A stretch of 64,000 nt of DNA from Macrostomum lignano. Lineage: Eukaryota. The notes under the pieces were generated by a model. It saw only the letters and a list, made by a program, of their open reading frames with translations. It had not been told where the DNA came from and ran no database searches. Position 1 is the first letter of the stretch. Each line of letters begins with the position of its first letter. Positions 1 to 64,000 of this stretch are shown one piece after another. The stretch is taken from the NCBI GenBank assembly GCA_002269645.1, contig NIVC01002104.1, positions 19,773 through 83,772 of the forward strand, in the 5' to 3' direction. The position numbers were made by a program, and so were the translations under genes.

Positions 1-196
1 GGGGTTGTGACGCAATCATTCAATGCTTGGTATAACTTAATACTTTAACTTTCTAACAAATAACGAAGAATTAATTAACACTTGAAGCTAAATTTAGCAT
101 TAGGCGGACAGTGAAAGATTAAATGGTCGTAAAAAGTCGGAAGAGAGTTAAACAGGCTATAGTTAAAAGTAATAAAACTGGACCTCTTCGTGCGCC

Positions 197-662
197 ACGC
201 GCACGGAGAGTCCTAAATTATCGATGTACAACTACTATACAAAACGCTCACGCGTGCGGAGAGGTCTAAATTATCGATCGTGCAACTATTATACGAACCG
301 CTTACGCGCACGGAGAGGTCTAAATTATCGATCGTGCAACTATTATACGAACCGCTTACGCGCACGGAGAGGTCTAAATTATCGATCGTGCAACTATTAT
401 ACGAACCGCTTACGCGCACGGAGAGGTCTAAATTATCGATCGTGCAACTATTATACGAACCGCTTACGCGCACGGAGAGGTCTAAATTATCGATCGTGCA
501 ACTATTATACGAACCGCTTACGCGCGCGGAGGTCTAAATTATCGATCATGCAACTATTATACGAACCGCTTACGCGCACGGAGAGGTCTAAATTATCGAT
601 CATGCAACTATTATACAAAACGCTCACGCGCACGGGAGAGGTCTAAATTATCTATCGTGCAA
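197..662. repeat. 54-bp tandem repeat, about 8 copies
   Basis: GGAGAGGTCTAAATTATCGATCGTGCAACT recurs at 258, 312, 366 and onward (period 54). Overlapping ORFs show an 18-aa period. Confidence 0.95.
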
Positions 663-2289
663 CTACTTCGAAGTATTTAGAAGTATTTAGCAACTATTTA
701 GAAGTATTATACAAAACACTCTAAATAGATCGTAAACGCAATAGGACAAAAATAAAGCGGCCCAATTGAGGGCCACAATACGGAAAAATACGTAGAGGAA
801 ATAGGAAAAGATACGAATTTTGTCAGTTTATACACGCATGCATAAACCTGACTACGCGACTCCGCGCAGGCCACATGCAACTGCTGGACAATCGCCGAGT
901 ACTTCACGGTCGTCTGGCGTTCAACGTGATAGGAACTGCTGAACGATTCCTGCACGGCGGCTACGTGGAATGGGACGAGGTTTACAGCCGGATGCGAAGG
1001 CTCGAAGAGGCGGCCAGAGGCGACGCCAGAGAGGCGCAATAGGCCTTAATTTTTTTTCAAATAGTTTCATTCCTTTTCAGTGCTAAAAAGCATGTCGGTT
1101 AAAAGTTACTTAAATGCGGCTCTTTTAAAAAGAAATTTCTGCGTCGCTTCTAATGCCAACTCTGAGTTGAGGCCATGTGAACTGCTAAGAAGACAAGTAC
1201 GAGTAGATAGAGGAAGATAGAGGCTTCGATCAATACAACAGCCTGTCTATTAAAAAGTCTATTTTTTCTATTTTTCATACCTGGCAGTTCTCTTTTTCAC
1301 TCCCACTATTTGCTGAGCTATAGAGGCTGTATGAAAGAGTTGTGTGCGAAAAGACCTTAGGAATAAATGCCTTATACTGCTATATATATACGCTACTCTA
1401 AGTCCGCTCCGTGTTTTTGCCTAACACCCCACAACTTAGTTACATTTACAGCATTCTCTCACCCTCTCGGTGTGTTTACCCACACCTCTCCTCCACTGCT
1501 TGCGCGACTCCGTGATGCAGATGATTGACTGACACGATCGGGAGCTGGGAGACTGGCAGACCCTTGTCTGTCTCATCCAGCAGTGCATCTTGAAATATGG
1601 AATTTTCTCAGTAACCAAATCAAAAACTTCAGAACCAGATTCACTGATTAATTTAAGAAAGCGCTAGAAAAAAGTTAATTTTGCACTTCAGACTCAAAGC
1701 AATAGCAAATCGTTGTGGCTTGTTTTCAAATAAAATGACCCGTGATTTTCGCCCGTGTTCATTCATTAATATCGACCATTTTTGTGTACCTCCGTTAGTC
1801 AATTGGCCATAGAGAGAACCTAGCGCAAACTACGGGCCAGAGGAGGGGAGATAGAGGAGAGAATAAAGGAGAGGAGACAAGACGTGAGGAGGAATGAAAT
1901 AAGAGAAAGGAGGGGAGAGGAGAGAAGAGAGGAGAGGAAAGGAAAGGAGAGGAGAAAAGAGAGGAGAGGAAAGATTAGAGATTGAAGAGAGTTGAGAACA
2001 TATTTAGAGACACAAACCTTGAGCGGGCCTGATTTAGCCTACCCCTGAATAAGCTAATCAATAAGCTTTCCTAAACCCAAGTCTTATCCAAGAGGCCTCA
2101 ATTAACCGGGAGTATCGCAGCAACTTCTGCACGTTCCGTTTCAATGTTGCGATTGCGTAGAAAATTTTTATTTGGAAACATATAAACGTCAGAGTTGAAT
2201 GGTGCAGGACAATTTTCTCGAGTTCTAACAAGTACTGGGACAACAGGAAGACAATCGTGTAGAGGTGGCCTCGCTGAGGAGCTCTGGCA

Positions 2290-3009
2290 CTACATCAGCA
2301 CTCTGTCTTCTGTGCCGCCAGCTGATGAAGAAGCGACGCCTTTCTTTGGCAGCATCGCCGAGGTGACTTCCACTCCGGTGTCGAAGTCTTCAACATCGTC
2401 AATAATATCGCCATCGTCCTCTGGAACGGCGAGTGTCGCAAAGACGAAGTCCGGGGGCGTCTGAGGTGGAGGCAGGGGCGGCGGTGGTGCCAATGGCATT
2501 GGAGGCGGAGGCAGCGGAGGCCGCGTTGGCGGCGGCGCATTCAGCAAAGACGAGTCCTCCACTGCTGCACCGGAAGCAATGGATGCGGCTGCTGCTGCTG
2601 CTGCTGCAACGGAGGCGTTGCGTCGAGCTCGCGACCTCGCCCGAAGATGGCAGACCGTCATGCCGAGCGCCATCAGCGCCATCAGGACTGCCAGAATCGC
2701 GGCGGTCCTCAGCCCGTCCCAGGGGTCATAGTCTAGCCTTTCAATTCGTGACTTGACCCCGTCGTTGCGATAGTATTTGTACAGCTCGTCGAACGAGATC
2801 AATCGGCGATCTTTGAAAGCCTGCTGGAGGCGACTCGGCGAGACGGACCGAACAAGGCTGCCTTCTTCGGTACGATTGTTGGCGGAGACATCGGCGACCA
2901 CTGCGGGAACCATCGGGGGCATTGACTGTGCAGATCTGCTTTCTATCATCTCCCGAGAGCAGCTGCGGTCAGTGGCGGCCGGGCTCTGTATGCCTAAATG
3001 AACTCTCAT
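2290..3009 (-). CDS. Single-pass membrane protein, about 239 aa, with Pro-rich and acidic C-terminal tail; family unknown; true 5' end may be spliced
   Basis: GC-rich non-repetitive ORF. One hydrophobic helix (TAAILAVLMALMALGMTVC) followed by basic RARSRARR, then poly-Ala, poly-Pro and an acidic DDGDIIDDVEDFD segment. Confidence 0.7.
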   Translation of the reverse strand: MRVHLGIQSPAATDRSCSREMIESRSAQSMPPMVPAVVADVSANNRTEEGSLVRSVSPSRLQQAFKDRRLISFDELYKYYRNDGVKSRIERLDYDPWDGLRTAAILAVLMALMALGMTVCHLRARSRARRNASVAAAAAAAASIASGAAVEDSSLLNAPPPTRPPLPPPPMPLAPPPPLPPPQTPPDFVFATLAVPEDDGDIIDDVEDFDTGVEVTSAMLPKKGVASSSAGGTEDRVLM

Positions 3010-3699
3010 TTTTACCCCCCCCCCTCAGCTGCAGGGACAGCCAATCGGGAATCGAGGGGAGCAGAGAGGCCTACAGCTGGGCGCGGCTCCATGGACCTTA
3101 TTTATCTAGGTCTTTGCGCTGCTTTTTGCCGGAGTCAAGTTTCCTAATTTCCCTCGAGAAGGACAGTACAAATAGCTCTCAACAAAGCAGGGAAGAGGGA
3201 AAACTGACCCTGTTGCCATAGCATTGGGATCTGGGATGCTGCAGCAAGATTGGGATGCATTTTCATTGGAAGAATAGCTATAGGTACAACCTGTATCTTC
3301 CCTCGGATAGTCTATTGGAGAGCAGATCTTGAGTGGGGGGGGGACAAAATGTCACGTGAGAGCTCACCTCACGCGAATCTCTTGGGGGCAAATCCCCCTA
3401 TGCCAGGGCTTGAGCACTTGAGTTGGGGATTCCTGTTTTGTAGGATAGAAATTTGCTCGCCCCCTCTCGATTCTACTGATGAGGCCAACGATTTTGTTGG
3501 AAAGGGCCACCCAGGGACTTGAGGCGGGGCTCATATGCTCATATTAAGTGCATGAGCATTGGCGAAATAAGACATTTTCGATCGTCCACGTGAAACAAAC
3601 TTGAAGTGCTTCTCGGATATTCATCAACTACAGAGCTTGCTCGCAGCCTTAAAGCCAGAAAAGGCATTGCCTTGCTAGAATAACTATCTAGAAACATCC

Positions 3700-4140
3700 C
3701 ATAGTGACAGAGTGACATGGTGACAGAGTGACATGGTGACAGAGTGACATGGTGACAGAGTGACATGGTGACAGAGTGACATGGTGACAGAGTGACATGG
3801 TGACAGAGTGACATGGTGACAGAGTGACATGGTGACAGAGTGACATGGTGACAGAGTGACATGGTGACAGAGTGACATGGTGACAGAGTGACATGGTGAC
3901 AGAGTGACATGGTGACAGAGTGACATGGTGACAGAGTGACATGGTGACAGAGTGACATGGTGACAGAGTGACATGGTGACAGAGTGACATGGTGACAGAG
4001 TGACATGGTGACAGAGTGACATGGTGACAGAGTGACATGGTGACAGAGTGACATGGTGACAGAGTGACATGGTGACAGAGTGACATGGTGACAGAGTGAC
4101 AATGGACAGAGTGACGGTGGGCAGAGTGACATGGAGACAT
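3700..4140. repeat. 16-bp minisatellite (GTGACAGAGTGACATG)n
   Basis: Near-perfect tandem array; it produces the 3539-4146 pseudo-ORFs. Confidence 0.95.
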
Positions 4141-6995
4141 GCGCATTCTAATATAAGACTTAACTGTGAAATTTGAAATTTTAGGGAATAAAGGGAATAA
4201 TGAGAAATAATATTTTTACCAAATTATTAAGTCCACTCGTGCATGCCCTCAATGCAGTTGACGCTACTTAAATACGAAAATACGCAAAATACTAATAAAT
4301 ATTAATCTGAACGTGTGTCTAGATATCCAGACCTTAAGGGAATATGCACTACCTGGAATAGTGCATTATTCAATTATTCTTTTTGGCTTGTGTATCATAG
4401 ATAATATATAGTATTGCTACTCGTATTTATGGTTCATATATATTCATAAGTCCGCGGGCCCAGCCCAGTTGCTAGGGTTCACCCAAGCGGAGCAGGGCTA
4501 GAAGGATTCCCTCCACCATGCAGCCTCAGTCGCATGCCTGACTGACTGCATGGCGTGGCGTGAGGCCCTCCAATATAAAAGTGGGGCATTGAAAATCGCC
4601 ACAATGCCAAATATTTTTTTAAGAATAAGCCGCCGAGAAGCATCTTTGTGAGTCTGGGTCACGTTATCTACATCTTTGATGCGGAACTCTGTTGGAACTT
4701 TTAAAGAAAGTAAAGCTATTGTGTCGCGAGCTATTGTTGATGAAGGTAGTATTATCGCATCGTTCACTGTGCTCACTCAGTGTGATTCACTACATAGAGA
4801 GTGACTCATTCAGCGTGATTCACTATATGTAAGACTCTGTGTGAGACTCAGTTAGTGTGATTTTTCGTGTGTGATCCATCAGAGTGACTCATCGTGTGTG
4901 TGGTTCACTCGGTGTGTGTTTATTAGGATGCAATCTACTCACTCACTCATTCACTTATAGTGTGACTCTCACTCAGCAAGATTGCAGCCCGGACAGCATC
5001 CCACGGCTCATCCAGTTCCTTCGGGTGACAAGACGAGCCATTGTCTTCCCCACGGAAGATCACGCTGCAGGACGGACCGGCGGACCACCCTGACCGGCCC
5101 CCATGCCTCTGCCTGTCTGCTGGCCTTCAGGGGCTGGCGGAATGGGCGACCCTCGCCTCCCCGCTGTGTCTACGGACCACCCTGCAGCTGCAGCTGAGTC
5201 AAGTAAGTCAGCAAGATTGACTGTGCGTGGCTCACTTAAGAAGCTCGACTTATTCTTTGTCAAATTGAGTTGCCCCTGCTTCACTCATGACTCACAGAGC
5301 ATGGTTTGTGAATTGATAAACGTCACGTGATTGCCATACTTCAGACCAGAAGTTCATTATAATGCCTCTAGAAATTCAGGAAGCTCCCTGTGTTCCTTTC
5401 TCTTATAATTTCATTTCCAAGAAAAAAAGGACTGAGGGCGCGGCTTCAATCAAGGCGCAGACTTATTTTCTTCTGGCAGGCACAGCAGACAGGGAAAACT
5501 GCCTGCAGGCTATGTGGACAAGAAATGAAAATTTGTTGGCAATCAGAGATTGGCCCCCGAGGGGAAATGGCTCTCTGCTATCGCTAATGAGGCTGAAGCA
5601 GACTTCAGCATCTCAATTTTTCAAGCTAGTATAAATTCATCATTCCATATTCTGTATTATTTCTACAATAGTTTGATAACAAATACAGTTACGAATACTT
5701 TTTTATAATGTACCAAATCTTTGTAGAACTCTCCGGTATAGGCTAATCTCTATAAACTTACAGAAGCCGATCAAACAAGGTTTGTCAATCTTCAGCCTTA
5801 ACTCTACAAAAATTCAAACTCAAAGGCAAACCGCCTCACACTCGAGAGCTCACTACAAACGATTTTAGGCCCATAATTGAGTGTAAAAGAATTAAACTAA
5901 TAGACAATTATAGATAACTGACCTCAGTTCATGCGGTCTCTCCCTTCACAAAGCACTCAGATCGATGAATATATTATGAAAGCCAAAAAAGAAAGCTCAT
6001 TGACCTAAAAAGAAAAACAAGGGAAGCGAAACAGGCTATGATTCTAGAGATATGTATTTTGAGCAGAAGTGCAACTTCGATCGTTCTGCGATGAAGATCT
6101 TTATCGGTACCGGCTGTTTACACACATACTTGCAGTCTTCGGATGAGAATATACGATCGATATTGACGTTTTTTGTTTATCATCAGGCTATTAAAGCATT
6201 ACCACCTGTGTACAGGTACATCTCTAGCCATGTAAAATGGCTTGAGCTAGTGCTGCTGGAGCCAAATGCACTTCTATCCAACATCTATGCATGCATTGCA
6301 AAGATCGAAACAGCCAAGCTTTTATAGACACACGTCACACAATATTGCGTGTAGTTGCAGAACCTCACTCAAAACTGCAGTACAGCAAGTTATTCTACAT
6401 CCTTTTAGTTCCCTTTACCCAGACTCTCGGCCCATTAGCAGCAGCTGTGGCGCTGAACTCATCTTTTAACCGGACTCACGCGATTACGATCAATAAAAGG
6501 TAAACAGAAATTATGCTTCCTGCACGCGCGATGGTTATATTAAGTGATGGGTACAGATGCATATATATGCCGTACACTAATATCATCCACTTTAATTTAA
6601 CTCCGCGTGTATATATTTCTTAATTAATTTTCCCAACTCGCTCATTCTAAACACAATTAATTGACATGTACTTAAAAAAACTACTTACAGAACTCATGTA
6701 TTGTAATTATTATTTATTTGTAAATCATGCTTCTGGCCTATATATACTCGTAAGGTCAAAGCTGCACATGTTTGTAAAGTTATATTATGCTTCGATAACT
6801 TATAGGTGTAAGCATATAGCACGACTCCCGCCTCTCTACAAGAATGTTACGAGTACAAACCAAAGGATCACTGCACTAGGGCATACATAATTACATTAAT
6901 AGATCATCCATTACGTACTTGCCCTCATCCAGTGTAAAAGTGCGCTGTTGCTGTCACTTCAGGAGAGGACAATCACACATACATGTAAGTATAAG

Positions 6996-7355
6996 CAGGC
7001 GCGTCGCCACCGGGGGGACAGGGGGGACATGTTCCCCCCTGTAAAAACTATGGGGGACATGCCAATGCTTTGTCCCCCCACCCCATCTTGTGACTCGTTG
7101 TGCTAATCAATAATTTTTCTTCAGGGCGCCAAAATATAGCGCTTTCGGCGCCAAAATGAGTGCCTGCGTCGCTAAAATGAGTGCCTGCGTCGCTATAAAA
7201 GGAATGCCTGCGGTGCCAAAGTGAGTGATTGCGGCGCCAAAATGAGCGCTGACAAACACGATTCTCAAAATAATGGAAATGTAAAAAATTTAGTCATGTA
7301 CATGTTGAATTCTTGGCTTTGTCCCCCCACCATAAAATCCATGGCGACGCCCCTG
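6996..7355. mobile_element. hAT-type MITE, 360 bp, 14-bp TIRs, 8-bp TSD AGTATAAG
   Basis: Left end CAGGCGCGTCGCCA versus reverse complement of right end CAGGGGCGTCGCCA (1 mismatch). AGTATAAG at 6988-6995 and 7356-7363. Internal GGCGCCAAAAT-like repeats. CAG termini with an 8-bp TSD are typical of hAT. Confidence 0.85.
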
Positions 7356-8334
7356 AGTATAAGTCTTCAGGCCCCAGGCTTCAGGCACGTACTGATCCCG
7401 CGGAAAGGCCGGGATAGGGCGATAGCTACTTGAATAGGACGAAACGACGGCGCTTCGTCGACAGCTTGCTGGGTGATGCCCAGCAGCGCCCAAACTCTTG
7501 TTAAGCACTTAAACAGTAAGCCTTAAAAAAATAGTACTTTCAGCTCTTATAACCCTTTTAGATGTTTTAAGGTCTTATTCAGAGTGTTTAACGATTGTTT
7601 AACAATGTCTATTTTGGCGCAAATTTGAATCTAACGAAGGAAGCCAAGAAATTTTTCCAAATACATGCCCTATTATATATTGGCCAAACAGGCTAATTGC
7701 CTGAGCCAAATTCTTACTACTACTGAAACCTCAAGCCAGCACAATCATCATGGCTCTAGCCTCTTTGTGGCAAGGCAAATTAAGAGAAGGCCTAGACAAG
7801 AGTAAGGCAAAGCCCACATGAAAATATGTCTATTAGGCCTACTAATATTAATACTACTACTAGGCCTAACTATTACTATTACTTATATCCTTATTTATTG
7901 GGCAAATATTTATTTTCTGGACCTAATTAATAATGGCAGGTAATATTAATAAATTCAGGCAAACGCATAGCATATCGTATATATTATTTATTAGGCTAGG
8001 CCTAATTGTATTGTAGGGTAGGGCCCTGGCCTGGGTTTTTTTGCCAGAGACAAGGTGCGAAATCGCACCTTGTGCCAAATTTTAAGGTGCGATTTTAAGG
8101 CTCAGAGTGCAATTTCTCTTGAGTCTTATTTCAGACAACTGGGAATGTATATTTTAATATCTTAGATAAGGCTATAGTATAGCCATAGGCTATATGGCAT
8201 TCCTTCGGTTTACGATCATTTTTCCACCCACATTTCGGTTCACGATCCCCATGTAATTTTTCATATAAATGATCATAGCTTGCTTGAAATAAACAAAAAT
8301 TGTTAAACTGAGCTTAGGCCTATTCGTTACATTA

Positions 8335-9644
8335 CGAGGGTCACTCAGAAAGTTCTTAGCCTGAACACGAAAACAGCAACAAATGAACTAAAAAACGACT
8401 ACAAGTGCTCAAAATACTCTCCACCGGCATTGATACAGGCTTGCATCCTGTGAAACCAGCTGTCAAAGCACTGCCGCCAATCCTCATCCCGGAGCTCCTC
8501 GATGATGTTTTTGAACTCATTCACAGCTTCTTCCGGTGAAGAAAAGACCTGGCCCTTCAGAATCTCCTTGCACTTCGGAAACAGAAAAAAGTCGCACGGT
8601 GCCAGGTCTGGACTGTAAGCAGGGTGAGTCATCAGCTGGACCTCACAGTCAGCCAGAAACTCCAGAGTTTGAGCCGCCGTGTGCGCGCTGGCGTTGTCGT
8701 GGTGCAGCAGCACCCCGCGCATTCCGCACCTTGGGCGCCTCTGGCTCACAGCAGAAAAGACTTTGGGCAGGCAAACCGTTGTGTACCAGTCAGCGGTGAC
8801 TGTCTGGCGATCTTCAAGTGAAACGGAAGCCACATGCCCAGTGCGCATGAAGAAACAGGCCACCATCTGCTTGCCGACACTCCGGCTGCGTCGAAACTTG
8901 GTGGGGCTGTCCTCGTCTCCAAAGGTCCACATGGCTGACTGGCGCTTGCTTTCGGGGTCGTATTGATAAATCCAGGTCTCATCGCCAGTGAGGATGTCCC
9001 AGATACGCCGGCTGGTCCCAGATTCGAATTTCTGCAGCATGAATCGGCACCAAGCCACCCTGGTGTCCTTCTGCACGTCCGACAGCTGATGGGGGATCCA
9101 CCGGGAAGCCAGCTTCCGCACTCCAAGGTGTTCGTGCAGAATGGCGTGCACACTCCCCGATCCAATACCGATCTCCTGCTGGATCTGCTGGTAGGTCACT
9201 CGCCGGTCAGCGGCAATCATGCTGGTCACAGCGCAGATATTTTCTGGAGTCACTGCGTCACAGGGTCTCCCGGATCGATGTTCATCTTCGAGGCTTTCTC
9301 GACCTCGGCGAAACTCAGCGAACCAGTTTTTGACGGTTGCGTATGAAGGACATACATGAGTAAAAACGTTCTGTAAACTTTGATACGATTCGGCCGGCGA
9401 CTTGCCTTGCTTGAAGTGCAAGTACATCATTGCTCTGAAGTCGCGATTTTCCAGCTTCATTGTTGAATTGAAGAACTCAGGGGGTGAACTGACTTTAACT
9501 CGCTGCAGTGGACTCAAAAGTGGCTGCTTCTGTTTGAAATTTTTGTTGCAATACTTTTAAAAGTTGGTCTTTACCATAGACAAATTTCATGCTTCTACGT
9601 CTCGTGGATCCTACTCAGGCTAAAGACTTTCTGAGTGACCCTCG
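8335..9644 (-). mobile_element. Full-length mariner transposon, 1,310 bp, 30-bp TIRs, TA TSD
   Basis: TIR CGAGGGTCACTCAGAAAGTTCTTAGCCTGA versus right-end reverse complement with 2 mismatches. TA at 8333-8334 and 9645-9646. Confidence 0.95.
8399..9460 (-). CDS. Mariner DD34D transposase, 353 aa, intact
   Basis: ATG at 9460 (MKLENRDFR). Motifs WIPHQL, DETW, HHDNA and YSPDLAPCD, with 34 residues between the second and third catalytic Asp. No stops or frameshifts. Confidence 0.95.
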   Translation of the reverse strand: MKLENRDFRAMMYLHFKQGKSPAESYQSLQNVFTHVCPSYATVKNWFAEFRRGRESLEDEHRSGRPCDAVTPENICAVTSMIAADRRVTYQQIQQEIGIGSGSVHAILHEHLGVRKLASRWIPHQLSDVQKDTRVAWCRFMLQKFESGTSRRIWDILTGDETWIYQYDPESKRQSAMWTFGDEDSPTKFRRSRSVGKQMVACFFMRTGHVASVSLEDRQTVTADWYTTVCLPKVFSAVSQRRPRCGMRGVLLHHDNASAHTAAQTLEFLADCEVQLMTHPAYSPDLAPCDFFLFPKCKEILKGQVFSSPEEAVNEFKNIIEELRDEDWRQCFDSWFHRMQACINAGGEYFEHL

Positions 9645-12600
9645 TAGAAAGAACTGAACAGAATAGCCGACAAATGGTTTCTTCAATGGCATTGCGATGA
9701 CGAGGATCCTATATATCCACTTCGGTTCACGATCATTTACATGTATTTCTTCAATTTAAATGATCGTAAACCGAAGCTAAGGGGGGTGTCGAAGACATAT
9801 GTAGTCATATATTTATTTGTTGGCTTGTTGGCGATTGAAATGTCATCTTGAGTTAACGTGCGCTCCCAAGTAACTTGATGCTTTATTATTCTCTGCACGC
9901 TGCCACCCCCCCTCAGCTTCGGTTTACGATCATTTACATGTATTTCTTCAATTTAAATGATCGTGAACCGAAGCTAAGGGGGGTGTCGAAGACATATGTA
10001 GTCATATATTTATTTGTTGGCTTGTTGGCAATTGAAATGTCATCTTGAGTTAACCTGCGCTCCCAAGTAACTTGATGCTTTATTATTCTCTGCATGCTGC
10101 CACCCCCCCCCCCTTAGCTTCGGTTTACGATCATTTACATGTATTTCTTCAATTTAAATGATCGTGAACCGAAGCTAAGGGGGGGGGTGTCGAAGACATA
10201 TGTAGTCATATATTTATCAAGGACTACTTAAGAACACAGGATGTTACACTTGCAAATATTGGCAGAATTCTAAAAGGCTGCTTTGAATGCATGTGTCTAT
10301 GGTTTTAGTGGCCTTTTTGCTTAGTTATTATTATTATTGCTTTATTATTCTCTGCACGCTGCCACCCCCCCCCTCAGCTTCGGTTTACGATCATTTACAT
10401 GTATTTCTGCCATTTAAATGATCGTAAACCGAAGTGGATATATAGGATCGTCTTCATGGAACAGTTCTGAGACGTGAAATGGTACACTAAAACCCCCTAC
10501 CTTCGGTTCACGATCATTTACATGTATTTCTGCCATTTAAATGATTGTAAACCGAAGTGGATATATAGGATCCTCTGCATGGAACAGTTCTGAAATGAGT
10601 TCTATAACAAGCAACTCTTTCAATTTGATGAATGTATGCGAATGAACAGATCTCTTTGCATCGTTTCATTCTGGTTGGCATTCAATCGTTTGACGACAGA
10701 AAAATAAAAAGGCTTGGAGTGATTTCAGTGCTGGTTTAAAAAATGATTAAAAAACACGAATTTCTTACTCTTGCATATCTTTCTTATAGGGATCGTCACC
10801 AATTTCAGGGATCGTAAACCGAAGGAATGCCGGCTATATCGCCTATATGACTTAATAGGATTTAAAGAGTTATTTTGTTTCATATTTTAAGGCAGTGCAT
10901 GAAAAATAGCTTAAGCATGGTTAAGCCTTTAAAGAAAAATGGTTATAAGACTGCACCTAAACCGCACCTACTTTTTTAATTTCAGGGTGCAGTTTTAAAA
11001 TTCAAGGTGCATATGCACACTCTGTGCACAAAAAAACCCTGGTAGGGCCTATTGCATACATAAAGATAAAATTGTATTGCACCCTTTGCCTTTGACTTTG
11101 GCTTGGTCTAGAACATTTGTAATGGCCTAGGCCAATGCCTAGGCTAAATAAATATTGCTAGGCCCCCCTATGCTAAAAAATTATCATTATCATCAAACAT
11201 CCAAATATAGTTTCATAGACATAATCTAGTTTTATTTTTTGATACACAAAGTATACTTTGCAGCTATCTTTTTAATGTTTTAGGCTTAGTGCTTAGGCCC
11301 AGGGGGTTGACAGCTATTTTATCTGCTATAAAAGTACAATTGTTGCCAGTTTGTCTAAACTACTTTTGTTTGCTAAAATACAATAAGTAATAATGATATA
11401 ATATAGTCATTTTTTGCTATAAAATATTAAGTGACATTGTTATTGACATAAGGCCTAGTATTAATATGTTTATAATAATACAAGGCCAACTGTTCCTCTG
11501 GAGGAGAAAGGAGAAGAACTTCTATCACCAGAATTCCATTCTCTGAAATTAATCAGCTGAATCCCATGACCCAAATCCCATCATCCAACTTTTCTTCAAA
11601 TTCATCAAAATCCTCTCCATGAAACTAAACACCATCAAAATCCTTTATGCAAAACAGAAATCCTCTCCATGAAACTGAAGAATATCAAAATCCTCTCCAC
11701 AAAACTAGACTCAATCAAAATTTTCTCTGTCAAAAAGAATCAACTCTCAGGATTCATTTGTTAGGTTTAGGGTTAGGATTAAGGTTGGAGCTGCATAGAG
11801 CTGCATGTTAAAAGGGCCCAATAAAAATTGAGCTAATTGAATCAATAGATTGAGCAATTTAATTCTCAGTCAGTCAGTATCAGTCTCAGTTAAAGTTTAC
11901 AAAAAGATTGTGCAATCTAAATCAACCCTCTATTACATAACACCAACCCCCTTCCAATACGCAGTGGCAGATAGAAATTGAAACCCTGCCTAACTACTAG
12001 GAGGTTGGTTGAATGCCATTGAACCCCAAAATGAGTATAATCTGCAATAACATTAAAAGTATGGAAATTTTTTGTTGGATACTGTGCTTTTGGTTTTCAT
12101 ATTTTAAGTAAACAACTTATATCCTCAAACTCAGTGTTGCAAGATCTTTTCACCAATATAAGTCTCTTTTCTCAAATTATATAAATAAAAGAGTAGTTAG
12201 TGTTTGAAATTTCCCTATTTTTATCATTTTAATATTGAGTGTATATGCTCTGCTTACTAAAGAGGCTCGAAAGTTGATGCATTGAATTTCAATGTCCAAC
12301 AACTACACAGGGCTGCCTATTGAAAGGAAAAGTAAATAAATAGTAGCCATATCATTGCGCAATTATCTATACAGTCAGCTAGTGAGCCAGGGTCCAATTC
12401 ATCAAATTAGCCTATTTGTTGCATACAAAAATTCTGCATTGATATATATAAGTCCTGCATTTGAGTTGCTAGCCATCTAGGAAGAGATATGCATTAAACC
12501 TGGTCGATTGCTTGATCAATCCACTCAGCTTTATATATAAGATAGACCTAGTGATAGGCTCTATGTCTATGATAAAATAAGATAACATTGTATCATGTTT

Positions 12601-12714
12601 TTGCCATTTGCTAAGCCATAGACCTCTGGATAATAGAAAACAAATTGCTTTAGCTACCCTTCCTTAGTGATTATAAGTCTAAGAATTTTAAAAGTAGCAT
12701 TATCTAATTTGATC

Positions 12715-13097
12715 TATATAACTTTTACCGACATATTTTTAGACACTTTGTCCAACACTTTTTTATGACACTTAAAATGTTGCAAAAAGTTTTAGAAAAA
12801 TGTGTCGTAACAATTAACTTTGCCAACATATCTTCTGACACTTTTTACAACACTTGAAATGTCATACATGTCTAAAAATGTGTCCGTAAAGGTTAATTAA
12901 TTGTTATGACATTTTTGCTGACCTTTTGCTGATCTTTTAGCATTTTCTATAACATTTTAAATGTCATAAAAATGTCAAAAGATGTTTTGGCAAAAGTTAA
13001 TTATTCTAACACTTTCTAATATTTTGCAACATTTTATCTTTGAGTGTTGTAAAAAATATTAAAAGATGTGTTTGAATGTGTTGGCAAAAGTAATATA
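12715..13097. mobile_element. AT-rich foldback or MITE-like element with long imperfect inverted arms
   Basis: 12715-12735 versus reverse complement of 13077-13097 match at 17/21. Inverted similarity continues about 110 bp inward (AAAATGTTGCAAAA, AATTAACTTT(T)GCCAA). Confidence 0.55.
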
Positions 13098-13919
13098 GGC
13101 CATTATCTGTAGTCTAGCTATTTATTAAGCTATTATAGCAAAATATAGCAATCAATAGGATTTTATGGACTAATATGATTAGCCCATATGGCCTTGGCCT
13201 ATATATAGAACTTGGTAATGCAAAAGTGCTTCTCTAAAAATGCATTGAAACCAATTTTTCTATAAATAAATATGACTTATAGTAAATAGCAATGATTAAT
13301 ATTGTTAGCAATCAATTCCTTAGCTCATAAAGCTGAGTTCTACCACTTTTGGTTGATACTAATAAACTGATACTAGACATTGGCATTGGCAATTGTAAAC
13401 TGAAGGTAGCTAGCTACATTGCCTTAGTTGGTAATAGTAGAAAATAGTAAATTCAGGATAGTCTACTAAACAATGTTAGACAAAGCTAAACTTAGTCTTA
13501 GATAAGCCTTCTTAACTAGAGGCAAGAAAGGTGGCTTGGAAGTAATTTTATTTTTATTTTAGGAGGGATAATTTTTAATTCTAAATACCATACTAGTATG
13601 GATAATAAGATAAATGTGCCATATGCCTATAGTCCTAGTAATCTATATATGAATTTTTTGTTAACTAGAATATATATATATTGGATCAAACAGAAAGTTC
13701 TCACATTTTGTAGAGCCTTCCATGAAACAAAGTTTTTTAAAACATGGAGGCACATCAATCCAAGATATAATTGTCATTATTATCAATCACTTTTTGTCAG
13801 CAAGTGATCATCAAAGCCATGTGTGGCCACACATTGTCATTGGGGAATTGGATGGGGCCATGGTTAGGATGCTTGTATTTGATATTGCAGCCAGTCTGTC
13901 CAGTTGTTGATAGTAGACA

Positions 13920-14560
13920 GTTGCATTAACACTCTGACCTAGGTTGAGCAGTCTCTAGTACAGCACACCTTGGCTGTCCCACCAGATGCACAGCAGGACC
14001 TTGTGGAGGTAGAGATCAGTCTGGCTGGGGCTAGGTGGTGCTACCTTTGTCAACCCATAATTGGTAGCGGCGCTTGTTGAAGAATAGACACCACTTCTCA
14101 TCACTCGTAACAATTGACTTCAGCTAGGCTGTTGTGCATTGGTAGGACAGCAAAGTTGTTGAGGCACTGGATTGGCACTGGTAGTCAAAGGGAGTCAGAT
14201 CGTGGGGTACCCATTGGTTGATCTTGTATACCTTGCTGAGTGCATATAGATGATTGACGACTGCTTGGTGTGATACCCCCAGTTCTTCTGCTAAGTTATA
14301 GGCAGTTAGGTGATGATCATCCTATAGTAGCTGTAGGATGCAGTCGTCTTCAATGGTTGTGGGTCAACTGGATTGGGGCTGATCTTCAAGGCCCTCATCT
14401 CCAGATTGGAATCGTTTAAACCAATCTCGGGCCATGCATTCGGACACAGTCCCAGGGCCGAATGCATCACATAAGCGGCGACTCGATTCAGCAGCATTGA
14501 GATTGAGACCCACTGTAAAGTCGTAAAGAATACAGTCGGATTTGGGGCTTGGATAGAGAC
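13920..14560 (-). pseudogene. Decayed mariner transposase, different from the element at 8335-9644
   Basis: Minus-strand remnants: CILYDF...NAAESSRRLCDAFG..VSECMARDWFKRFQSGD, QWVPHDL (14196-14216), DEKW-like and KVLLCIWWD. Interrupted by stops and frameshifts. Confidence 0.85.
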
Positions 14561-15089
14561 ATGTAGCACAGTATTGTAGCACTGTAGCTGAAAATTGAGT
14601 TTGGGTTGCTATGCGTCAGTCAATGGACTTTATATATCCTTGCACACAAAACCTGGAATCTTCCAGAAATTTCTGTTTAACCCAATAGAACTTTACTTTT
14701 TAAAGTATATAAAAAATGATTTGTCTTAGCTCCCTAGAAAAAATATAGTCATTCAATAATTCCAATCTTATTGGAATAAGTTAACATTTGGTAGACATCA
14801 TCTAGTATGCCTAGGAAAGTTGGTCTAGCTTATGTATATGCACATGCATGGATGTATATCTAAGATATAGAAATATCTGTGCATAGTGCTAGGGCAAAAG
14901 TGAATGTCACAAGCCTTGAGTGGGCTGAATTGCTGTTGTGAAGTTTCAAAAGACCCGAGGGCGGGATAGAGTGGCTTTGCAGGCTTAAGTTTTTCGACTT
15001 GAAAATTTGCAAAACAAAAAGTGACGTAACTCTACTAACAATTGATGCTTATAATAAACTAATCTAATAGCTCAAAATCATCATTGTGC

Positions 15090-18012
15090 ATGTTGGCAAT
15101 TTCCAGTCGTCAAGGCCTACTAATTGGCCGATTTTTGTCTAGAAATGCGACAACTGCTCGCCACCTAGCTAGCGTGCCTAGTGCCAGTTTCAATGGCACC
15201 AATGGAAGCAGTCAGAGTCGAGGTCCTCAATGGGCTTCGAAAGTGGCACTTGTTAGCGGTGGATTCTTAGCTGGCTGCTGTCTGACAGTCTGGCAGTTGA
15301 GACGTCAGCGCAGCTTCAGCGAGGCTGCAGGCAGTGGCGTGGCTTTGGCTGCCAGCGCTAACAGGCCGACCCCGCCAACTAGCGTCAACCACATCGCCGA
15401 TCTGGTGGAGCTGGTGTCTCCCACGGCAGTTAACATCCGGGTAGAGGGCAGCACGGCGCTGCACTCAATGCTTGGCATGCCCAGCTCGCAGGGCTCCGGG
15501 TTTATTATACGCGAGGATGGCCTTATTTTAACAAATGCTCACGTGGCTGGAAGGTTTAAGGTGAGAACGGAGTAACCTGCTGTTGCTTGTTGGTTACCTG
15601 TGAATCTGTTATTAAAAGTCTAGGTGAAATCTCTGTGTATGGGACACTATTGGCGCCATCTCTGACACTACTGGCGCCATATTTGACACTATTGGCGCCA
15701 TCTCTGATCTCTGACACTATTGGCGCCATCTCTGACACACTATTGGCGCCATCTTCGACACACTACTGGCGCCAACTTTGACACATTACTGGCGCCTTCT
15801 TTGACACACTACTGGCGCCATCTCTGAGATAATCGGCGCCATCTCTAACACACTATTGGCGCCATCTCTGGCACACTATTGGCGCCATCTCTGACACGCT
15901 ATCGGCGCCATCTCTAATACACTGTCGGCGCCGCTATCTTTGACACACTATTGGCGCCATCTCTGACAAACTATCGGCGCCATCTTTAACATAATCGGAG
16001 CAATCTCTGAGACATATCGGCGCCATCTCTGATACACTATTGGCGCCATCTTCGACACACTATTGGCGCCATCTCTGACACTATTGTCGGCATATTTGAC
16101 ACTATTGGCGCCATCTCTGACACTATTGGCGCCATCTCTGACACATTATTGGCGCCATCTCTGACACATTATTGGCGCCATCTCTGACACATAATTGTTG
16201 CCATATCTGACACTATTAACGCCATCTTTGACACTATTGGCGCCATCTCTGACACACTACTGGTGCCTTCTTTGACACACTACTGGCGCCATCTCTGAGA
16301 TAATCGGCGCCATCTCTAACACACTATTGGTGCCATCTCTGGCACACTATTGGCGCCATCTCTGACAAACTGTCGGCGCCATCTTTAAGATAATCGGAGC
16401 AATCTCTGACACGCGATTGGCGTCATCTCTGAGACAATCAGCGCCACTTTTATCTAATATATCGGTGATAATATCGGCGCTATTTTCTATCTTTCCAGAT
16501 CTAGTACAGAAAGTCTAGTATTGTTACTATAAAAAAGTACTTTATTACCATTATCAACGCAGGGCAGCCTGGTTGTCACCCTAACAGACGGTCGCGAGCT
16601 TCCCGCAGAGCTGATAGCCATAGACGCTGAGAGCGACATGGCTCTAGTGAAGGTGTCGGCTCGCGACCTTCCCGTGCTACCGTTGGGCCAGTCGAAGCGC
16701 TGCCGAGCTGGCGAATGGGTCATCGCGATTGGCTCTCCGCTGACCCTCAGCAACACGGTCACGGTTGGTATTCTCAGCAATACAGCCAGAAATTTGGGCA
16801 CCGGTAGCAATATTGAGTATCTGCAAACTGATGCCGCCATCACGTTTGGCAATTCTGGCGGGCCATTGGTGGATATGCATGGCCAGGTGAGCCCGGTATT
16901 TTTATTATTGCCTGGCACACTATTAGACCTGTTTAACACCTGTTAGACAGAAGCTATACCTGTTAGACAGAAGCTATACTTGTTAGACAGAAGCTATACT
17001 TGTTAGACAGAAGCTATACCTGTTAGACAGAAGCTATACTTGTTAGACAGAAGCTATACTTGTTAGACAGAAGCTATACCTGTTAGACAGAAGCTATACC
17101 TGTTAGACAGAAGCTATACCTGTTAGACAGAAGCTATACTTGTTAGACAGAAGCTATACTTGTTAGACAGAAGCTATACTTGTTAGACATAAGCTATACT
17201 TGTTAGACATAAGCTATACTTGTTAGACAGAAGCTATACTTGTTAGACAGAAGCCTCACCTGTTAGACAGAAGCCTCACCTGTTATGCAGAAGCCTCGCC
17301 TGTTAGACGGAAGCTTTACCTGTTAGACAGGAGCCTCACCTGTTAGACGGAAGCTTTACCTGTTAGACAGGAACCTCCCCTGTTAGACAGAAGCCTCACC
17401 TGTTACACAGAAGCCTCACCTGTTAGACAGAAGTCTTATCTGTTAGGCAGAAGCCTCACCTGTTAGACAGAAGCCTTATCTGTTAGGCAGAAGCTTTACC
17501 TGTTAGACAAAACCCTCAACTGTTAGACAGAAGCCTCACCTGTTAGACACAATTTCCACGCACTTTTACTGCAGGCGATCGGCATCAACACGCTGAAAGC
17601 GGACGCTGGCATCAGCTTCGCCATTCCCATCGACGAGGCGAAGAATTTCGTAGACCAGGCCCTGTCCACCTCTCGCCAAGTGATCAGCCGGCCTAAGGCC
17701 TACCTGGGCCTCACGCTGCTGTCGCTCAACCCCACCATCGCCAGGCGGGTCTTCGGTCGCGATGGCATTGACAAAGGCGTCCTGGTGCACTCGGTTCACC
17801 CGGACTCGCCAGCTCAGCGGGCCGGCCTGGCCAGTTATGACGTCATTCTGACTGCGGACGGCGAGTCGGTTCGTCGGGTGTCCGATCTGCACCGCGCTGT
17901 TGCCAAGGCAACGCAACGAGGCGGTGGTAAATCTGTGACTGTTCGATTGCTGGTGCTGCGGTCTGGGCGCGAGCTTCAGCTGGATGTGCAGCCAGAACTG
18001 CAGGGCGGATGA
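15090..18012 (+). CDS. HTRA2: HtrA2/Omi mitochondrial serine protease, about 410 aa; exons 15090-15560, 16563-16886, 17575-18012
   Basis: Arg/Ser-rich presequence, TM helix, catalytic triad in TNAHV, DAESDMAL and FGNSGGPL, then AIGINTLK..GISFAIP and a single C-terminal PDZ domain. GT-AG phase-0 junctions keep the frame. Confidence 0.9.
15640..16440. repeat. Degenerate about 21-24-bp minisatellite (GACACTATTGGCGCCATCTCT) in HTRA2 intron 1
   Basis: Tandem copies with a palindromic TGGCGCCA core. Confidence 0.9.
16938..17550. repeat. 20-bp minisatellite (TGTTAGACAGAAGCTATACC) in HTRA2 intron 2
   Basis: Clear 20-bp period; unit variants change from one end of the array to the other. Confidence 0.95.
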
Positions 18013-18519
18013 GCGGCTGGTGGCTTTGGCCAGGTTTAAAGCCATTGAGGAAATATTGAGTATCCGCTTCTGCCTGTCTTTACTGTGTCTTTGTGCCTGT
18101 GTGTCTGCCTGTCTGTCTGCTCTGTCTGTCTGCTCTGTCTGTCTGCTCTGTCTGTTAGTTTTCCTGTTGCAAATCTTACTGAAAGTCTGCCATTGTTTCA
18201 GAAGATAAAGGATGCGAAAGAAGAGCTAGACAAGCTTATCCAGCGATTTAGTGTGTTAATATGGCTAGTAGACCTGCCGTCTTTGATGCTTAGTTGAATA
18301 AAATGCAAGTATTGACTCCCAGCATCGCCTATTATTAGTTAATAAATAATTGTAATTAATTTTTTTGCGCTCATAGTTTAATGTGTAGATATAATGAAAA
18401 GTTACTTGCTTAGAGACCGTGAGAGAAGACACTGCATATTTCTAATGTATTCGTTTGAAATTTCAATTTCATTAAATAGTTCATACTTTTATTAGTCAAT
18501 GCAAATCAGGGACTTATTA

Positions 18520-19032
18520 GCAAATCCCAGATCCTCATAATTCAGATATTCAAATCCCAGATCCCCATAATTCAGCTATTCAAATCCCAGATCTCATAAT
18601 TTAGCTATTCAAATCCCAGATTCTCATAATTCAGCTATTCAAATCCCACATCCCCATAATTCGGTCATTTAAATCCCAGATCCCCATAATTCAGCTATTG
18701 AATTCCCAGATCCTCATAATTTAGCTATTCAAATCCCAGATCCTCATAATTTAGCTATTCAAATCCCAGATCCTCATAATTCAGCTATTGAAATCCCAGA
18801 TCCTCATAATTTAGCTATTCAAATCCCAGATCCTCATAATTTAGCTATTCAAATCCCAGATTCTCATAATTCAGCTATTCAAATCCCAGATCCTCATAAT
18901 TTAGCTATTCAAATCCCAGATCCCCATAATTCAGCTATTTACGCTCGTAAGTCCCAGATCCTCATAACTCAGCTATTCAAATCCCAGATCCCACAATTCA
19001 GCCATTCAAATCCCAGATCCTCATAATTCAGC
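18520..19032. repeat. 30-bp minisatellite (AAATCCCAGATCCTCATAATTCAGCTATTC)
   Basis: 30-bp period visible directly at 18721-18900. Confidence 0.95.
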
Positions 19033-19056
19033 TGAACTCCCAATTCCCCTTTCCAG

Positions 19057-19617
19057 GCGACTGCAGCTGTCCGGTCTCTGCTGCTCCTGTGCCTGCTGCT
19101 CCCAGCCAGCAGCTCGGCCGAGCAGAAGAAGCCGCTGTCCGAGTACTCTGACGCAGACTTGGAGCGACTCTACAAGCAGTGGGAAGAAAGCGATCCGGAC
19201 TCGGAGCCCGAGAGCACCAGCTGGAAGAGCCCACAGTTGGATCTAACCAAGGTGCCGGATTTGACAGATCCCACACTAATCCTGCAGCACTCCAGCCGTG
19301 GCCAGCCGGTGCCTCTGATTGTCCGCATCGCTGGAGCCGAGGGTCGCGACTCCGTATGGCTGGAGAATCTGTCGCGCAACTGGCAGCTGGAGATGTTCAA
19401 CGCTCACATGGAGACGACTAGGCGAGTTGTAGAAGACGGCACGGTGCAACTGATCGCTCTTGATGGCTCTCAGGTGGTGAAAGTGCGCGAATATTTGCTA
19501 GCCCAGCCTAACTGTTATTCTGTCACTATCGAGGGTCACACTGTACTCGGTAGGGGCGCTCCAGCTGCTGAAGTGGCCGCTGCCGCCGCTGCTAAGGCCA
19601 AGAAGACTGAACTATGA
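19057..19617 (+). CDS. MESD: MESD/Boca LDL-receptor-family ER chaperone, main exon; start codon not in this exon
   Basis: After the acceptor TTCCCCTTTCCAG the frame reads a signal peptide (ATAAVRSLLLLCLLLPASSSA), then SEYSDADLERLYKQWEE, which resembles the MESD DYNDADMARLLEQWE motif. Also WQLEMFN, DGSQVVKVREYLLAQPNCYSVTIEG and C-terminal KTEL (ER retention). Confidence 0.85.
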   Translation, partial: ATAAVRSLLLLCLLLPASSSAEQKKPLSEYSDADLERLYKQWEESDPDSEPESTSWKSPQLDLTKVPDLTDPTLILQHSSRGQPVPLIVRIAGAEGRDSVWLENLSRNWQLEMFNAHMETTRRVVEDGTVQLIALDGSQVVKVREYLLAQPNCYSVTIEGHTVLGRGAPAAEVAAAAAAKAKKTEL

Positions 19618-19829
19618 ACAGTAGTATAGTAGTGTTTACTTTGTATTTTTTTAAAAATGATTTCAACTTATTTTGTTATGTACACAATGAATTGTCTGCT
19701 TCAATCAATTTTTTAAATTACATGTAAATTCATTGTGCGATAACATTTTTTGTGTGATTTCCTTGTTCAAACTTTATAATATAGTAAAAGTTTTTTTCAA
19801 CAATATAAAGTACATTCATGTCTGTCCCC

Positions 19830-20500
19830 TCCTGAATGTACATTTACACCTCTACCCCCTCCAGGGTGTACATTCACAGCTCTACCCCTCAGAGTGTACA
19901 TTTACATCTCTACCCTCTCCCAGAGTGTACATTCACAGCTCTACCCTCTCCCAGAGTGTACATTTACAGCTCTACCCCCCAGAGTGTACATTTACAGCTC
20001 TACCCTCTCCCAGAGTGTACATTTACAGCTCTACCCCCCAGAGTGTACATTTACATCTCTACCCTCTCCCAGAGTGTACATTCACAGCTCTACCCTCTCC
20101 CAGAGTGTACATTTACATCTCTACCCTCTCCCAGAGTGTACATTCACAGCTCTACCCTCTCCCAGAGTGTACATTTACAGCTCTACCCCCTCCAGAGTGT
20201 ACATTTACAGCTCTACCCTCTCCCAGAGTGTACATTTACAGCTCTACCCCCTCCCAGAGTGTACATTTACAGCTCTACCCCCCAGAGTGTACATTTACAT
20301 CTCTACCCTCTCCCAGGGTGTACATTCACAGCTCTACCCTCTCCCAGAGTGTACATTTACATCTCTACCCTCTCCCAGAGTGTACATTCACAGCTCTACC
20401 CTCTCCCAGAGTGTACATTCACAGCTCTACCCTCTCCCAGAGTGTACATTTACAGCTCTACCCCCTCCAAAGTGTACATTCACAGCTCTACCCTCCAGTG
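19830..20500. repeat. About 30-31-bp minisatellite (CAGAGTGTACATTTACAGCTCTACCCTCTCC)
   Basis: Tandem array; it produces ORFs 19733-20540. Confidence 0.95.
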
Positions 20501-21097
20501 TACATGCAATTTGTGGACGCTCCTTAATTGGTTAACATAGGTCAATTAGTTTAGTCTAGTCATTCTGAGTTTCTTTACACGACACCCTAATATGCTAAAA
20601 TGCCTTAGTAGTTCTAACCAAAGAATTCTGTGGTTCTAAGTAAGCAATTAAATTCTTCCTGTGATGTTGAATCATAAAGGTTGTAACGTGACTTATTTAT
20701 TATCTTAACTGTTGATTTTGTCATTATATGAATTAGTTTGACCGTTTATTTAATGTTCCATTGATTTACTTTTAGTCCTACTTTTAGTAGCAATATACGC
20801 AGGTTTTTTAGAAAAACAACCGCAAAATTATGCAAGCAAGAGATTTTCGTCAGTTCAAGTAAAGCACTGGTTGTGCATAATATTGTTTTAAAATGTACGG
20901 TATATTTCCTTAGATCAATCATGCCGGATTTACATTAACAGACCAATTGATTCTACGAGTACCACTAAAAATCAAAAGCATTTATTTTGGTCTTCATTTA
21001 TTTGTTGGAAAAAAGGAAGCCGCTTCTATTGAATCATTTTTTTTGGCTCCTTCAGTTTCTGTAAAGCTCAGGGTTTGCGATAGAGAGAGACAGTAGT

Positions 21098-24000
21098 TTA
21101 ACTTGGCCTTGGCTTTACTTTATTGTACAGCACTATCTTCTTGTCTGCATAGCGGCTGCGGGAGGGTCGCTGCTGCTGCTGTTGCTGCTGCTGGAGCCGC
21201 TTGATTTCTGCCAACTGTTTGGGCGACAGTTTGGCCTCCCGTTCGGCGACACGCTGTGCCACCGATTCCGTCAGCTCTTTGAGCTCCGGAAAGTCGTCGA
21301 GATTGTCGATTAGCGGGATCAGCAGTGGCTCGATGCTTGGGTGCTTGCTGGCTGGAATTGAGCGATGCGGGTGAATTGAGACTGCATTCTTGATGGGCGG
21401 AGTGATAGACGGGAATGTACACTCGATTGGGATAGAGGGGCTGTATGTACATTCTTGATAGGTGGAGTGGTGATAGTGAAACTGTACACTCGATTGGGAT
21501 AGAGAGGCTGTATGTACATTCTTGATAGGCGGAGTGGTAGAGGGGATTGTAATATTCCTGCACGAAAACGAGACGCACGAGTTTGCGTGTAGGAAAATCA
21601 TTGTCTTTTGACCATAGACAAAGTCATTACTGCACGGTTTTCGAGAAACGTTAAGAAGAGATGAAAATTGAGTGGAGAGTTTATAGAAAAGTGTATAAAG
21701 CTTATTGACTATGGCGTCTGTAATCGACTCGGCTCTGAATCCTCCATTAATTGATTTTCGCTATGCTACGGTGTCTGGATTAATTGGCGACGAAATGTTT
21801 ATTGAAAGTGTGTCCAGCAACTTTGAGAGGACGGGCGACGATTTGACTGCACTGATAGCGGATTGCACGTTCAGCGAGGAATTAGAGAAACTTTTCAGCT
21901 CGGATCCGGAAACCTTGTGTAACCTTGACGAATTGGAAAGTCTGGCCGCTCAACTGGAACGCGACAACGAATGTCATTCGACTGTCTCTAAGGATAAAGC
22001 TGTGATCAACCGCTTGACGGCCTGGTTGGCGGAGAATAATTTAAAAGTGGATTACGCGACTGCTTCGGTGGAAGAAATTGCCAAATGGGTCCGCTACTTC
22101 TATGCGACTCTGCGTAAGTCAGACGGCAGCTTCTATTCGCCGAATACAATCGTAGGAATTCGAGCCGCACTGTTCAGGTACTTTATGAAATTACGTGGCC
22201 TCAATATCATCGCTCACGAGGCTTTTCATAGCGCGAAATTGATGGTGAAGAATGTTTGCAATGCGTATTTGAAGTCCGGTGGTCGAGTGCAGCATTACGA
22301 AGCCATTGAGTCGGACGACCTTGTCAAGCTTGCTTCTTACTTCGACAGAAGCACTCCAACACGTTTGCAAGAAGAGGTATATTTCAATGTGTTATTTTAT
22401 TTCGGCAATCGCGGCAGAGAATGGCTACGAGGTCTCACTGTTCGTTCATTCCGAGAGAAGGCCCTATCAAACGGAGCTATGGCGATCGAGTTGCAAGGCA
22501 GCACCTCAAAGAATGTAAAAGGCTCGAGTGACATGCGACTCTGCGACGACAATAAACAGGCCTTGATGGTGGCCAAGCCGGAGTCAAGGCACTGTCCAGT
22601 TCAGGCCTTCCAGCTTTATTTGTCGAAAATTACTGCCGTGCCGGGTTGGAATCAGGAGGACTTCTTTCTGCGTCCGAAACCACGAGTGAATGCGGATGGC
22701 ATCTGGTACACCAAAGTACCAGTTGGAATCAACACTTTGGGGCCGTTGCTCAAGAAGATCTCTTCGAATGCTAACCTTTCCAAGCTGTACACTCCGCATT
22801 GTGTGCGACCTACAGTTGTTACGGAGCTGCATGAAGCTGGCTTTTCTGTCGAAAAAATTGCGAAGGTGACAGGTCACAAGGTGAGCAATTCTTTATTCTT
22901 AGTAAGTTTATTGACACATGGACAAGGAATTTATTAAACACCACCTCTATTCACAGAATAGCGCGTCGGTAGAACGATACATTCGGAGAGGCAAGAAGAG
23001 GGACTCGATCATGGCAGGGATGAGTGATCAGCTGACAGTCGCTCTAGCTGGAACTATGCCGGCACCAAGTTCTACATTGAGCGAAGCTCCTGCAAGGGCT
23101 GTTACAACTACCGACCCGTGCGCCCTGAGCGACGCTCCTACAAGGGCTGTTGCGACTACCGACCCGTGCGGATCAGCGTCAATGTCAACTGTCAAGAAGT
23201 CACTGGTTGTTGAAGAATCGACCACCACACTTGTAGCAGCCCCACTAAGCGGATGAAGATTTTGGCAAACGGCGAAACGAATGTTGTGCAGTTTATTTTC
23301 GAGTAAATGCCGAGAGGGGTGTGAGTAGGTCTATAGACTCATTAACTGTTTCCCTAGTTCCACTTATTATCCTTTTTGTTCTTCCATATTGTTATTGATT
23401 ACATATTCAGTTGCTTCTAAAAATAAATTGTTAAATCGTGCAGGAATGAAGTCATTCCTGCACGATAAGCTAACGTATGTCAAGTGATTTCTACCATAGA
23501 CACAGACATTCCTGCACGATAATAAATCGAAAAAAATCATTCCTGCACGCTGTGGTCAAACGACAATGTACACTCGATTGGGATAGAAAGGCTGTATGTA
23601 CATTCTTGATAGGCGGAGTGGTGATTGTGAGACTGTATACTCGATTGGGATAGAGAGGCTGATGTACATTCTCGATAGGCGGAGTGGTAGATATCTCTAG
23701 GCGGAGTGGTAGATATCTCTAGGCGGAGTGGTAAATATCTCTAGGCGAGATATGTACACTGTAGTACATGTAGGAGGATAATTAAAAACTTTAAGGAACA
23801 AAATACAGTGTACATTGTTTTTATCGATGCAGGCAGTGGTGAGCACTATAGGGTTCTGATGCTCTCGGTTCTAGGAAATATAGATTTTTTATTCTTATCA
23901 ATTCGAATGAGATCATTCTTTGATTAAGCGTTTAATACTTCCGGGAAGTGAACTACAATTAATCAATCTATGAAAGCTTTTGAACTCCCACCCTTCCTAC

Positions 24001-27000
24001 ATTAGTTTAAATGTAATTAAAAGATACAAAGTACTATAGTTATCCAATAAACCTAATTGGAATTGAAAAAAACATTAGAAGCGCTTTTCACTGTAAAGGA
24101 CTTTTAATACAAATGATATTCCTGTTGTTGAGTAGTTAATCAGATATATTAAGGAATTTTCCATTTTACTGTACGACCTCCTCTTGTAAGCAATTTAATC
24201 AAATCTGAAGTTAATCCGGCTTTACGTTGAAGAACAATTTGGAAATTAAAATAACTGCGTCTTGCAATAAAGCGTGATAGCAGTTCAAAATGTATTCGAG
24301 TGCACTGTAGACAGTCATTTTAACACATTTCTCATTCACAGATTTAGACCTTATCTACAGATTTCACATCTACAGATTTCTTATCTGCAGATTTCTCATT
24401 CACACATTTCTCATCTACAGATTTCTCATCTACAGATTTCTCATTCACACATTTCTCATCTACAGATTTCTCATTCACACATTTCTCATCTACAGATTTC
24501 TCTCCCAGAGATTTGCAATCCCTGCTCACCTTGCAATTTGCACAGAACGACAACATCCCGACTGCCAATCTGATCCGATAGCGATTCGTGATCCTGCAGC
24601 TCGGGCAGCTTGAGCAGTTGGCCACCCACTGTGCTGAGCTCGATGACAGCTGGAATAGGAAAGTTTTTATAGATTTTTAGTATGTAGCCAGGCTCTTAAA
24701 ATTGTGGAAATCCTAGATATTTTTATTGTGAAATGCCTGACAGGAAGCTTAGCAAGTTTCAGTGGGAGATTTTTTCCAATCTGACAAATAGTTCGCAGCA
24801 GGAGGCAAAAAAACACGATTACAGCATTTTTCCCATGAACTTATCTCAACAGAATTTTTTCACGCTTGTAGCTGCTACAATCACATGTAAGCAATACAGA
24901 CAACTCATCATCTGTTCGCTGCGTACGAGTACTCGTATACGCAGTAGTGTTATATTTCCACCGAGTTCCTCCGGGAGAACTGTAGCATCCAGCTAGCTAG
25001 CTGGTTATGACACCAACACTGCCAACCAACATGCTTGACCTGTCACTACACGTATTGGAAATTTCACCCTACGTCAGTTGCTTACCCGGCTAAAAATAAA
25101 TAGAATTGAGGCTTTTTAACGAAACAGATGAGTGAACAGCAAAACCTCAGCAAAATGTTTTTACAGGGCACAAAAGATCTGCTTTGACTCTTTGGACTTT
25201 TAATGTATTGAAAACTAAAAGGGTTACGCAGGATTCTGTTGAGGCACGCAGGGGTCGGAAAAAAGATTGTGGGGAGAGCCAATCAAAGCCACGTACTTTG
25301 CACGCAGAGGACGGAAAACAGGAGGTTAGCGAGAGCCAATCAAAAGCCACACATTTCACACGCAGAGGGACGGAAAACAGGTTGCGGGAGAGCCAACCAA
25401 AAGCCACGTACTTCGCACGCAGGGGATGGAAAACACGGGGTTGGTGAGTGAGAGCCAACCAAAAGCCACGTTACTTCGCACGCAGGGGATGGAAAACACG
25501 GGGTTGGTGAGTGAGAGCCAACCAAAAGCCACGCACTTTGCACGCAGGGGACGGAAAACAGGAGGTTAGCGAGAGCCAATCAAAAGCCACACATTTCACA
25601 CGCAGAGGGACGGAAAACAGGTTGCGGGGAGAGCCAACCAAAAGCCACGTACTTCGCACGCAGGGGATGGAAAACACGGGGTTGGTGAGTGAGAGCCAAC
25701 CAAAAGCCACGCACTTCGCACGCAGGGGATGGAAAACACGGGGTTGGTGAGTGAGAGCCAACCAAAAGCCACGCACTTCGCCCGCAGGGGATGGAAAACA
25801 CGGGGTTGGTGAGTGAGAGCCAACCAAAAGCCACACACTTCGCACGCAGAGGGACGGAAAACACGGGGTTGATGAGTGAGAGCCAACCAAAAGCCACGTA
25901 CTTCGCACGCAGGGGACGTAAAACAGGGGGTTGGTGAGTGAGAGCCAACCAAAAGCCACGCACTTCGCACGCAGGGGACGGAAAACAGGGTGTTAGCGAG
26001 AGCCAACCAAAAAGCCACGTTACTTCGCACGCAGGGGATGGAAAACAGGGGTTGGTAAGTGAGAGCCAACCAAAAGCCGCGTACTTCGCACGCAGGGGAC
26101 GGAAAACAGGGGGTTGGTGAGTGAGAGCCAACCAAAAGCCACGTACTTCGCACGCAGGGGACGGAAAACAGGGGGTTGGTAAGTGAGAGCCAACCAAAAG
26201 CCACGTACTTCGCACGCAGGGGATGGAAAACACGGGGTTGGTGAGTGAGAGCCAACCAAAAGCCACACACTTCGCACTTAGGGGGTGGGGCGGAAAACAG
26301 GGGGACAGAAGGATTGACCCGATCTCAAATCTTAAGAGTACGTTCGTATAACCATTCCAGTCTACATGTAGATAGCTCTATCTAGTTTATGCAACGTAAG
26401 AAACATCTCATAGATTTTAAAACCAATAAAAATCTGTTGAGAGCTCACTATTTTGATCGAGTTTGCAGCTACGCCTGATTGCGCTGATCAGATGCTCTTT
26501 CTGGCACGTGATGTTGAACAGGGCTGTCTTATTGTCTGAAATAAGCAATTTTAATTGGTAAAGTGAAATATTTTTTGAATCCGAAAAAATTCAATCAGGT
26601 ATCATTTTCCCTTAGGGTTAGGTCTGCACATGTATAATACAGCAAACTGAAAATCTATATGCATTGTATTATCCGTCTAGCCTAAATCTTTGCTTAAAAT
26701 ATTCAATTGTCTCCGAAGCATTGGGCAGTTCTCGTATTACAAACCTAAGAGGCTTTGCAGCCTAATGCATCAGCTGCAGTGGGGGAGCATAGGGAGAGAG
26801 AGAGAGAGTAGAAGAAGAGCATTCAGAACCCAAAGTCGTACCTGAAGTCAGAATGGCAACAGGTGAATGGCACTCAGAAACAAGAGATGACAAGACGATA
26901 AAGAGAGAGAGAGAGATCCTCTCGTCCCGACATTGATGAAGCTATGCGATGCTGGACAGTCTCAGATTAGTAAACAGTGCAATCATTTACAACTCCACTC

Positions 27001-28669
27001 TGTCCCTCTCCATCCTCATCGCTATGGTATTAGTTGATGACCCACATAAAAATAGGCCTGGCAACCAATCCCAGTGATTGATGAAGCTGCTACAGAGTTT
27101 CCGGTTGATGCTGAGAAGTCCAGAGAGCAAGCAGTTCGAGATTTCCGGGGTCTTCTCTGTGGGTGAGGATGCCGCCCTATTCAACTAACCATATGACAAA
27201 ATACTCTCGAAGGGATTCATCAATATGAACTGTTAATACGCTTTGAGTATGATTAACTGGTACCCTCGATACACTGCAACAGTAGCCAATCTGCAGTGTT
27301 CCGCGGTAATTAGTCTGTCTAGACTAGATGAACACAGACAAAATGTGATTGTAATAAACTAATATGAGACTTGTCCAAACTGTCATTGGTGATACGATGC
27401 TGATTCATTTAGTTTCATAATATTCAACATATTTCCTAGTTTTCTTTCGAATCAGGTGACTATTCACTAATGAACTCACTCACTCATTCACTAATTTGCT
27501 CATTCAAACACTCATTAATCGCTCATCAACTTACTTTTCATCTTAAGGTGTCACTCATGAACTCACTCATGAAGTCAATCATGAAGTCACTCATGAACTC
27601 ACTCATAAACTCACTCATGAAATCGCTCATGAACTAATCAACTCACTCATGAACTCACTCATGAACTCACTCATGAACTCACTCATGAAATCGCTCATGA
27701 ACTAATCAACTCACTCATGAACTCACTCATGAACTCACTCATGAAATCGCTCATGAACTAATCAACTCACTCATGAACTCACTCATGAACTCACTCATGA
27801 AGTCAATCATGAAGTCACTCATGAACTCACTCATGAAGTCAATCATGAAGTCACTCATGAACTCACTCATGAAGTCAATCATGAACTCACTCATGAACTC
27901 ACTCATAAACTCACTCATGAACTCACTCATGAACTCGCTCATGAAGTCAATCATGAAGTCACTCATGAACTCACTCATGAAGTCAATCATGAAGTCACTC
28001 ATGAACTCACTCATGAACTCACTCATGAACTCACTCATGAACTCACTCATGAAGTCAATCATGAAGTCACTCATGAACTCACTCATGAAGTCAATCATGA
28101 AGTCACTCATGAACTCACTCATGAAGTCAATCATGAACTCACTCATGAAGTCAATCATGAACTCACTCATGAACTCACTTATGAACTCACTCATAAACTC
28201 ACTCATGAACTCACTCATGAACTCACTCATGAACTCACTCATAAACCCACTCATGAACTCACTCATGAACTCATTCATAAGCTCACTCATGAACTCACTC
28301 ATGAACTCACTCATGAACTCACTCATGAACTCACTCATGAACTCACTCATAAACTCACTCATGAACTCACTCATGAACTCACTCATAAACTCACTCATGA
28401 ACTCACTCATGAACTCACTCATGAACTCACTCATGAACTCACTCATGAACTCACTCATGAACTCACTCATGAACTCACTCATGAACTCACTCATGAACTC
28501 ACTCATGAACTCACTCATGAACTCACTCATGAACTCACTCATTAACTCATCAACCCTTCCCAGCCCACTCACCGCCGTGCAGCACACAGAAGTACAGCGG
28601 TGGACAGGCCGCAGAACCGGTCGCAGAGCTCCGACCCGAGCCGGCGTCAGCGGCGGTGTCTGGCGTCAT
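21098..28669 (-). CDS. C22orf15/CXorf65-family uncharacterised protein, 185 aa; exons 28669-28573, 26535-26449, 24649-24530, 21351-21098
   Basis: All three introns are GT-AG, phase 1, and give one continuous frame: LYFCVLHGDNKTALFNITCQKEHLISAIRRSCKLDQNTVIELSTVGGQLLKLP...LIPLIDNLDDFPELKEL. This matches my recollection of the family pattern (F.V.HGDN...N..C; LLENLDDHYPEL). Not database-verified. Confidence 0.75.
21552..23570 (+). mobile_element. Crypton (tyrosine-recombinase DNA transposon), about 2.0 kb, in intron 3 of the C22orf15-like gene, antisense to the host
   Basis: Interrupts a GTACACTCGATTGGGATAG minisatellite. Short direct repeat ATTGTA (21546-21551) and AATGTA (23565-23570). Encodes a tyrosine recombinase; subterminal TTCCTGCACG motifs. 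Confidence 0.85.
21711..23256 (+). CDS. Crypton tyrosine recombinase (DUF3504/ZMYM-like), about 489 aa; exons 21711-22880 and 22957-23256
   Basis: Catalytic set GNRGRE (R), TPHCVR (HxxR), TGHK (H) and SVERY (Y). A 76-nt GT-AG phase-0 intron (22881-22956) joins TGHK to NSASVERY. N-terminal half has DGSFYSPNT..R.ALFRY, typical of Crypton-derived domains. Confidence 0.88.
24350..24500. repeat. Short CAGATTTCTCATCTA / CACATTTCTCATTCA minisatellite
   Basis: Tandem copies at the 5' end of intron 3 of the C22orf15-like gene, next to exon 3. Confidence 0.85.
25230..26290. repeat. About 60-bp degenerate tandem repeat in intron 2 of the C22orf15-like gene
   Basis: GAGAGCCAACCAAAAGCCACGTACTTCGCACGCAGGGGACGGAAAACA recurs about 17 times. 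Confidence 0.95.
27550..28545. repeat. 12-bp minisatellite (ATGAACTCACTC)n with ATGAAGTCAATC variants, intron 1
   Basis: 12-bp period; source of the MSEF and MNSL pseudo-ORFs. Confidence 0.97.
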
Positions 28670-29239
28670 GCCTGCCTTGTCTCGTTCTGGCTGGCTGAGA
28701 AACCTGTGGTTTCGCTTCTAAATTAAAAGATGATTATTGCATATATATTTTACACTTCGCTAGCTCAGACCGCTCTAATAGTAACATTATCATTTCTGCT
28801 AGGCATTGCAACCAACTATTTAGAGAAAAAGCAAGAGATGAAAGACAGGAAAGAGATGTGAGGGATAGAGAGACAAAAAATACGTAACTTGGCCTATTCC
28901 CAGCTACAAGTGGGGTCATAATAGCTTAGAGAAACTGCGGTATACCCAGTCCTGCATCACTTTGAATAGCTCGTATACTCTAGTTGGCGTACGTAGAAAT
29001 TTAAACGAACTCAAAGTTAGTCTGTTACTGGCTGCTCGCTCTGTGCTCTTCTCTTTCTCCTGAGCAACAGCTCTTCTTAGAACTGCTTTGAAATTCTGTG
29101 AGCTGCTGGTAAACAGCTGTGAAAAATTTGTAAGCAATACTTGATGTCTCTGATGACCGCTTGCTAAAGGCCATTCATCATTATGTCATAATTATGTATT
29201 TAGCTTGATCTTTTACCAAATCTAGCTTTTAAATGTGCG

Positions 29240-30168
29240 TGATCTGTCATTCTATCCATGCGTGATCTGTCACTCAATCCATGCTTGATCTGTCACTCAA
29301 TCCATGCGTGATCTGTCACTCAATCCATGCTTGATCTGTCACTCAATCCATGCGTGATCTGTCACTCAATCCATGCTTGATCTGTCACTCAATCCATGCT
29401 TGATCTGTCACTCAATCCATGCTTGATCTGTCACTCAATCCATGCTTGATCTGTCACTCTATCCATGCGTGATCTGTCACTCAATCCATGCTTGATCTGT
29501 CACTCAATCCATGCGTGATCTGTCACTCAATCCATGCTTGATCTGTCACTCAATCCATGGGTGATCTGTCACTCAATCCATGCTTGATCTGTCACTCAAT
29601 CCATGCTTGATCTGTCACTCAATCCATGCTTGATCTGTCACTCAATCCATGCTTGATCTGTCACTCTATCCATGCGTGATCTGTCACTCAATCCATGCTT
29701 GATCTGTCACTCAATCCATGCGTGATCTGTCACTCAATCCATGCTTGATCTGTCACTCAATCCATGCGTGATCTGTCACTCAATCCATGCGTGAACTGTC
29801 ACTCAATCCATGCGTGATCTGTCACTCAATCCATGCTTGATCTGTCACTCAATCCATGCTTGATCTGTCACTCAATCCATGCTTGATCTGTCACTCAATC
29901 CATGCTTGATCTGTCACTCTATCCATGCGTGATCTGTCACTCAATCCATGCTTGATCTGTCACTCAATCCATGCGTGATCTGTCACTCAATCCATGCGTG
30001 ATCTGTCACTCAATCCATGCTTGATCTGTCACTCAATCCATGCGTGATCTGTCACTCAATCCATGCGTGATCTGTCACTCAATCCATGCTTGATCTGTCA
30101 CTCAATCCATGCGTGATCTGTCACTCAATCCATGCATGATCTGTCACTCAATCCATGCTTGATCTGTC
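29240..30168. repeat. 23-bp minisatellite (GATCTGTCACTCAATCCATGC[G/T]T), copy 1
   Basis: 23-bp period. Confidence 0.95.
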
Positions 30169-30959
30169 AAAATGGCGGCAATTTCGCCTGCATTTAAATC
30201 GATAAACTGATGGAGAATTATTGAAGAGACTGAAGGCAGAAGAAACCGTCAATTATGTGCTTAAAAAGTGTAGATTTTCCCTTGCCAATGCGTTTTTTAG
30301 GCAGCACACAGAAGTACAGCGGTGGACAGGCCGCAGAACCGGTCGCAGAGCTCCGACCCGAGCCGGCGTCAGCGGCGGTGTCTGGCGTCATGCCTGCCTT
30401 GTCTCGTTCTGGCTGGCTGAGAAACCTGTGGTTTCGCTTCTAAATTAAAAGATGATTATTGCATATATATTTTACACTTCGCTAGCTCAGACCGCTCTAA
30501 TAGTAACATTATCATTTCTGCTAGGCATTGCAACCAACTATTTAGAGAAAAAGCAAGAGATGAAAGACAGGAAAGAGATGTGAGGGATAGAGAGACAAAA
30601 AATACGTAACTTGGCCTATTCCCAGCTACAAGTGGGGTCATAATAGCTTAGAGAAACTGCGGTATACCCAGTCCTGCATCACTTTGAATAGCTCGTATAC
30701 TCTAGTTGGCGTACGTAGAAATTTAAACGAACTCAAAGTTAGTCTGTTACTGGCTGCTCGCTCTGTGCTCTTCTCTTTCTCCTGAGCAACAGCTCTTCTT
30801 AGAACTGCTTTGAAATTCTGTGAGCTGCTGGTAAACAGCTGTGAAAAATTTGTAAGCAATACTTGATGTCTCTGATGACCGCTTGCTATAGGCCATTCAT
30901 CATTATGTCATAATTATGTATTTAGCTTGATCTTTTACCAAATCTAGCTTTTAAATGTG

Positions 30960-31890
30960 CGTGATCTGTCATTCTATCCATGCGTGATCTGTCACTCAAT
31001 CCATGCTTGATCTGTCACTCAATCCATGCGTGATCTGTCACTCAATCCATGCTTGATCTGTCACTCAATCCATGCGTGATCTGTCACTCAATCCATGCTT
31101 GATCTGTCACTCAATCCATGCTTGATCTGTCACTCAATCCATGCTTGATCTGTCACTCAATCCATGCTTGATCTGTCACTCTATCCATGCGTGATCTGTC
31201 ACTCAATCCATGCTTGATCTGTCACTCAATCCATGCGTGATCTGTCACTCAATCCATGCTTGATCTGTCACTCAATCCATGCGTGATCTGTCACTCAATC
31301 CATGCTTGATCTGTCACTCAATCCATGCTTGATCTGTCACTCAATCCATGCTTGATCTGTCACTCAATCCATGCTTGATCTGTCACTCTATCCATGCGTA
31401 ATCTGTCACTCAATCCATGCTTGATCTGTCACTCAATCCATGCGTGATCTGTCACTCAATCCATGCTTGATCTGTCACTCAATCCATGCGTGATCTGTCA
31501 CTCAATCCATGCGTGAACTGTCACTCAATCCATGCGTGATCTGTCACTCAATCCATGCTTGATCTGTCACTCAATCCATGCTTGATCTGTCACTCAATCC
31601 ATGCTTGATCTGTCACTCAATCCATGCTTGATCTGTCACTCTATCCATGCGTGATCTGTCACTCAATCCATGCTTGATCTGTCACTCAATCCATGCGTGA
31701 TCTGTCACTCAATCCATGCGTGATCTGTCACTCAATCCATGCTTGATCTGTCACTCAATCCATGCGTGATCTGTCACTCAATCCATGCGTGATCTGTCAC
31801 TCAATCCATGCTTGATCTGTCACTCAATCCATGCGTGATCTGTCACTCAATCCATGCATGATCTGTCACTCAATCCATGCTTGATCTGTC
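30960..31890. repeat. 23-bp minisatellite, copy 2 (inside the duplication)
   Basis: Same array and same variant order as 29240-30168. Confidence 0.95.
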
Positions 31891-32450
31891 AAAATGGCGG
31901 CAATTTCGCCTGCATTTAAATCGATAAACTGATGGAGAATTATTGAAGAGACTGAAGGCAGAAGAAACCGTCAATTATGTGCTTAAAAAGTGTAGATTTT
32001 CCCTTGCCAATGCGTTTTTTAGGCAAAACATCTTTCTTGCGGTCCTTGCTTTCTACATTGGCAGCAGAAAGTGCACAAAAAACACCCCCAGTTTGTTGCC
32101 AGCAATCAGATGCCAGCCTTCATAAGCGCTCTGACAGATTAAATTTGTTAGCTGCAGTGAAGTCATATTAAGGAGGAGAGCTCTGAAGTTTAATCATATC
32201 CTGCATTATGATATGGTGTACTGTGGCTCACCACTAATTCTTGGCTAGGCATTGAAGGCTGAAATAAATATGGAGTGAATAACTTCTTTGTCGATTGCAG
32301 AGCTGCGACAGAAATATGGAATGCCCGTGCATAATTGATGGGGCTTACTGCTTCAGATGAAGCTCTGAAGCGATTGCGGCTTGAATGAAGATGGCTGTGC
32401 AATGCGGACTCAGTGTGAATAGACTGGTTATGCTGGATATTGGATTAATA

Positions 32451-33370
<920 letters not shown>

Positions 33371-33466
33371 ATGGACATGAAAGGAACAGTCCTTAAAATT
33401 CTGACTTGACTCGGTCCGTGAGTGGCCAGGCTGCTCTGAGCCCAAGCCCAGGCTCCTCCAGCCTCC

Positions 33467-33472
33467 TATAAA
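33467..33472 (+). promoter_or_regulatory. Candidate TATA box of the prepropeptide gene
   Basis: CCTATAAAG lies upstream of a candidate 5'UTR exon ending CAG|GTGAGA (donor 33614), with an acceptor at 33774 just before the ATG. Confidence 0.45.
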
Positions 33473-33776
33473 GTTGCCTCATCATTGGTTTGTACGAGCT
33501 TCACTGTTCCAGACTGTGGAAGCTCAAGTTGGCTCTGCAGGTGTGACTTGTTAACACAAACATATTAACAGCTGTAATATTTACATATTAACTCCTTTAT
33601 TAACTGAGAACAGGTGAGAATTGAATTGTTTGTCTCTAAAATGAGTTGGGCTTTGACTTTGAGCCGAGTGTGCGCGAGAGTATACTATGTAAATGTATTA
33701 TTTTTTATTTTGTGTTATACGCTCGTACGTCTCATCAATCTGCCTCATCAGTTCTAAGATTGCTACTATTTCAGAG

Positions 33777-34644
33777 ATGCGACTTACCGGTCTGCTGGCT
33801 CTGCTGTCGGTGCTGGGGACTGCACTGTCTGCGGCACAACAACTCGGTGAGCTTCTGTGGGAATTCCTGTCTTTGTATCCACCTATCTTTGTATCTGCCT
33901 GTCTTTGTATCTACCTGTCTTTGTATCTACCTGTCTTTGTATCTACCTGTTTTTGTATCTACCTGTCTTTGTATTTAACTGTCTTTGTATCTATCTGTCT
34001 TTGTATCTACCTGTATTTGTATCTACCTGTCTTTGTATTTACCTGTCTTTGTATCTATCTGTCTTTGTATCTACCTGTCTTTGTATCTACCTGTATTTGT
34101 ATCTACCTGTCTTTGTATTTTCCTGTCTTTGTATCTATCTGTCTTTGTATCTACCTGTCTTTGTATCTACCTGTCTACCTGTCTAATGCAGATCTAATGC
34201 TGATCTGATGCAGATCTAATGCTGATCTAATGCTGATCTAATGCTGATCTAATGCTGATCTAATGCTGATCTAATGCTGATCTAATGCTGATCTAATGCT
34301 GATCTAATGCTGATCTAATGCTATTCATCTAGCATCCTGTACTTGTGAATTCGTAAAATCCCTCAGATGAACAACAGTTGCGGCAGCAGAAGCCGATGCC
34401 GGATGCTGAACTCCTCACTGACCTCATTGAGAAGCGAGGCGTCGAGCTGGCGGGCGACATGTACTGCTGCGTGAACGGCATCCCCGGCTGCTGCCGCCGG
34501 CGCCGCCGCCGCTCAGCGCCGGGTGCCGACGAGGCCCAGGAGAAGCTGCGTGCCGCCTGCAGCTGCTGCCGCAGGCGGTCGGCCTTGTCGAGTCCCTCGC
34601 CCTGCTGCCTGGCCTGTCGCCAGTTGGCGCACCAGCTGGGCTGA
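33777..34644 (+). CDS. Secreted Cys-rich prepropeptide (neuropeptide- or toxin-like), 115 aa; exons 33777-33846 and 34367-34644
   Basis: Signal peptide MRLTGLLALLSVLGTALSA. Phase-1 GT-AG intron, acidic pro-region, KR site, GVELAGDMYCCVNGIPGCC, RRRRRR, then a second Cys cluster ending in Gly-stop. AATAAA at 34713. Confidence 0.8.
33870..34322. repeat. 16-bp (TGTCTTTGTATCTACC) and 11-bp (GATCTAATGCT) arrays filling the prepropeptide intron
   Basis: Direct periodicity. Confidence 0.9.
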
Positions 34645-34969
34645 AGTTGAACAACAAAGACTTGAAAACAAAACAAAAGCAGAACAAACAGATCGAACAA
34701 AATTCCCCTTGTAATAAACGTTTATGAGCTTTGACTCAAGCGGCTGCGACTTGCTTGCAAATGCAGCCTTTTTTCTGAATTTTGTTTGCTTCTGTTCGGC
34801 TGCAGTTGCCCAGCTCAGGGCTGCGAAATGCTTTCGGTCGATGCCGCCTTGCCGCGGGATGGAGTACTTATTGATTGGTCTCGGAACCTCCTACTCGTAA
34901 TTAGACAATGAGGCTGATGAGGGCTCTCTATTATGAGCGATCGAAGATGTCCCTCTGGCAGCTCGTGCT

Positions 34970-35255
<286 letters not shown>

Positions 35256-35791
35256 TGACAACAGTGGAAAATGCAGCTTCGCCAATGCTATTTTGGTCGA
35301 ATGCAGCTGCTGATCCGCCCACTCGGTCAAGGGCCAGCCCAAATTTACAATTGGCAGTGCGACGCACTCTTCAACTCTTCTTGAGTCTCGCGCGCACTTC
35401 ATTAATTAACTTTGCTGCTCAACTTCCGAATAATTTCAGCCAGTTTCGCCCCCCCCCCCCAGTTAGGAACTAGATTCCTTTCTCCATCCTTTTCTCCACT
35501 TGGAGCTGTCTACACATTGATTCATTGTCAGCGCGAGCTGGTTAGCAGAGGAAGTGAAAATCCGGCTTCCCAGCCGCCGAAAACATGTTTTCTTTATTTC
35601 TAGCCATGACAGTTTCTAGCCTCCAAAGGTAAATAGTCTTTGAGTTAATTCAATTTTGTGGGAATTCGTAGAAATAGCTGGTTAATTTGATCCATTGTTT
35701 CAAGTTCTGCGTGACAAAGCCGTGCTGACAATTTCCTAAGAGTTTTATTATTTACTATGCCCTAGCCAATTAGCTATGAGGGAGATAAGTG

Positions 35792-36022
35792 TCAGATGAG
35801 GGTGTCAGGTGAGACAGTAGGGATGTCAGTTAAGACGGTGAAGATGTCAGGTGAGACGTTGAGGATGTCAAATGAGACAGTGAGGATGTCAGATGAGACA
35901 GTGAGGATGTCAGGTGAGACGTTGAGGATGTCAAATGAGACAGTGAGGATGTCAGATGAGACAGTGAGGATGTCAGATGAGACAGTGAGGATGTCAGATG
36001 AGACAGTGAGGATGTCAGATGA
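35792..36022. repeat. 21-bp minisatellite (GATGTCAGATGAGACAGTGAG)
   Basis: 7-aa periodic pseudo-ORFs. Confidence 0.9.
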
Positions 36023-36549
36023 GAATATTTGAATTGAACGTTTCAAACAGTATTAATTTAAAATAGATTTTATGCTTCATACGGTACTTGTTGAGAAAAC
36101 AGATTTGGATAGAATATCTAGAAATTTCTTCCTTTAATCTTCACTTCCCCAGTCCATTAGTCCAGTTTACCCCAAACCGAATGGGATATTAACTGACGTT
36201 CCCAGCCGCCTTTGAGCAGCAAGTCAAGTAAAAGGCGGTTGAATTATTCACAATAAAATCAATGCGCCCGACCGCCACAGGATCGTATCTGAACGAAATT
36301 GAAGATCTTAACGTAAAATATGAAGTAATATTTATTTTTTTATGAAATCTACTCAACATACTACTGATCAAAAACTTGAGTAGTAATAACAGCTTTGAAT
36401 ATGGATGAAGGAATAAGAGTCTCGTGATAGATTCCCCTACTAGATTGTACACCAAGACAAGCAATGAAAAACGGGAGCCTTTTGGCAGGAGCAAATTGGC
36501 AAAAGCACTTTGGCATGAGTATTTGGACAGGTGCAAATCATTTCGATTT

Positions 36550-36845
36550 AATAATAGTATCGTTTGATTAATAGCATCGTTTTAATAATAGTGTCGTTTC
36601 AATAATAGCGTCGTTTTAAAAGCAGTGTCGTTTTAATGGTAGCATCATTTTAATGATAGTGTCGTTTTAATAATAGTGTCATTTTAATATTAGTGTCGTT
36701 TCAATGATAGTGTCGTTTTAATAATAGTGTCATTTTAATATTAGTGTCGTTTCAATGATAGTGTCGTTTTACTAGTAGTGTCGTTTTAATAGTAGCATAT
36801 TGTTTTAATAATGGTATCGTTTTTATAGAAGCATCGTTTTTAGTA
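36550..36845. repeat. Degenerate about 21-bp AT-rich repeat (TAATAGTGTCGTTTTAA)
   Basis: Direct periodicity. Confidence 0.8.
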
Positions 36846-38169
36846 GCATATAGTGCATAATAGTTTAGTAGTAATTTTAAGACTATTTACAAATAGAAAG
36901 CAAGATATTTGACATAGTGTTAACGAAAACCATCTACTATAATAGCATAGTTGCGGAACAATGATTGAAGCATTGCACGATACGATAACAATTTGTCTAT
37001 GGCCATTAAGATAAAACCTGACTTTACAAAATACAGGACGGCTCATGGCTGAATTATTTGCACAGGCAAGCACAATTAACAATACAAAGCATATGAAAGC
37101 TCTTAAACAAAATTTTAAATACAATAAGAACACTTATCTCAAGCTAAAAGAATGGCCGACTCAAACGATGTCGCCTGTCCAGCATGTCGTTTGATGCTCT
37201 CCAGCGAGAACATAGTTAGACATATTGCCAGCCAAAATGTCAACTTTATCAACGAATTTGACTGGAGCAACGGAACCATTACGTCCGGCTGTTGATGCAA
37301 CAAATCTGCTCAAGGCGAAAGCAATATGGCATTCGTTGAGAGTACAATAGCAACCCGAGACGTCGCGTAACCGTAAAACAAGTGTCGAGGCACATCGTTT
37401 GGACGTGTGCTCGAAAACCGGCAATCGATGGCACCGGCACCAGACACAACAGTGACGCCGCCGAACTAGATGAGCCCATGCCAGCCGGACCGTCAACCAG
37501 CGGCGTTACAACGGACCATGCGGCAACTCGCGATGAGAATGGAGACATCAGCGTCGACACCAACGTGACAGATGCAGCGACATGCAGCGAGATCGAGCAG
37601 CTACAACTGAGTCCGCTGATCCCGCACGACAGTCAGAACTAAACATACAAATGTCGAATAGTTCGCGTACGCAGGACTCAGATCGGTCAAAAAATCTACC
37701 AAACGCAAAACAGCGGACAACGTGGTCGTCTCAATTGCAGCATTAGATGGAGACACAATCAGTGCACCCGTCCGATTGAGCGCTAAGCAGACTGTTCAAC
37801 AGGCCAAGGCGACACGGCCACATGGCGACATGACGATGGCGACAAGGAGTCAATGCGACACGACGATGACGGCGGCTGCGTTGACAGACGTCGATTAGAA
37901 TGCGGAAGAGTTTTCACGTCGACTGTATGGTAAGAGAGAATATATTTTACATCAATCTGTGCAACTATACAGTAGTAATATACACTCAGCAACATTGAAA
38001 AGTGTCCACGTCTGCACAAAAGGCTACACTAGCTGAACGATTAGGATTGAAAGGTTTTTAACTATGTTTGGGCTATAGACAATCAAAATAAGGCAACAAA
38101 GAATGAACAGCGAAACAAATCCATGGCCATTTCCATGCTGTGTACGTGTCTAAAGCACAGTCAGTAACA

Positions 38170-38417
38170 CGTATAGATAGCAACCACGAGCGTCCAACAG
38201 ACCGCTCACTCGTCGAGTCATTCCCGAACAAGGCGCCGCAGAAAGTCTTGTGGAAGCTGTTGCCACGCGACTGAAAGCGCATTGCGCAGCTGAACCATGT
38301 TCTAGGGGGATAGAGATTGATACACCGAATCATGCGCTTCAGGAAATCACACACTTGCTCAATCGAGTTCATATCCGGTGATCTGGACGGCCAACGCAGA
38401 GTGCGCCAATCAGTCAT
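38170..38417 (-). pseudogene. Tc1-like transposase C-terminal remnant
   Basis: WRTLRWPSRSPDMNSIEQVCDFLKR resembles the Tc1 WPSxSPDLNPIExxW motif. After a frameshift: QLRNALSVAWQQLPQDFLRRLV, then stops. Confidence 0.75.
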
Positions 38418-38550
38418 TTAGCGGACTACGCTCGTATCGTTGTCATCTGCATCCAGATGCCTCCAGTAAACCCCTGTACACTCGTTACTGTAACGCTTTT
38501 CCCTGTGACACCAGATATTGGTTTTTACACTTTCCTGCCCTTTTTGCTCA

Positions 38551-39381
38551 TTTGTCTATGGCCCAAAACCAATTGGCGAAACCATCGATCCTGCTGCCCA
38601 TGGACCCTTGGCGCAAGGGTGGGCACTTTTAAATGTTGCTGAGTGTATATAGTTTTTAAACTTTGTTGTTCTATATATTTTGTCTTAACCTGCCTCCATA
38701 GATATTGCGTCTGCGCTACAGACTTCGTCAGCCAGATTCGAAGGGTTTATTCAACAGCAACAACGAATCCTAGTCTACTGGCTAATAAAGTGGACGCTGT
38801 CGATATGGTGCGCGCACTTCGTTATCATGTTGACCTAGTTGTCCGCAATCTGTCAGTTTGCAAAATGGCATTTCGCACTGACACTAGCGGTACTGCCGTC
38901 GACGATCTCGAATAAGGGAGTAGACATGTCCGCTAGATTTTCGCCAATGCCATTGATGGCTTTGAACGCATTATATTGCAATAGTATTTAAACAAACAGG
39001 ACCATAACTCATGCTGAAACTCGATCTCGTTTACGCTTGTAGCTGAACTTTTGTTGAAGTGACCTGCTTAAAACTTTCTTTAAAACTTTGAATTTTTTTA
39101 GTTAATGATCATGGGATGCCAGATGAGACACACGGCGTACATGCTCGTTGTATACACTCGATGTAAACACTCAATGTACATACTCAATGTACACACTCAA
39201 TTTACACACTCAATGTACACACTTAATGTACATTCAATGTACACAGTGTTCACACTCAATTTACACAATCAATGTACATACTCAATGTACACACCCAGTG
39301 TATACAATCGACTCTCTCTAAACTGGTTTCCCAAAGATTTGCTTGTTGCTCAACGGTCAATGGGGTTTTGCCATAGACAAA
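38551..39381. mobile_element. Putative MITE bounded by TTTGTCTATGG...CCATAGACAAA imperfect inverted repeats
   Basis: Left TTTGTCTATGGCCCAAAACCAATTG versus right-end reverse complement TTTGTCTATGGCAAAACCCCATTG. No clear TSD found. Confidence 0.45.
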
Positions 39382-41466
39382 GTCAAGGTACAGGTAAAAA
39401 ATCCGTTAAGAATAGTTAACCTACAGAAAGTGCATTTCTCGCCTCTTTCCCAGTCTCATCCTTTTCCCGAGGAACAGCAACTTCTATGGTAATTTATCGG
39501 TTGTAGGAGTCCTGCTACAGTTGCATTTAACAAATGTAAACTAAACAAAACCAACAACAACATGAAGTTTAACATAGTAAGAAATACGCCGTACACTGTG
39601 GAAGCGTCTTTTAAGCACTCACTCAAAAACGATTTCAACAGTGTTGGTGTTACCGTTGATGTTAGGCCTCATTTTCTTTGCAGGATTAGCTCTCACTACG
39701 TACTTTGTTCCATAGCTTCAATAGAGAGTTCAGGCTCGGTTTTAATAGACTGAATTGATGACTGACCACCAGAAGAGCATGCGATACTTTAACATGGTCT
39801 TGTACGTGAAACTGAATATAGCGCTCAATAGCTGTCGAAGAGTGTCCTGTCACACACGAGCAATGTCCTCTCTAGCGAAGCCAGCACGGTGTAGAGTACT
39901 TGCGCAAGTCTTGTATAGAGACTGATTACCTTTCAGTCACTCCAGTTAGGGGAGCCGTTAATTCACGAACAACACCGTCCAAGCTGTGACGGCCGACGGG
40001 TGACAACTAGTAGCAGGATTCGTTGTTGCGGATTCTTTACTTTCAAAATATCTTAACACTCTAGATCTAAGTCGTCTTGCATTGTAAAATGTTACTGTTA
40101 TGTATGTAGGAGACAAAAAAAATGGATGAACTGCTGTTATAGTTAGCCTAGGCTTGTTGAAACGGGGAGAAACGCACAGCATCCCGCCCGCTGCAATAAT
40201 CTATGGCCAACTTCAATAAGTAAAAAACTCGTATGCATATAAGTATCTAGTTAATGTTTCTACAACTTGTATATTTTAAAAGTAAAGCTTAGTGCTGCTT
40301 AATAATTCTTAGTATCAGTTACTATTTTTTCAATTCGCAAAATAAGGAGTTTTGGCCATAGACAATTTTGGATTTCATTATTTCTTTGTCTTGTGTGCTG
40401 GTGTGCTAATGTGGGGGCTCCGCTACGCGCCTCAGCGTTATAGCTCATTTCTGCCCTCTGCAGCCCATCAATATTGGTATCAATATGAGACCGGGAGTGA
40501 ACGTAATTTATTTGCTTTTTGGCAGTCACCATACAAACAGCTAAGGAGAAATTAGGCAATAAACCAGAAGCAGAATAGCATATCGAAATGTTTAGTCCAT
40601 CACTGAAGTCAGCCTGGCGGACTGCGGCAGGAATCGATGGTGCCATCACAGTGAAATCCAAGGGGTCAGATGCAACCCAAGGGGTGAAGAAGGAGAGCTG
40701 GCTGAGGGTCAGAGGGTTAGAGCGATATCTGAAGGCTTTCACACTCAGTCTCATATTGAGCGTCTTATTCTCATTTTGATATTCCATTTTTTAGTCTATG
40801 GCCAAGCCATTCCTGCAGCCAAGACTGGGCATGATCTGGCCGTGGCTAGCCTGGCCTTGCTTGCGATCCTATGCAGTCTTATTTTGAATGTCTAAAGTCT
40901 TATCTAGAGCGTCAAAAGCGATATATTAGGTTCACAACATTTTAGCCAGTCAGTCACATAGTTTGTGCCACAGACTAACTGTACTGGATATTGATGCGTC
41001 TTCGGCTTTCTGTAGGCTTCGCCTCGGCCTGAGAAATGCATCCTCGGACTTCCTTTTCCATAGCCACACTGGGAAAAGGATGAGAATGTATACATGTCAA
41101 CAGCCGAGATTTCTTTGGAACTTGGAGCTCACTTGCATTTATAAGAAAAAAAGTTTAGATAAACTTGCAATGCGGCAGGTGTTTGCTTGCTCCATTCTGG
41201 AAACCGGGAAAAGTCCAGAAGATAAGATTTATTAACAACTTGGCGCCACAAAAAAAGATGAAAACTTCCCATTTTGCCAATGTAGCGAAATTCGCACGAT
41301 TTGCGAGCGCAGAATCCTTCTGCATCAGCTCACCCAACAACCAATGAGAACTCTCAAAGCCTCTGAGTCTGCTGACAAACTCTTTATCTCCAGCTGCAAG
41401 TTGAGCAAATCAATCCCCTGATCATGGTAACTAAAACCTCAGAGCTTCAATGCAGAGTCCGATACG

Positions 41467-47288
<5,822 letters not shown>

Positions 47289-47317
47289 CAAATGCGAGTT
47301 TTACGTTCACTCAAATT

Positions 47318-48325
47318 GAGCGGAGAGGCAGATTCAAGGGCTGCTGAGGGAGCGGAGAGGCAGATTCAAGGGCTGCTGAGGGAGCGGAGAGGCAGATTCA
47401 AGCACTGCCTGAGGGAGCGGAGAGGCAGATTCAAGCACTGACTGAGGGAGCGGAGAGGCAGATTCAAGCACTGACTGAGGGAGCGGAGAGGCAGATTCAA
47501 GGGCTGCTGAGGGAGCGGAGAGGCAGATTCAAGCACTGACTGAGGGAGCGGAGAGGCAGATTCAAGGGCTGCTGAGGGAGCGGAGAGGCAGATTCAAGGG
47601 CTGCTGAGGGAGCGGAGAGGCAGATTCAAGGGCTGCTGAGGGAGCGGAGAGGCAGATTCAAGGGCTGCTGAGGGAGCGGAGAGGCAGATTCAAGGGCTGC
47701 TGAGGGAGCGGAGAGGCAGATTCAAGGGCTGCTGAGGGAGCGGAGAGGCAGATTCAAGGGCTGCTGAGGGAGCGGAGAGGCAGATTCAAGGGCTGCTGAG
47801 GGAGCGGAGAGGCAGATTCAAGGGCTGCTGAGGGAGCGGAGAGGCAGATTCAAGGGCTGCTGAGGGAGCGGAGAGGCAGATTCAAGGGCTGCTGAGGGAG
47901 CGGAGAGGCAGATTCAAGGGCTGCTGAGGGAGCGGAGAGGCAGATTCAAGCACTGCCTGAGGGAGCGGAGAGGCAGATTCAAGCACTGACTGAGGGAGCG
48001 GAGAGGCAGATTCAAGCACTGACTGAGGGAGCGGAGAGGCAGATTCAAGCACTGACTGAGGGAGCGGAGAGGCAGATTCAAGCACTGCCTGAGGGAGCGG
48101 AGAGGCAGATTCAAGCACTGACTGAGGGAGCGGAGAGGCAGATTGAAGCACTGCCTGAGGGAGCGGAGAGGCAGATTCAAGCACTGCCTGAGGGAGCGGA
48201 GAGGCAGATTCAAGCACTGACTGAGGGAGCGGAGAGGCAGATTCAAGCACTGCCTGAGGGAGCGGAGAGGCAGATTCAAGCACTGACTGAGGGAGCGGAG
48301 AGGCAGATTCAAGCACTCACTGAGG
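47318..48325. repeat. 32-33-bp minisatellite (GAGGGAGCGGAGAGGCAGATTCAAG...) just 3' of the RING gene
   Basis: Two unit variants (GGCTGCT and CACTG[A/C]CT); shares a 23-bp core with the intron-3 array. Confidence 0.95.
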
Positions 48326-48984
48326 CAAGTGACCTAGTTGGAACCTTTTGTTCGCATAATTAATTGCTTTATCCACTCACATCTGTACACAGCATGCTGG
48401 TTTCAATGCAACAAATTTGAATTCATTACTTAGTCCCAATGGTCATTCAAAAATGGATGAAAATTAACTGAACCTGTAAATCGAGTCCAAGTCCCACCCC
48501 GAACCGCAATAGTTTTTGTTGTTAATTATTCATCCTTAAATGTGATTGGCTGTTGAAAACGCTAAAAATTCCAAGAAATGATGAGATAATTAAATAAAAA
48601 AAATTTTGTTGATAATTTTCTTCGCAAGATTTCTTGGCACAGAATTAGATGAGAAACGAGTGTTAGAATGTTGTTGAAATGGTTTATTTTATAAAGCATA
48701 TGTTCTAGGTAAAACCAGTGGGTAAAACGAATAAAGACATAAACGAGCAAAAGATTCAAAGATAATTTTTTGTTAACCAAGCAATACAGAAGCCATTTGC
48801 ATCGAAGAAATTTGCAAGCAAAAATGACACAACTCGGAGACAGACATAACTGAGTGAACAAAAATTGGATTGACATTGTATGTTTTACGGTAGAACCAAA
48901 TTTAATAATTAGTTTCGACAGTCCTGCTGTGACTGATACGAATTTAAAAGTTGGAAGTGGGTCACTGTTTCAATTAAAGAGGTG

Positions 48985-49365
48985 ATCAGTCTGGGCCGGG
49001 GGTACATTGATGGGGTGGTGGGTGGGGGCTAGTCTGGGCCGGGGGTACATTGATGGGGTGGTGGGTGGGGGCTAGTCAGGGCCGGGTGTATATTGATGGG
49101 GTGGTGGGTGAGGGCTGGGCCGGGGGTACATTGATGGGGTGGTGGGTGAGGGCTAGGCCAGGGGTACATTGATGGGGTGGTGGGTGGGGCTAGTCTGGGC
49201 CGGGTGTATATTGATGGGGTGGTGGATGAGGGCTGGGCCGGGGGTACATTGATGGGGTGGTGGGTGAGGGCTAGGTCGGGGGTACATTGATGGGGTGGTG
49301 GGTGAGGGCTAGGCCAGGGGTACATTGATGGGGTGGTGGGTGAGGGCTAGTCTGGACCGGGTATA
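48985..49365. repeat. G-rich about 38-43-bp tandem repeat (GGGCCGGGGGTACATTGATGGGGTGGTGGGTGAGGGCT)
   Basis: Direct periodicity; G-runs suggest quadruplex potential. Confidence 0.85.
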
Positions 49366-50199
49366 CGTCAATGGGCCGGCTGCATAATGTCAATTCGAAG
49401 AAAAAAGCTGGCTTAATCCATATACTAAAAATGAGTTGTCTGTGACTAAGAAAAAAACAGGCTTAACTGCATCTAAAAAGCAGAACCACCAGATGCGAGT
49501 GAAACGCAAGCACAAAACAATACTGAAAACTTTACTATATAGTTCAGTTTGACAGACAAAATCTGAAATAAAAATCAAACACATTAAGAGATCATTTGTG
49601 CATAAAAATCGAAGGAATTCCAAAGCAATAAAACAATTTTATGAGTGACAGAATAAGAAATCAAGTCAGAAACATAAGAAATATACAAAATAAAGCAATT
49701 AGGATAAGAGAACTGATCAAAATTTGCTGATAGATAATAATAAAAATCCACAGCACTCAGTCAAAAGTAGAGAGGAACTGATATAATATCAAATAAATCA
49801 AGAGCATTAATTATTGCAATATTTTTTGAAATTATATATTAATAATAATGTCAAAACATCCGCAATGGTGAGTAGCGGCTTACAAAATTTCAAGACCTGT
49901 CTCCAAGTCAAGTCAGTAAAAATGGCAGTAGATTGTAAAATTGTAGGCACCTTTAAAATTCTACAGCCTATAGAAGGATTTACAGGATAAGTATTGTAAA
50001 ATGGGAACTTCTACACTCGAGAGTATAAACTTGAGACCTGTGCTACGGTTTGATTGTCTTAGATGTTAGACAAATAAAACAGAACACAACAAAAGAGAAC
50101 AGCCGTTTAAATAAGGTTATAGCAAACAAGAAACTACTTTATTTTGATTATTCGCTTTGCTTGAAAAAGTAAAAACCTGTTACATATACTGGAAATTTA

Positions 50200-50760
50200 T
50201 TAGATATGGGTGGAAACCCTACGGGTGGAAACCAGTTAGATATAGGTGTGAACCCGTTAGATATGGGTGAAACCCTGTTAGATATGAGTGGAAACCTGTT
50301 AGATATGGTTGAAACCCTGTTAGATATGGGTGAAACCCTGTTAGATATGGGTGAAAACCTGTTAGATATGGGTGGAAACCCGTTAGATATGGGTGGAAAC
50401 CTGTTAGATATGGGTGAAACCCTGTTAGATATGGGTGAAACCCTGTTAGATATAGGCGGAAACCCTGTTAGATATGGGTGAAACCCTGTTAGATATGGGT
50501 GGAAACCTGTTAGATATGGGTGGAAACCTGTTAGATATGGGTGAAACCCTGTTAGATATGGGTGAAACCCTGTTAGATATAGGCGGAAACCCTGTTAGAT
50601 ATGGGTGAAACCCTGTTAGATATGGGTGGAAACCTGTTAGATATGGGTGGAAACTTGTTAGATATGTGCGGACAACCTGTTAGATATGGGTGGAAACCTG
50701 TTAGATATGGGTGGAAACCTGTTAGATATGGATGGAAACCTGTTAGATATGGGTGAAAAC
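50200..50760. repeat. 21-22-bp minisatellite (CTGTTAGATATGGGTGAAACC)
   Basis: Direct periodicity. Confidence 0.95.
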
Positions 50761-51089
50761 CTGTTCTTGATAATGTATTAAACACGGGCGAATCAATCAA
50801 AGCAATCGAATTGAAAAGAAACATGCTGCTTCACGCAAACTCAGAAAAGTGCAGAGTCAAAAAAGCAAGACACAATGGAATTGTGCGCTGGAATAAACAG
50901 ACAGGAAGAAAGACAGATAGCAGAAACAGAGCCATTAAATGTTGAAAACACCTGCTGTGTACAAATACAATGACAGAGAAATATGTACAAACAGTAAGGC
51001 GTAGACAATTTACAACTAATTAATATACTCGTATTTCTTTGAATAAACCAGCTGAAGTTAGGACGCAAAATATGGGGACAATTGCGAAT

Positions 51090-51585
51090 TGATTGGGGTC
51101 ATTTGAGGACAACATGAACGGTCGTTTGTAAGGATAATATGGGAGGGGTCATTTGAGGGTACAATGGAGAGGTCATTCAAGGATACGATCAAGGGGTCAT
51201 ATGAGAACACGGACAAGGGGTCATATGAAAACACGACCAAGGGGTCATATGAGAACACGGACAAGGGGTCATATGAAAACACGACCAAGGGGTCATTTGA
51301 GGATACAATGGAGAGGAGAGGACAATCAAAGGGGTCATATTAGGATATGGTGAAGGGGTCAAATGAGGACACGGTGAAAGGGTCATGAGGACGCGGCCAA
51401 GGGGTCATATGAAGACGCGGCCAAGGGGTCATATGAAAATATGGCCAAGGGGTCATCAATGGAGAGGTCATTCAAGGATACGATCAGGGGGTCATATGAG
51501 GACACGGCCAAGGGGTCAAATGATCGATGGAGACGTCATTCAAGGACACGATCAAGGGGTCATATGAGGACACAGCGTCGGGGTC
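51090..51585. repeat. Degenerate AAGGGGTCATATGA-based repeat
   Basis: Core recurs about 15 times. Confidence 0.8.
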
Positions 51586-51654
51586 ATGCAAGAACACGCT
51601 AAAAGACAATAATAGATGCACTAAAGGCTGACACTCCAGTCAACAATGGATTTC

Positions 51655-54600
51655 TCAGGGCAGGACTCGAAGCCGATCAGAGAATCGACGCCAGGATCTG
51701 CGCGACATCAAACTTAACCGGGCCTGAGGAGAGAAAATAACAACAAATGCTTAACATTCTACTAAAGGCAACTGGTCAGCAAGCATTAGGATAATCTTTC
51801 TATATTATAATCCTATGGTTTTTCTTATGTAAGGTTGAATTGCAATATTTGAAGGCCTTTACCGGATCAATGACGGCTTCGGGTTCGCCAGCGTCGCCAG
51901 ATTCGTCGACTGGGGAGGCCGTGGCGGCGGGTGCCAGCCGGCGCTGCTTGGCTGCAGCAGAGCTGCCGGACTTTGCCCAGCTGAACATGATTGGACGCCA
52001 CTTCAGGCCCAAACTGCGACTGTTGCCATTGTCAAAGTCGTTTGCATCGCCAGCTTCAGGGACGACGACTTCAGCGGCTGGCTCGTCGCCTCCGCCACTG
52101 CTGCTGCTGACTTGCTCGCTGGCTTGGCCGCCAGTTGCCGCTGTGGTATTGGCCGAAGTCGTTGGCCAGCAGTTGCGCTTCGAACCGACGGTCAACTGGG
52201 TAAACTGCGATAAAGTCCGAAGACCACCGATCCGCTTAGCAACTAGCGACTGACGCTGATTCGAGCTGTCAATCATTCTAGCTCTGCTGCTGCTGTTAGA
52301 ATCCTCCTCAGTTTTGGCCAAATCGCTAGCCAATAAGCCAACAGCTTGGCCAACAACAGTGTCCACAGCTGGAAAGACGTTGGACGATTCTGGCGGCGAC
52401 TCTGGCCAGGTAGGCCCGAAACTCGGCTGTTGGAGCAGCAGCGATTCGCCTCGTGCGATGACCGACGCCAGCTCAGATTCGACCGAGCTCAATTCGCCCG
52501 CTATTAGCGACTCCATCGATTGCGTCACGTCTTGGATTGACTGGTCGGCTACGAAGGTGTCCGCCTCGGAGGATGTCGACACGCGACGGGGCTGAGTCTC
52601 AGACGCTGTAGTCGCTGGTGCTGCCGGAGGCTCCGACGCTGTAGTCGCTGGTCCTACCGGAGGCTCCGACGCTGTCGTTGGTGCTGATGGAGGCTTCGAC
52701 GCTGTAGTCGCTGGTCCTACCGGAGGCTCCGACGCTGTCGTTGGTGCTGATGGAGGCTCCGACGGTGTAGTCGTTGGTGCTGATGGAGGCTCCGACGGTG
52801 TAGTCGTTGGTGCTGATGGAGGCTCCGACGGTGTAGTCGTTGGTGCTGATGGAGGCTCCGACGGTGTAGTCGTTGGTGCTGATGGAGGCTCCGACGCTGT
52901 AGTCGTTGGTGCTGATGGAAGCTCCGACGCTGTAGTCGCTGGTGCTGATGGAGGCTCCGACGCTGTAGTCGTTGGTGCAGATGGAAGCTCCGACGCTGTA
53001 GTCGCTGGTGCTGCCAGAGGTTCCGACGGTGTAGTCGTTGGTGCTGATAGAGGCTCCGACGGTGTAGTCCTTGGTGCTGATGGAGGCTCCGACGGTGTAG
53101 TCGTTGGTGCTGCCAGAGGTTCCGACGGTGTAGTCGTTGGTGCTGATAGAGGCTCCGACGGTGTAGTCCTTGGTGCTGATGGAGGCTCCGACGGTGTAGT
53201 CGTTGGTGCTGCCAGAGGTTCCGACGGTGTAGTCGTTGGTGCTGATAGAGGCTCCGACGGTGTAGTCCTTGGTGCTGATGGAGGCTCCGACGGTGTAGTC
53301 GTTGGTGCTGATGAAGGCTCCGACGCTGTAGTCGCTGGTGCAGATGGAGGCTCCGACACTGCACTCATTGGTGCTGCCGGAGGCTCCGACGCTATCGTTG
53401 GTGCTCGAGGGGCGGAGGTGGCGGCGGCGGAAAAGAGGAAATTGAAGGCGGCGGCGGAGGATCAGAGCCCAGCCGAGATTCGAATCGAATAAGCAGCTTC
53501 AGCGAACGCGACACGTCCAAGTCTATCATCTCGTTTGATGACGGCGGCAGTGGTGGAGGCGGAGGCCGCGGCGGCCTTGGCAGCAAGGGGCGCAGCTGCC
53601 TCCGCCTGGCCTTGGTGTCGCCAACCGGCTGCACGGAGGCGTACTTCCGACACAAGCCGCACTGGCTGGGACTGACGACTGCCGCTCCCGCGTAGGGGAC
53701 GAACTCGCGACTATCAGCTGGCGCAGCCGATCCCGACTGTGGATTGCTAGTGGACAAGTCGGCGACGCCGACACTGCAGGCGGCAATGACGGTGGACAGT
53801 CGGCTGTAGGCATCGGCAAGGGCAGCTGGCACGGTGTACTCCTGACTGGGGTCGGTAGTGTCTAGACGCATCAGCGGATCGGGACAGTCGCTGCTTGACG
53901 GCTGTTCCAGCAGGATGCAGGCTTCACCATTGCTGGCGTCCTTATCAACAGCGCCGTTGCTATCCTCGCCGCCGATGACGTGTTCCGGACCCACTAAACT
54001 TAAAGCGCAGTCGTTAACAAGGTCGTCAACCACTTCTAGATTGTCCAGATCGATGCTGCAAGAGTCGTCCTCCTCGTCGTCTTGTACAGCGCCGCCGTTC
54101 TGTTCAATGCTGGACGGATCAACAGTCTCGCAGGCTTCGGTAAAATCTTGTTGACTATCCGGTTCCGGGCGGTCGGCCTCCGCCTGCTCATCGGCTTTAC
54201 GGGTGTCTGGTGTTTGGTCAGTTGCTAACAAACTAGCGTTCCGGTCCGCGCCCAAATCAATGACAATATTGCGGCAGAACAGGCCGGAAGCAGGGTACAG
54301 GACTTCCTCGGATTTCTGCTGCTGCTGGCGGCGGTCTGTTGAAGTGGTGTCAGAGCATTATTTACGGTTCTTAAATGAGATCGAAGGGATTCTTGAATGA
54401 GATCAAAGGGCGATTCTTAAATGAGATCGAAGGGATTCTTAAATGAGATCGAAGGGATTCTTGAATGAAATCAAAGGCGATTCTTAAATGAGATCGAAGG
54501 GATTCTTAAATGAGATCGAAGGGATTCATGAATGAAATCAAAGGCGATTCTTAAATGAGATCGAAGGGATTCTTAAATGAGATCGAAGGGCGATTCTTGA

Positions 54601-57600
54601 ATGAGATCGAAGGGCGATTCTTAAATGAGATCGAAGGGCGATTTTTAAATGAGATCGAAGGAATTCTTAAATGAGATCGAAGGGCGATTCTTAAATGAGA
54701 TCAAAGGGCGATTCTTAAATGAGATCGAAGGGATTCTTAAATGAGATCGAAGGGCGATTCTTAAATGAGATCGAAGGGATTCTTAAATGAGATCGAAGGG
54801 ATTCTTAAATGAGATCGAAGGGCGATTCTTCAATGAGATCGAAGGGCGATTCTTAAATGAGATCGAAGGGATTCTTAAATGAGATCGAAGGGCGATTCTT
54901 CAATGAGATCGAAGGGCGATTCTTAAATGAAATCGAAGGGCGATTCTTCAATGAGATCGAAGGGCGATTCTTCAAGGAGATCGATTCCTAATGAAGATTG
55001 AATCAAATTGCTGGAGTTCATTAAGGGGTCATGCAAGGACACAAAGGGTGATTATTAAAAGATACTGAATGAATTTGTTGTACCTTCCGTTTCGCTCCCG
55101 CTGCAACTGCTGATGGAAGCGGGCGCGCTCCTCTTTCTAGAAACTTTCGTGTTGGCCTCCAGCGCGTCCAGGTAGCGCGCCAATGCCAGCCGGACGAACT
55201 GGCGCATATCCTTGTCGCCGCTGGCAGTCTCCACAACGCTGGATTGCCCGTCCAGCCCGTTAGAACTGGAAGCTACGCCCGCGTCAGCGAGGCAGCGCAG
55301 ATACCAGCGCCGGCTGCTCGTCCAAACGCGCGTGGGCCCTCTGGATTGAGTAGGTTGGAGGACTATGCAATGTGATGTGATATCTACTATACATTGCTTA
55401 GGGTGGCGTGAAGCTTTGAACAGAGTCTAAGGCGGATAGGTGACCATAGAAAGCATTGTGCACCATTGGAGACACCTGTGTCTGAGCTGGGGTCTTGACC
55501 CTAGAGTGTCTGAGCTGGGGTCTTGACCCTAGAGGGTCTGAGCTGGGGTCTCGACCATGGAGTGTCTGAGCTGGGGTCTCGACCCTAGAGGGTCTGAGCT
55601 GGGGTCTTGACCCTAGAGTGTCTGAGCTGGGGTCTTGACCCTAGAGTGTCTGAGCTGGGGTCTTGACCCTAGACAGTGTCTGAGCTGGGGTCTCGACCCT
55701 AGAGTGTCTGAGCTGGGGTCTCGACCCTAGAGTGTCTGAGCTGGGGTCTTGACCCTAGACAGTGTCTGAGCTGGGGTTTCGACCCTAGACATTGTGTCTG
55801 AGCTGGGTCTTGACCCTAGACAGTGTCTGAGCTGGGGTCTTGACCCTAGACATTGTGTCTGAGCTGGGGTTTCGACCCTAGACATTGTGTCTGAGCTGGG
55901 GTCTCGACCCTAGAGTGTCTGAGCTGGGGTCTTGACCCTAGACAGTGTCTGAGCTGGGGTCTCGACCCTAGACAGTGTCTGAGCTGGGGTCTCGACCCTA
56001 GACAGTGTCTGAGCTGGGGTCTCGACCCTAGACAGTGTCTGAGCTGGGGTCTCGACCCTAGACAGTGTCTGAGCTGGGGTCTCGACCCTAGACAGTGTCT
56101 GAGCTGGGGTCTCGACCCTAGACAGTGTCTGAGCTGGGGTCTCGACCCTAGACAGTGTCTGAGCTGGGGTCTCGACCCTAGACAGTGTCTGAGCTGGGGT
56201 CTCGACCCTAGACAGTGTCTGAGCTGGGGTCTCGACCCTAGACAGTGTCTGAGCTGGGGTCTTGACCCTAGACAGTGTCTGAGCTGGGGTCTTGACCCTA
56301 GAGTGTCTGAGCTGGGGTCTCGACCCTAGACAGTGTCTGAGCTGGGGTTTCGACCCTAGACATTGTGTCTGAGGTGGGGTTATGTCAAAAAACAGAACCC
56401 AAAATGGGCCATGATTTTAAAAGCATATCTAAGGTGGAGTTATATGACCCTAAAAGCGACATTAAGGGCTGACTAAAAGCAGTGACAACCACGCGCCCAC
56501 AGAAATTCAAGCAGGCTTATAGAATGAGTTTGTGAAGTATGCAAAAACACTACTTCTAAACAGTAGTATAATGCAGATATACCCGCCATCGATTGGTGAT
56601 AAAAATTTAGTTACAGACTATGATAACTACTGGGTTCAGGATGACTCACAAATAACCGGGCAAACGGGACTAAAAATGGATTAAAGACATACCTCAGTTG
56701 TTTCATATTCAATGCCTTAAAATATATTAGATATTCACCTCATCAATAGTAATGATTTCTGCTGGACCTGGACAACAAGGAGAAAGCGTTAAACACTGAA
56801 CAATCCGAGTAAAAAGATACAAGTAAAAAGGTGTCGAATACTAAAAGATGTCGACGATTTAAGTTAACGTTAGCGTTTGGGCTAGGGTTGACAGTCAAAT
56901 GTCACTGACAGTCAATTGTCACCTTGGCAGTTAATTGTCACTGACAGTTGTCACCCTGACAGTCAAGTGTCACTGACAGTCAATTGTCACTGAAATTCAA
57001 AAGTCACTGACATTCAAATGTCACTGACAGTTATTTGTCACCCTGACAGTCAATTGTCACTGACAGTCAATTGTCACTGACAGTCAATTGTCACTGACAG
57101 TCAATTGTCACTGACATTCAAAAGTCACTGACATTCAAATGTCACTGACAGTTATTTGTCACCCTGACAGTCAATTGTCACTGACAGTCAATTGTCACTG
57201 ACAGTCAATTGTCACCCTGACAGTCAAATGTCACCTTGACAGTAAAATAAATTACCACTGACATTCAAATGTCACTGACAGTTATTTGTCACCCTGACAG
57301 TCAAATGTCACTGAGTCGATTGTCACCCTGACAGTCAAATGTCACCTTGACAGTAAAATAAATTACCACTGACATTCAAATGTCACTGACAGTCAAATGT
57401 CACTGACAGTAAAATGTCACTGACAGTCAAATGTCACTGACAGTCAAATGTCACTGACAGTCAATTGTCACTGACCGTCGTCACTGACAGTCAATTGTCA
57501 CTGACCGTCAATTGTCACTGACCGTCAATTGTCGTCCTGACAGTCAATTGTCACTGACAGTTAATTATCTCCCTGACAGTCAATTGTCACCTTGGCAGTT

Positions 57601-60600
57601 AATTGTCACTGACAGTTGTCACCTTGACAGTCAATTGTCACTGACAGTCAATTGTCACTGACATTCAAAAGTCACTGACATTCAAATGTCACTGACAGTT
57701 ATTTGTCACCCTGACAGTCAATTGTCACTGACAGTCAATTGTCACCCTGACAGTCAAATGTCACTGACAGTTAATTATCTCCCTGACAGTCAATTGTCAC
57801 CTTGGCAGTTAATTGTCACTGACAGTTGTCACCTTGACAGTCAATTGTCACTGACATTCAAATGTCACTGACAGTTGTTTGTCACCCTGACAGTCAATTG
57901 TCACTGACAGTCAATTGTCACTGACAGTCAATTGTCACCCTGACAGTCAAATGTCACCTTGACAGTAAAATAAATTACCACTGACATTCAAATGTCACTG
58001 ACAGTCAAATGTCACTGACAGTCAATTGTCACTGACCGTCAATTGTCGTCCTGACAGTCAATTGTCACTGACAGTCAATTGTCACTGACCGTCAATTGTC
58101 ACTGACCGTCAATTGTCACTGACCGTCAATTGTCACTGACCGTCAATTGTCGTCCTGACAGTCAATTGTCACTGACAGTGAAATTGCCCTAAACCCGAAT
58201 GAAAATCTTCTAGAAGATAAAAATTTCCCAGAAAGCCCAGCTCACCGTGCTGATTGGCAGCAGACAGCCAGAGATTAATTAGCAGATCGGACACGGAGCA
58301 CAACAGCGAATAGGTGGAATCTGGCAGCGCGCTCAACAGGCCTGGGGCGGACACTGGGGACTCAGCAGAAAAGGAGGAGGCGGAGGCGGCAGCGGCGGCG
58401 AACTGAGACCGTCGAGCCCGGGCGCAGTTGAGGCGGGATAGCCGACCGGGACTGTCTAACAGGCTGCCGCCAGCAGGTATCTCCCCGGCTGACAAAAATG
58501 CGAAAAAAATATTAAATAAACTTCACAATAGCAATTCAGCCCGCTCAATGTTGCCCGCAGTCATGCGCTAGGTTTGCCGACCCCTGATTTAGTAGATAGG
58601 CACTCTAATTTCCTGTCATTGGAGCTACTTACATTGATATTTCTGCATTGCCGCAGTCAGTTCAACGCTAAGGCATTGTTCGAGGCCTCTTAACTCGGCT
58701 GGGAGGCCGGCTCTAGCTGACTCATCTCCTGTATCTGCGCTGTCAGATGCGCCAATGGTAGACGCAACGGCGGCGAAACGACGACGCAATCGGCGTAATA
58801 TTTGTTCGGCATCTTCGCAGGTTCGACAGGACAGAGACATTAGCCAGGCTGCGGTGAGGGAGCACGTGTAGGAAATGCTTGGGGCCTAGTTAGATGCTTT
58901 TGTGAATGTTTCTTTTTATTTATTACCTAATTCTCTTTATCGGTGCTTCAGTAGCCGCTAATCTCTCACTTTGATGCTTCAGTAGCCGCTAATCCCTCAC
59001 TCTGATGCTTCAGTAGCCGCTAATCCTCACTCTTGATGCTTCAGTAGCCGCTAATCCCTCACTCTTGATGCTTCAGCAGCCGCTAATCCCTCACTCTTGA
59101 TGCTTCAGCAGCCGCTAATCCCTCACTCTTGATGCTTCAGCAGCCGCTAATCCCTTACTCTGATGCTCCAGTAGCCACTAATACCTCACTCTGATGCTTC
59201 AGCAGCCGCTAATCCCTCACTCTTGATGCTTCAGTAGCTGCTAATCCCTCAGTCTGATGCTCCAGTAGCCACTAATACCTCACTCTGATGCTTCAGCAGC
59301 CGCTAATCCCTCAGTCTGATGCTACACTAGTCGCTAATCCTTATTTTGCTGCTTCACTAGTCGCTAATCCCTCAATCGCCCAGCATATTCATAAATCATA
59401 ATATCAACTTACGAACAGACGCTGGCCATTCAAATCTTCGCATTCGATTTAAACATTTTGCCTGCGATTTAGTCAAATTAGCCAATAGCTCGGATAGGCA
59501 GTCTGCAGGCATTCAAAGGAATTAAAGGTGCGCAGGTTAGAACAGACACATTTAAACATTGTCTAGGCATCTGGTTTATTAGAGTAGTACAGTTTACTAA
59601 CCTTCAAATTCAATTTGTTGCGATGGTTGCAGTCCTGATAGAGATGACAGCCTACCTTCACCACTTTCATCAGCTTGTTTAGCTGTCAAATTGTCATCTG
59701 ATTCAGTCATGACTGCAGGCTGATTATTGACATGCTTCCCTGCACTGTTGAATTAAATCTACTGCAAAGTGCACGAATGATATCCTTTGAATTTTAATTA
59801 AGTTTTTCAATGTTTGGTCTTGTTATAATTTTTTGTTTATGAATATATATGTATAACAATTATTATACAATGTTGAACTGGTATGTTATAGTAAGGCCCA
59901 TTTTTGGGATAAATTTTTTTTGAGATAAGCAGTTTTTTATTGTTTACTACTATGAGTAGTTGGCTATTTATATTTCTAACATGCTATATAAAGGTACTTG
60001 ATTGTAATAAGAAAAGTTAACATTAAGGCTAGAAAGTCAATTGTTACTGACAATAAAATGTCAGATTTCAAATAAAAGCTATATTTCAAATAAAATATAG
60101 GTTCTTGACCCTAGATAGTGTCTAAGCTAAGCTAGGGTCCTAGATCAAATAATATTTGCCATTCAATAACTAAGACTTGAAAGACCATTAAAATTATTGA
60201 TTTGGTAGGTAGGAGTAGAACAATAGAAGTGAAAGTAAATAAATATTGCCTATTTGAAAGCTATTATAAGAGGAACTATAAATCTTTTAGGTTGGAATAC
60301 TTAAGCTACCAAGGTTTTTTATGTTAAATTTTATTACAAAGATAATAAGAGCTATAGTTCAGATGAATGTTTTCATTTTAAATCCCAAAGGATCTCTAAA
60401 GTCCTAGGGTCAAGAATTCAAGCAATAAGATTTTAATGAGATACAGTTATAATAAAAATAGTTTTAGATAAAAAAGCCTATGATAATAAGATTGATTATT
60501 TGCTTTGAGTTTTATTGACCATAGTAAATTAGGAATTTATTTATCTTTGGTATCTGTTATCACTAGCTTTAATATCATTAAAAGTTATAAGAAGATATAG

Positions 60601-63600
60601 AAAATTTACTAACTATAGATGTAGATATAGTCTTTAGATATTAATATAGATCTCAGTAATAGGAAAAGTTAGATATGGCTATAGACACATAAGAAAATTC
60701 TAGTCATGAGTTATAGTAAAACTCTGCCTTTCAAATACTAATACAAAATATAATATAAAAGATTGTAGAATATAATATATAATGCAATTCATATATATAT
60801 AATAATAACACCCTGATTTACACTGGCCATACAACTTACTTTTTGACAAAAATTGTGACTTACCTATAAAAAACCTAAGGTAAGCGAAAATTAATATAAT
60901 TTTAGATGAATAATAAGAAAAGGTCTAACTAGCCTACTATGACTATATTATTAAAGCTAAATCTTTCATCATCTAATAAGTACTACATCTATACTTTTTG
61001 GGTGGGAATTTTTGTAACTTACCTTGGCAAGGGGCTGGGCCCCTTGTCAGCTAGCTAGATTGGCTAGGTTGGCTGGGTATTATGTATGTATAGGCCCTAA
61101 TATAGCCTAACCTATATTAAACTAGCTATCATTATCAAAGTCTTTAGATATAAACCCTATATAAAGTATTCTAAGAAAGACTATAAAATAAAAGTTTTAA
61201 AAAAGATACCTTATACAAAATAATTGAATTAACATTAATAACTGGCAATTTCAAACAAATGCATGATAAAAACTGTCCAAAGAGTTAATAAAGTAGCTAG
61301 GGCCTAATTATCATAATACCAAAATGAGTCTGAGCTGTCAAGTGGTAATAATTTTGTATGCTCTTAGTTTCTATATCTATATAACTACAACAAACACTAA
61401 AGACATTGCCTTAGCCTAACTTTTATACCAGTTAATTTAATTAAATAATATCAAACAAAATGCATAGGCCTAGTTTATACGTTTAAACTCAGATAATACT
61501 GTTCAATATGCCTAGTCTATCGATAGGACTGCACTGCCATGGTGGCCCACTGCCATTACTCAGTATGTTTAACTAATAGAAAAAATAAAATAAAATCTGT
61601 GGATTTAAATTTTCTCTTCAAAATTTCCACGCCGACGATTTCGTATGTTACGTGGCTCATACTCGTATTGAGATAAATAGTTAGGTAAAAACAAATATTT
61701 GGGCTAAGTGCTTAGAAATATGCATTGCCACGCCAATACAGGATTAATTTTTAAAGGAGTGGCTTTCACTCTAGCAGCTTAGTATTGTCTGTATATAAAT
61801 ATTTTCTTGTAAAGGACTAAATATTTTATTATTTCTTGCGCCATTAGTCATGGCCAACTATATTTACATGTAAATTCCGTGCTTGATCTCAGTTTTAAAA
61901 GCTTTAAAAGCTGCATAAAATAAAAAAACGCAACAGTTTTAGTCCCTAGCTCTTATGCATCTTATTTAAATCCCATAAGGAGGAAAACCAATGATATAGG
62001 CCTATTGCTCGCTTTACGACCAAATTTGCACAAATACAGCGACGACGTTAAAAGACTTGGTACAACTTTTACTTCTTGGTCATTTTTCTCAATATCGCTG
62101 TATTACTGTTTGAGTTATATTTTAATGTCGCTTAAATAAAAATTGTAAGCGCTAGTACAATTTTATCTAAACAGCAACCTCGTAGAGTCCACATTAGAAA
62201 CTTGTAACAAATAACAAATGGAACAAATCACTTTCTCAGAGTTCGATTCTTTAAAAAGCCCGGAATCCGCATCATTAAACAAAGCCAACTCTTTTGCTAA
62301 AAAGATTAACCAGAAATTTAAACGTAGGACATACTTTTTACAAAAAAAACTTAAAAATTAAAAAAATGCTTGTAATTAGAAACGAAAAGAAAAAAGACGA
62401 CACTGTGGCGATCTGCAAATTTCACACACGCGCAACTTTAATCATGATAATCCAATATACTATATAACTCTATATCTATTTACTATTAAAGAGTTAAAAT
62501 GTTTTGATACTCTGCAGGACCATAGAATGCACTTTTTGTATGGGCAGTCATACCAGTTATGCAAATTTGGATTTTTAATTGTACTGTTATGTATATTTAC
62601 TTTATGCCATGTAAATTTGCTGGTTGTTTTTGACTCTTGCTTTAGCCGTGCTGGCTCACCAGTACTTGTTTCTGAAGCTACTGCTGATATGAAATGGCTG
62701 AAACTTTTATGAGACCATAAACTGATATGTTAAATGTTGTAGTATGGCTGGCTACATTTTAAAAGTTTAACAGTTAGTTTTACTATACCTGCATGATTAC
62801 CATTTTTATTATTATAAAAGTGTGCAGTTCTGTATTCAAATTTTACATCCTCTTTCATTTTTTTCTCAGTTGTGAAGCTTGAATTATTGTCCACTGCTAC
62901 ACTTGCCACAGTTTTAAAAACAAGTGTGCTATTCTAAGATTTTTATTTCAAAATTAATTTTCATAGTACTTCAGAATATTTAGTTTTACATAGTTTATAC
63001 CCTTAATGGTATATATTGAAACATATGAGTATATTGCATAATTTATATGCTTTGGCATGGTTTGGCAATTTTAAAATTATTAATATTATTGCAATTATTG
63101 CAATTATTGCAATTTTGCAATTTTCACAAAATTGCAAAATTCGACTGCTACACTTTCCAGGCTATGTGGCGCCAAATAGAGTGCCACACTTCCTTAAATT
63201 AATTAACAATTTTAAAATTAATTAATGAGTTGAGCATTGAGTATTTAGTTTTTTCAATGTTTGTATGCTTTAAAACTATAATTTTTCAATAGAGCATATA
63301 TTCAAAAGCAATTTAATTTTGATAAATTATTTTAAACTGAAATTTTCATGTTTGATACTAAAAGCTATAATACTGTATCATAACATTAATTTGGTTATTG
63401 CTTACCATGCTTTTCTAATAAAAATGCTTCTTAGACACCATATAAACTTATTTGATTTTATAAATTTTAAATTTTCGAATATTTTAATAACTACTGATAG
63501 TTAAATGTTTAATCTTTTCTTACTAAATAAAAATGCACAGGCTCCCTAACTAAGACAGATTGTTTTCGCATGACCTAAATGACAATTAATACAGTTTTGC

Positions 63601-63978
63601 AATATTTACTATTATTAATTTCCCTCTATAACAAAGGAAATACTCGTTTTTTTAATCTTTTTTCATTGAATATTTACTTAAGCTTACTGCATCTGATAAC
63701 ATAATATTATTTAGCCTAAAAGTAATAAAATTATTTAACTCTGTGTAATATTTTACTGCGTTTGCTCACACATTTAAGGCCCACAAAGCAGTCCCAGCAG
63801 AGTCATCATAGTCTTGCTGAACACAGGACATTCCGGACGCCGATCTGCAAGTCCTGGCCAGCGCTTTACAGAATTTCTCTGTCTGAGCGCCAACTGCAGC
63901 GGCGACTCGCCAGCCGCCATCTGCCTGATCTGCTGCGCGCAATCCTAGCGGCTCTCGCTGTCCTCGAGCTGCAGCCAA
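51655..63978 (-). CDS. 3' part of a large unidentified multi-exon gene with a low-complexity Ser/Thr/Pro exon; exons about 63978-63772, 58885-58633, 58488-58246, 55338-55084, 54335-51863 (1-bp frameshift near 53415), 51723-51655
   Basis: GC-rich exons with compatible phases (0,1,1,1) join into one frame up to 53415. ORFs 53392-54255 and 51800-53368 are offset by one base at a C-run. The acceptor at 55338 and the last exon are less certain. Confidence 0.6.
52590..53400 (-). repeat. Coding 33-bp repeat (SEPPSAPTTTP-like, about 24 units)
   Basis: 11-aa periodicity in ORF 51800-53368; length variants are multiples of 3. Confidence 0.9.
54370..54985. repeat. 22-24-bp intronic minisatellite (TTCTTAAATGAGATCGAAGGG[CG]A)
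   Basis: Direct periodicity. Confidence 0.95.
55478..56375. repeat. 28-32-bp intronic minisatellite (GTGTCTGAGCTGGGGTCTCGACCCTAGACA)
   Basis: Perfect 30-bp period at 55950-56250. Confidence 0.95.
56890..58180. repeat. About 17-bp self-complementary minisatellite (GTCAATTGTCACTGACA) with higher-order blocks
   Basis: Direct periodicity; the AGTAAAATAAATTACCAC marker recurs at about 57241, 57352 and 57964. Confidence 0.95.
58940..59370. repeat. About 31-32-bp intronic minisatellite (GATGCTTCAGTAGCCGCTAATCCCTCACTCT)
   Basis: Direct periodicity. Confidence 0.9.
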
Positions 63979-64000
63979 CTAGTCGAGCTGTTGAGCGCCT

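What the first reader, a model, noticed from the sequence alone, without database searches (positions are those of the whole stretch)
18012..19617. HTRA2-MESD looks like a trans-spliced operon; MESD main exon has a signal peptide but no initiator Met
Seen: HTRA2 stops at 18012, with AATAAA at 18297-18302. MESD follows on the same strand about 1 kb later, and half the gap is minisatellite. Upstream of the strong acceptor at 19056 the MESD frame is closed (TGA 19033), and the first in-frame ATG is deep inside the domain. Established: flatworm spliced leaders end in AUG, and that AUG can initiate translation; operons are resolved by trans-splicing. Model A (inference): SL-AUG joined at 19057 gives M-ATAAVRSLLLLCLLL, an in-frame signal peptide. 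Model B: a T-rich acceptor at 18376, about 75 nt after the poly(A) signal, precedes a mini-exon (ATG 18394, donor 18419) spliced to the second AG (19066), giving MKSYLLRDPVRSLLLL. Splicing that mini-exon to the first AG is out of frame. Both models suggest a polycistronic unit with little room for a promoter.
Basis: partly seen in the sequence, partly recalled or inferred. Interest (0 to 1): 0.7.

Follow-up and report, generated by a model that had tools for sequence, protein, structure and literature searches.

The report
Spliced-leader start codon for flatworm MESD
In the flatworm Macrostomum lignano the chaperone gene MESD has no start codon of its own and most likely gets one from the ATG that ends the trans-spliced leader, probably as the second gene of an HTRA2-MESD operon; this is a textbook case of known flatworm biology, not a new mechanism.

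Summary
The window is Macrostomum lignano, assembly Mlig_3_7, contig NIVC01002104.1. MESD is a real, selected gene: Pfam Mesd E=5e-26, a signal peptide, a C-terminal KTEL, and copy differences that fall almost only on third codon positions. Its single coding exon opens directly after a TTCCAG acceptor with no usable ATG.

The published M. lignano spliced leader ends in ATG. Joined at 19057 it reads M-ATAAVRSLLLLCLLLPASSSA|EQKK, in frame. TTCCAG fits the published trans-splice motif [T/C]TNCAG.

GenBank names the second-copy genes BOX15_Mlig032997g1 (HTRA2) and g2 (MESD). By the authors' naming convention, that puts both in one RNA-seq transcriptional unit. The repeat-adjusted gap is about 180-530 nt, under the published 1-kb operon threshold.

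Model B is disfavoured:
- Such a candidate arises in 36% of random sequences.
- Its codons look non-coding.
- It must skip the first AG.
- Its ATG is ATA in a third copy whose MESD ORF is intact.

No SL-junction read could be inspected, so trans-splicing at 19057 remains an inference. This is a good instance of a known mechanism, and interest is low.

The parts
15090..15560 (+). HTRA2 coding exon 1. ATG at 15090, mitochondrial-presequence-like N-terminus, donor GTGAGA at 15561. TATAATAAA lies at 15050-15058 upstream.
   Evidence: GenBank's CDS (PAA60837.1, BOX15_Mlig011032g1, 'partial') starts at 15096.
16563..16886 (+). HTRA2 coding exon 2 (trypsin-like protease core).
   Evidence: An AG...GT exon of exactly the 108 codons needed to make the annotated 408 aa. 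Trypsin_2 E=1.7e-21. The rebuilt protein matches the GenBank record exactly.
17575..18012 (+). HTRA2 last coding exon (PDZ domain), with stop TGA at 18010-18012.
   Evidence: PDZ_2 E=1.2e-12.
18013..18346 (+). HTRA2 3'UTR with two AATAAA signals (18297-18302 and 18341-18346).
   Evidence: Conserved in all three copies apart from a TGTC microsatellite indel and a 20-bp deletion in L003.
18347..18520 (+). Unique AT-rich spacer.
   Evidence: The codon log-likelihood is -5.4 bits, i.e. non-coding-like. The ATG is ATA in copy L003.
18521..19033 (+). 30-bp minisatellite with unit CAAATCCCAGATCCTCATAATTCAGCTATT, 16.9 copies here. It accounts for the length differences of the spacer between copies.
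   Evidence: TRF. There are 24.2 copies in L001 and 42.9 in L003. L001 also carries an LTR retrotransposon inside it.
19033..19035 (+). In-frame TGA that closes the MESD frame 21 nt upstream of the acceptor.
19036..19056 (+). Pyrimidine tract plus the TTCCAG 3' splice acceptor. This is the proposed SL trans-splice site; the exon starts at 19057.
   Evidence: 75% pyrimidine in positions -22 to -3. Matches the published trans-splice motif [T/C]TNCAG. Identical in all three copies.
19061..19066 (+). Second acceptor, CTGCAG, 10 nt downstream. SL-AUG joined here is out of frame. Model B needs this site.
   Evidence: SL at 19067 gives an unrelated 60-codon ORF.
19057..19119 (+). Signal-peptide codons ATAAVRSLLLLCLLLPASSSA. 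With the SL Met this makes a 22-aa signal peptide; the predicted cleavage is SSA|EQ.
   Evidence: Hydropathy peak of 3.1 over SLLLLCLLL. The N-terminal length before KKPLSxY equals that of homolog P0043.
19057..19617 (+). The single MESD coding exon: Mesd domain at residues 24-170, C-terminal KTEL ER-retention signal, stop TGA at 19615-19617.
   Evidence: Pfam PF10185 E=5.4e-26. 98 homologs at E<=1e-3. Differences between copies are 5 of 6 and 7 of 7 at third codon positions.

Best explanation
MESD in Macrostomum lignano is made from a single coding exon (19057-19617) that is SL trans-spliced at the TTCCAG|G acceptor. The 35-nt spliced leader (...TTGCATG) supplies the cap, the 5'UTR and the initiator AUG. 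The product is MATAAVRSLLLLCLLLPASSSA|EQKK...KTEL, an ER-targeted and ER-retained LRP chaperone.

The pre-mRNA most likely starts at the HTRA2 promoter. That makes HTRA2-MESD a two-gene operon resolved by 3'-end formation after AATAAA (18297 or 18341) and by SL addition at 19057. The minisatellite is a neutral, length-variable filler of the spacer.

Shown:
- the anatomy;
- the frame compatibility;
- that the ORF is under selection;
- that the species' SL ends in ATG (literature);
- that the authors' annotation places both genes in one transcriptional unit in one copy.

Inferred:
- that SL is actually joined at 19057;
- that the SL AUG is the start used;
- that the two genes share one primary transcript in vivo.
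For: (1) Species and SL. The proteins map to M. lignano GCA_002269645.1. Its SL is CGGTCTCTTACTGCGAAGACTCAATTTATTGCATG. [quoted passage not shown]

(2) SL AUG as start codon. The terminal ATG of the Macrostomum SL is described as a likely translation start codon (PMC10468722). All reported flatworm SLs end in AUG. In S. mansoni more than 40 cDNAs need that AUG (Cheng 2006, as cited).

(3) Frame. SL-ATG joined at 19057 is in frame, whereas joined at 19067 it is not. The frame is closed upstream by TGA 19033. No ATG occurs in any frame from 19000 to 19355, and the first in-frame Met is residue 113.

(4) Acceptor. TTCCAG fits [T/C]TNCAG. Only three such motifs occur in 18013-19120.

(5) Protein length. 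M plus 23 residues before KKPLSEY equals the N-terminal length of the closest homolog P0043.

(6) Public annotation. Although built from RNA-seq, it found no upstream exon, and the CDS is '5' partial' in both annotated copies.

(7) Operon.
- L001 HTRA2 is BOX15_Mlig032997g1 and L001 MESD is BOX15_Mlig032997g2, with consecutive accessions.
- The genes are on the same strand with nothing called between them.
- The stop-to-acceptor gap minus repeats is 505-531 nt in all three copies, or about 180-240 nt from the poly(A) signals. That is under the published 1-kb criterion.
Against: - No read, EST or cDNA carrying the SL joined to 19057 could be retrieved. The exact M+exon protein is not in the protein collection.
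- The annotated CDS begins at 19081 (equivalent to 19078 in L001), not at 19057. So the public gene boundary is not visibly an SL-site cut.
- A consensus donor, GTGAGA, lies upstream at 18419. On a read-through transcript it could pair in cis with the acceptor.
- The one copy that shows a shared transcriptional unit (L001) has a 4.4-kb retrotransposon in the spacer. Multi-mapped reads from that element could have bridged the two genes artificially.
- The name of the window's own MESD record is hidden, and the third copy's MESD is not annotated at all.
- In-frame SL-AUG alone has a 1-in-3 chance expectation.
- The SL AUG has U at -3, a weak context.
Confidence: 0.6

Rival explanations
1. MESD is SL trans-spliced at 19057 and uses the SL AUG, but it has its own promoter in the AT-rich spacer or minisatellite. 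It would be a monocistronic gene with an outron, and HTRA2-MESD would not be an operon.
For: By the published criteria, about 60% of SL trans-spliced M. lignano genes are not in operons. About 200 nt of unique AT-rich DNA containing TATAAT (18389-18394) lies upstream. The spacer tolerates a 4.4-kb retrotransposon and a 0.5 to 1.3 kb change in minisatellite length, which is easier to reconcile with a promoter close to the gene, or with any upstream transcription being sufficient. The published distance distribution for non-trans-spliced to trans-spliced gene pairs is unimodal, with no operon peak.
Against: The authors' annotation gives HTRA2 and MESD one transcriptional-unit prefix in copy L001. 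The repeat-adjusted distance is short. No promoter evidence could be obtained.
Confidence: 0.2
2. A 25-nt coding mini-exon (ATG 18394 to 18418) is cis-spliced from the GTGAGA donor to the second acceptor (19066), giving MKSYLLRDPVRSLLLL.
For: The donor matches the species' GT[G/A]AG consensus and CTGCAG matches [T/C]TNCAG. The product is in frame and still has a plausible signal peptide.
Against: - 36% of composition-matched random sequences contain at least one ATG...GTRAG exon in phase with one of the two acceptors.
- The seven mini-exon codons score -5.4 bits, coding versus non-coding. That is lower than every 7-codon window of the HTRA2 and MESD CDS. GC is 29%, against 59% in the CDS.
- Splicing must skip the stronger first AG, and use of that AG gives a frameshift.
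- In copy L003 the ATG is ATA, while the MESD ORF is intact and differs only at third codon positions.
- The RNA-seq-based annotation did not assemble this exon.
- An SL added at 18377 would place its AUG on a 4-codon uORF, MFNV*.
Confidence: 0.07
3. An unrecognised cis-spliced 5' exon elsewhere supplies the ATG. It could lie inside the minisatellite, upstream of HTRA2, or in sequence missing from the assembly. The 'partial' annotation would then simply be an incomplete model.
For: The annotated 5' ends are imprecise, lying 21-24 nt inside the exon. Repeat-rich regions are known to break M. lignano transcript assemblies. Only a Met and a few residues are missing, so homology cannot locate such an exon.
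Against: Nine ATG..GT candidates exist in the gap, but only Model B has a consensus donor. All three copies lack any such annotated exon. The SL explanation needs no extra element.
Confidence: 0.1
4. The MESD exon is a 5'-truncated, non-functional gene fragment.
For: There is no initiator in the genome. One copy (L003) is not annotated.
Against: The 186-codon ORF is intact in three copies. 5 of 6 and 7 of 7 differences fall at third codon positions. Pooled with the HTRA2 last exon, 8 of 10 window-versus-L001 differences are at third positions (binomial p=0.003). The signal peptide, Mesd domain and KTEL are all complete.
Confidence: 0.03

Closest known systems
Flatworm SL 3'-terminal AUG used as initiator methionine (Cheng, Cohen, Ndegwa & Davis 2006 J Biol Chem; 'slORFs', PMC9851317)
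   Same: The SL ends in AUG. The acceptor sits directly at the first sense codon, the SL AUG is in frame, and no other initiator is available. This matches the >40 S. mansoni cDNAs reported to need the SL AUG.
   Different: The case here is in the free-living Macrostomum lignano and is not confirmed by cDNA. The supplied Met begins a cleavable ER signal peptide.
M. lignano SL trans-splicing and operons (Wudarski 2017 PMC5730564; Ustyantsev & Berezikov 2021 PMC8629364)
   Same: The 35-nt SL and the [T/C]TNCAG acceptor match. The two genes are adjacent on one strand. The spacer is inflated by tandem repeats and a transposon, and its repeat-adjusted length is under 1 kb. The g1/g2 naming indicates one transcriptional unit.
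   Different: This particular gene pair is not described in any searchable paper. The first gene appears to have its own TATA-like promoter, so it would belong to the 18% of operons that start with a non-trans-spliced gene.
C. elegans SL2-type operons
   Same: A downstream gene is trans-spliced a short distance after the upstream gene's poly(A) signal.
   Different: M. lignano has one SL type and no SL2 specialisation. The raw spacer here is 0.75-5.5 kb rather than about 100 nt. The nematode SL carries no AUG.
MESD / Boca LRP chaperone family (Pfam PF10185)
   Same: The domain, the N-terminal signal peptide, the KKxxxDY[ST]DADLERLY start of the mature protein and the C-terminal xxEL ER-retention signal all match the homologs.
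   Different: Only 35-37% identical to the nearest relatives. The initiator Met is not genome-encoded next to the ORF.

Membership tests
SL trans-spliced mRNA that uses the flatworm SL 3'-AUG as initiator | The organism has an SL RNA whose leader ends in AUG. | tested here: met
   The organism was identified as M. lignano. The published SL ends ...TTGCATG. The SL gene itself is not in the window.
SL trans-spliced mRNA that uses the flatworm SL 3'-AUG as initiator | A 3' splice acceptor lies at the 5' edge of the first coding exon, with the SL AUG in frame and no alternative in-frame AUG. | tested here: met
   TTCCAG|G ends at 19056. SL-ATG plus 19057 reads the MESD frame. TGA at 19033 closes the frame upstream, and the first in-frame ATG is codon 113.
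SL trans-spliced mRNA that uses the flatworm SL 3'-AUG as initiator | No functional cis donor upstream on the pre-mRNA (the outron condition, Conrad 1993). | tested here: inconclusive
   Two GT[GA]AG pentamers lie in the gap, at 18419 and 18947. About 1-2 are expected by chance, and their use cannot be judged without RNA data.
SL trans-spliced mRNA that uses the flatworm SL 3'-AUG as initiator | cDNA or reads carrying the SL joined to the exon. | not testable with these tools
   No M. lignano transcript data are reachable. The exact M+exon protein is not on record, and supplement searches were empty.
M. lignano operon (criteria of Ustyantsev & Berezikov 2021) | Adjacent genes on the same strand with no opposite-strand gene between them. 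| tested here: met
   Gene calls in L001 and L002. The ORF list shows only antisense shadows of the exons.
M. lignano operon (criteria of Ustyantsev & Berezikov 2021) | Repeat-adjusted intergenic distance under 1 kb. | tested here: met
   The stop-to-acceptor gap is 1044, 5791 and 1800 nt in the three copies. Minus the minisatellite and the retrotransposon it is 531, about 505 and 506 nt.
M. lignano operon (criteria of Ustyantsev & Berezikov 2021) | The downstream gene is experimentally SL trans-spliced. | not testable with these tools
M. lignano operon (criteria of Ustyantsev & Berezikov 2021) | Both genes lie in one RNA-seq transcriptional unit (precursor). | tested here: met
   Met for copy L001 only, through the locus tags Mlig032997g1 and g2 plus the naming convention. 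The window copy's MESD tag is hidden. Caveat: a retrotransposon lies in that copy's spacer.
MESD/Boca chaperone | Mesd domain. | tested here: met
   PF10185, E=5.4e-26, 91.8 bits against a cut-off of 24.4.
MESD/Boca chaperone | N-terminal signal peptide and C-terminal ER-retention tetrapeptide. | tested here: met
   The h-region SLLLLCLLL has hydropathy 3.1, with SSA|E at positions -3 and -1. KTEL compares with KNEL, KKEL, KSEL, KQEL and RDEL in homologs. No dedicated signal-peptide predictor was available.
HtrA2/Omi serine protease | Trypsin-like protease domain followed by a PDZ domain. | tested here: met
   Trypsin_2 E=1.7e-21 and PDZ_2 E=1.2e-12. Homologs are named HTRA2.

The most novel reading that the evidence does not exclude
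Because the SL supplies cap, 5'UTR and AUG, MESD expression would need only some upstream sense transcription. That would make the spacer a 'free zone', which is why it differs between genomic copies by 17, 24 or 43 minisatellite units and by a 4.4-kb LTR retrotransposon while the ORF stays under purifying selection. By extension, a sizeable share of the '5' partial' proteins in the GenBank M. lignano annotation would really be complete proteins whose Met is SL-encoded. That would be a systematic, correctable annotation gap.
Probability: 0.35. Interest if true: 0.35.

Novelty: new member of a known kind. Interest (0 to 1): 0.2.

Why it matters
The main value is for annotation. GenBank lists this MESD and its HTRA2 neighbour as 'hypothetical protein, partial'. 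Recognising the SL-encoded Met turns the MESD record into a complete secretory-pathway protein. It also gives a simple rule for re-examining other 5'-partial M. lignano models: a YTNCAG acceptor, an in-frame ORF and no ATG.

The locus is also a compact test case in a transgenesis-capable flatworm. It could show whether an SL AUG can drive a signal peptide, and whether operon spacers tolerate kilobases of repeats. It does not reveal a new mechanism.

Tried and rejected
Searches that found nothing useful:
- Direct transcript evidence. The MESD search found only the two GenBank copies plus distant homologs. The exact 'M+exon' protein is not on record.
- Supplements of four papers hold no MESD, HTRA2 or Mlig032997 entry. 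No paper mentions the three locus prefixes.
- The SL sequence is absent from the window, and Rfam finds nothing there.

A planned survey of other 5'-partial M. lignano genes failed:
- The mariner ORF has no annotated M. lignano copies.
- Two other window ORFs are not on record.
- The HTRA2 exon search did not return the M. lignano protein, so I rebuilt the protein from its exons instead.

Ideas rejected:
- I first suspected the g1/g2 suffix numbered gene copies rather than genes within a unit. Unrelated genes share the prefix, and Suppl. Fig. 5a of PMC5730564 states the convention.
- Acceptors downstream of 19066 are all out of frame and would delete the signal peptide.
- CUG initiation at 19078 would lose the n-region of the signal peptide.

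The window-versus-L001 comparison is uninformative for Model A versus B, because the copies are too similar. Only L003 discriminates.

One search displayed the L001 spacer before I knew it held a retrotransposon. I did not extract, assemble or characterise that element further.


Full report
**Identity of the window**

The MESD exon protein matches a GenBank protein of Macrostomum lignano at 100%. That protein lies on contig NIVC01002104.1 of assembly GCA_002269645.1 (Mlig_3_7). A second copy, PAA56096.1 'BOX15_Mlig032997g2, partial', lies on NIVC01002664.1. Window coordinate equals L002 coordinate plus 9080.

**Observation**

Reading 17400-20400 and a script check confirm every coordinate.
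- The HTRA2 stop is at 18010-12.
- AATAAA is at 18297-302, with a second one at 18341-46.
- The 30-bp minisatellite spans 18521-19033: 16.9 copies, 513 of the 1044 gap bases.
- The in-frame TGA is at 19033.
- The acceptors are TTCCAG|G (ending 19056) and CTGCAG|C (ending 19066).
- The ORF runs 19057-19617.
- The first in-frame ATG is at 19393, residue 113, and no ATG occurs in any frame from 19000 to 19355.
- The mini-exon runs 18394-18418, followed by a GTGAGA donor.

The HTRA2 exons are 15090-15560, 16563-16886 and 17575-18012. The rebuilt 408-aa protein is an exact match to GenBank PAA60837.1.

**The gene is real and under selection**

- Pfam Mesd scores E=5.4e-26, and an exhaustive HMMER search finds 98 family members.
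- The homologs begin with M, then about 23 residues of signal peptide, then KKxxxDY[ST]DADLERLY, and they end in xxEL.
- The flatworm exon has the hydrophobic core SLLLLCLLL, an SSA|EQ cleavage motif, KKPLSEYSDADLERLY and KTEL. Only the Met is missing.
- Three genomic copies (window, L001, L003) share an identical acceptor region. Their MESD exons differ at 6 and 7 sites, of which 5 and 7 are third codon positions. Pooling MESD and the HTRA2 last exon, 8 of 10 window-versus-L001 differences are at third positions (binomial p=0.003).

**What the literature says about this species**

- The M. lignano SL is CGGTCTCTTACTGCGAAGACTCAATTTATTGCATG. [quoted passage not shown]
- The enriched motif at trans-splice acceptors is [T/C]TNCAG.
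[quoted passage not shown] An operon is called when the repeat-subtracted distance is under 1 kb, including when only the downstream gene is trans-spliced (PMC8629364).
- All reported flatworm SLs end in ATG. Cheng et al. 2006 showed that this AUG can initiate translation, is in frame in 28% of S. mansoni trans-spliced mRNAs, and is required by more than 40 cDNAs (as cited in PMC12582326 and PMC9851317).

**Model A**

SL-ATG joined at 19057 reads MATAAVRSLLLLCLLLPASSSAEQKK..., which is in frame. Joined at 19067 it gives an unrelated 60-codon ORF. TTCCAG fits the motif and follows a 75% pyrimidine tract. Only three YTNCAG motifs occur in 18013-19120. The N-terminal length with the SL Met, 24 residues before KKPLS, equals that of the nearest homolog. 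The public annotation was built from RNA-seq with STAR, StringTie and a de novo assembly. It found no upstream exon and marks the CDS as 5' partial in both annotated copies.

**Model B**

Four observations count against it.
- Chance. Of nine ATG..GT exons in phase with either acceptor, only this one has a consensus donor. But 36% of Markov-1 random sequences of the same composition contain at least one such candidate.
- Composition. The seven codons score -5.4 bits, coding versus non-coding, below every 7-codon window of the 596 real codons.
- Splicing logic. It needs the second AG, and the first AG gives a frameshift.
- Comparative. In the third copy, L003, the ATG is ATA, while the MESD ORF is intact and differs only at third positions.

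**Operon**

L001's HTRA2 is PAA56095.1, BOX15_Mlig032997g1, and its MESD is PAA56096.1, BOX15_Mlig032997g2. The authors state that assembled transcripts are 'transcriptional units' which the TBONE pipeline cuts into genes using SL and poly(A) evidence. [quoted passage not shown] Two unrelated genes sharing a prefix therefore means one transcriptional unit.

The stop-to-acceptor gap is 1044, 5791 and 1800 nt in the three copies. After removing the minisatellite (16.9, 24.2 and 42.9 units) and, in L001, an LTR retrotransposon, it is 505-531 nt in all three. Measured from the poly(A) signals it is about 180-240 nt.

Caveats:
- The copy that shows the shared unit is the one with the retrotransposon, and multi-mapped reads could have bridged the two genes.
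- The window's MESD tag is hidden.
- L003's MESD is not annotated.
- A promoter could fit in the 200-nt AT-rich spacer.

**Unresolved details**

- The GenBank MESD CDS starts 21-24 nt inside the exon, not at an acceptor.
- The HTRA2 CDS is also '5' partial'. It starts just after the triplet at 15090, which is ATG in the window and in L003 but CTG in L001. The preceding GCATG equals the SL's last five bases, so over-trimming of an SL-like 5' end is one possible cause.
- In both annotated contigs the two genes' annotated 5' ends lie at a similar offset, about 20-25 nt, downstream of an AG (15070 and 19056). I treat this as a weak hint only.

**Verdict**

The best explanation is SL trans-splicing at 19057 with the SL AUG as initiator (about 0.75 on its own), probably within an HTRA2-MESD operon (about 0.6 for the combined statement). 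It is a new, well-behaved instance of mechanisms already described for flatworms and for this species. The practical consequence is a correctable annotation gap. Interest is low.

Noticed in passing
L001 about 5400-9899 (second genomic copy; equivalent to inside the window's minisatellite 18521-19033): A roughly 4.4-kb LTR retrotransposon (gag-pol-like ORFs on the + strand) is inserted in the minisatellite between HTRA2 and MESD. Its LTRs share a 127-bp exact block, and CAAAT flanks both ends. It is absent from the window and from L003, so the insertion is recent. I did not extract or characterise the element further.
   Followed up: partly
window 15086-15096; L001 1230-1238; L003 9994-10003: The HTRA2 initiator differs between copies: TGCATG in the window, AGCATG in L003 and AGCCTG (no ATG) in L001. 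GenBank marks all three HTRA2 CDSs as 5' partial, starting just after this triplet. GCATG equals the last 5 nt of the spliced leader, so this may be an SL-trimming artefact. Copy L001 may truly lack a start codon.
   Followed up: partly
window 15050-15058 and 15065-15071: A TATAATAAA box lies about 40 nt upstream of the HTRA2 ATG, and an AATAG|C acceptor ends at 15070. An SL added there would be out of frame (MLKIII...), so HTRA2 is probably promoter-driven and the first gene of the unit.
   Followed up: no
window 18196-18297: The only other YTNCAG in the gap (TTTCAG, ending at 18201) lies in the HTRA2 3'UTR. SL-AUG joined there would open a 32-codon ORF, MKIKDAKEELDKLIQRFSVLIWLVDLPSLMLS. Its TGA overlaps the AATAAA at 18297. 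This is probably chance (about 15-20% for an open frame of that length). L003 has a 20-bp deletion just upstream of it.
   Followed up: partly
window 19072-19079 (+) and 18412-18419 (-): The 8-mer CGGTCTCT, identical to SL nucleotides 1-8, sits 15 nt inside the MESD exon. Its reverse complement forms the 3' end of the Model-B mini-exon. There are three occurrences in the window against one expected, and 9% of shuffles reach that count. This is likely coincidence.
   Followed up: partly
window 15640-16446, 16938-17549, 19837-20495; L003 13973-15266: Minisatellites with units of 20-31 bp fill both HTRA2 introns and the region just after MESD. The intergenic 30-mer array varies between 17, 24 and 43 copies among the three genomic copies. 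Arrays like this also fill the neighbouring introns and flanks.
   Followed up: partly
L003 15290-15850 (contig NIVC01002013.1): A third, intact MESD copy has 7 differences, all at third codon positions, and a C-terminus of NTEL instead of KTEL. It is not annotated as a gene in GenBank, although its HTRA2 neighbour (BOX15_Mlig008974g1) is.
   Followed up: partly
window 8399-9517 (-): An intact-looking mariner/Mos1-type transposase ORF (HTH_48 E=1.5e-11, Transposase_1, DDE_3). The nearest database relatives are only 65% identical, and none is annotated in M. lignano.
   Followed up: partly
window 21711-23256 (+): A DUF3504 plus phage-integrase-like (tyrosine recombinase, Crypton-like) gene lies about 2 kb downstream of MESD on the same strand. 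It is annotated in both L001 and L002.
   Followed up: no

Follow-up and report, generated by a model that had tools for sequence, protein, structure and literature searches.

Mlig027086 of Macrostomum lignano encodes a putative secretory peptide precursor with a CC-x6-CC peptide conserved between paralogues

The question raised by this locus is whether a short cysteine-rich frame in the genome of the flatworm Macrostomum lignano belongs to a genuine gene and, if so, which of its parts would leave the cell as a finished peptide and to what family such a peptide might be assigned. The frame lies within a 64-kb stretch of DNA (hereafter the window) on contig NIVC01002104.1 of assembly Mlig_3_7 (GCA_002269645.1), to which the surroundings of the gene matched exactly. 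A sequence-only reading of the window had proposed an undescribed prohormone or toxin precursor that gives rise to two different disulfide-rich peptides, referred to below as peptide 1 and peptide 2.

Along its whole length the spliced product showed 100% identity to two GenBank entries of 115 aa, PAA60840.1 and PAA61624.1, which carry the name 'hypothetical protein BOX15_Mlig027086g1/g2'; Mlig027086 is a real gene, already annotated and uncharacterised. Re-derived from the DNA, its coding sequence (33777-33846 joined to 34367-34644, 348 nt after splicing, 115 aa) starts with the ATG at 33777, ends with the TGA at 34642-34644, and is interrupted by a phase 1 intron that splits the Asp24 codon (G/AT), with a donor G/GTGAGC after position 33846 and an acceptor CCCTCAG/AT from which exon 2 proceeds at 34367. 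This was the spliced frame of the sequence-only reading, which had also placed peptide 1, the KR pair, the run of six arginines, the internal RRR and the AATAAA correctly, as found on re-reading the DNA. The Mlig_3_7 annotation was built only from RNA-seq transcripts (StringTie/TACO and a de novo transcriptome) with ORFs called by TransDecoder (PMC5730564), and deposition of PAA60840.1 from it therefore implies a spliced transcript with the Mlig027086 junction. When the full 64 kb were translated in six frames, just two occurrences of a CC-x(4-8)-CC motif were found, and the gene model is not a product of chance.

When 1.84 billion representative proteins were scanned exhaustively with HMMER, one true relative emerged, Mlig010892g2 of M. 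lignano (E = 2e-8), which is present also as Mlig010892g1 and Mlig031427g1. This paralogue has two exons as well; its signal peptide lies in the first, whose end falls in phase 1 within an Asp codon, so that intron position and phase are shared, and in both genes exon 2 begins exactly 22 codons ahead of a Lys-Arg pair. No tandem paralogues were found in the window or in the other loci retrieved. When the second exons were aligned without gaps, the 21 propeptide codons proved unrelated (Table 1), and they are followed by a conserved block of 26 codons, K46-R71, which reads KRGVELAGDMYCCVNGIPGCCRRRRR in Mlig027086 and KRGIELPGNIHCCVNGIAGCCRRKRR in the paralogue and in which 19 of the 26 residues are identical (consensus KR-G[VI]EL[AP]G[DN][MI][YH]CCVNGI[PA]GCC-RR[RK]RR). 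Nine codons of the block are synonymously changed, the differences at codon positions 1, 2 and 3 number 7, 1 and 14, and dN/dS is 0.12 with a saturated dS of ∼1.5. Within peptide 1 itself no change affects the four cysteines or the motif CCVNGI.GCC (dN/dS 0.11, dS saturated). Neither in the signal peptide nor in the C-terminal tail were the two paralogues significantly similar.

These substitutions bear on whether the cysteine-rich frame is the right one. UniProt and WormBase ParaSite hold alternative models (A0A1I8JHI1, A0A1I8H899 and A0A1I8IXS6) in which exon 1 is joined to one of two weak acceptors, 34432 and 34435, and exon 2 is read in the +1 frame as a Pro/Ala/Arg-rich product, and the GC-rich exon 2 is indeed open in two frames. 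The possibility that the cysteine-rich frame is wrong, or the locus non-functional, is nevertheless extremely small, as the differing codons comprise 9 synonymous and 7 non-synonymous in the cysteine-rich frame against 3 and 15 in the alternative frames, the differences are in excess at third positions in the former, the alternative acceptors are devoid of a polypyrimidine tract, and the transcript-based GenBank model is the cysteine-rich frame. Two of the alternative entries bear the names 'ELA protein' (A0A1I8JHI1) and 'Ghrelin and obestatin prepropeptide' (A0A1I8IXS6); both were rejected as mis-framed on the substitution pattern, and these misleading database names are hereby corrected.

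The comparison supports, for this single pair of paralogues, the view that peptide 1 and the convertase sites on either side of it form one unit under strong purifying selection, which agrees with the sequence-only reading in its proposal of a peptide excised between KR and the poly-arginine run. Stronger conservation of the mature peptide than of the spacer is a hallmark of neuropeptide precursors, and retention of peptide and processing sites amid freely changing spacers is thus a pattern typical of a convertase-processed signalling-peptide precursor. As the only cysteines of the paralogue are the four of its peptide 1, this segment would be self-sufficient for disulfide pairing.

Table 1. 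Coordinates (window positions) of the features of Mlig027086
Feature	Position	Strand	Remarks
Candidate TATA box, TATAAAG	33467..33473	+	Read from the sequence
Putative non-coding 5' exon	33503..33613	+	Start placed by the TCACTG motif, end at donor CAG/GTGAGA; sequence only
Putative 5'UTR intron, GT...AG, 161 nt	33614..33774	+	GT at 33614, AG at 33773-33774; sequence only
Coding exon 1	33777..33846	+	Met1 to first base of Asp24; signal peptide and start of propeptide; identical to PAA60840.1
Coding intron, phase 1, 520 nt	33847..34366	+	Two minisatellites; paralogue intron homologous in position and phase
Coding exon 2	34367..34644	+	Asp24 bases 2-3 to Gly115, and TGA; frame backed by codon-position substitutions vs paralogue
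Propeptide spacer EQQLRQQKPMPDAELLTDLIE, acidic, Gln-rich	34369..34431	+	Unconserved in paralogue (1/21 residues, 24% nt identity, ungapped)
Lys46-Arg47 dibasic cleavage site (predicted)	34432..34437	+	Kept in paralogue; AAG identical, CGA/CGC synonymous
Peptide 1 GVELAGDMYCCVNGIPGCC, 19 aa, CC-x6-CC	34438..34494	+	13/19 residues identical to paralogue GIELPGNIHCCVNGIAGCC
Arg67-Arg72 polybasic (furin/PC-type) site (predicted)	34495..34512	+	RRKRR at the same place in paralogue, other codons
C-terminal extension SAPGADEAQEKLRAACSCC-RRR-SALSSPSPCCLACRQLAHQL-G	34513..34641	+	43 residues, 6 Cys, internal RRR 34570-34578, terminal Gly
AATAAA polyadenylation signal	34713..34718	+	69 nt past the stop; read from the sequence

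Exon 1 of Mlig027086 encodes an n-region MR, an h-region LTGLLALLSVLG and a c-region TALSAA, and by heuristic examination both paralogues have a basic n-region, a hydrophobic core of ∼12 residues (Kyte-Doolittle means over nine residues of up to 2.6) and a c-region of small residues. The N-terminus is thereby supported as signal-peptide-like, as had been proposed, and its exact cleavage site is ambiguous (after about residue 19 or 20). On the combined sequence evidence, the explanation that we hold to be probable is that the 115-residue preproprotein would enter the secretory pathway, where the signal peptide (residues about 1-19/20) would be removed, subtilisin-like proprotein convertases would cleave after Lys46-Arg47 and within the Arg67-Arg72 run, and the trailing arginines would be trimmed by an enzyme of the carboxypeptidase E/D type, releasing the acidic 19-residue peptide 1 cross-linked by two disulfides. 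Peptide 1 would then be the selected functional product and most likely an extracellular signalling ligand (a neuropeptide or peptide hormone) with a conserved receptor. The 43-residue C-terminal extension would be co-secreted and might be cut into further peptides; use of the terminal Gly would then leave Leu114 amidated. Signal cleavage, convertase processing, disulfide formation and receptor signalling are the steps that we infer.

KR and R-x-K/R-R are sites of PC2, PC1/3 and furin. The upstream site, I-E-K-R, carries no Arg at P4, so that PC2 or PC1/3 would fit it better than furin, and the downstream arginine run would suit any convertase, with a carboxypeptidase to trim what is left. The trimmed form of peptide 1 with two disulfides has a computed mass of 1898.713 Da, a pI of 4.05 and a charge of -2.3. 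In neither paralogue does a Gly precede the basic run, and peptide 1 accordingly carries no amidation signal; Gly115 at the end of the precursor is confined to Mlig027086, the paralogue ending in ...KLP.

Since poly-arginine runs are not always cleaved and the ten cysteines downstream of KR make an even total, the segment G48-G115 might alternatively be secreted as one uncleaved mini-protein with the arginine runs as surface loops. The paralogue argues against this: it retains peptide 1 with KR before it and the basic run behind it, and has none of the last six cysteines, from which it would follow that peptide 1 is an independent unit of folding and selection. The residues of the sites moreover stay basic through R/K exchange and synonymous changes, as in a recognition site. 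We consider the uncleaved form improbable. An AlphaFold2 model from an alignment of four sequences had a mean pLDDT of 52.5, and peptide 1, at <50, showed no confident fold.

The C-terminal extension is a different matter. Its translation follows from the frame, which runs on from peptide 1, and its six cysteines, an even number in the spacing C-x-CC-x11-CC-x2-C, its internal RRR and its terminal Gly had led to the proposal of a second disulfide-rich peptide. According to this proposal the precursor would deliver two bioactive products, peptide 1 and either an amidated six-cysteine peptide 2 or, after cleavage at RRR, a two-chain heterodimer with three cysteines on each chain. AlphaFold2 placed the two cysteine clusters on opposite helices of a helix-loop-helix (pLDDT ∼57-71), which is suggestive only. 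The paralogue lacks this stretch; its own tail is IRRRRSFDDQLEFDANKLP, with neither cysteines nor a terminal Gly, and the similarity between the tails does not exceed chance, as 7% of shuffles reach the observed score. Two basic runs follow peptide 1 in both genes, one residue apart in the paralogue and 19 apart in Mlig027086, and the CC-RRR-S of the extension resembles the CC-RRRRRR-S that precedes it; a local duplication or extension, perhaps recent and internal, is therefore a plausible origin of part of this stretch. No independent lineage shows constraint on peptide 2, and a separate bioactive product from the extension is unsupported by comparative evidence. Two products are on balance a doubtful outcome, albeit one to be kept in mind. 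The observation behind the sequence-only reading was thus confirmed, and of its interpretation the part concerning peptide 1 gained support and the part concerning peptide 2 did not.

Mlig027086 exists as three near-identical copies, g1 to g3, which is expected as the M. lignano genome is neopolyploid. Copy g3 differs from the coding sequence of the window at 2 of 348 nt, one change being synonymous and the other A20P, which falls in the c-region of the signal peptide, and the non-repetitive flanks of the copies differ by ∼2-3%. The 129 nt of the C-terminal extension carry no substitution among the three homeologous copies where ∼2.8 would be expected at the flank rate (P ∼0.06, weak). The low divergence of the coding sequence as a whole is a weak sign of constraint, and the copies are too similar to demonstrate it for peptide 2. 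The coding intron consists almost wholly of two minisatellites, a 16-mer (33866-34176, 19.4 copies) and an 11-mer (34182-34322, 12.8 copies), and measures 520, 553 and ∼1491 nt in the three copies, with differing minisatellite copy number.

Tandem repeats are unusually abundant throughout the 64-kb window. An (ATAG)n microsatellite of 919 bp (32451-33369) ends ∼100 bp upstream of the candidate TATA box, and a (GACA)n microsatellite of ∼295 bp (34970-35264) lies downstream of the gene; both produce long spurious ORFs on both strands. Minisatellite arrays at 27751-28726 (both strands), 3539-4146 (minus strand), 19733-20540 (plus strand) and 25471-26270 (minus strand) hold ORFs 150-320 aa long that occupy more than a single frame or strand; these are mechanical ORFs and not genes. 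On the minus strand at 51800-54255, two ORFs of 522 and 287 aa encode tandem repeats rich in Pro, Thr and Ser (SEPPSAPTTTP...), after which comes a non-repetitive part; no Pfam match was obtained for them, and they could be a gene for a mucin-like secreted protein or a repeat artefact. Mobile elements and host genes are also present. An uninterrupted ORF of 372 aa at 8399-9517 (minus strand) encodes a mariner/Mos1-type transposase (HTH_48, Transposase_1, DDE_3) that is possibly active or was so recently. An ORF of 410 aa at 21705-22937 (plus strand) matches DUF3504 and, weakly, the tyrosine recombinases (Phage_integrase), as in a Crypton-like element or a domesticated derivative, and similar genes flank gene copy g3 (locus L003, 1-1393 and 16912-18348). 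Host-gene exons were seen on the plus strand at 19159-19617 (MESD LDL-receptor chaperone, Pfam E = 9e-22) and 15084-15575 (start of an HtrA/trypsin-like serine protease).

Upstream of the coding sequence, the TATAAAG and the possible 5' exon were located where the sequence-only reading had put them, and they are retained as candidate and putative features (Table 1). The counterpart of the TATA box in the paralogue is CT(G)CTATAAAA; it precedes an initiator-like motif, TTCACTG, by a comparable interval of 36-38 nt. In the alignment of the two promoters only the TATA box and the nearby TTCACTG were in common, too little to indicate conserved regulation. The putative 5' exon is free of upstream ATGs and the stretch 33614-33774 is not; differences from copy g3 are few, and four of them lie in this putative intron. 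SL trans-splicing onto the 33774 acceptor is an alternative to the 5'UTR exon. At the other end of the gene, the AATAAA of the paralogue lies ∼95 nt past its stop.

To what family might peptide 1 belong? At E <= 10 Pfam offered no family for the precursor, for the paralogue or for the peptides taken singly, a sequence search of the PDB gave no relative and only a low-scoring chance match to nucleolar protein 3, and word-indexed searches of 5.8 billion proteins with the precursor and the paralogue as queries gave no relatives beyond M. lignano, all in keeping with the earlier proposal of an undescribed family. A search of the same 5.8 billion proteins with a trimmed two-sequence profile missed its own members and is uninformative. 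The HMMER scan had a second match, a protein of 1849 aa with repeated Cys/Tyr-rich modules and 19% identity, which was rejected as an artefact of repeats and composition. The protein databases likewise gave no match outside M. lignano, to described flatworm precursors or otherwise, a result to be read with the fact that very short peptides escape HMMER. The literature, searched with the main flatworm precursor catalogue outside its reach, gave no match to the gene ID or the motif CCVNGI; matches to 'CCVNG' were chance ones to the end of an M-superfamily conotoxin sequence. In an expression look-up, the gene IDs of Mlig027086 and its paralogue were absent from the searchable supplements of M. 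lignano papers. Mlig027086 is apparently lineage-restricted, and its apparent restriction to M. lignano is due in part to the proteomes of other macrostomids being missing from the databases.

In its organization the predicted precursor resembles those of neuropeptides and peptide hormones, including the flatworm npp/spp precursors: a signal peptide, an acidic spacer and a short peptide between dibasic or polybasic sites, a mature peptide far more conserved than the spacer, and a small two-exon gene with paralogous precursors. The searches gave no sequence similarity to any annotated precursor, however, and the gene stands apart in that its peptide is present in one copy, bears two pairs of vicinal cysteines (CC-x6-CC) and would end in a free acid. 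The neuropeptides of flatworms are, to our knowledge, mostly short, linear and amidated.

The likeness to cysteine framework V (CC-CC) of the Conus T-superfamily conotoxins, which had been pointed out earlier, stood as far as the CC-x6-CC spacing is concerned, and peptide 1 shares with these toxins its shortness and its predicted release from a pro-region after a basic site. Homology was not detected, as neither Pfam, phmmer nor the PDB gave a conotoxin; the toxins come from cone snails and the gene from a flatworm, and in conotoxins the signal and pro-region are conserved and the mature toxin is hypervariable, the inverse of what the two Mlig027086 paralogues display. CCRFamide, the other peptide to which attention had been drawn, is similarly a Cys-containing prohormone peptide with vicinal cysteines of resembling spacing, whereas Mlig027086 has no CCRF-Gly or RF-Gly anywhere, ends in ...CRQLAHQLG and shows no sequence similarity to it; in the literature found, CCRFamide is solely an arthropod (orphan) neuropeptide without a characterised receptor. 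With neither sequence similarity nor the CCRFamide end, both links come down to resemblance in Cys spacing. The two-chain, disulfide-linked product that might be cut from the extension at basic sites, with its modelled helical Cys-bearing segments, recalls insulin/relaxin in concept, but the characteristic spacings (C-x11-C of the B chain, CC-x3-C-x8-C of the A chain) are absent and Pfam gave no insulin match.

A small, secreted, Cys- and Arg-rich product could come equally well from a gland cell, and it could be a secretion of the seminal fluid or prostate, a toxin, or a peptide with an antimicrobial or defensive role, processed by ubiquitous convertases of the furin type and acting on mates, microbes or prey. 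The family was seen only in M. lignano, the run of six arginines includes furin consensus sites, and the product would be cationic if its arginines were retained. The reproductive and gland transcripts of this species are also known to include many that are secreted and lineage-specific (for example PMC5977470 and PMC7336406). Against a gland secretion stands the conservation of the precursor, which is greatest in the mature peptide, signal and pro-region having diverged. Toxins, antimicrobial and reproductive peptides usually exhibit the reverse pattern of conservation or diversifying selection. The trimmed peptide 1 is moreover acidic, unlike cationic antimicrobial peptides, and the I-E-K-R site points to PC2 or PC1/3 more than to furin. 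As the mature peptide is both the constrained part and acidic, we infer a neuro-endocrine ligand in preference to a gland secretion, which we regard as unlikely, short of negligible.

Mlig027086 appears to be a lineage-restricted addition to a well-known and in itself ordinary class, the convertase-processed secretory peptide precursors. Taxon-restricted prohormone-like genes are common, and the gene challenges nothing in existing understanding. A bolder reading, which we advance as speculative and rather unlikely, is that Mlig027086 and Mlig010892 constitute a macrostomid- or flatworm-specific family of CC-x6-CC double-disulfide signalling peptides, with a framework that arose independently of framework V of cone snails, and that Mlig027086 gained a C-terminal module yielding a second product (a six-Cys amidated peptide or a two-chain heterodimer); if true, the gain of this module would be the birth of a new bioactive peptide inside an existing prohormone. 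M. lignano is a flatworm model amenable to transgenesis and RNAi, and the literature search found no published catalogue of its neuropeptides. Two old paralogous genes encode peptide 1, which can be synthesised and offers a concrete candidate ligand with which receptors could be deorphanised and behaviour, reproduction or regeneration studied; as a signalling peptide, it would add a disulfide-rich type to the flatworm repertoire.
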